The notes: generated from the letters alone by a model not told the origin. DNA of 36,351 bases from Actinomycetota bacterium (GCA_046725875.1 JBKOZJ010000026.1:1-36351), one strand, 5' to 3'; positions 1 to 36,351 are shown, numbered from the stretch's first letter. Numbers and translations are program-made.

Positions 1-371
1 TCGTCGACCCGGTGGACGTGGTCAGATACGTCGGGACGCCCGAGCCGAGCGCCACCTGGTAGTACCTGGCCGGGCACGACGCTAGGTGTGCCGTGTCCAC
101 GGGCGGGTCGTCAGCGGTCCCGCCGTCGGAACGACCAGGCAGGCCACGATCGCTGGCGAGGTCATGCCCACCGCGAGCATGACGGCGCTGACCACGAGCC
201 CGGCGTCCGCGACGGGTGTCCGGCGCGGTCGGGCAGCGGCCGCCACCGCCACCGAGTCCACGGCGGGACCTGCCTCATCAGGGCCGCCAGCCGAGCGTCG
301 TAGGGCAGCCACGAGCGAGTCTCCCCATCAGTGCTTGATCTACAGAGGTGACCATCACTCCACGGTCTCCC

Positions 372-479
372 ACGGACGTCCACGACGTGCCCGCGGCCGG
401 GCAACGCCTGCACGCCGAAGACGGCGATCGAGTGGACGGCTCCACACCATGGGCAGATTGCCGTGAACCGTCCAGCCAT
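372..479 (-). pseudogene. Degenerate small CPWCG zinc-ribbon-like ORF segment, paralogue of 1187..1354
   Basis: Translation MAGRFTAICPWCGAVHSIAVFGVQALPGRGHVVDVR aligns with the 1187..1354 product. The third Cys is replaced by Arg, and the start and end are unclear. Confidence 0.3.
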
Positions 480-520
480 GCTGGAGGCGATGACGCCTGG
501 GGCCTCCTCGCCACAGCGCA

Positions 521-715
521 CTAGCCGCCGAACTGTCCGCCCAGACCGCCGAGCTTGCCGAGCAGATCCTTCGGGTCGATGCCGAACTTCTCGAGGAGGC
601 CCGCGTCTCTGTCGGTGTCGATCTGCTCAGGGAGTTCCTGCTGTGCCTGGTCCGCCTTCTGCTGGTCGCCGCGCGAGCGCAGCATCTCCATCACCGTGTT
701 CTTGTCTATCTGCAC
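521..715 (-). CDS. Small conserved actinobacterial hypothetical protein (64 aa)
   Basis: GTG start at 715 with AAGGAG RBS. Product MQIDKNTVMEMLRSRGDQQKADQAQQELPEQIDTDRDAGLLEKFGIDPKDLLGKLGG..., with typical GC3-rich codons. Confidence 0.75.
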   Translation of the reverse strand: MQIDKNTVMEMLRSRGDQQKADQAQQELPEQIDTDRDAGLLEKFGIDPKDLLGKLGGLGGQFGG

Positions 716-1186
716 CTCAGGCTCCTTCCGGGTCCATGACCGGGCTGTCACGGTGACCCCCGTGCCCAGACGCTGGCCTTTGATGCGCGGATCGGAGCAT
801 GTAGCGATGCGGTTACGGTCCCGGGGGGAGGTGGACGACCGGGACGCCGTGATCAGTGCCAGGTTTCAGAGTGCCGCCGTGCCCTGGATTTCCTTGGCGA
901 GCCGGTGCTTGATGCGTAGCAGCTCATCGGCCGGGCTGTGGGCTGGCTCGGGTTCGTCCTCTGGCCGGGCTGGCAATGGGGCGGTGGGTGCCATTCGACA
1001 CCGTGCAGCGGCTACATGACATCGACTAAAGCAAGATCAAGCCACGCTGGTGGGTCCGCCACGGGAGCGGGGGGTCGAGCGGGATGCGATGCCGACAGGT
1101 GCCTGATGTATCTGCTGGGGTATCGCCGGGAAGACGCAGCCGACAGTCGAACGGATAGCCGACCCGATCGTCGCTCGCGCACGGCG

Positions 1187-1354
1187 CTAGATGGGCGCGG
1201 CAAATCGCCGGACAGCGACAGCGTGGCCACAGCCCGCCAACACCTGCATGCCAGATCGGACGACCTTACTGACGGTCCCGCACCACGGGCAGCGGACGGC
1301 GGAACTCCTACCCCTGGGACCGAAGGCGAGGACTATATGGGTTATGTCGTTCAT
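1187..1354 (-). CDS. Small putative zinc-ribbon protein (CPWCG...CGH), 55 aa
   Basis: ATG at 1354 preceded by GGAAGGAG. CxxC plus CGH would give a C3H metal site. Confidence 0.5.
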   Translation of the reverse strand: MNDITHIVLAFGPRGRSSAVRCPWCGTVSKVVRSGMQVLAGCGHAVAVRRFAAPI

Positions 1355-1639
1355 CGCTCGCTCCTTCCCGTGCTCCAGAGTCAGGTACGTCGTGCCCAAA
1401 CCCGTCCGATCGATGCGTAGGACGCCAGAACGACCCGGGGTGTTAGCGGTCGGGGATGCGCTCGTCCATGCCGTGAGGATAGCCGCGAAGCGAGATAGCG
1501 CGGCCCGGTGCAGGTAGCCCGCCCGCTATCCCGCCCTGGCCACGAAGCCGGCGTCCTACCTCATATCCCCGAAGGCAAACCTGCACATGACGGACCCCGC
1601 GAGCGTCCCGATATGGACTGCGGCGCGGCACGAGACGCA

Positions 1640-1676
1640 CGACCCCCCGGCCTTTTCTCGGTCAGCCGAGGGGTCG
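1640..1676 (-). terminator. GC-rich hairpin, probable intrinsic terminator
   Basis: Inverted repeat CGACCCCCCGGC (1640-1651) / GCCGAGGGGTCG (1665-1676), lying just downstream of the 1694..1975 minus-strand ORF. Confidence 0.5.
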
Positions 1677-1693
1677 TTCTCTGTACGAATTGG

Positions 1694-1975
1694 CTACGGT
1701 GTGTCTTGCGCTTCCGGGAAGTCGGGATAGGCGGGATAGGTGTCATCCCAGCCAAGTTCGTGGCGTAGGAGCTGCCCGAACCGCACCCAATCAACCGCCC
1801 GCATAACCGGACCCTCACTGGCCGCTGGGAACCGCTTGGCCAGCCAGTCGCCGATCGGCGTGTCAGCCTCGGCCGCCGGCATGGACGCCGCGGTCATCAA
1901 CGGCAGGATGTCGATGTCTCGCGCCGCTGCCGCCTCGAACATCGGGCCCAGCCACTCTTCGGTTTCTGGTCTCAT
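1694..1975 (-). CDS. Hypothetical protein (93 aa)
   Basis: MRPETEEWLGPMFEAAAARDIDILPLM...; the ATG overlaps the TGA of the upstream frame (ATGA coupling) and a hairpin follows. Confidence 0.5.
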   Translation of the reverse strand: MRPETEEWLGPMFEAAAARDIDILPLMTAASMPAAEADTPIGDWLAKRFPAASEGPVMRAVDWVRFGQLLRHELGWDDTYPAYPDFPEAQDTP

Positions 1976-2222
1976 GGCTGGCCATCCTTCGACGCGTACG
2001 CCGCCGCCTTTGCGAAGATGATCTGCTTGTCCCACTCTGCGGCGACGACCTCGAGGAGCACCCGCCGCCGACGCGCCCAGAACTCATCCGACTCCATCAT
2101 CTCCGTGGACGCCTTGGCTGCGTTCGATACCGCCGATGCGACCTCGGCGAGATCGCCGACCGCAGCCGGGATCTCCCGGTCGTTGATGGCTTCGTACTCG
2201 CGAGCGCCGCAGGATCGGTCAC
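1972..2222 (-). pseudogene. Frameshifted hypothetical gene
   Basis: GAGGGGAG RBS + GTG (MTDPAAL...) shifts by one base near 2200 into EYEAINDREIPAAVGDLAEVASAVSNAAKASTEMMESDEFWARRRRVLLEVVAAEWDKQIIFAKAAAYASKDGQP*, whose TGA overlaps the next ATG. Confidence 0.4.
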
Positions 2223-2328
2223 GATCTCCCCTCGTCGATGTCGTTGAGCTTGTCGCTTAGCGACCGATGCAAGCGGCGCGCGTCCGCTTGCGGTATCCAC
2301 CAAGTGGCCTGAGTGGTGCCGCCAAACA

Positions 2329-2734
2329 CCGGTCGAGACGATCCCGTTGTCGATCTTCAAGCTCGACTACGCCGAGTCGGTCGATGGTCTGGACCTTGAT
2401 CTCGCCCGCCGGGGCATCAAGGTCGTTATCGATGACATCGGTCGCCGAGCCATCACCCGGGAGGACGCAAGAGAGCTGCTCGCCGAGCGAGCGACGGCTG
2501 AGGCTAGGCACCGCGACCTGGAGGCCCAGCGGACAGCGGAGGCTGCGGCGAACGACCGTTACCCGGTGCCGGTCGGGGGCGCCGGCGATCCCGGGAACAA
2601 GCGCGCTCGAAAGCATGCTCGCCGCTTACCTGCCCGACCAGCGGCGGCGGCGAAAGAGCGTGCTGGAGACGGCGCTCGAGCGCGGCGGAATGGAGTACAC
2701 GCCGATCCACGAGCCGGTCGGGGATGAGCAATGA
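2329..2734 (+). pseudogene. Frameshifted hypothetical gene, resembling actinobacterial island/prophage-remnant proteins
   Basis: PVETIPLSIFKLD...VVIDDIGRRAITREDARELL...YPVPVG continues as APAIPGTSALESMLAA...KSVLETALERGGMEYTPIH* if one G is removed from the G5 run at 2575-2579. The TGA overlaps the ATG at 2731. Confidence 0.5.
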
Positions 2735-3102
2735 CCACGCTGCCGAAGCCAATGGCGTTCGACGGCGCCGTCACCGTCGACCTGCGAACGCGGGAGCTTG
2801 TTGTTAAACCGGCCCAGTCCGTCCGCGCTTATGCCAAGTACCTGTGGTCGCAGGGGCATCGGACGATGCTCGACGACCATCACACCAGGCGGATCTATGG
2901 GCATCCGACCGTGTGGGCTCATGGCAACGGCCAGCAGCTCGGCTATGGTCCGCCGGACGACGCTGGCGGGCTGCGGTTCCGCTTCTACCCCGGCGACCCG
3001 AACTACAAGGCGCTGGTCAGCACACCGGGTCTCCACGCGACGATCGTCGTCGACCGTGCGACCAGCCATATCCTTCGCGGTCGCGGGGTCCGCTCAAGGT
3101 GA
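2731..3102 (+). CDS. Hypothetical protein (123 aa)
   Basis: ATGA overlap upstream and GTGA overlap downstream, with coding-like codon use. Confidence 0.5.
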   Translation: MTTLPKPMAFDGAVTVDLRTRELVVKPAQSVRAYAKYLWSQGHRTMLDDHHTRRIYGHPTVWAHGNGQQLGYGPPDDAGGLRFRFYPGDPNYKALVSTPGLHATIVVDRATSHILRGRGVRSR

Positions 3103-3365
3103 CTCAGGCGCTCTCGCTGACGGCTGGCTCAGAGCAAGCCAACGACGAGGGAGGCGATATCGAGCGCGACGACGAGCCAGCCGATGACCGCCCAGGACGA
3201 GTCTCGTCGAGGAACCAGCTCGCACGAGCGATCGCAGGCGCGGCAACGTCCGGCCTGACCAAGGACGAGATCATCGACCTGACCGGTTACCCCGCGGACC
3301 TAGTGCTGCGGATATGCCGTGACGCCAGGATCTCTCCACTGATGGCCGATCCTCCGATGCGCTGA
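3099..3365 (+). CDS. Small hypothetical protein with possible C-terminal HTH
   Basis: GTG overlaps the previous TGA. C-terminal GLTKDEIIDLTGYPADLVLRIC resembles a helix-turn-helix. Confidence 0.4.
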   Translation: MTQALSLTAGSEQANDEGGDIERDDEPADDRPGRVSSRNQLARAIAGAATSGLTKDEIIDLTGYPADLVLRICRDARISPLMADPPMR

Positions 3366-4081
3366 GGCGGTGAGCGGAATGGCAGGCGGCACGATCGCGT
3401 GAAGCATCCTGGTCATCACTGGCGGTGTGGTCGGCGCTCTCTTCTTTCATGTGATCGTGCGCTCGGACACCTACGTAGACATCGTCACCGATCAACTTCA
3501 GCGGCGGCGTCCTGCACTGGACCTGGATCGTCGGCGCCTGGCCTCCTGGATGCGGGCGACATCCCTCCTCGGCGCGCGGCATGAGCGGATGTCGCTAGGC
3601 GTTCGCCGACCGCGCCCGGAACTCCTCAAGCCAAGTGGCAATCTGTGCGTCATCGTGCAGATACGGCTTATCGGGGCCGTGCCGTAGATCGATTCCGTGG
3701 AGAATACCCAGCGCCCACCAGATGCCTGGATCCGCAACGAGAGGATCATCGGGCCGCGACCCATTGCGCTGCCCATCGATCGACTGCGTCACGACTGACC
3801 CGGCCAGCGAGGAGCTCAATGAACTGTCGCTCGACCTCGGCTCGAGAGGGGGGTGGCGGCGCACTCCTCATCCCGTCAGCATGCCGCGCGGGACTCTGAG
3901 CGGACACTCGACTCGGCAGAAGCGTGCGTGTCCGCTTCCCGGCAGATGGGAAAAAGCCATGGCGACATGAGCTCGCCGCCGCACCATAGCGACAGTCGTG
4001 GGGCCGACCCAGCGGTAAGGAAGCGTCGCCCGAGGCTGGATCTGGCCGCTTCGCCCCACCAGCGGCATGACAGTGCGTTTG

Positions 4082-4324
4082 TCAGTCGCGCGGGAAGCGT
4101 GGCAGCGGCAATCCGTCGAGGGTGTCATGGACGCATCCGAGCCAATCGCTCCACGCCGCTGGGTCGCTGGCTCGGGCCGGGTCGTTGGTGGGCTCAAGGC
4201 TCACAAGCATCTCTTGCAGCGAGACCGCGTCGGGATCGGGCTCCCGCTCCATGTACTGCCAAATGAGCCGGTAAGCAGCCTCGTAAGCCTGCGCTTGAGT
4301 CAGTTGCAGGTCCTCGTTCGCCAC
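4082..4324 (-). CDS. Small acidic hypothetical protein (80 aa)
   Basis: MANEDLQLTQAQAYEAAYRLIWQYMERE...SDPAAWSDWLGCV; compact helical composition and good codon bias. Confidence 0.6.
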   Translation of the reverse strand: MANEDLQLTQAQAYEAAYRLIWQYMEREPDPDAVSLQEMLVSLEPTNDPARASDPAAWSDWLGCVHDTLDGLPLPRFPRD

Positions 4325-4429
4325 GCAAGCAGGGGTAATCGTCCGGTGGCGACGATGTACCGCACATCGGCACTACCGGATCGCGGCAGACCCAGGCGTG
4401 GGGTGTGCGGCGCGACCTAGCCTGTCTGC

Positions 4430-5158
4430 ATGCGACGCTTCCACGACGAGGACCTCACCGGCGCAGAATTCCGCGAATGCGACCTGAGCAGAGCGCGGAT
4501 GGTCGGCGTCGTCATGCAGGACGCCGAGATCGACGGCCTGGTCACCAATCTCGTGGTCAACGGGGTCGAGGTGATGCCGTACGTCGAGGCGGAGCTCGAC
4601 CGCCGTCACCCGGTACGACTGCTGATCCGCTCAGATCAGCCGGACGACCTGCGAGAGGCCTGGCGGCAACTGCGGGACGCTTGGGCCACGACCACCGAGC
4701 GAGTTCGGTCCATGCCCCAGAACAGCGAACATCACGGCGTCGACGGCGAGTGGTCGATGGTCGAGACTTTGCGCCACCTCGTCTTCGTGCACGACTCCTG
4801 GTTCCGACGCTGCGTGCTCGGACTCACCGAGCCGTTCACGACCATGGGACTGGGTCCACCGTTCGTCATGGACCAGGAGCAGAACGAGCTCGACCCGTCC
4901 GCCCAACCGAGCCTCGACGAGGTGCTCGCCGTACGAGTCCGACAGGCTTCAGAGATCGAGACATGGCTGGCCGAGGTCACGCCTGATCAGCTCGCGCACA
5001 CCGCCCCGGTCCCGGACGACGACAGATGGCCCCCGTACGCCAGGGGGCGGACAGTGCGGCAATGCCTCGGCACCGTGCTCAACGAGGAATGGGCTCACCA
5101 CCGGTTCTGCAAGCGTGACCTGGACAAACTGTCGCGTCAGGATTCTGCGCACTCGTGA
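4430..5158 (+). CDS. DinB/YfiT-family protein with N-terminal pentapeptide-like repeats
   Basis: N-terminal DLTGAEFRECDLSRARM repeats. DinB-type motifs WSMVETLRHL and EEWAHH. Confidence 0.85.
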   Translation: MRRFHDEDLTGAEFRECDLSRARMVGVVMQDAEIDGLVTNLVVNGVEVMPYVEAELDRRHPVRLLIRSDQPDDLREAWRQLRDAWATTTERVRSMPQNSEHHGVDGEWSMVETLRHLVFVHDSWFRRCVLGLTEPFTTMGLGPPFVMDQEQNELDPSAQPSLDEVLAVRVRQASEIETWLAEVTPDQLAHTAPVPDDDRWPPYARGRTVRQCLGTVLNEEWAHHRFCKRDLDKLSRQDSAHS

Positions 5159-5306
5159 CGGGCAGGTCACGACTGGCGGCAGATCTGGGCGAGCGTAGCC
5201 GCCCTCCACGCGGCATGAGTGTGCTGTGGATTGTCGAATCGCGGTCCTACTGTTCGTGGAACAGATGGGCCGCGACGAAGGAAGCGGACCGGGAAGGAGT
5301 CATGCG

Positions 5307-5687
5307 ATGCCGCAGTACGTGCTGATTCTGGATGCCCACGCGATGGATGACTTCCCCGACGAGGACATGCCGGGCATTGACAAGGCCGCGCACGCCGTCA
5401 GCCAGGAGGCCATCGACGCTGGCGTGTGGGTGTGTGGCAGCGGACTGGAAGAACAGAGGGCAAGCGTGGTGGCCGCCGACGGGACGGTCACCGAGGGCCC
5501 ACGGGTGACCGTCGGTGGACTCACGGTGATCGAGGTGCCGTCACGCGAGGAGGCGCACAAGTGGGCTGCCAAGTGGGCAACCGCGTGCCGCTGCGACCAG
5601 GAAGTCTGGGAACTCGGGTACGACCCCAAGATCGACGCGATGCTCCGAGAGGCTGCAATCCTGAAAACCCGGCCCGACAAAGCCTGA
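5307..5687 (+). CDS. YciI-family protein
   Basis: AAGGAG RBS before ATG 5307. Motifs VAADGTVTEGP, GGLTVIEVPSREEAHKWAAK and ACRCDQEVWE. Confidence 0.85.
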   Translation: MPQYVLILDAHAMDDFPDEDMPGIDKAAHAVSQEAIDAGVWVCGSGLEEQRASVVAADGTVTEGPRVTVGGLTVIEVPSREEAHKWAAKWATACRCDQEVWELGYDPKIDAMLREAAILKTRPDKA

Positions 5688-5902
5688 GGCCGCCCCGGAG
5701 AGGATGTGTGCTCCCGTCGCATCGACCGCTCATCGGCAGATCCGTGCGTTGGGTCGCGTCGACTCCCACGAGAACCTAGGGTCGGACATTGGGTTGGTCC
5801 CTTCCGAGCTTTCGGGGTGACAGGGGATCTGCCAAGGGACCGCTTCACCGACACACCGGTGGAGCGGTCCCGCCATGTCGGGGGACCAGGTGCCAAGATC
5901 GG

Positions 5903-6008
5903 AGTCCGCAGAAAGTCCGCAAGACGTCCGTCTGGCGTCAACGGCAGCCAACGCGAGCAAACGCAGAAATCACAGGTCAGAGCACTGATCAGAAAGGTTC
6001 CCGCAGGT
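5903..6008. repeat. 11-bp-periodic direct repeats, possible integrase arm-type sites at an island end
   Basis: AGTCCGCA at 5903 and 5914 and GTCCG at 5926, followed by CAGGTCAG (5973) and CCCGCAGGT (about 6000). Confidence 0.35.
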
Positions 6009-9000
6009 GTTCTACGCGGACCTGCACATCCATTCCAAGTATTCGCGGGCCTGCAGCAAGGACGGTGACCTCGAGCACCTTGCCTGGTGGGCCCGGCGCA
6101 AGGGCGTCGCAGTCCTCGGCACCGGCGATTTCACGCATCCCGCCTGGTTCGACCACCTGCGTGACCTGCTCGAACCCGCCGAGCCTGGGCTCTTCCGGCT
6201 CCGTGCAGAGCTCGACCGGCAGGTGGTGCGAACGCTGCCGCCCAGCTGCCGCAGCAAGGTCCGCTTCATGCTGTCGGTCGAGATCTCGACGATTTACAAG
6301 CGCGACGAACGCACCCGAAAGGTGCACCACCTGGTCTACGTCCCGGACTTCGACACTGCGGCCGAGATCAACCGACGGCTGGCCAGGATCGGCAACCTGG
6401 GCTCGGACGGCCGGCCGATCCTCGGCCTCGACTCACGCGATCTCCTCGAGATAACGCTCGAGAGCGGCGCCGGCGCCTACCTGGTGCCCGCGCACGTCTG
6501 GACGCCATGGTTCGCGGTGCTCGGCTCGAAGTCCGGCTTCGACGCTGTCCACGAGTGCTACGCCGACCTGGCCGAGCACATCTTCGCGCTCGAGACCGGC
6601 CTATCCAGCGACCCGGCGATGAATTGGCGGGTCTCCGCGCTCGACAGATATCGCCTGGTCAGCAACTCTGATGCGCACTCACCGCCGATAATTGGCCGGG
6701 AGGCGACGGTCTTCGACACCAACGTCGATTACTTTGCGATCCGGCGCGCGCTCCAGACCGGTGCGGGGCTGGCGGGAACGATCGAATTCTTTCCCGAGGA
6801 GGGGAAGTACCACCTCGACGGCCACCGGAAGTGCAACCTCCGGCTCGAGCCGGCCGAGACCCGGGCCGCCGGAGGGCGCTGCCCGACCTGTGGTAAGCCG
6901 GTCACCGTGGGGGTTCTCCACCGGGTCGAGGAGCTCGCCGACCGCATACGTTGTGTACGGCCGACCGGCGCGGCGCCCTTCCGGGGCCTGGTCCAGCTGC
7001 CGCAGGTGATGGGCGAGATCTTGGGGGTGGGCTCGCGGAGCAAGAACGTGTACGGGGAAATAGCGGCGCTGACCGCCGCCCTTGGACCCGAGCTGTACAT
7101 CCTCGACACGATGCCCCTCGGCGAGATCGAGGTGCGGTCGCCGGTGCTCGCGGAGGCCGTCCGGCGGCTGCGCAGCGGCGAAGTGGCACGCGAAGCCGGC
7201 TATGACGGCGAGTACGGCATCATCCGCGTCTTTCAACCGGGCGAGCTCGACCACGAACGTGCTGGCACCACCGACGTACTTTTCCACGGACCGATTCCCA
7301 CACCACGCACCCTGCCCCGCCGCGATCCGACCCTTGATCGCCGGCAGGCGGGACCGAGAAATACGGGCATTCACCGTGGTCACCGGCAGGAAGGGTCGGA
7401 TTCTGACCCTGCCCAGCCGGTGGTCAGCGGAGAAGACGGGGGAAACCTGTCTGAGCTGGCGGTGATCACGGAGATCGGACCTGTTTCGGTAGAAGAGCCG
7501 ATAATCATGGGCTCAGAGCGGCTGGATCCGGAGCAGCGGGCGGCCGTCCAGGCCGCGCCCGGGCCGGTGCTGATTGTCGCCGGTCCTGGTACCGGAAAGA
7601 CGAGAACGCTGACCCACCGAATCGCGCATCACGTGCGCGCGGGCATCGTCGAACCGGAGCAGTGCCTGGCGATCACGTTCACCCGGAGGGCCGCGGCCGA
7701 GATGGCCGACCGCCTCGGCCGCCTACTGGCCGACGGTGCGTCACGGGCCACAGTGACAACCTTCCACGCGATCGGCCTACGCATCCTGAGGGAGCATCAC
7801 GATCGTCTAGGTCTTACCGCCGACTTTGGGATCGCGACCGAAGCCCAGAGGCTCGACATACTCACAGATTTCATCGGCGAGCGCCGGGCGGCGCGCACCG
7901 TACTTGCGGATCTGAGCGCTGCGCGGCGTGGCGGGGTTGGTTCGGATGGGTTTCATGAACGCTATGTCGGCGCGCTGCGCGAGCGTGACCTCGTCGATTT
8001 CGACGATCTCGTGGTCGAGCCGGTGGTGATGCTCGACGCCGACCCGACCCTCGTCGCAGACTATCGGCGGCGCTTCCAGTTAATCGCTGTCGACGAGTAT
8101 CAAGACGTCGACGTCACGCAGTACCGCCTGCTGCGGCATCTCGCACCGCGCGACGGAAACCTGACCGTCATCGGGGACCCGGACCAATCCATCTATCGCT
8201 TCCGCGGTGCAGACGTCGGTTTCTTCCTGAGCTTCAAGCAGGACTATCCGACGGCAACGGTTGTGGAGCTGAGCTGTAACTACCGTTCCACGGCTCCTAT
8301 CGTCGGCGGTGCCCTCCAGGCGATCGCGCCGGCGAGCCTGGTGCCTAACCGCCGTCTGACGCCTGCGCCCTCCGTGCACGGCGGCCATCGGGGGGAGACG
8401 AGCGGCACGGAACTGCCGGCGCCCATCGGTCTGCACCACGCCTCCGACGAGCATGCCGAGGGCTCCTTCGTGGCCCGCACGATCGATCAGCTTCTTGGCG
8501 GCTCGTCCTTCCACTCGCTTGACAGCGGCCGGGTCGACGGTTTCGGCAGTGATTCCTTGTCCCTCGCCGACATCGCGGTGCTTTACCGAACGGATGCACA
8601 GGCCACGCCCGTTATGGAAGGGCTCACCCGAGCCGGCATACCGTTTCAGAAGCGCTCTCACGACCGTCTCGCCGTGCGACCCGGCGTACAAGAAATCGTG
8701 CACGAGCTGAAGTACAGGACGGCTCGGGCGGACCAGGCAGAGTATGCCGGCGGCCTCAAGACGTCTCCGTCGTGGGCAGTCGAGGCGCTCTTTCCCGAAC
8801 CGCCTGCATTGGTCGCGGATCGCGTCAAGACCGCGGCCGCCGCCATCCTCGCTCGGAGGTCGACAACCAGGCTCCGGGCGCCCACCGCAGTGTCGAACAC
8901 CATCGCATCAGGGCTGCTGGAACCCAAGGTGCAACCATCTGCGCCGGAGGATGCCCATACACGAGAGGCCGAGATCCATACGGCGGTCGAGTTGCTGATG

Positions 9001-9438
9001 CCGCTCGCGATGCGCTGCGGCGACGACGTCGAGCGCTTCCTGGCGGAGCTGGCGCTCGGCGCCGAGGTCGACACCTGGGATCCGCGGGCGGACCTCGTCT
9101 CTCTGCTCACTCTGCATGCATCCAAGGGCCTGGAGTTCCCCGTGGTGTTCATCGTCGGCTGCGACGACGGTCTGCTGCCGCTGCGACCGGCGGGCGTGAC
9201 CGGGCGTCCGCTCACTGTCGACGAGATTGCCGAGGAGCGGCGGCTCTTCTTCGTCGGCATGACCCGCGCCCGTCGCCACCTCTTCCTCAGTCACGCGGCC
9301 GAGCGGACCCGGCGCGGCGCCACACATCCGGCCTCGCCCTCACCCTTCCTCGCAACCATCGCGACCGCGCTGATCGAACGGATCGGCGCCACGATGCCCC
9401 GTCCACGGCGGCAGGCGACCCAGCTCCGCCTCATGTGA
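6007..9438 (+). CDS. Endonuclease Q-family PHP nuclease fused to UvrD/PcrA superfamily-1 helicase (1143 aa)
   Basis: EndoQ motifs ADLHIHSKYS, GTGDFTHP, SVE, VHH, PAH, ETGLSSD, SNSDAHS and zinc finger GKYHLDGHRKC...CPTC, plus AGYDGEYG. Helicase motifs AGPGTGKT, TFTRRAA, DEYQD, GDPDQSIYRFRGA, NYRS, TLHASKGLEF and EERRLFFVGMTRA. Confidence 0.93.
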   Translation: MFYADLHIHSKYSRACSKDGDLEHLAWWARRKGVAVLGTGDFTHPAWFDHLRDLLEPAEPGLFRLRAELDRQVVRTLPPSCRSKVRFMLSVEISTIYKRDERTRKVHHLVYVPDFDTAAEINRRLARIGNLGSDGRPILGLDSRDLLEITLESGAGAYLVPAHVWTPWFAVLGSKSGFDAVHECYADLAEHIFALETGLSSDPAMNWRVSALDRYRLVSNSDAHSPPIIGREATVFDTNVDYFAIRRALQTGAGLAGTIEFFPEEGKYHLDGHRKCNLRLEPAETRAAGGRCPTCGKPVTVGVLHRVEELADRIRCVRPTGAAPFRGLVQLPQVMGEILGVGSRSKNVYGEIAALTAALGPELYILDTMPLGEIEVRSPVLAEAVRRLRSGEVAREAGYDGEYGIIRVFQPGELDHERAGTTDVLFHGPIPTPRTLPRRDPTLDRRQAGPRNTGIHRGHRQEGSDSDPAQPVVSGEDGGNLSELAVITEIGPVSVEEPIIMGSERLDPEQRAAVQAAPGPVLIVAGPGTGKTRTLTHRIAHHVRAGIVEPEQCLAITFTRRAAAEMADRLGRLLADGASRATVTTFHAIGLRILREHHDRLGLTADFGIATEAQRLDILTDFIGERRAARTVLADLSAARRGGVGSDGFHERYVGALRERDLVDFDDLVVEPVVMLDADPTLVADYRRRFQLIAVDEYQDVDVTQYRLLRHLAPRDGNLTVIGDPDQSIYRFRGADVGFFLSFKQDYPTATVVELSCNYRSTAPIVGGALQAIAPASLVPNRRLTPAPSVHGGHRGETSGTELPAPIGLHHASDEHAEGSFVARTIDQLLGGSSFHSLDSGRVDGFGSDSLSLADIAVLYRTDAQATPVMEGLTRAGIPFQKRSHDRLAVRPGVQEIVHELKYRTARADQAEYAGGLKTSPSWAVEALFPEPPALVADRVKTAAAAILARRSTTRLRAPTAVSNTIASGLLEPKVQPSAPEDAHTREAEIHTAVELLMPLAMRCGDDVERFLAELALGAEVDTWDPRADLVSLLTLHASKGLEFPVVFIVGCDDGLLPLRPAGVTGRPLTVDEIAEERRLFFVGMTRARRHLFLSHAAERTRRGATHPASPSPFLATIATALIERIGATMPRPRRQATQLRLM

Positions 9439-9710
9439 CGGGACGCAGAGCTCCGAAGCGCCAGGTGCGGGACTGGAAGGACGCGGCCGCCGCGGTGACC
9501 GAGATGGAGACCGCCTGGGCGAGGTTTCGCGCCGGAGAGGTGGCCCCCGCCAACGTGACTGCCCTGAACGGCCTGATCGGGACGCTTCAGGTTGTCGGCG
9601 CGGACAAGGAGCTCGACGCCGCGGCCAAGCCGGCCGGGAAGTGCGTGAGCTCGTGTCCCGGATTGAAGCGACCGGGAGCTGACCCGCAGGTTGGTCCAAA
9701 CAAGGCGTGA
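9435..9710 (+). CDS. Possible small helical hypothetical protein or gene remnant (91 aa)
   Basis: GTG overlaps the helicase TGA (GTGA). DWKDAAAAVTEMETAWARFRAGEV segment has coding-like codons. Confidence 0.35.
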   Translation: MTGRRAPKRQVRDWKDAAAAVTEMETAWARFRAGEVAPANVTALNGLIGTLQVVGADKELDAAAKPAGKCVSSCPGLKRPGADPQVGPNKA

Positions 9711-9779
9711 GCAACAGCTCTGAGCGCCACCTGCCGGGGCCCAACGCGGGTAGTCCGGACGAGGTGTAGAACAGGAGAC

Positions 9780-11870
9780 ATGGCCCGGCGGAACGACGAG
9801 GTCGGCGGGCTGTTGCAGGAGTACGCCGATCTGCTGCGGATCACCGGCGGCGAGGAATACAGGGCGCGAGTGTACGAGAAGGCTGCGCGCGCGGTCGCCG
9901 GTTACCACGAAGATGTTGGGAAGCTCGGCGAGGATGGGCTGCAGCGGATCCCGGGTGTGGGCGCCTCGATTGCTACTAAGATCGCCGACTACCTGAAAAC
10001 CGGCCGGATGGATGCGCTCGAGGGACTGCATGCGAAGATCCCCGCCGGCGTCCGCGAGCTCCTGGTCATCCCCACGCTCGGTCCGCGCAAAGCGATGGTG
10101 CTCTACCAGCAGCTTGGCATCGCATCGGTCGCCGAGCTGGTCGACGCAATTGATGCGCAGAGGCTGCGCGGCCTGAAGGGATTTGGTCCGAAGACGGAGG
10201 AGCAGCTCCTGCACGGCGTCGAGCTCCTGCAGCGTGCGGGACACCGGGTGCACATTAACGTCGCGATGGACCTGGCCGAGGAGATCGTCGCCGCGCTGTC
10301 CGTCATCGCCGGCTGCCATCGCTGCACATACGCGGGCTCGCTGCGCCGGTACAAAGAGACGATCGGCGACATCGACATCCTCGCCGCGGCCCAAGATCGG
10401 GCCGCTGCGAAGATCACGAAGGCCTTTTCATCGCTGCCGTACGTCGACCAGGTCATTGCGACGGGTGGCACGAAGACCTCGATCCGTACGACCAAGGGCC
10501 TGCAGGTGGACCTGCGGGTCGTGCGGCCGGAATCGTGGGGTGCCGCGCTGCAGTACTTCACCGGGTCCAAGGCTCACAACATCCGCACGCGCGAGCTCGC
10601 CGTACACAACAAGCTGAAGCTTTCTGAGTACGGCCTGTTCGACGCCGAGACCGATGACGTCATCGTCTCGGAGACCGAGGAGGAGGTCTATGGGCGCCTA
10701 GGGCTGCCTTGGATCCCACCGCCGCTGCGTGAAGACCGCGGGGAGATCGAGGCAGCCCAGCGCGGAGAGCTTCCCCATCTGGTCGCCGAGCAGGACCTGC
10801 GCGGCGACTTGCATACCCACACCAATCTCACCGATGGTGTCTCGTCGCTCGAGGAGATGGTCGAGGCCGCGGCGGCGCGCGGCTATGCGTACTACGCAAT
10901 CACCGACCATGCGCCGAACCTCTACATGCAGCGCATGTCCGATGAGAAGATGCGCGCCCAGCGCGAGCGGGTGCGCACGCTCGACCGGCGGTACGGAAAG
11001 ATGCGGCTGCTGCATGGGACCGAGCTCAACATTGGTCCGGACGGCTCCGTGGACTGGCCGCCGGAGTTCCTCGCCGGCTTCGACATTTGTGTCGCTTCCG
11101 TTCACTCGCACTTCGATCAGAACCGCGACACCATGACGAAGCGGTTGCTGCACGCGATCGAGAACCCGTACGTCGACATCATCGGTCACCCGACCGGCCG
11201 CCAGATCGGGCGCCGCGCCGGCATCGACGCCGACCTGGACGAGGTCTATCAGGCATGCGCGCGCACTGGAACGATCCTGGAAATCAACGCCTACCCTGAC
11301 CGGCTGGACCTCAACGACGACGAGATCCTGCGGGCCAGGCACTATGGCGTGAAGTTTGCGATCGACAGCGACTCGCACTCCACGGTCCACCTGGCTTTCA
11401 TCCGATACGGCGTCGGTATGGCGGAGCGTGGCTGGCTCACCGCCGAGGACGTGGTAAACACCTGGCCGCTGCGGCGGCTTCGGTCCTACCTCTCCAGGCA
11501 TCGGCCCGCCAAGGCGAGCGCGTTATGCAGATCGTCGAGGAGACACCGGTCAGGTTCCGCATCGACCCGGCGGGTGAAATGCGGGTGCCGGGGATCGTGT
11601 TCGCCTCGAAGGCGCTCATCCCCGACGCGCAGGCGGACAAGTCACTCGAGCAGGTTGCGAACGTGGCAACGCTGCCCGGCATCGTGGCCGCGTCGTTCGC
11701 GATGCCCGACGTGCATTGGGGGTACGGGTTCCCGATCGGCGGGGTCGCCGCGACGGATGTGCCGGCCGGTGGTGTGGTTTCTCCGGGCGGGGTGGGCTTC
11801 GACATCTCGTGCGGTGTCCGGCTGCTCGCGGCGGGCGGTCTGGACCGAAGCGCCCTGCACGGCCGGCTGA
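9780..11870 (+). CDS. polX: DNA polymerase X with C-terminal PHP exonuclease domain; homologous part ends at about 11525 and the ORF reads through into rtcB
   Basis: AGGAG RBS. HhH motifs IPGVGASIA and KGFGPKT, catalytic GSLRR...GDIDIL and VDLR, YFTGSK. PHP motifs DLHTHT, TDH, SVH, GHPTG and DSDSH. Confidence 0.95.
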
Positions 11871-12943
11871 CGCCGCTCATGGATGGGCTCGACCGGGCGA
11901 TCCCACGAGGGCCCGGCCGCGGGGCGGTGTGGCACGTAAGCCGGACCGAACTCGCAAAGATTCTCATCGGCGGGTCCCGATACGCCGTAGAGCGTGGCCA
12001 CGGGGTCACCCGCGACCTGGATCGCTGCGAGGACGGAGGTGCGGTGGACGGCGCTGATCCGGCCCAGATCAGCGACCGCGCCGTCGAGCGCGGCGCCGGG
12101 CAGGTGGGCAGCCTCGGGTCCGGGAACCACTTCCTCGAGGTGCAGGCGGTCGCCGATGTGTACGACGAAGGGGCGGCGGCGGCGATGGGTCTGGGGATGG
12201 GTCAGGTTTGCGTGATGATCCATTGTGGCTCTCGTGGCCTCGGTCACCAGATCTGCACCGACCATGTGCGGACGATGGAGCCGGCGATGGCGAAATACGG
12301 CATCGCCGTACCAGACCCACAGCTCGCCTGCGCGCCGGTTGACTCGCCCGAGGGGCAGGCGTATCTCGGCGCGATGGCGGCCGCCGCGAACTACGCCCGG
12401 GCGAACAGGCAACTGCTCGGTGTGGCCGCGCGGCGGGTGTTCGAACGGGTAACCGGCCATTCCCTCGAGCTTGTCTATGACATCTCGCATAACCTCGCGA
12501 AGGTCGAGACGCATCAGGTGGACGGGTCGGCCCGCCAGCTCTGCGTGCATCGGAAAGGCGCCACTCGCGCGTTGCCGCCAGGGCATGCCGACGTTCCGTT
12601 CGAGCTGGCCGAAGTTGGCCAGCCGGTCCTCATCCCCGGCACAATGGGCACATCGTCCTACGTTCTGGCCGGAGTGGCGGGCGGCGAAGCCTTCGCGTCC
12701 ACCTGCCACGGTGCTGGACGCCGGCAGAGCCGCCACCAGGCCGCCCGCGGTACCGGTGGCAAGGAGCTCCGCCGATCGCTCGAAGCCCGGGGAATCGCGG
12801 TTCGTGGCGCATCGTGGCGCGGTCTCGCCGAGGAGACTCCCACTGCTTACAAGGACGTCGACGAGGTAGTCGACGTCGCGCAGCGTGCCGGCCTCTGCCG
12901 CAAGGTCGCACGCCTCGTCCCCGTCGGCGTCGTCAAGGGCTGA
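11525..12943 (+). CDS. rtcB: RtcB RNA 3'-phosphate/5'-OH ligase (archaeal/eukaryotic-like clade)
   Basis: [64 protein letters not shown] and [11 protein letters not shown]. Confidence 0.97.
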
Positions 12944-12965
12944 TCGCCTCCCGTCTCCAACGGTG

Positions 12966-13086
12966 GAAGGGACCTTGCTTCTACGACTTCGGAGCAAGGG
13001 TCCCTTCGACTCCCCATGGTTTGGAGTCCTGTTATCCGTGCCGGGGCGCAGCCCCTTCTACGCCAAGCGGTTCGGAGCAAGGGTCC
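12966..13086. repeat. Structured intergenic element (hairpins + 16-bp direct repeat), probable bidirectional terminator/REP-like element
   Basis: Stem GAAGGGACCTTGCT/AGCAAGGGTCCCTTC (12966-13007) and stem GACTCC/GGAGTC (13008-13028). TTCGGAGCAAGGGTCC occurs at 12988 and 13071. Confidence 0.6.
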
Positions 13087-13096
13087 TGCTGCTTGG

Positions 13097-13513
13097 CTAT
13101 ACGTCGATGGTTACCTCGCACCGCCAGCCGCGGGTCGTGTGCTCCATGCGCAGCTCGTGCAGGGCGACCGCCTTCGGCGTGGCTCCCACAATCTCGGCGG
13201 CGGTCAAGTTGGCGGTGGTGAGGCGAAGGTGTGCACCGTCGTCGGTGGGCTCCACAGTGATCCCGATCGGGATCTCGCCGGTGGTGTCTACAACGTAGAT
13301 GACCTCGTCGAGCACTGCGACGAGGAGCCGCTCATCGATGTACTCGATGAGCTCGGCCTCGTAGGTCCCGCTTGGGGACACGCCGGATGTGTCGGCGAAC
13401 CCCTCCACCAGACCGCGCACCGCCTCGGTGATGCACTCTTCCCGGGTCGGCGCCCAAGCCTGGATGCGCACGTCGGCCGTGTGGGGCACCCGCCGATACC
13501 CACGATCAGCCAC
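13097..13513 (-). CDS. Archease (RtcB activator, SHS2 fold)
   Basis: GYRRVPHTADVRIQAW N-terminus, LLVAVLDEVIY, PKAVALH and C-terminal IDV. Likely GTG start at 13513. Convergent on rtcB. Confidence 0.92.
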   Translation of the reverse strand: MADRGYRRVPHTADVRIQAWAPTREECITEAVRGLVEGFADTSGVSPSGTYEAELIEYIDERLLVAVLDEVIYVVDTTGEIPIGITVEPTDDGAHLRLTTANLTAAEIVGATPKAVALHELRMEHTTRGWRCEVTIDV

Positions 13514-13789
13514 GGCGCAAACCGTAGCCCTAGACAGGCGGTAAGCGGCAGTCGTCGAGACAGGAGTTGCGATCAGTAGGAAAGCTTGCTCAAGCGTCGA
13601 TCGTGGAACCGCCTGGTTGCGAGGCCGCCGGCCGTCCACCCTGCCCGCCAGCCAGCTCGAGGTTCTCTGTGGCAGCAATCAATCGCGCGCGCTCTGCGGC
13701 CTCGGCGTCCGCCAGGTGATGGAACGAGCCCGGTATGGGACGGCCGCACACGGCAAGCTCGCTTTCAGTTACCGGAGTCTAGGCCGTTA

Positions 13790-13960
13790 CGAACGGCGAT
13801 TACCCGATCAATGGCCTGCATCGCGCAACGAGGGGCGCTCACCGGGTCAATCTCTGCCGCCTCCGCATCCGAACCGCGCTGACCTGGTCAATCTCTGGCA
13901 CCTCCGCGGACGAACGACGCTTACCTGATCAATCTCTGGCGTTCCTGCGACGATCGGAGT
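13790..13960. repeat. Degenerate tandem repeat, about 4 units of 39-41 bp
   Basis: Units start at 13790, 13829, 13870 and 13911 (partial at 13951). Core TCAATCTCTG at 13847, 13888 and 13929. Confidence 0.75.
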
Positions 13961-14493
13961 GGATCATCCTTTGGCATCCCGGCGTGACTTCGATCACGCA
14001 TTGGATCGAGGCATGGCATCGCTGCAGTACGAAATCGGCGAATTCTTAAGGCGGAACTGCCAACTCTTGATCCAACAAGTGATCAATTTGCTGCACCGCT
14101 GCCCCGCCCTGATCGTCTTCTCTCTCTGGTACTGCAGCGCCGCCACGCCCTGATCGGCTTGTCGATGCCATGCCGGACGGCCGCAGTGACTTGATCGCGA
14201 ACGACCCACTGTGCCGGGGTCCAGCTCGGTCGCTAGAGCCGGTGGCCGGGCCTGATCCTCACGCACTAAATGCCGGACCGCGAGCGCTGGACGGTGGGCG
14301 ATCGGTGTCGCAGGCTCCGCGGCCCGAACACGGGAATGGTTTGATCATGAGCTCGGGGTGCCGACCGGCTTTCGCGGTCGCTGGGGCGTACGGAGATCTG
14401 GGTCAAGCGCGACGACCTCACCGGTTTCATGCTCGCCGGTAACAAGGCTCGCCAGCTGATGCCGGCGCGCTAGCCGACGCGGCCATCGCCGGG

Positions 14494-15417
14494 CTAGGGC
14501 CGTGGCGCGAGGCGGAGCTGCTCGCGGCGGCGGCGGAGTATCGCCGCTAGGTCGGCCCGAACTCGATCGGCATCGCGGAGGCGGGCCGGTGTCAGCCGAA
14601 GCGGCAGCCAGCCCCGCTCGGCCAGAGCAGCGTCGCGCAGCATGTCGCGCTCTCGGTCTCCCTGACCGGTGTGGTACTGAGGACCGTCCAGCTCGACGTC
14701 GACCAGCTCCTCTTCGTATGCCACGTCGAGATAGACGGTCCTGCCGCCGAGATTGACCGGCAGCTGAAGTATGGGCCTCGGCAGCGACGGATGGTCGAAG
14801 ATCTCGCGGTATCCCCAAAGTTCCAGTTGGCTTCGGCAGCCCTCGGCGAGTAGATGAAGCAGGGCAAGCAGGCTGGCGCGTCCCTTGATAACAGGTGCGC
14901 TGAGGGTGGTCTCGGAGAGCCGAGCGACAGTGGTCAGCCGGTCTCCGATCGACTGGATCGCAGGCGATCGCCGACGGTGCGGATCGTCGATCATTGACCA
15001 CGACTCGACGATCGCGCGCTCGAGCCGGACGAGCGAGAAACCGTTACGCTCGGTGGTCCACGGTGGACCGATCCTGAAGTCCCGCCGGCGGTGCACCACG
15101 ATCCCGTCCCGCGTCCTCGCCGACGAGGTTGCGGGAACAGTGACATGCACCGACACGGACGGTGGGACCACCAGGCCGAACACCTCCAGCGCTGACAGGT
15201 GGCTGATCGCGCCCGTATCGCCGGCATAACGCAAAGCGGCATGCTTTCGCGTCGCGTCGTCGATCGCCCCCGACGAGGTGTACGTGCCAGGAGCGAGCCG
15301 AACCAGCCGCCCCGTCCGTACCGCGTAGTCGAGGCAGTGCCGTGGAGCGACCGCGAGCGCCTCGGCTCGCCGCACCACGCCCCGCTCTCGCACCAGGTTG
15401 ACCAGCTCCCGCCGCAT
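14494..15417 (-). CDS. AbiEi-like N-terminal wHTH / DUF559 (Vsr-like PD-(D/E)XK) protein
   Basis: N-terminal GVVRRAEAL...GRLVRLAPGTY and AISHLSAL. C-terminal GCRSQLE, YLDVAY, VELDGPQYH and RDAAL..RGWLPLR. Confidence 0.8.
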   Translation of the reverse strand: MRRELVNLVRERGVVRRAEALAVAPRHCLDYAVRTGRLVRLAPGTYTSSGAIDDATRKHAALRYAGDTGAISHLSALEVFGLVVPPSVSVHVTVPATSSARTRDGIVVHRRRDFRIGPPWTTERNGFSLVRLERAIVESWSMIDDPHRRRSPAIQSIGDRLTTVARLSETTLSAPVIKGRASLLALLHLLAEGCRSQLELWGYREIFDHPSLPRPILQLPVNLGGRTVYLDVAYEEELVDVELDGPQYHTGQGDRERDMLRDAALAERGWLPLRLTPARLRDADRVRADLAAILRRRREQLRLAPRP

Positions 15418-15885
15418 CCAAACGACGGTGGAGCACCCGCCCCGCCGGCACTAGGCGCGCCCGCCGATCTGTGGGTTAACCGCGCCGAATTCTTGACCCT
15501 GTGGAGCCGCCTGCATCGACTCGGAAGCGGGATGGGGCGGCGCACCGCAAACCAGAGCTCGGCCGCTCCATGCAGTCGCGGTTCGCCCAGCAGCGGTTCA
15601 CCCGGCCGCGGTTCACTCCGCCATGGCACAGCTGCGGTCCAGCCAGTTCCGGTGCTCGGGCAAGGCACCCCTCACCACTTATCCAGCCTGGCTGCAAGCC
15701 GACTGCGACACCGGCTCCTAGTGCAAACATGATCGATCGCCGCAACTCGGTCCAGGATCACGCCCGTAGACCGCGCGGCCCTCACTGCCCAATGACAATG
15801 GCGTCATCGGCGGTCAGTGGACATTTGAAGCATCTCCCGCCGGTGGACGAGTCAGCTCCACCTGGAGCGGAGGGAGGCGCGAAGC

Positions 15886-16626
15886 GTGGACGGCCCGTGG
15901 CCTGATACGGCCGAGACGCTCATCGCCGAACAGCTCAGGCTGGCTGCCGTACAAACCGAGCCATGGCCGCCGGCGGCCTACCTCCACCGCTCGGCCAGGT
16001 CCGAGTCGCGGTTCGCGGCAGAGCAAGTCACGGTTGGTGGGTGTTGGGTGTGTTTTCCGCGCGGGCTAACCGGTACGGGCGCGGCGGGCGAGCCGGCGTG
16101 GGCCGCGGCGGTCGTCAGGCGCGGACGGCGACAGCTCGACCAACACGTGACGACCGGTCTCGCGACCGGTCCATACGCGCCTGGGTTGCTTGCCTTGCGC
16201 GAGGGTCCGCTGCTGGAGGCAGCGGTACGCGGTCTGAGGGCGCCGCCGGACGTACTCCTCGTCAACGCGACCGGACGGGACCACCCGCGACGGGCGGGGC
16301 TCGCGGTGCACCTGGGCGCCGTTCTGGCGATCCCGACAGTCGGCGTCACCGACCGCCCGCTGGTGGCTGCCCCCGGTCCGGCACCGAGGGATGAGTACGC
16401 GGCAAGGAGTCCGCTATCTCTGGACGGCGAGATCGTGGCGTACTGGCTCAGAACGAGGGTCGGCCGCCGCCCTGTCCTCGTACATCCAGGCTGGCGCGTG
16501 CCCCCAGAGGTGGCGGTCGACCTCGTCGTCCGGTGCGCTGGCCGGCACCGTACCCCGGCGCCGCTGCGCGAGGCCCGGCGCCTCGCCAGGGAAGCCCGCG
16601 CCCATGACCAGGACGCCCTCAGGTAA
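15886..16626 (+). CDS. nfi: Endonuclease V-family protein with divergent catalytic residues
   Basis: GGAGG RBS. PYAPGLLALREG, DVLLVNATGRDHPRRAGLAVHLG, IPTVGV, PVLVHPG and RTPAPLR. Confidence 0.88.
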   Translation: MDGPWPDTAETLIAEQLRLAAVQTEPWPPAAYLHRSARSESRFAAEQVTVGGCWVCFPRGLTGTGAAGEPAWAAAVVRRGRRQLDQHVTTGLATGPYAPGLLALREGPLLEAAVRGLRAPPDVLLVNATGRDHPRRAGLAVHLGAVLAIPTVGVTDRPLVAAPGPAPRDEYAARSPLSLDGEIVAYWLRTRVGRRPVLVHPGWRVPPEVAVDLVVRCAGRHRTPAPLREARRLAREARAHDQDALR

Positions 16627-16639
16627 GAGAAATCGACCG

Positions 16640-16858
16640 GTGCTGCCGGGGCCTGGAACGGGCGCGCTTCACTTTGACGACGCGCGACGAGCGGGTCACC
16701 TTTGGAGCCAAGCCTTGGGAGGTGGACCGCTTGGCCGCCTCGGCGCCACCGCGCGGACAGCGATAACTACCCCGACGATCCGGAACTTCGTCGTAGGGGC
16801 GGATTCCGAAGGAAACACCCTCTGCGCGGCCGACAAAGGCGGCGCGGTCACGGCTTGA
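16640..16858 (+). pseudogene. Decayed VOC/glyoxalase-like gene (internal deletion + frameshifts)
   Basis: Across frames it reads DDARRAGHLWSQALG (N-terminal motif), then EVDRLA-LGAT, DNYPDDP and NFVVGADSEGNTLC (C-terminal DPEGN-type motif). Confidence 0.55.
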
Positions 16859-18746
16859 CGAGGGTGCGGGCGGCGTCCGCGATGGCGGCGGCGTCGATCC
16901 CCGCCGCCCGAAGCTGCTCGGCCGGCGTCGCCGACGCGGGCATCGAGCCAACCCCGAGCTGGGCGAACCGCGGCACCTGCCCGTTGCTGGCCAGCGCGGC
17001 GAGAACGGCGTCGCCGAGGCCTCCTTCGAGCCAGTGGTCCTCCACGGTGACTATGTGCCCAGTCTCGCCGGCGGCCCAGCGCAGAGTTGCCTCGTCAATC
17101 GGCTTGACGGAGTACAGGTCGATCACCCGGGCAGAGATGTCCTCGCCGGCAAGTTGCTCGGCGGCGCGCAGCGCCTCGGCGACCGTCACGCCGGCCGCGA
17201 CGATCGCCACCCGGTCGTCCGGCGTGCCGGCGATCACCTTGCTGCCGCCGATCGGAAAGTCCTCGTCCGGGCCGTAGATGACCGGCGTCTCGCCGCGGGT
17301 GGTCCGGAGGTATGAGATCCCCGAGCGGTCGGCCATAGCTGCGACGAGCGCCGCCGTCTGGTTCGCGTCACACGGGTAGAGGACGGTGCTCCCCTGGACG
17401 GCGCGGAACGCCGCGAGATCCTCCAGTCCCATCTGGGACGGGCCGTCCTGCCCGATCGCGACGCCGGCGTGCGAGCCGACCAGCCTCAGGTTGGCCCGGC
17501 TGACCGCGGCCATGCGGATGAAGTCGTACGCCCGAGTGAGGAAGGCGGCGAAGGTCGCCGCGAACGGCACCCAACCCCGCACTTGCAACCCCACCGCCGC
17601 GGCGATCATCTGCTGCTCGGCGATGTAACACTCGACGAACCGATCCGGGTGTGCCGTCGCGAACTGCTCTGTCCGGGTTGAGTCGGCCACCTCGCCGTCG
17701 AGCACGACAATGTCGCCGCGCGCATCTCCGAGCGCCGCGAGCGCCGCGCCGAAGGCGTCGCGGGTCGCGATCTCCTCGCCGACTTCGTAGCGGGGCAGTG
17801 TCGGCGTTCCTCGGCGACGGTCGGGAAGCTGCACTGGTGGCGGCTCAGCGACGCGGACCCGGATCGAACGTTCGCCGCCCAGCTCCGCGACCGCCGCCTC
17901 GGCGTCCTTCAGCGGCTTGCCGTGCGCGCCTTCCTTGTCCTCGACAGCTGACCCGCCCTTGCCCTTCTTTGTACGGGCCAGGATCGCGGTCGGGCGGTCG
18001 GAGCCAATCGCTTCGCCGTACGCGCGGTCGATCTGTGCCGGATCGTGTCCATCGATCTCGACGATGTGCCAGTCGAAGGCGCCGATCCGCCGTGCATATG
18101 CAGCGGTGTCCCACTCGTGTCTGGTCGGTCCTCGCTGGCCCAGCCGGTTGACGTCCACGATCGCGGTCAGGTTGGCCAGCCTCTCGTGGCCTGCATGCTC
18201 AAAGGCCTCCCACATGGATCCCTCGGCGAGCTCGCTGTCGCCGCAAAGCACCCACAACCGATAAGGCGCGCGGTCGAAGCGCTTGCCGGCAAGCGCCATC
18301 CCGACGCCGATGGGCAGGCCCTGGCCGAGCGAGCCGGTCGCTACGTCGACCCACGGCAGGCGCGGCGTCGGATGGCCTTCGAGCCGGCTGCCCTCCTTCC
18401 GGAAGGTCAGCAGCTCCGCGTCAGTGATTGCCCCGGCCGCCTTGTAGATCGCGTAGAGCAGCGGGGAGGCATGGCCCTTCGAGAAGATCAGGTGATCGTT
18501 CCCGGGTTGGTGGGGCCGGTGGAAGTCGTAGCGCAGGTGCCGCGCCAGCAGGACGGCCATCAAGTCCGCTGCCGACATCGACGAGGTCGGGTGCCCCGAC
18601 CCCGCCGCCGCAGAGCAGCGCACCGCGTCGACCCGCAGCTGCTGGCCCAGCTCAGCGAGCTGCACATAGTCGGGTAGCTCGGCGGGAGATTCAGTGGGGC
18701 GCCCCGCAGGACTGGTGACGTCAGCCATGACCAGTGGCCTACCCAT
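16848..18746 (-). CDS. tkt: Transketolase (compact single-chain type); start may be 18728
   Basis: SGHPTSSMS, SKGHASP, LEGHPTP, TGSLGQG, ThDP motif GDSELAEGSMWEA...DVNRLGQ, IAEQQM and GQDGPSQM. Confidence 0.93.
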   Translation of the reverse strand: MGRPLVMADVTSPAGRPTESPAELPDYVQLAELGQQLRVDAVRCSAAAGSGHPTSSMSAADLMAVLLARHLRYDFHRPHQPGNDHLIFSKGHASPLLYAIYKAAGAITDAELLTFRKEGSRLEGHPTPRLPWVDVATGSLGQGLPIGVGMALAGKRFDRAPYRLWVLCGDSELAEGSMWEAFEHAGHERLANLTAIVDVNRLGQRGPTRHEWDTAAYARRIGAFDWHIVEIDGHDPAQIDRAYGEAIGSDRPTAILARTKKGKGGSAVEDKEGAHGKPLKDAEAAVAELGGERSIRVRVAEPPPVQLPDRRRGTPTLPRYEVGEEIATRDAFGAALAALGDARGDIVVLDGEVADSTRTEQFATAHPDRFVECYIAEQQMIAAAVGLQVRGWVPFAATFAAFLTRAYDFIRMAAVSRANLRLVGSHAGVAIGQDGPSQMGLEDLAAFRAVQGSTVLYPCDANQTAALVAAMADRSGISYLRTTRGETPVIYGPDEDFPIGGSKVIAGTPDDRVAIVAAGVTVAEALRAAEQLAGEDISARVIDLYSVKPIDEATLRWAAGETGHIVTVEDHWLEGGLGDAVLAALASNGQVPRFAQLGVGSMPASATPAEQLRAAGIDAAAIADAARTLVKP

Positions 18747-18847
18747 GACATGGGTACCGATTCCGCGGATCGGGTAGCGGCCGTGCCCGGCTCCGTGCCG
18801 CCCGCAAACGCTAGGCCGGTCTTGCTAGTGCACGGCAGCATTGAGCC

Positions 18848-19726
18848 ATGGTCACTCGCCCGCCCGGCGCGGAGACTGCCGCCGCGGCAGTGCGCGCCGC
18901 CAGGGAAGCCGCCGAGAGGTCGGGGGTGGAGATCCGGCTTCTCCACGAGCTCGCCGACCTGGATGCGGTCTACCGTCTCTTGGTCGAGATCTGGCGGCCG
19001 GACGAGCGCAATCCGCCGGTAACCATCGAGCTGCTGCGGGCCACGACGTACGCCGGCAACTACCTCTCCGGTGCCTACGACTGGGGCGAACTCGTGGGTG
19101 CCTGCTTCGGCTTCTTCGGTGCGCCCGCGGGCGTCGGAATGCACTCTCATATCGCGGCGGTGGCGGATCGAGTCCGCGGGCGCAACGTCGGCTTCGCACT
19201 CAAGCTGCACCAGCGCGCGTGGGCCATCGGGCACGGGATCCAAACCGTGACCTGGACCTTCGACCCGCTCGTCCGCCGCAACGCCTACTTCAACATGGGC
19301 AAGCTCGGCGCGCGCCCGCGCGACTACCTCGTCGACTTCTACGGCGAGATGGGTGATTCGATCAACCAGGGCCAGGGCAGCGACCGGCTGCTCGTGGCGT
19401 GGGATCTCGCGTCCCCAGTAGTGCGCCACGCCTGCGCGGGCAAACCGGTCGAGGCCGACCCACGCGAGCTGGAGCGAGCGGCGCCCGTCCTGATTGAGTC
19501 GGAGTCTGGGCAGCCCAGAGCGCTGCGACCGAAGGGACTGAGTGGGCCGCTGCTCGTGCAGATACCCGCCGATATCGAGAGCTTGCGCCGGGCCGCACCG
19601 ACAACGGCCCGGGACTGGCGGCGGGCAGTACGGGACGTGCTCGGCGGGCTGATCACGGAAGGGGCCGAGGTCACGGGCTTCGCGAAGACGGCCGGCTACA
19701 TCCTCACTTTCAGGTCCGCAAAATGA
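18848..19726 (+). CDS. GNAT-family acyltransferase, probable D-amino-acid N-succinyltransferase
   Basis: HSHIAAV, RGRNVGFALKLHQR, WTFDPLVRRNAYFN and SDRLLVAWDL. Coupled (ATGA) to the NSAR/OSBS gene. Confidence 0.8.
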   Translation: MVTRPPGAETAAAAVRAAREAAERSGVEIRLLHELADLDAVYRLLVEIWRPDERNPPVTIELLRATTYAGNYLSGAYDWGELVGACFGFFGAPAGVGMHSHIAAVADRVRGRNVGFALKLHQRAWAIGHGIQTVTWTFDPLVRRNAYFNMGKLGARPRDYLVDFYGEMGDSINQGQGSDRLLVAWDLASPVVRHACAGKPVEADPRELERAAPVLIESESGQPRALRPKGLSGPLLVQIPADIESLRRAAPTTARDWRRAVRDVLGGLITEGAEVTGFAKTAGYILTFRSAK

Positions 19727-20832
19727 AAATGACCGGGTTCGAGCTGCGCCGGATCAGCATGCCGCTCGTGGCGCCGTTCCGTACATCCTTCGGGGTCGAG
19801 ACCCAGCGCGACGTCCTGCTGGTCCGGGCGGCGACGCCGGATGCGGACGGGTGGGGGGAGTGCGTGGCAGCGAGCGAGCCGCTCTACTCGTCGGAATACG
19901 TCGACGGGTGCGCCGACGTGATCCGCCGGTTCCTCGCTCCCCGGTTGCTCGCCGCCGGCAAGCTCCAACCCCACCGTGTCGCGCCCCTGCTCGAACCGAT
20001 CAAAGGCCACCGGATGGCCAAGGCCGCGCTGGAGATGGCCGTGCTCGATGCTTGGCTGCGTGGCCGCAACGAATCGTTTGGCAAATTTCTCGGCGCGGTC
20101 CATGGCCGGGTGCCAGCCGGCGTGTCGGTCGGAATCATGGACACCGTGCCGCAGTTGCTCGATGCGGTCGCCGGCTATCTCGACGAGGGCTATCTCCGGA
20201 TCAAGCTGAAGATCGAGCCGGGCTGGGATGTCGAGCCGGTACGAGTGGTCCGCGAGCATTTCGGCGATGCTCTCCTGCTCCAGGTTGATGCGAATGCGGC
20301 CTACCGCCTCGCGGACGCCCGCACACTCTCCGCGCTCGACGACTTCGGCTTGCTGCTGATCGAGCAACCGCTGGCCGACGATGATCTCCGCGAGCACGCC
20401 GAGCTCGCCACGCTGATCCGTACACCTATATGCCTCGATGAGTCGATCGTGTCGGCTAAGGCGGCGGCGGACGCGATCGCGCTGCGCGCCGCTCGAATAA
20501 TCAACATCAAGCCGGGCCGGGTCGGCGGATACCTGGAGGCCCGCCGCATCCATGACCTCTGCCAGGCCAATGGCGTCCCGGTCTGGTGCGGCGGCATGCT
20601 CGAAACCGGCCTCGGCCGTGCTGCCAACGTCGCCCTTGCCGCCCTGCCCGGCTTTACACTCCCGGGCGACACATCCGCGTCAGGCCGCTACTACGCCCGG
20701 GATGTGACCGAGCCATTCGTGCTCGACCAGGGATACCTCGCGGTTCCGTCCGCTCCGGGCCTGGGCGTCGAGCCGCGGATCGACGTCCTCACCGAGATCA
20801 CGACCGCCATCGAGTGGCTGGCCGCCGGGTGA
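19723..20832 (+). CDS. menC: o-succinylbenzoate synthase / N-succinylamino-acid racemase (NSAR/OSBS subfamily, enolase superfamily)
   Basis: PFRTSFG, RIKLKI (KxK), DAN, EQP, DES, NIKPGRVGG, WCGGMLE and PGD. Confidence 0.9.
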   Translation: MKMTGFELRRISMPLVAPFRTSFGVETQRDVLLVRAATPDADGWGECVAASEPLYSSEYVDGCADVIRRFLAPRLLAAGKLQPHRVAPLLEPIKGHRMAKAALEMAVLDAWLRGRNESFGKFLGAVHGRVPAGVSVGIMDTVPQLLDAVAGYLDEGYLRIKLKIEPGWDVEPVRVVREHFGDALLLQVDANAAYRLADARTLSALDDFGLLLIEQPLADDDLREHAELATLIRTPICLDESIVSAKAAADAIALRAARIINIKPGRVGGYLEARRIHDLCQANGVPVWCGGMLETGLGRAANVALAALPGFTLPGDTSASGRYYARDVTEPFVLDQGYLAVPSAPGLGVEPRIDVLTEITTAIEWLAAG

Positions 20833-22249
20833 TATCCGGCATCTGGGATGGGAGAACGGCAACGAAGCGGGTGCCGGGAGTGGCGTCCTCGATCCAGATG
20901 CTGCCGCCGTGCCGGTCGGCGATCTCTTTTGCAATTGCGAGCCCCAGGCCCGTCCCGCTCGGTCCGTCGCGCCGGCGGGCGTCGTCGAGCCGAGTGAAGC
21001 GCGCGAAGACCTGGTCACGTTGATCGGCTGGAATGCCCAGTCCATCGTCCTGGATGGCCAGCTGCGCATCGCCGTTCTGCATCGACAGATTCACCCGTAC
21101 GGCGGACGCCGCATACTGCGAAGCGTTCTCCAGCAGGTTGCGGACGAGGCGAGTCAGTTCGTCCCGGCTACCGGAGATCGGCGCGGCGGACACGCCAGAG
21201 GTGTCCAGGTCGACCCGGGCGGCCGGCCGCAGCCGAGCCACCTCCTCGAGTACGACGTCGTCGAGGTCGACCGGCTCGACCCGGCCAATGCCGGAGCTGC
21301 CGTCGGTACGGGCGAGGAACAGCAGGTCGCGGACGAGCCGCTCCATGCGCTGTATCTCGGTAAGGAGACCGGACCCGGTCGTCGGCCAGTCGGTCGAGTC
21401 AGGGTGTGCCATCGCGACCTCGAGCTGCGTCCGCAGCGAGGCGAGCGGGCTCTGCAGCTCGTGCGATGCGTCGGCTACGAACTTGCGCTGCTTGTCGCTC
21501 GCCGTCTCGAGCCGGGCGAGCAGCGCGTTCATCGTTTCCGCGAGGCGGCGCACCTCATCGCGGACCGCGGGGACCGGCACCCGCCGGTCGAGCGCGTGAG
21601 CGGAGATATCCGCGACTCTGGCCCGAAGCTCCTCGACCGGCCGCAGCGCTCGCCCGGCAAGCGTCCAGCTCGCCGCGGCAAGCAGCCCAAGCAGCGGCGG
21701 CAGACCGATGACGAGCGTCCGTTGTACTGTCGCGATGGTCTCCGAGACCGATTCTGTGCTCGTCGCGACGTACGCAATCACAGGCTCCGAACGATCCGAT
21801 CCCCGCAACGCCCACACCCGGTAGCTCTCACCACCGTCGGTCCGCTTGGGGTTCCCTCCGGCGTCTCTGATCAGGTCTTCGTCGGGCACGTTGTGGACCG
21901 TCGTCATGCTCGGCGCGGCACCCGTAGGTACGAACTCGGTGAGCCGGCGGCGCGACCAGCCCTCGTTCGCAGCCACGATCTGGCCCGAGCTGTCGACCAC
22001 CTGGACTATGTCATCCTCGTTGGGGGCCGTCAGCGAGGCCGGCAACGAACCGGCGGCAGCGAGTTCGACCAGGTCGCGCGCCTTGGCTTTCGCGGCATCG
22101 TCCGCCGATCGGGTCAGGGTGTTGCGCAGGGTCAGGAGGAGCGCGACCGCGCCAAGTGCGAGCGAAACGGCCACGACGGCCGTGGCGAGCGCCGTCGTGC
22201 GCGCCCGGACCGAGCCGAGCCTGCCCCGCAGCCTGGGCGAGCGCCGCAT
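20798..22249 (-). CDS. HAMP-domain sensor histidine kinase
   Basis: Two TM helices, HAMP, H-box ASHELQSPL, N-box NLLENA, DDGLGI, F-box and GTGLGL. Confidence 0.95.
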   Translation of the reverse strand: MRRSPRLRGRLGSVRARTTALATAVVAVSLALGAVALLLTLRNTLTRSADDAAKAKARDLVELAAAGSLPASLTAPNEDDIVQVVDSSGQIVAANEGWSRRRLTEFVPTGAAPSMTTVHNVPDEDLIRDAGGNPKRTDGGESYRVWALRGSDRSEPVIAYVATSTESVSETIATVQRTLVIGLPPLLGLLAAASWTLAGRALRPVEELRARVADISAHALDRRVPVPAVRDEVRRLAETMNALLARLETASDKQRKFVADASHELQSPLASLRTQLEVAMAHPDSTDWPTTGSGLLTEIQRMERLVRDLLFLARTDGSSGIGRVEPVDLDDVVLEEVARLRPAARVDLDTSGVSAAPISGSRDELTRLVRNLLENASQYAASAVRVNLSMQNGDAQLAIQDDGLGIPADQRDQVFARFTRLDDARRRDGPSGTGLGLAIAKEIADRHGGSIWIEDATPGTRFVAVLPSQMPDITRRPATRWRS

Positions 22250-22255
22250 CGCAGC

Positions 22256-22933
22256 TCACCCGCCGTCCGGATCGAGGCGGTAACCGACCAGCCGGACCGT
22301 CTGCAGACTGTTCCGCCCGAACGGCTGGTCAATCGCCTTGCGCAGCTGGGCGATGTACACCTCGACGATATTGGGATCGCCCGCGAAGGCGAAGTCCCAC
22401 ACGTGGCCGAGGATCTCCGCCTTCGGCACCACCTCGCCGGCCCGCCGCAGCAGGAACTCGAGCAACGCGAACTGCCGGGGAGTCAGTGCGATGGGCGTGT
22501 CGTCCCGCCACACTTTATGTGCGGCGGGGTCGAGCTTGAGGTCGCCCGCGGCGAGGATCGATGGCCGTTCGCTTTGCCCACGACGAAGCAGCGCCCGCAG
22601 CCGGGCGACGAGTACGACGAAGGAGAACGGCTTGGCAAGGAAGTCGTCCGCGCCGATATCGAGCGCCTCGGCCTCGTCGAGCTCACCGTCCATCGCGGTG
22701 AGCATCAGGATGGGCGTCCAGGTGCCGGCGGAGCGGAGCTTCTCGCACAGCTCGTAGCCGTTGATCCCCGGCAGCATGATGTCGAGAATCATCACGTCGT
22801 AGGCGAACTCGGTGGCCAGCCACAGCCCCTCGTCCCCGGTTGCCGCCAGGTCGACGGCGAAGCCCTCGGCTTCGAGCCCGCGCTTGATCGCACCCGCGAG
22901 CGGCCGGTCGTCCTCGACGAGGAGTATCCGCAT
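22256..22933 (-). CDS. OmpR/PhoB-family response regulator
   Basis: MRILLVEDD, LDIMLPG, LMLTA, GADDFLAKPF and wHTH NIVEVYIAQLRK...TVRLVGY. Confidence 0.95.
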   Translation of the reverse strand: MRILLVEDDRPLAGAIKRGLEAEGFAVDLAATGDEGLWLATEFAYDVMILDIMLPGINGYELCEKLRSAGTWTPILMLTAMDGELDEAEALDIGADDFLAKPFSFVVLVARLRALLRRGQSERPSILAAGDLKLDPAAHKVWRDDTPIALTPRQFALLEFLLRRAGEVVPKAEILGHVWDFAFAGDPNIVEVYIAQLRKAIDQPFGRNSLQTVRLVGYRLDPDGG

Positions 22934-22955
22934 GCTCCAACGGTGGCACGACTCC

Positions 22956-23043
22956 GCTGAGAGCGAGCTGAAGGCCGGGTGGCCCGGTGACTGGACTCCC
23001 CGGCTGGACCCGTTGGGTTCGGCCGGGTTCAGCGTGGATTCAG
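22956..23043. promoter_or_regulatory. Two divergent OmpR-type direct-repeat boxes (YTCAG-N6-YTCAG)
   Basis: Minus-strand TTCAGC-N5-CTCAGC at 22956-22972 and plus-strand TTCAG at 23028 and 23039, each with 11-bp spacing, between the regulator and the divergent genes. Confidence 0.55.
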
Positions 23044-23066
23044 GTGCTGCCGCCGAGCATCGACGC

Positions 23067-23276
23067 ATGATTCGCAGGCCCGGACGGCCGCTGACCTTCT
23101 TCGCCGTCGCGGTAGGGCTCCTTCGAGAGCTTGCTGCTGACCGGTGAATGGACCCGCTCGAGCCCGACGTGTATGCGCACAAGTACTACGCGCGTGGCAT
23201 CGGACTCGTCCTCGACACCACCGTGAAGGGCGGGGAGGAGCGCTTCGAGCTGGTCCGCGTCGACCGGACCAAGTGA
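23067..23276 (+). pseudogene. Internally deleted secreted-protein gene
   Basis: Signal-like MIRRPGRPLTFFAVAVG is joined through frameshifts to GSFESLLLTGEW-PLEPDVYAHKYYARGIGLVLDTTVKGGEERFELVRVDRTK*. Confidence 0.5.
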
Positions 23277-23317
23277 AGGGTGTACGCATATTGGAAGCGG
23301 GCACAGGAGGAAGCGAG

Positions 23318-23635
23318 ATGAAGCTGAGATTCGCGATCGGGGCGGCGGTGACGGCTGCGCTCGTCGGCACCGGGGCAGCGGTGGCTGCGGCATCCGGCGA
23401 CGACGAGGGCGGGACCGTGACCGGGCCAGAGGCCGACCACGCCGTGTCGGCGGCCCTATCCGCCACCGGCGGGGGCCGGGCAAATTCCGTTGAGCGCGAC
23501 TCGGAGGACGGCGCCACCTGGGAGGTGGAGGTCACCAAGCCGGACGGGACAACGGTCGACGTCCGGCTCGACGGCTCCTACAAGGTCGTGGTGATCGAGG
23601 GAGACCGGGAGGACGCCGACACCGAGGCGGAGTAG
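23318..23635 (+). CDS. Secreted PepSY-domain protein
   Basis: AGGAGG RBS, signal peptide, and AVSAALSATGGG...VERDSEDGATWEVEVTKPDGTTVDVRLD. Confidence 0.85.
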   Translation: MKLRFAIGAAVTAALVGTGAAVAAASGDDEGGTVTGPEADHAVSAALSATGGGRANSVERDSEDGATWEVEVTKPDGTTVDVRLDGSYKVVVIEGDREDADTEAE

Positions 23636-23674
23636 GCGCGTTCGGCGACCCGACGACTACCGCGCCGTTGCTGG

Positions 23675-24637
23675 TCAGCGACGCTTTGCTTGGTCGAGCC
23701 TGGCGCGCGCCTCGGCAACCGCGCGGACCGCTTCCTGCTGGGCGGCCCGGACCAGCGCCAGCCGCTGCTCCGCTGCAACCTTCTCGCGGCGGGCCTCGAT
23801 TCGCTGGCTATCCAACCAGTCGATGCGGTCCCTGGCGGCCTCGAGCGCTGCCTCGGCATCGGCCAGGTCATGCTCGCGTTGCCAATGTGCCGCCTCGGCC
23901 GCCGCGAGCTCCGCTTCCGCTTGCCGGACTCGCGCATACAGTGATCCGGTTTGCAGGGGCTCTTCGGCTTCGTCGCCGTACTCAACCTCATGGTCGGTGG
24001 CCGGCCTGCCGGACTGGGACGGTATGACACGGAGCCCGCCCCCGGTGAGATCGTCCCCCAAGTCTGCCCATGCGCCCGCGTCGACCACGCTGAGCTGCCA
24101 ACCACCAGGCCCGTCGTCCTCGTTCTTCACGGGCACGTCGACCTGGGGCAGCGGGCCGAAGCCGTTGTGCGACATGGGTCGGACAAGGCGACCGGACAAG
24201 ATCGTGAAGGACCCGGCCAGGTCGACCAGGGCCGCGTGCAAAGTCCCCTCGACCTCCAGGAGCACCGCGTCACTCGCCGGGCTCCCGGCCTGGGCCGCCC
24301 GCTGCCGCGCCCGGTCGACCAGGTCGGCGACGAGCCGATGGCGGAGCCCGGACAGGGGGGCCAGTTTTGCCGTATCGAGCTCGGTCTGCGCCTGCCGCAG
24401 CTCTCGCCCGATCGCCAGCAGCCGGTCCAGCTCTGTGCGGTCGTGCCTAGCCAGCAGGTTGACGAGCCAGGCGCTTCGTGTGGGGCGGCGGAGATGCCCG
24501 AGCTGTCGGGCGAGGTCGGGGTTGCCAGCAGCCTTGGCCCGGCGGACCAACTCGTCCCGGGCAGCTACGAATTGCCCCGGGGGGACGAGATACAGCTCGG
24601 CCGCGATCTCGTGGGCATCGGTCAGCTCAATCGTCAT
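23675..24637 (-). CDS. Conserved actinobacterial hypothetical protein with C-terminal coiled coil (paralogue of 26152..27051)
   Basis: GGGGAG RBS before ATG 24637. AELYLVPPGQFVAARDEL...LRRPTRSAWLVNLLAR and GRLVRPMSHNGFG. Confidence 0.8.
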   Translation of the reverse strand: MTIELTDAHEIAAELYLVPPGQFVAARDELVRRAKAAGNPDLARQLGHLRRPTRSAWLVNLLARHDRTELDRLLAIGRELRQAQTELDTAKLAPLSGLRHRLVADLVDRARQRAAQAGSPASDAVLLEVEGTLHAALVDLAGSFTILSGRLVRPMSHNGFGPLPQVDVPVKNEDDGPGGWQLSVVDAGAWADLGDDLTGGGLRVIPSQSGRPATDHEVEYGDEAEEPLQTGSLYARVRQAEAELAAAEAAHWQREHDLADAEAALEAARDRIDWLDSQRIEARREKVAAEQRLALVRAAQQEAVRAVAEARARLDQAKRR

Positions 24638-24667
24638 CGCAACTCCCCGAGCTAGCCTACGGCGTGG

Positions 24668-24738
24668 TACCCCACGAAATCTTCGCTCGCTTGGGCACCC
24701 TACGAAATCCTCGCTCGCTTGGCACCTCGGATCGCTCG
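24668..24738. repeat. 28-bp tandem direct repeat in the divergent promoter upstream of ku
   Basis: ACGAAATCTTCGCTCGCTTGGGCACC (24674) and ACGAAATCCTCGCTCGCTTGGCACC (24702), with partial TCGCTCG at 24732. Confidence 0.7.
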
Positions 24739-24781
24739 GTAGCGGTGGTGACTTGTGCCGGTTGTGGGGGAGACTCACAGG

Positions 24782-25771
24782 GTGAAGAGCGTCTGGAAGG
24801 GCGTAATTTCGTTCGGCCTGGTCTCGATCCCGGTCCGGCTATTTTTGGCAACCGAGGAGCGCGGCGTCGCGCTGCACCAGGTCCATGTCAAGGACGGCGG
24901 CCGGATCCGCTACCGGCGGTTCTGCACGGTCGACGGCGAGGAGGTGCCGTTCGAGGACATCGTGCGCGGCTACGAGCTGCCGACCGGCGAGGTCGTTGTA
25001 CTCACCGCCGAGGACTTCGCCAACCTGCCGCTTTCCACCAGCCGGGCGATCGACGTGCTGAGCTTCGTGGACGCGGAAGCTCTCGATCCGGTCCAGCTTG
25101 TGCGGTCCTACTTCTGTGAGCCGGCTGACTCAGATCCCAAGCCGTATGTCCTGTTCCGGGACGCCCTCGAGCGCACCGGACGGGTCGCGATCGTCAAGGT
25201 CGCCCTGCGGCAACGGGAGTCGCTGGCGGCGCTCCGGCCCCGCAACGGCGTGCTCATGCTGCAGATGATGCTGTGGCCGGACGAGATCAGGGAGCCGCGC
25301 TTCCCCTTCCTCGACGAAGATGTCTTGCTGCGCCCGCAGGAGCTCCAGATGGCCAGCGCCTACGTCGAGGCAATGACCGGTCAGGTTGAGGGAGCGGAGC
25401 TGATCGACCGCTACCGGGTCGCCTTGGAGCAGTTGGTCGAGGCGAAGATCGGCGGCCACATGATCGAGCAGCCGCCGGCTCCGGTTCCGGCGGCGGGCGT
25501 CGACCTCATGGAGGCGCTCCGGCAGAGTGTCGAGGAGGCCAAGCGGGCCCGTGGCGAGCAGCCGGCGGCGCCGGCGCGGGCCACCGCCAAGCGGGCGCCC
25601 AAGCGGGCCGCACCGCGGGCGGCCGACCGGCCGAAGTCGGTCAAGAAGGCCGCGGCAAAGAAGACAGCCGAGACCGGCGCCCGAACCAGGTCGACACCGG
25701 GTCGGGCGACGGCGGCCAAGAAACAGACGACGCAGAAGGCGACGGCAAAGAAGGCGTCGACCCGCCGCTGA
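24782..25771 (+). CDS. ku: NHEJ DNA end-binding protein Ku
   Basis: VKSVWKGVISFGLVSIPVRL, GGRIRYRR, RGYE, KPYVLFRDAL, MLWPDEIR, DRYR, VDLMEALRQSV and a Lys/Ala-rich C-terminal tail. Confidence 0.96.
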   Translation: MKSVWKGVISFGLVSIPVRLFLATEERGVALHQVHVKDGGRIRYRRFCTVDGEEVPFEDIVRGYELPTGEVVVLTAEDFANLPLSTSRAIDVLSFVDAEALDPVQLVRSYFCEPADSDPKPYVLFRDALERTGRVAIVKVALRQRESLAALRPRNGVLMLQMMLWPDEIREPRFPFLDEDVLLRPQELQMASAYVEAMTGQVEGAELIDRYRVALEQLVEAKIGGHMIEQPPAPVPAAGVDLMEALRQSVEEAKRARGEQPAAPARATAKRAPKRAAPRAADRPKSVKKAAAKKTAETGARTRSTPGRATAAKKQTTQKATAKKASTRR

Positions 25772-25800
25772 CCCGGGCCGCTGACACAGGGAGGCGCACC

Positions 25801-26013
25801 ATGCGCTGGTTCGCTGGTTCGATCTATGCCGGCATGGTGGCGTTCGTCTGGATCAACGGCGGGGTATCCATCGCGCTACTCGTTCTGGCCTGCGTGCTCT
25901 TCCTCACGGCGACGATGCGAGTCGATCTGATGGGGGAGTGGGCGTCCGGCTGGGCGGAGTGGATCGCGCGGCGCCGGCGGACCCGACCGCCGGCATCAAC
26001 GTCGGGCCGTTGA
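25801..26013 (+). CDS. Small membrane protein (70 aa)
   Basis: GGGAGG RBS, two hydrophobic segments and a basic tail. Confidence 0.55.
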   Translation: MRWFAGSIYAGMVAFVWINGGVSIALLVLACVLFLTATMRVDLMGEWASGWAEWIARRRRTRPPASTSGR

Positions 26014-26151
26014 AGCCAGGCCGGCAATCGGTCGGTTGCTGTTTGATCCGCCAAGCGGTTCGTACGAGAGCCTGCCTAACCGCATCCGCAACGTGGGGCT
26101 CGGGTTATGTGCGCTCGGCGGATCAAACAGGCCAATGGCCGGCACCCTGGG

Positions 26152-27051
26152 CTAGGCTCGCGATCTTCGGGTCGCCTGCCGGTCCTTCGCACGGTCAAGC
26201 ATGCGCTTCGCCCGTTCGAGATCGCGTTCGGCCCGGCCTACATCTCGGTGGGTCTGGTTTGCGGCGTGGTCGGCGGCTCGCAGCTCGGCATCTAGCTGCT
26301 GCAGCTTGGACCGGAGATCGTCATACTCTCGGCGCAGCCGTGCCCGCTCCTCGTCCCGGCGTTCCGCGTCCGCCAAGATCTCGGCATGTCGCTCGCGGGC
26401 CTGGTTCACGTCGCTTGCCAGCCGGTCAAGACCGGGGCCGGCCGGGCGAAGCGTGGCTGTTGGCTCGGGCGGAGCGGTCTGTGCTCCACCGGGCGCGCCG
26501 GCCGTGGTCTCCTCACCCGCCTCTTCCGCCGGCCCCCCAGGTACGAGTTGCAGCGTCGGAACCGGTCCGAGCCCGGCATACCGGACCGGTCGATCGAGCC
26601 GGGCGGCGAGCACGGCCTCCGCAACGTCGGCATCCGCGAGGGCGCCAGCCAGCGTGGACTCGATGTCGAGCGCGATCTCGCTCGAGGTCGAGTGACCCTG
26701 CTCGGCGAGCTCGCGGGCCGCGGCCGCGACCAGCGAGGTCACGTATCGGTGGCGGGCCTCGCCGAGCGAGCGCATTTCATCCCGTCGACCGAGGCGCTGG
26801 GCCTTGGCGAGGGCGGGACCAAGCTCGAGCAGGGCCTTCAAGGTGTCATGCGCATCGCGGGCGAGCAGGTTGACGGCCCAGGCACTCACCGTCGGCTTGC
26901 GCAACTTCTTGATCTCGGCGGCGAGCTTCGTATCGCCGGCCGATCGCGCGGCGGCGGCCAGGGCATCCCGCCTGGCGACGAACTGATCCGGCGGGATGGC
27001 GTAGAGCTCATTGATCGCCGCGTCGAAGTCCTGCGCCTCCTCGCCTGCCAT
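26152..27051 (-). CDS. Conserved actinobacterial hypothetical protein with C-terminal coiled coil (paralogue of 23675..24637)
   Basis: NELYAIPPDQFVARRDAL...LRKPTVSAWAVNLLAR and ARLDRPVRYAGLG. Confidence 0.8.
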   Translation of the reverse strand: MAGEEAQDFDAAINELYAIPPDQFVARRDALAAAARSAGDTKLAAEIKKLRKPTVSAWAVNLLARDAHDTLKALLELGPALAKAQRLGRRDEMRSLGEARHRYVTSLVAAAARELAEQGHSTSSEIALDIESTLAGALADADVAEAVLAARLDRPVRYAGLGPVPTLQLVPGGPAEEAGEETTAGAPGGAQTAPPEPTATLRPAGPGLDRLASDVNQARERHAEILADAERRDEERARLRREYDDLRSKLQQLDAELRAADHAANQTHRDVGRAERDLERAKRMLDRAKDRQATRRSRA

Positions 27052-27202
27052 AGGTCAAGTCTTCCAGCCTGGTTGGGTTGGGTGAACCGGGTCTACGGCC
27101 GACTCGGGCAGGGGTCGGGCGGGTTGAGCCGTCGGCGGTTGGGCAAACGAGCAATCTGCGACCGGAAACAGACGATGCCGGAAGGCCCTGAGGAGGCGCG
27201 AG

Positions 27203-27616
27203 ATGGACCGAGAGAGCACCAAACACGGTCCTGCGCAGGACGACCGACTGGCGGCGGAGGCCGAGGGCATGGTTCGTGGCCGGGGCTCTACTCATGCCGA
27301 GGAGTGGAAAGAGCCCGAGCCCACGGACGAGGTGGCCGACCGGGCGCTGGGCGAGCAACCGCCGGGCCGCGAGCCGGCGGCTCCACCGGGCATGTCACCA
27401 CGTGATGTTGCGATGAGAAGCAACCTGGCGGCATTGCTGAGCGGTGCCGACTTCCCGGCGACCAGGGAGTCGCTGCTGCACTATCTGGATCGGATCGTTG
27501 CGTCTGGGCCGGTCCTGAACGCGGTTGCCGCCGCCCTGCCGTCCCACCGGGAATTCGCCAACCCGGGTGAGGTCGCCGATGCCCTGGGCATACCGCGCGA
27601 GGCTCACCGCTTCTGA
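27203..27616 (+). CDS. DUF2795-domain protein
   Basis: GAGGAGG RBS. C-terminal LSGADFPATRESLL...ALPSHREFANPGEVADAL. Confidence 0.8.
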   Translation: MDRESTKHGPAQDDRLAAEAEGMVRGRGSTHAEEWKEPEPTDEVADRALGEQPPGREPAAPPGMSPRDVAMRSNLAALLSGADFPATRESLLHYLDRIVASGPVLNAVAAALPSHREFANPGEVADALGIPREAHRF

Positions 27617-27689
27617 CGACCTGACGCACGGTCAGCCGGCCGCGGCGAGGTGGCCGGCACCGGCCAACTAGCTTTACGCCCAGTACTGC

Positions 27690-27777
27690 CGCTTTAGTCC
27701 GCTACCGCGGCTTACCTGGTATGGGGTCGGAATAGGGACAAGTCAGGCAGTCGATCACCGTTAGCGGACATAAAGCG
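27690..27777. repeat. 15/16-bp inverted repeat enclosing about 57 nt between convergent genes
   Basis: CGCTTTAGTCCGCTA (27690-27704) pairs with TAGCGGACATAAAGCG (27762-27777) with a single bulge. Confidence 0.55.
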
Positions 27778-27789
27778 CGGGATTTCGGT

Positions 27790-28902
27790 CTAGAACCGGA
27801 GGAGGCCACCGACGCCGTCTCGAGCGGTCCACGTCCGCCCGGCCCGGCCGTTGCCGCTGGACATCGGGTGCACCTCGGCACTGCCGGCGGCCGCCGCGCG
27901 CAAAAGTGCCGCGTCGGCCCGCGTTTCCCCCACGACGCCGGCGGGGCCGAGATCTGCTGGAGAGGTTGCGAGGTCCAACGGTCCCGGCCCGATCGGAATG
28001 CGCGCGTCCAACCCGGTGGCGGCGACGAGGAGGTGGTCGACCTCGCCCTGCCTGAGCGCGGCGACCGTGTCGGGCAGGCCCTCAACCGCGCCGCCGGCGC
28101 GACCACGCTGCTCGGCGAAGCGGTCGACGATGGCCCGCTCGCGCGCGTCGGCCTCGCTCGCGACCAGGCGCTGAGTGGAGTAGCGCAATGTGTCCTCGTC
28201 CACTCCTGGTGCCCGGCCCCCGCTCACTTCGACAACTTGCCCACGGCTGTCCGCCGGCAGGGCGTCGATTAGGGCCGCCTTTGCCCGCACATCGCCGGCG
28301 AGGACGATTAGCCGGGTCCGGTGCTGTCCGGCGAGCCGGTCGACCTGGTCGGCGACGAGCTGGGCGTTCGATGCCCAAATGTTCTCGGCGCGCTGTTGGA
28401 AACGCCGCTGCGACCAGCCCCCCGGCGCGACCTTCCTGATCGGGTGAGTACGGCCGGCGACCTCGGCCGCGGTCGCGACCCGGTGCGGGCCGTACACGGT
28501 GAGGTCCGCGCCGGCCCGGTCAACCAGGGCCACGATGTGCGGGATTCTGGCCGGGGCGATGCTGGTCACGGGGAACAGGTCGGGCAGCGTCGCCCAGCTG
28601 GCTCTATCCCGCGGAGCCGTGCCCGGCACGCGGTCGTCGTAGGCGACGCCGTCCGCTGCGCCGACGATCACCTGAGTTTGCGGGCCGACCGGTTTGAGTC
28701 CGTGCAGTCGGGCCTCCACGGCCGCGCTCATCGCGTCGAGTACCGCTTCGGTAGTACCGAGCTCGCTTAGCGACTCGCGCAGCCCGTGCCACGCGAGCGT
28801 GACTCGCCGGACTGCATCCTCGGTCCGGCGGGAGATGTCGAGGTACGCGGTGGCGAACGGACCCTCGTGGGCGTACACGGGAAGCAGGAACGACACGTTC
28901 AT
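27790..28902 (-). CDS. baeRF2 / Vms1-Ankzf1-like archaeo-eukaryotic release-factor homologue
   Basis: ATAYLD N-domain, VDRAGAD, catalytic loop GGWSQRRFQQRAEN, LAGDVRA, and eRF1-C-like AVEGLPDTVAALRQGEVDHLL...DGVGGLLRF. Confidence 0.87.
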   Translation of the reverse strand: MNVSFLLPVYAHEGPFATAYLDISRRTEDAVRRVTLAWHGLRESLSELGTTEAVLDAMSAAVEARLHGLKPVGPQTQVIVGAADGVAYDDRVPGTAPRDRASWATLPDLFPVTSIAPARIPHIVALVDRAGADLTVYGPHRVATAAEVAGRTHPIRKVAPGGWSQRRFQQRAENIWASNAQLVADQVDRLAGQHRTRLIVLAGDVRAKAALIDALPADSRGQVVEVSGGRAPGVDEDTLRYSTQRLVASEADARERAIVDRFAEQRGRAGGAVEGLPDTVAALRQGEVDHLLVAATGLDARIPIGPGPLDLATSPADLGPAGVVGETRADAALLRAAAAGSAEVHPMSSGNGRAGRTWTARDGVGGLLRF

Positions 28903-29663
28903 GTCAGGCTCCTTTGCTGCACGTCACAGGCTTCGGTCGCGGTCCGGTCCTTGTGGTTCAGGCAATAGACGGCGTATGCGCGGTTGAGCACCGGCAGCGC
29001 GACGTTACGCACTCGAACCCCCGCCGGAGTCGCCCCCTTTTCGGTGCCGGCGTGCGCGTGGCCGTGGACGGCGAGGTCGGTGCCCGTGGCGTCGACCGCC
29101 TCCGCCAACAGGTAACTTCCGAGAAACGGATAGATCTCGGGCGGCTCGCCGGCCAGGGTGTCCTTCACCGGCGAGTAATGGGTTAGCGCAATGCGGTAGT
29201 CGGTGTCGAGGGAGGCCAGCTCTGCCCGGAGCCCCTCGGCTATCTGCTGGGTGTGCCACACGAACGCCTTGATCTCCCGTTCGCCGAAGGCGCTGACGTT
29301 CTTGCCCGCGAAACCGCCGCCGAACCCCTTCGAGCCCGCAACCCCCAACGTCCCGCTGTTGCAGGACAGGACTGTGCTCGAGCACTCGAGAACGATCATT
29401 CCAGCGTCGGACAGAATCCGGCCGATCTCGTCTTGCGCATCAGAGTGGTAGTCGTGGTTGCCGAGCACGGCGACGACCGGAACCGGCATGTCCGCGAACT
29501 CCTTGGCGACCAGCCGCCCTTCGTCTGGGGTTCCGTGTCTGGTGAGGTCTCCGGCGAGGAGCAACACGTCGGCCTGTTCGGCGAGCGGTGCGAGGCGCGG
29601 CCGCAGCAGGCCGGCGTTGTCCGCCCCGAGATGGATGTCTCCGACCGCAGCGACCCGGATCAT
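28899..29663 (-). CDS. Calcineurin-like metallophosphoesterase
   Basis: GDIH, AGDLT, LGNHD, THY and HGHAH. Confidence 0.92.
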   Translation of the reverse strand: MIRVAAVGDIHLGADNAGLLRPRLAPLAEQADVLLLAGDLTRHGTPDEGRLVAKEFADMPVPVVAVLGNHDYHSDAQDEIGRILSDAGMIVLECSSTVLSCNSGTLGVAGSKGFGGGFAGKNVSAFGEREIKAFVWHTQQIAEGLRAELASLDTDYRIALTHYSPVKDTLAGEPPEIYPFLGSYLLAEAVDATGTDLAVHGHAHAGTEKGATPAGVRVRNVALPVLNRAYAVYCLNHKDRTATEACDVQQRSLT

Positions 29664-29914
29664 GCGAACCTCTCCTCCTCGGTCGCATCACGCATCTCCA
29701 CGACGTTGATCTCGTTGTGGAAATGCAGTCCAGGTTCGCCTTCCTGAGCGACCTCGGCGATCTGCCGTCGGCGCTCCTGGCTGTTGACCTGGCCGCGCAG
29801 GAACGCCTCCTCGCCGCGGACGTCGACGTGGATACCCAGCTCTCCAACCCGCTCGTCCTCGGCTAGCTTCCTCTTGATCCGGGCAGCCACGTAATGCGGC
29901 GCTTCACGGTCCAT
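29660..29914 (-). CDS. BON-domain protein (84 aa)
   Basis: RIKRKLAEDERVGELGIHVDVRGEEAFLRGQV...NEINV; no signal peptide. Confidence 0.8.
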   Translation of the reverse strand: MDREAPHYVAARIKRKLAEDERVGELGIHVDVRGEEAFLRGQVNSQERRRQIAEVAQEGEPGLHFHNEINVVEMRDATEEERFA

Positions 29915-30581
29915 GGATCTCCTCCCGGGTGATTACACCGAGCTGTTCAAGCAGCACGAGGAACGCGTAGGCATATGGGGACTCGGCGGTCTCTTTCCAA
30001 ACCCGGAGCCAGTCGATCTGTTCACGGAGTGCGCGGGCGGTCGGGAGCACCTCGGCGAAGTCGCAGCCGTGGGCGGAGAACGCCAACAGCTTCGAGATCA
30101 CCAGATGAGTGGCGCTGATGACCGGCATCCGCACCGCCCCGACCTCGATCTCCTCCGCTTCGGCGAGAAGCTCCGGCGTCACCGCCCGGCCCGCGGGCCG
30201 GAAAATCAGGTCGACCAGAATGGCCGGCTCGTCGCCGGCGCCAGGCCGGGTCATGGCCGACGGGAGGTATGGATCCACCGGTGATCCCCGCATCCCGGCT
30301 CCCCCGGCCTTTACGGCCTCGATCGGAACCGGGTCCCAGGCCTTGACCAGCCAGTCCTCGGGTGGGCGCTCCACCTGCATGCCGACCGTGCCGAGCGCGT
30401 GTAGCGCCCGTTCCGCGTCCTCTTCGAGGACCATGAAATCAACGTCGTGTTGCGGCGGAGCGGCGCCCCGGGCGTAGGCGGCATACCCGCCCCCGAGTGC
30501 GAACGGCACACCCGCCTCACGCAGAGCCGCGGCGGCCCGTTTGAGCGTACGCAGCAGGGGTGTGTCGTCCTGGCTACCCAT
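29904..30581 (-). CDS. Pol-beta-superfamily nucleotidyltransferase
   Basis: GVPFALGGGYAAYA, HDVDF (DxD), VDLIF and LVISKL. Confidence 0.85.
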   Translation of the reverse strand: MGSQDDTPLLRTLKRAAAALREAGVPFALGGGYAAYARGAAPPQHDVDFMVLEEDAERALHALGTVGMQVERPPEDWLVKAWDPVPIEAVKAGGAGMRGSPVDPYLPSAMTRPGAGDEPAILVDLIFRPAGRAVTPELLAEAEEIEVGAVRMPVISATHLVISKLLAFSAHGCDFAEVLPTARALREQIDWLRVWKETAESPYAYAFLVLLEQLGVITREEIHGP

Positions 30582-30677
30582 GACGGACGCTCGTACCCCG
30601 CCGCGGGTCTCCCATGCTGGGGGCGCGTCGCCGCGGGCCCGGTAGATGCTGTACCGGTCGGGTTTGACCCCTAGCGA

Positions 30678-31379
30678 CTAGATTCGCGGCATCCGGCCGC
30701 GGCTCCCGACGACCTGTCTGGCAAGGTCAACCAAGCGCGTGTGCGTGCGCTGCGACTCGGCCACCAAGCGCTGGAACGCGATCTCTTCGTCACAGCTGAG
30801 GGCCTGCATGATCATGCCCTTCGCTTGGTCCACGATTGCGCGCGACTCGACCGACTCGGTGAGCTGCGCGGCTGTCCGCTGGGCGTCGTCGTACTTCCAG
30901 AGGTTCGCCATCACGGCCTGGCCCTGCTGGGCGAGGAGCGCGGCCAGCGAGTACGACTCAGGATCGAACGCGTTCGGCCGGATGGCGTAAAGCGTCAGAG
31001 TCACCCCGGAACCGTGCAGGACCGCGAACTTGGTCAGGGTCGACCGGACGCCTACGCGCAACGCCAATGCGGCATAACGTGGCCAGCGTCGCTCGGTGAG
31101 CAGGTCAGCGCAGTAGACGGTGTCTTCGGTCGTCCGAGAGGCGTGGATCGACGGACCTTCGTCCAAGGCGATCTGCGCCTCGACCAGACGGACCACGTCC
31201 GGGTGCGTGCCCGTCTGCTCCTCCTGCTCGCCGCCCCGCCAGATGGTCATGGTCGCCGCAGCGCAGTTGCCAACCATGCGCATGGCCAGGTGCGATATGC
31301 GGTTCATCACCTTCGCGGCGGAGCCGTCACCGACCCGGTTCAGCTGCGCGAGGTCCTCGGCGAGGAAGTCATCGATCAT
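30678..31379 (-). CDS. GAF-ANTAR RNA-binding regulator
   Basis: GAF motifs EGPS, RWPRYA and LTLYA. ANTAR motif ESRAIVDQAKGMIMQ...AFQRLVAESQRTHTRLVDLARQVV. Confidence 0.9.
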   Translation of the reverse strand: MIDDFLAEDLAQLNRVGDGSAAKVMNRISHLAMRMVGNCAAATMTIWRGGEQEEQTGTHPDVVRLVEAQIALDEGPSIHASRTTEDTVYCADLLTERRWPRYAALALRVGVRSTLTKFAVLHGSGVTLTLYAIRPNAFDPESYSLAALLAQQGQAVMANLWKYDDAQRTAAQLTESVESRAIVDQAKGMIMQALSCDEEIAFQRLVAESQRTHTRLVDLARQVVGSRGRMPRI

Positions 31380-31570
31380 CGTTTGCGACCTTCCTCGAGC
31401 AACTTACCGCCGATCGGCCGGAATTGCTCGGCTGCGACTCTGTTGATCGCTTTGGCCGGGCACTTACCATGATGGTCGCATCGCCCCAGCCGGGCCGTGC
31501 GCGGAGCCGGGTTGTTGCCGGCATCGGCAGGTACGAGGGGCATTCGCGGTAAGTCGGGGAGCAGGACGCA

Positions 31571-33454
31571 GTGCAGGAATCGAGGGACCCCGCCTGGCTC
31601 GACCGGGAGGTGGAGGAGGCGCGCAGCCGTTTCGCCGAGCTGCGCCGTGCCCTTGCGGTCCCCGACGTTGACTATGCGTCCCTGCTCGAAGCCGCGTTCG
31701 CCGAGCTCGAGCTCGCCGAGGAGACCCTCGCCACGGCCCAGACGGTGCTCGCGGAGCGAGCCGGGCGACCGGCGGCGCCGGACGCGGATCGCCGGCTGCT
31801 GCGGGCGGTCTTCCAGGAGCTTCCGGTGGCCGCGTTCATCCTCGATCGAGACGGGACCATCCGGCGCGCGAACAAGCAAGCCGGTGTGCTGTTGGGTAGT
31901 TCGCCCGGATATGCCACCGGCCGGTCCCTGGCCGCCTTCGTGGACCTGCCCAAGCGCGCCGCCTTCCGTACTCACGTGTCCGGTGTGGCTAGGACGGGCA
32001 AGCCGAGAACTCTGCGCACTCAGCTGCTCGCCGAACCGCCGGCGGACGTCGTGCTGACGTTGAGCCGGATCGAGATCCGCGGCGACGTGGTACCCCTGGT
32101 GATCGCGGTCGCCGGCCCGCTCGCGATGACGCGACGGGCGGAGCCGCCGCCGCCCGCCTCGGCGGTCGAGGGCCCGGACCGCGCGCTCGCGGCCGCTACG
32201 CTGCGACTGGACATCCTCAGCGCCGTGACCAGGAACCTCCTGGCCGACGAGTCCTTCAACGAGGTCGTCGCGATCCGGCGCAGCTCCCGGTTGGTAGCCG
32301 AGGAGATCGCCGACTGGGTCGTCGTGGACGTGGCGACTAACGGCGTGCTGGGCCGCCAGGTCGTCATCGGTCCGGACAACGAGCGAGCGCGCCAAGCGAC
32401 CAGGGCGGTGGAGGCGGTCGATCCCGACGAGGGCGGCCTGGCCGACCAGGTCTATACCTCTGGGCAGTCGATCCTGCTCGCCCATAACGAGGAGGCCGAC
32501 TCGCTCGGACACATGCCCGACGGTGCACCGCTGTCGGCGCTTCTTCGCGCTCGCTCGATCGTAGGCGTCCCACTGCGCGACGAGGGCGAGGTTTTCGGCG
32601 TCCTCACGGCGGTCCGTACCCCCCGGCGCCCCTCTTTCGACCTCCTCGACCTGGCCCTGCTCGAGGAGCTCGGGCTGATGCTCGGTCTCGCCATCAGGTC
32701 TGATCGGCTGTTCCGCCGCAGGTCGTCGGTCGCGGACGCCCTGCAGTCGAGCCTGCTGCCCAGGACGCTCCCGACCGTGCCTGGCGCCGAGCTTGCGGCC
32801 ACCTACCTGCCCGCCACCCGTGGCATCGAGGTGGGCGGCGACTTCTATGACGTATTCGAGAGCCCCGGCGGATGGAGCTTGGTGCTCGGCGACGTGTGCG
32901 GGAAGGGCGAGGAGGCGGCCGCCTACACCGCGGCCGCACGGCACGCCACTCGCCTGCTCGGCCACTGGAACTCCAAGCCGGGCAAGGTGCTGCAGCAGGC
33001 CAACGACTGGCTGGTCGTCCAGCCCGAAGCCGACCGGTTCGTGACGGCGATCCTCGTCCATATCGAGCGGCGTGGCCGCACCGTCGCCTTGAGCAGCGGC
33101 ACCGCCGGGCATCCGCCCTTGATCATCGTTCGGACGGGCGGGACGATTCAGGCCGGGACCGGCGGCGGGGTGCCGATCGGTCTCTTCCCAGACAGTGAGG
33201 TCGCGGCGGAGGAGGCCGAGCTGGAGCCGCGGGACACCCTTTTCCTCTACTCCGACGGCATTATCGAGGCGCGTTCTCCGGAGGGGGAGCTTTTCGGTTC
33301 CGATCGGCTTACCGACACGCTGGCCATGCACGCGGGAGATCCCGTGTCGCTGATGGTGGGCGCCGTCGAGTCGGCCGTGACCGAGTTCGCCTCCGGCGAC
33401 CTGCGCGACGACCTGTCGATCCTGGCACTGCGGGTTGTCGAGCCGCCCGAATAA
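31571..33454 (+). CDS. PAS-GAF-PP2C (SpoIIE/RsbU-like) protein phosphatase
   Basis: Coiled coil, PAS (LDRDGTIRRAN), GAF, then LQSSLLP, VGGDFYD, GDVCGKG, AGHPP, YSDGIIE and DDL. Confidence 0.92.
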   Translation: MQESRDPAWLDREVEEARSRFAELRRALAVPDVDYASLLEAAFAELELAEETLATAQTVLAERAGRPAAPDADRRLLRAVFQELPVAAFILDRDGTIRRANKQAGVLLGSSPGYATGRSLAAFVDLPKRAAFRTHVSGVARTGKPRTLRTQLLAEPPADVVLTLSRIEIRGDVVPLVIAVAGPLAMTRRAEPPPPASAVEGPDRALAAATLRLDILSAVTRNLLADESFNEVVAIRRSSRLVAEEIADWVVVDVATNGVLGRQVVIGPDNERARQATRAVEAVDPDEGGLADQVYTSGQSILLAHNEEADSLGHMPDGAPLSALLRARSIVGVPLRDEGEVFGVLTAVRTPRRPSFDLLDLALLEELGLMLGLAIRSDRLFRRRSSVADALQSSLLPRTLPTVPGAELAATYLPATRGIEVGGDFYDVFESPGGWSLVLGDVCGKGEEAAAYTAAARHATRLLGHWNSKPGKVLQQANDWLVVQPEADRFVTAILVHIERRGRTVALSSGTAGHPPLIIVRTGGTIQAGTGGGVPIGLFPDSEVAAEEAELEPRDTLFLYSDGIIEARSPEGELFGSDRLTDTLAMHAGDPVSLMVGAVESAVTEFASGDLRDDLSILALRVVEPPE

Positions 33455-33619
33455 TCCCTTTCCGAGCCTTTTTCGACCTAGTTGTCCCGGCAAGAAGTTG
33501 AGAGAAGCGCTTCTTCCGCCGTTTCGCGGACTACTTCTCTGGATAGTCGTTCTTACGGTGCCTAAGACGCAGGCACATCGACGAAGGTGCGGTTCGCCGC
33601 ACATCACTCGGAGGTGTGC

Positions 33620-35296
33620 ATGCGCGTCTTGGGCATCAATGCTGTCTTCCACGATCCGGCCGCCGCGCTGGTGGCCGACGGTGAGATCGTCGCGGCCGCC
33701 GAGGAGGAGCGGTTCTCCCGGCGCAAGCACGGCAAGCCCCCGGTGCCGTTCGCGGCGTGGGAGCTGCCGGAGCGCGCCGCCGCATGGTGCCTGGACCACG
33801 CCGGACTCGAAGCAGGCGACCTCGACGCCGTCGCGTATTCATACGACCCCGCGCTGACCCGGCCCCCGGTCGAGCTTGGTCTCCACGACCCCTGGGACAG
33901 CCTGCGGACCGCGTTCGCGTGGCACGCGCCGAGCTTCCTTGCCGCGGCGCTGCCCGGCCTCGACCCGGCGATAGTTCGGTTCGTGCCGCACCATGTCGCC
34001 CACGCCGCCTCGGCCGGCCTCGCCGCACCATTCGGCGACTGCGCTGTCCTCGTCCTCGACGGCCGCGGTGAGGCGGTCTCGCATCTCGCCGGGCGCTACC
34101 ACCAGAGCGGCGAGCTCGAGATCCTCGCAAGCCAGGAGCTGCCGCACTCGCTCGGACTGCTCTACGAGTCGGTCACCGAGCACCTTGGGTTCCAGCGGTC
34201 GTCCGACGAGTACAAGGTCATGGCTCTCGCCTCGTATGGGCGGCCGCGGTTCCTCGACGAGCTCCGCTGGGCGGTGCGCGCGACCGGCGACGGCGGCTTC
34301 GTCACGCTGCCAGTCGACTGGGCCGCTCTTACCAAGCCACGAGCCTCAGGCGCCGAGTGGACCAGTGATCACGCCGACCTGGCCGCGAGCGTCCAGCGGC
34401 GGCTCGAGGAAGTGCTTCTGGAGCTCGTTGGCTGGTTGTACGACCAGACCGGCGCCCGGGCGTTGGCGATGGCTGGCGGTGTCGCGCTCAACTGCGTCGC
34501 CAACTCGGTGATCGCCGAACGTGGCCCGTTCAGTCGGGTGTGGGTACAGCCGGCGGCCGGTGACGCCGGGACCGCTCTCGGCGGTGCCCTCCAGCTCGCC
34601 GCCGAGGGCGGCGAACCCCGCGCGATCATGGCCGGGGTCGACTTGGGCCGCGGGTTCAGTGATGACACCGTCGAGGCCACTCTGCGCGCCGCCGCGCTGC
34701 CGTTCGATCGACCGGCCGATCTCGCCGGCCGGATAGCGGCGGCGCTCGCCGCCAACCAGGTGGTTGGGTGGTTCCAAGGGCGCAGCGAGTACGGCCCGCG
34801 CGCGCTCGGACACCGCTCGCTGCTCGCCCATCCAGGGGTCGCAGCCAACCTTGATCGGCTCAACGCGGTCAAGGGCCGCGAGCAGTTCCGGCCGATCGCC
34901 CCGATGGTTCTGGTCGACCGTGCCCACGAGATCTTCGCCGGACCTCTTTCGAGCCCGTACATGCTCTTCGTCCACGAGGTGAGCCCCAGCTGGCGCGGGC
35001 GCATCCCCGCTGTCGTCCACGTGGACGGTACGGCACGGATCCAGACCGTCGACCGGCAGACCGAACCGCTCGTCGCGGCCGTCCTGGACCGGTTCGAGGC
35101 GCTGACCGGGCTGCCGGTCGTGGTCAACACAAGCTTGAACACGGCCGGCCGGCCGATGGTCGACGAGCCCAGAGACGCACTCGAGCTCTTCGGGTCCGCA
35201 CCCGTCGACCTGCTCGCCATCGGCCCGTTCGTCGTGGAGCGGCCGCGTCCTGGGAGCCGGACGGCCTGGGCGGGCGAGCCGGAGGACGCCCGATGA
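33620..35296 (+). CDS. CmcH/NodU-family carbamoyltransferase
   Basis: GGAGGT RBS. HDPAAAL, EEERFSRRKH, HHVAHAAS, DGRGE, EYKVMALA, GGVALNC, GDAG, GPRALGHRS, REQFRP, HVDGTAR and NTSLN. Confidence 0.95.
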   Translation: MRVLGINAVFHDPAAALVADGEIVAAAEEERFSRRKHGKPPVPFAAWELPERAAAWCLDHAGLEAGDLDAVAYSYDPALTRPPVELGLHDPWDSLRTAFAWHAPSFLAAALPGLDPAIVRFVPHHVAHAASAGLAAPFGDCAVLVLDGRGEAVSHLAGRYHQSGELEILASQELPHSLGLLYESVTEHLGFQRSSDEYKVMALASYGRPRFLDELRWAVRATGDGGFVTLPVDWAALTKPRASGAEWTSDHADLAASVQRRLEEVLLELVGWLYDQTGARALAMAGGVALNCVANSVIAERGPFSRVWVQPAAGDAGTALGGALQLAAEGGEPRAIMAGVDLGRGFSDDTVEATLRAAALPFDRPADLAGRIAAALAANQVVGWFQGRSEYGPRALGHRSLLAHPGVAANLDRLNAVKGREQFRPIAPMVLVDRAHEIFAGPLSSPYMLFVHEVSPSWRGRIPAVVHVDGTARIQTVDRQTEPLVAAVLDRFEALTGLPVVVNTSLNTAGRPMVDEPRDALELFGSAPVDLLAIGPFVVERPRPGSRTAWAGEPEDAR

Positions 35297-36351
35297 GCTA
35301 CTCGATCGTGATCCCAACCGTCGGTCGGCCTAGCCTGCGTCACCTCCTCGCCGCACTGATAACCATCGATGGGCCGGCACCGGACCGGATCGTCGTCGTC
35401 GACGATCGGCCGGCGGGCCGGCTAACCGACGTCATGGCCGCGCCCGCCGGGACGCTCGTCCTCGCGAGCGGTGGCGGCGGTCCGGCCACCGCACGCAACG
35501 TCGGCTGGCGTGCCGTCGACTCGGACTGGGTGGTCTTCCTCGACGATGACGTGCTTCCCGGGCCACGTTGGGCCGAGCTTCTGGCCGGCGACCTCCAGTC
35601 GGCGGCGAGCACGGCGGGCTCCCAGGGACGCATCCTGGTACCGCTGCCAGAGGGCAGACGGCCGACCGACTGGGAGCGGTCGACCGCCGCGCTCGAGAAC
35701 GCCCGCTGGGCGACGGCGGATATGGCTTACCGGCGGCGCGTGCTCGTCGAACTCGGCGGCTTCGACGAGCGTTTCCGCCGCGCCTACCGCGAGGACGCGG
35801 AGTTCGCGTTGCGAGTCCTCGATGCGGGCTACGAGCTAGCCAGGGGGCGCCGCGAGATCGTACATCCAGTTCGCCCAGCGCCGTTCTTCGTGAGCGTCGG
35901 GGCACAGCGGGGAAACGCCGACGACGCATTGATCCGGCGGTTGCACGGTGCGTCGTGGCGGGAGCGCGCGCAGGCCCCCTCCGGGCGGTTCGCGCGCCAT
36001 GTCGCGATCGTGGCCGCCGGACTTGGCGCAGCTTTGGCACGGGCCGGTGCCCGCCATTGCGCGGCCAGCGCCAGCCAGATGCGGCGACGGTGGTCCCAGG
36101 TGGCCGCGGCCGCCTCCCTCGCCAGCGCCGGTGCGTGCATCGCCGGGATGGCCGAGCTCGCCGCGGCCCGGGTCCAGCCCGGTCCCAAGGCCGCCGGCGA
36201 GCTGCTGAAGATGACCGTGACCAGCATCTTCATCCCGCCGGCCGCCGTGTGGCATCGGTTGTGCGGCGAGGTCGCCGCGCTCGGTGCGCGGCCGGTGCCA
36301 CGCCGCCCGGTGCGCGCGGTGCTGGGTCGCGCCGGCCGCCCAGCCCCCACC
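35293..36351 (+). CDS. Family-2 glycosyltransferase, partial (runs off window end)
   Basis: ATGA overlap with the carbamoyltransferase. YSIVIPTVGR, VVVDD, ARNVG, FLDDD and GGFDERF...RED; no stop before the window end. Confidence 0.9.
   Translation, partial: MSYSIVIPTVGRPSLRHLLAALITIDGPAPDRIVVVDDRPAGRLTDVMAAPAGTLVLASGGGGPATARNVGWRAVDSDWVVFLDDDVLPGPRWAELLAGDLQSAASTAGSQGRILVPLPEGRRPTDWERSTAALENARWATADMAYRRRVLVELGGFDERFRRAYREDAEFALRVLDAGYELARGRREIVHPVRPAPFFVSVGAQRGNADDALIRRLHGASWRERAQAPSGRFARHVAIVAAGLGAALARAGARHCAASASQMRRRWSQVAAAASLASAGACIAGMAELAAARVQPGPKAAGELLKMTVTSIFIPPAAVWHRLCGEVAALGARPVPRRPVRAVLGRAGRPAPT

Follow-up and report, generated by a model that had tools for sequence, protein, structure and literature searches.

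The locus described here raises the question of whether DNA and RNA repair genes that lie close together in one genome also act together. The DNA studied comes from Actinomycetota bacterium GCA_046725875.1 (JBKOZJ010000026.1:1-36351), and this whole stretch of 36,351 nt is referred to as the window. The source genome is a MAG, 89% complete and composed of 197 contigs, and the contigs of its relatives are often short, which limits the scope of the negative statements made below. An earlier sequence-only reading had proposed that the repair genes form a single island carrying out a nick-unwind-fill-seal pathway, or else a co-regulated DNA and RNA repair kit for dormancy. In our analysis, the region probably consists of four independent units that came to lie side by side in this lineage, and not of one pathway. 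The relevant features are as follows.

6007..9438, forward strand: EndoQ-UvrD fusion gene (single open frame, 1143 aa)
6016..7233, forward strand: EndoQ domain, PHP-type nuclease with Zn-ribbon (alignment to 5zb8)
7519..9435, forward strand: UvrD/PcrA-type SF1 helicase domain (PF00580, PF13245, PF13361)
9421..9435, forward strand: C-terminal QLRLM tail, beta-clamp-binding-like motif (from the translation)
9439..9779, no strand: EndoQ-UvrD/polX spacer of 341 nt, with an AGGAGA ribosome-binding site ahead of the polX ATG
9780..11522, forward strand: PolX core, pol-beta-like polymerase and PHP domain (NF006375, alignment to 3au2)
11523..11870, forward strand: polX read-through tail past the lost stop (TTA, 11523-11525), out of frame over the 5' part of rtcB
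11525..12943, forward strand: RtcB of the long archaeal/eukaryal type, 472 aa (PF01139, 543 bits)
12963..13010, no strand: strong hairpin between the convergent rtcB and archease (fold, inverted repeat)
13097..13513, reverse strand: archease, 138 aa from a GTG at 13513, convergent to rtcB (PF01951)
14494..15417, reverse strand: AbiEi_4/DUF559 (MTES_1575-like) gene in a lower-GC stretch (Pfam matches)
15886..16626, forward strand: EndoV-like protein with a degenerate active site (PF04493, 129 bits)

Open frames and profile matches confirmed the coordinates, order and strands that had been claimed for the five genes (EndoQ-UvrD, polX, rtcB, archease and the EndoV homologue), including the location of the last about 2.4 kb past the archease start. 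The named repair genes span 10.6 kb, and three of them (EndoQ-UvrD, polX and rtcB) are co-oriented. A Ku gene is found 12 kb downstream on the same contig, along which DNA-end genes, Ku included, are somewhat enriched.

The first gene encodes a protein in which residues 4-409 can be aligned over their whole length with residues 5-383 of P. furiosus EndoQ (PDB 5zb8; E 5.6e-40). The whole fold and the metal ligands are common to the archaeal endonuclease Q (PfuEndoQ, PDB 5zb8 and 7k30) and to the window EndoQ, which scores 127.8 bits with TIGR00375 (EndoQ), under the whole-protein cut-off of 326.6. All the ligand positions are kept with respect to 5zb8 (DLHIHS, the Glu of the E76 position, VHHL, PAH and SNSDAHSP) and, judging from this alignment, the active site is intact. 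Residues E76, H84 and H139 are reported as essential in PfuEndoQ by PMC8307549, where archaeal EndoQ is also described as working with PCNA. Unlike archaeal EndoQ, the window protein carries a complete UvrD-type helicase in the same chain, and its zinc ribbon reads HxxC...CxxC in place of CxxC...CxxC, the first Cys being replaced by His. The UvrD part (residues 505-1097) matches PF00580 with 226 bits and PF13361 with 105 bits and displays the Walker A motif GPGTGKT; the PcrA, UvrD and Rep equivalog cut-offs are unreached, which makes it a member of the family and not one of those orthologues. EndoQ and UvrD form one polypeptide in 15 of the 17 loci fetched, and fused homologues of about 1000-1190 aa, with generic database names, are common in actinomycetes. 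A C-terminal QL(R/S)LL is present in 11/12 of the EndoQ-UvrD homologues fetched. The QLRLM tail of the window protein resembles the consensus of beta-clamp-binding motifs; it would probably tether the protein to the sliding clamp, in parallel with the PCNA-binding motif of archaeal EndoQ. No neighbour of EndoQ-UvrD is conserved across families, and the gene is a widespread, unstudied, stand-alone actinomycete fusion. The idea of nicking followed by unwinding is supported for this protein because both domains are fused in one polypeptide, which would make a nick on the 5' side of a deaminated or abasic site and unwind DNA from there; as part of a larger island, the same idea did not hold.

The spacer that follows has no counterpart in relatives over 9439-9754, and DNA homology to their polX loci begins only at 9755-9766. 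GC is even across the EndoQ-UvrD/polX joint (0.66-0.675), and polX possesses its own ribosome-binding site (AGGAGA). Scans of the spacer revealed no conspicuous promoter, terminator, Rfam family, or site of the DosR, FNR or CRP type. The DosR-box motif GGGACN4GTCCC gave 24 matches with up to 2 mismatches vs 45 expected and none in 9439-9779, bearing in mind that the motif of the host's regulator may differ. PolX itself scores 512 bits with NF006375 (cut-off 426) over residues 10-574 and 484 bits over its full length with T. thermophilus PolX (3au2). The GDxD and VDLR motifs of the polymerase Asp triad, the PHP HxH motif and the later PHP motifs are kept, and the active site is by this comparison intact. 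The full-length homology, with intact polymerase and PHP motifs, extends to the known bacterial PolX-PHP proteins (T. thermophilus 3au2, D. radiodurans 2w9m and B. subtilis PolX). Unlike these, the window PolX was formerly coupled to rtcB and now bears a 116-residue out-of-frame tail; its neighbours are not otherwise conserved across families.

The stop/start coupling of polX and rtcB suggested by the sequence-only reading was indeed ancestral. The junction is GCGTAATGCAG in the relatives' loci L002, L003 and L086 vs GCGTTATGCAG in the window, so that relatives read TAATG and the window TTATG. As three relatives keep TAATG at this place, the polX stop TAA has become TTA in the window. The polX frame is extended to 11870, resulting in a 696-aa ORF, and GC by codon position is 0.50/0.86/0.72 in the 116-codon tail, a non-coding pattern, vs 0.69/0.43/0.84 in the polX core. 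In the related genome G003, PolX ends normally (open frame of 584 aa).

RtcB scores 489 bits with P. horikoshii RtcB (1uc2), the MPDxH, CGVR, GSGNHF, HxGSRG, HN and CHGAGR motifs are all identical, and its active site is, on these motifs, intact. No second RtcB was found in this genome. The archease scores 89 bits with PF01951 (cut-off 25) and leaves the NCBIfam equivalog unreached (48 vs 126); archease identity amounts to 73% in L002, L003 and L086. Its start is likely the GTG at 13513, because the translation fits and DNA homology to a relative stops at 13535. The hairpin between both genes (fold of 12940-13100: -69.4 kcal/mol, z -2.74) likely serves as a two-way terminator; inverted repeat I1 is found here, along with a direct repeat of 16 nt whose copies start at 12988 and 13071. 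The same long RtcB type with all catalytic motifs is found in the rtcB-archease pair described for tRNA splicing and RNA repair in P. horikoshii and T. thermophilus (PMC3973293, PMC4604427). Unlike in that operon pair, archease is convergent in the window and in 71 of 77 actinomycete loci, and in this lineage polX is coupled upstream. Another Pol-beta-superfamily enzyme encoded beside rtcB is RlaP (PF10127), a Pol-beta-fold nucleotidyltransferase presented as an RtcB operon partner in PMC12776372; unlike RlaP, the window PolX combines a complete DNA polymerase of family X with a PHP domain and gives no PF10127 match in Pfam/NCBIfam.

The conservation of these associations was surveyed from several starting points. 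Among 80 RtcB-centred loci, archease adjoins rtcB in 77 and polX lies upstream in seven (L002, L003, L006, L010, L013, L061 and L079), or in five of the 74 loci that include at least 2.2 kb of upstream DNA, while EndoQ, UvrD and EndoV are within reach in none of the 80. The class sample comprises 401 genomes, with a full PolX in 19, RtcB in 154 (long type in 19) and EndoQ in 38. In this sample, polX and rtcB are adjacent in G000 (this genome) and G005 only, and EndoQ-UvrD adjoins polX in one of the 11 genomes containing both (G000). EndoV near rtcB likewise occurs in this genome only. For PolX-centred metagenome loci, RtcB is downstream in 0 of the 66 with at least 600 nt of downstream DNA, and EndoQ or UvrD upstream in 0 of the 47 with at least 1.5 kb of upstream DNA. 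DNA homology with the closest relative (G005) is restricted to 9755-13535, which corresponds to polX-rtcB-archease; homology with G003 stops exactly where polX ends, and RtcB was not found in G003 or G006, both of which have polX. Across genomes, only rtcB and archease travel together. By the standard that the sequence-only reading had set for itself, the gene-neighbourhood check thus went against it: conserved linkage is absent for the outer genes and largely absent for polX-rtcB. Both the PolX tree and the RtcB tree agree with taxonomy, and each requires three or more changes to account for the linked state. At least three lineages show the adjacency, namely the window's family, Actinopolymorpha alba and Streptomyces, far beyond what chance placement would produce, and a direct functional tie may therefore exist. 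PolX, EndoQ and the EndoV-like gene occur together in the same few relatives (G003, G006, G008 and G020), and EndoQ is found in 11/19 PolX genomes vs 27/382 others, kin being non-independent; this co-occurrence hints at a shared repair-rich lifestyle.

The EndoV-like protein belongs to the fold family of Endonuclease V (T. maritima 2w35, E. coli 4xpu) and shares its PYxPGLLAxRE wedge region, with the NCBIfam equivalog unreached (119.7 vs a cut-off of 230). Compared to T. maritima EndoV, Glu89 is kept and Asp110 is changed to Asn. Compared to canonical actinomycete EndoV, the positions of Asp43, Lys139 and His214 are occupied by Trp, Asp and Trp, Lys139 and His214 being presumably active-site positions. 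Asp43, Glu89 and Asp110 are qualified as crucial in PMC5561087. The losses are clade-wide among the homologues, and since its clade has lost catalytic residues the protein is probably not a nuclease; it may bind nucleic acids at most, with no nicking. With these losses, and with EndoV found at 0/80 RtcB loci, its proposed role as a working member of a repair pathway found no support. The AbiEi_4/DUF559 gene is absent from all 80 RtcB loci surveyed and is outside the repair set; GC is lowest in the window (0.652) at 13001-15000. The genome encodes LigA, as well as ATP-dependent ligase domains at five places. No ligase is missing, because LigA and several ATP-dependent ligases are present, and the suggestion that RtcB sits where a DNA ligase would be expected was not upheld.

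The neighbours of this RtcB type elsewhere include a PRTase, whose cluster is present in 43 loci, Usp and PNPOx (L079), CBS (L005) and PGA_cap (L006), and other stress-type genes lie between polX and rtcB in L006 and L079. A homologue of Balon/Rv2629 is encoded in the window (8v9k, E 3e-28). RtcB is named among the common neighbours of Balon in PMC10901736, and the DosR regulon as given in PMC5309233 includes RtcB (Rv2631), Rv2630 and the PRTase Rv0571c. The PRTase, Usp, CBS, PNPOx and PGA_cap families of the relatives' RtcB loci occur in the M. tuberculosis DosR regulon too, and the window contig, like the DosR block Rv2623-Rv2631 (Rv2629 Balon, Rv2630, Rv2631 RtcB), contains both RtcB and a Balon homologue. 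Unlike in that block, Balon is 15 kb from rtcB in the window, with no DosR-like box and no DosR-type regulator seen; the two-component pair of the window is OmpR-type. The comparison of families assumes the usual assignments for Rv0574c and Rv2630, and the Rv2623-Rv2631 block is not known to include a PolX. The RtcB neighbours elsewhere and the window Balon homologue resemble the mycobacterial dormancy gene set, an analogy by which polX-rtcB-archease might be under stress or dormancy regulation. The idea of a co-regulated dormancy kit was accordingly narrowed to polX-rtcB-archease, in view of the shared DNA block, the RtcB neighbours and Balon, and dropped for the other genes.

It is very unlikely that EndoQ-UvrD, PolX, RtcB/archease and EndoV constitute a single nick-unwind-fill-seal pathway that deals with deaminated bases or dirty ends. 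All the genes do fit in 10.6 kb with three co-oriented, no convincing terminator separates uvrD from polX, and the relatives that contain EndoQ, PolX and the EndoV-like gene are the same ones. However, the EndoQ-UvrD/polX adjacency exists only here (1/11 genomes, 0/47 metagenome loci, 0/80 RtcB loci) and is itself interrupted by the 341-nt spacer ahead of a polX with its own ribosome-binding site. The EndoV-like protein lacks catalytic residues; a convergent gene, a hairpin and an unrelated gene set its gene apart, no other locus surveyed has it close to rtcB, and ordinary ligases are present. EndoQ nicks also carry 3'-OH/5'-P ends, which are not RtcB substrates, as the sequence-only reading had itself cautioned. 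The absence of conserved linkage has already largely refuted this pathway. A MAG artefact, with TTA for TAA as a base error or a contig chimera joined within the 9439-9754 spacer, is very unlikely: the fragmented, incomplete assembly, the lack of a counterpart for this spacer in relatives and the absence of any public contig covering junction base 11524 would agree with it, but GC does not shift at the joint, the sequences on either side of it resemble one genome family (G003, 75-85% protein identity), and single-base substitutions are uncommon in consensus assemblies.

A narrower proposal considers polX-rtcB-archease as a dedicated end-repair module acting on the same broken DNA or RNA-DNA molecules in non-growing cells, where PolX would fill in and its PHP domain clean 3' ends before RtcB and archease seal 3'-phosphate/5'-OH ends. 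The ancestral TAATG overlap is translationally coupling, the adjacency recurs in at least three lineages on both trees, the PolX and RtcB active sites are intact, and RlaP offers a precedent for a Pol-beta-fold partner in RtcB operons (PMC12776372). No paper in the literature searched treats RtcB and PolX together, so that the pairing is unexplored. RtcB is reportedly able to join DNA 3'-P ends in vitro, according to papers of the Shuman laboratory. Such a module is nevertheless unlikely, as few genomes or loci show the adjacency (2 in the class sample, 0/66 metagenome PolX loci, 7/80 RtcB loci), the closest PolX relatives (G003, G006, L129 and L130) lack RtcB altogether or downstream of polX, the intervening stress-type genes in L006 and L079 fit co-regulation better than a complex, and the coupling stop is lost in the window itself.

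The juxtaposition of independent units accommodates these data as follows. EndoQ-UvrD would be the first unit, a stand-alone actinomycete gene. The second would be polX-rtcB-archease, a 3.8-kb cassette whose conserved core consists of the RNA ligase RtcB and its activator archease, and in which a PolX-PHP gene became translationally coupled to rtcB in this lineage via the TAATG overlap before the window lost the polX stop (TAA to TTA). Most likely, a DNA gap-filling and 3'-end-cleaning polymerase would be co-expressed with an RNA re-ligation pair in a programme for stress or dormancy that can be compared to the Rv2629-Rv2631 block of mycobacteria, with broken RNA as the target of RtcB and DNA as that of PolX. 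The AbiEi/DUF559 gene in lower-GC DNA would be an unrelated, insertion-like neighbour, and the EndoV-like gene, from a clade without catalytic residues, would be the fourth unit.

These results correct an attractive over-reading: the proximity of genes in one MAG does not make a pathway, and the whole island is not conserved. EndoQ-UvrD emerges as a very common, unstudied candidate repair enzyme that may combine lesion nicking, unwinding and, probably, clamp binding, and the degenerate EndoV clade as a candidate pseudo-nuclease. It is quite unlikely that PolX-PHP and RtcB/archease constitute, in a subset of actinomycetes, a true break-repair module of non-growing cells, in which RtcB would seal DNA or RNA-DNA 3'-phosphate/5'-OH breaks after processing by PolX; the neighbouring, clamp-tethered EndoQ-UvrD would then be another nick-and-unwind enzyme, independent of the module but serving the same survival lifestyle. 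This module would be the first natural genetic context for DNA joining by RtcB, so far observed in vitro only. The overlap of polX with rtcB occurs naturally in strains that can be cultured (Actinopolymorpha alba DSM 45243, several Streptomyces), which offers a direct genetic way to ask whether DNA is ever a substrate of RtcB in vivo. The region is thus mostly a local juxtaposition, together with one rare and interesting polymerase-ligase coupling.

All the genes listed by the sequence-only reading, EndoQ-UvrD, PolX, RtcB, archease and an EndoV homologue, were found in the window, and the gene-set observation is confirmed; its interpretation as one integrated island is not. In the best-supported reading, polX-rtcB-archease is a small cassette which, only in the window's genome (G000), is flanked by a stand-alone EndoQ-UvrD gene and by unrelated DNA ending in a degenerate EndoV-like gene. 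The underlying assembly is a MAG, 89% complete and divided into 197 contigs, one of which constitutes the entire window. The features concerned are as follows.

6007-9438, plus strand: EndoQ-UvrD fusion frame, 1143 aa, comprising a complete endonuclease Q and a UvrD-type helicase
9780 (start), plus strand: polX, with its own AGGAGA site ahead of the start
11525-12943, plus strand: rtcB, long archaeal/eukaryal type
13097-13513, convergent to rtcB: archease
15886-16626, plus strand: EndoV homologue, matching PF04493
24755-25771, plus strand: Ku gene, 12 kb downstream of rtcB, scoring 159 bits with PF02735
27790-28902, minus strand: full-length homologue of Balon/Rv2629, a ribosome hibernation factor (8v9k, E 3e-28; baeRF_family2)
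28899-29663, minus strand: calcineurin-like metallophosphoesterase gene, upstream of the Balon homologue and overlapping it by 4 nt

The endonuclease Q part of the fusion occupies residues 4-409 (alignment to structure 5zb8, E 5.6e-40) and retains the DLHIHS, E, VHHL, PAH and SNSDAHSP positions of this reference; its zinc ribbon has the form HxxC...CxxC. The helicase part spans residues 505-1097. PolX scores 512 bits against NF006375 (cut-off 426) and aligns over its full length with the T. thermophilus enzyme, with its polymerase motifs and its PHP motifs retained. The catalytic motifs of RtcB are all identical to those of P. horikoshii RtcB, and no second RtcB was detected in the window's genome at its 89% completeness.

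The polX/rtcB junction reads GCGTAATGCAG in three fetched loci (L002, L003 and L086) and GCGTTATGCAG in the window. The former stop/start overlap of the two genes, deduced earlier from the window by itself, is borne out by these junctions. Because the relatives' GCGTAATGCAG is replaced by GCGTTATGCAG, the polX frame of the window continues for 116 codons across rtcB and ends at 11870. The GC content of this read-through tail by codon position (0.50/0.86/0.72) follows a non-coding pattern, and the PolX of G003, a genome of the class sample, terminates normally. The T at 11524 may also stem from a consensus error: the base is a MAG consensus and, among the public contigs (four runs), the nearest piece begins at 11540 and none spans 11463-11513.

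The linkage was surveyed from three anchors. The RtcB anchor consisted of 80 loci from species genomes, mostly Streptomyces, with up to 10 kb per side. Archease adjoins rtcB in 77 of them (71 convergent, 6 co-oriented), and a co-oriented polX lies upstream of rtcB in 7. The two genes abut directly in L010, L013 and L061, are separated by one gene (PGA_cap) in L006 and by several, including Usp and PNPOx, in L079; the polX-rtcB loci L002 and L003 are truncated by contig ends. The RNA ligase and its activator are best regarded as the core of the cassette, which polX joined in a few lineages. The PolX anchor comprised 80 metagenome loci at 58-85% identity, with RtcB downstream in 0/66 loci offering at least 600 nt on that side and EndoQ or UvrD upstream in 0/47 offering at least 1.5 kb. 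In one of these loci, L139, whose contig extends for 308 nt beyond polX, a short RtcB-like piece (4194-4293) in opposite orientation follows polX after roughly 200 nt, at the contig end; it may represent a convergent polX/rtcB arrangement.

The genome anchor was a set of 401 genomes sampled evenly across the class, in which full-length PolX occurs in 19, RtcB in 154 (19 of the long type) and EndoQ in 38. Adjacent polX and rtcB were encountered in G000 and G005 only; G020, G149, G320 and G395 encode both PolX and a long RtcB at non-adjacent positions. DNA homology between the window and G005 is limited to 9755-13535, and the DNA upstream of the G005 polX holds no EndoQ or UvrD. The PolX of G003 is 85% identical to that of the window, with no RtcB across 10 kb downstream and none detected genome-wide, and its DNA homology with the window terminates exactly at the end of polX. 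In G006, polX is followed by a Kup transporter gene. In G020, an unpublished genome on which all observations of that name rest, the fused EndoQ-UvrD is on one contig and PolX, RtcB and the EndoV-like gene are on others. Phylogenetic trees of PolX (27 rows) and RtcB (81 rows) both track taxonomy. The linked state requires 3 changes on the former and 4 on the latter, 3 being forced by well-supported branches. The window's family, Actinopolymorpha alba and Streptomyces therefore represent a minimum of three lineages with the pairing; culturable strains such as A. alba DSM 45243 and Streptomyces sp. TSRI0107 carry it. This is well beyond random placement, though the pairing is rare and easily lost.

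The wider island fails the same survey. EndoQ and PolX occur together in 11 of the 401 genomes and are adjacent in G000 only, EndoQ, UvrD and EndoV are found in none of the 80 RtcB loci within 10 kb per side, and neighbour clustering revealed no partner of EndoQ-UvrD or PolX conserved across families. Likewise, no Ku gene turned up in the neighbourhood of RtcB or PolX elsewhere, and the further genes of the window, including Balon and the metallophosphatase, yielded matches only in L057 (a weak baeRF), L050 (a metallophosphatase) and G008 (a YCII-like gene beside PolX). RtcB had been placed in the vacant slot of a DNA ligase in a nick-unwind-fill-seal pathway. This is not borne out, since the genome encodes LigA as well as ATP-dependent ligase domains at five places, and RtcB is thus not a substitute for a missing enzyme. 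Cooperation of PolX and RtcB on 3'-phosphate breaks is considered improbable. No paper treating the two together was found in the literature searched. No ligase domain was identified by Pfam beside Ku, whose flanking frames (23675-24778 and 25938-27051) matched no family.

Fusion of EndoQ to UvrD is itself widespread: the two are joined in 15/17 fetched loci, a stand-alone EndoQ of about 430-550 aa being found in one family, and hundreds of fused database entries are labelled only 'UvrD-helicase domain-containing protein', 'TIGR00375 family protein' or similar. The protein ends in QLRLM in the window and in QL(R/S)LL in 11/12 fetched homologues, a putative clamp-binding motif that resembles the beta-clamp peptide. 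EndoQ and UvrD are named together in three reviews; no description of an EndoQ-helicase fusion was found in the literature searched. A weak YCII-like gene (5226-5687, plus strand) lies just upstream of the fusion. As its homologue directly follows polX in G008 (L085, 11847-12173, minus strand; 50% identity), EndoQ-UvrD may be a later insertion that split an older pair of neighbours. The spacer 9439-9754 between uvrD and polX is without counterpart in relatives and may mark a rearrangement joint; in one frame it resembles a remnant of coding sequence.

The EndoV-like gene, the only PF04493 match in the window's genome, does encode an EndoV homologue, as had been noticed, but not a normal one. 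According to PMC5561087, EndoV depends crucially on Asp43, Glu89 and Asp110. Compared with T. maritima and E. coli EndoV, the Asp110 position is Asn in the window; G020 also has Asn there. Within the clade formed by the window, G003, G005, G006 and G020, set against canonical actinomycete references (G008 and G034), the Asp43 position is Trp or Phe, the Lys of GVAK is Asp or His and the His of GH is Trp throughout; Glu89 and Asp110 are each missing in some members. The members (15886-16626 in the window and L090-L093, the L093 genome being unpublished) share 61-65% mutual identity, have lost most catalytic residues and have gained a PRGxxGxG insertion. These proteins are candidates for a family of pseudo-nucleases, and no cleavage of dI or rI substrates is expected from the protein of the window. 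There, rtcB and the EndoV-like gene are kept apart by the convergent archease, a strong hairpin, some 0.8 kb in which no frame is convincing, and an AbiEi_4/DUF559 gene located where the GC content of the window is lowest.

Scanning 5000-17000 returned 0 sigma-70 promoters and 5 terminator-like sites, the latter at chance level. Rfam gave no match at gathering level in the whole window and none at E <=1 in 12900-16000 and 9350-9850, hence no TPP-like RNA beside archease, and no tRNA gene was found in the window. A strong hairpin separates the convergent rtcB and archease; the same spacer contains a 16-nt exact direct repeat, TTCGGAGCAAGGGTCC, at 12988-13003 and 13071-13086, each copy forming one hairpin arm. 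A near-palindrome with a GTGA-N6-TCAC core (13983-13998) is situated in the non-coding stretch of about 0.8 kb upstream of archease, one per window being close to chance.

The alternative proposal of a repair kit for stress or dormancy fared better, for the polX-rtcB-archease cassette only. The commonest neighbour of long-type rtcB-archease in Streptomyces is a phosphoribosyltransferase, whose cluster occurs in 43 loci (L009, L020 and 41 more; two members Pfam-confirmed) directly upstream, one gene off or about 2.6-3.4 kb downstream. The rtcB frame of L020 is open for 398 codons further upstream, with no Pfam family in the extension. CBS, Usp and PNPOx genes are among the further neighbours of long-type RtcB. 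According to PMC5309233, the DosR regulon includes Rv2631 (RtcB), Rv2630 and the PRTase Rv0571c, with a block Rv2623-Rv2631; PMC10901736 lists RtcB among the frequent neighbours of Balon. The window resembles this block in having RtcB and Balon, and the RtcB loci of relatives resemble the regulon in having a PRTase. The Balon/metallophosphoesterase pair is followed, further on, by NTP_transf_5 and ANTAR regulator genes. Ahead of polX (9439-9779), no DosR-like box (by a consensus that may not be the host's) or CRP-like box is outstanding, window counts being at or below chance, and the FNR-like pattern has 0 matches, the latter being enriched across the whole window (45 observed vs 30 expected). 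The RtcB neighbours and the Balon homologue support a putative role for the cassette alone in a stress or dormancy kit.
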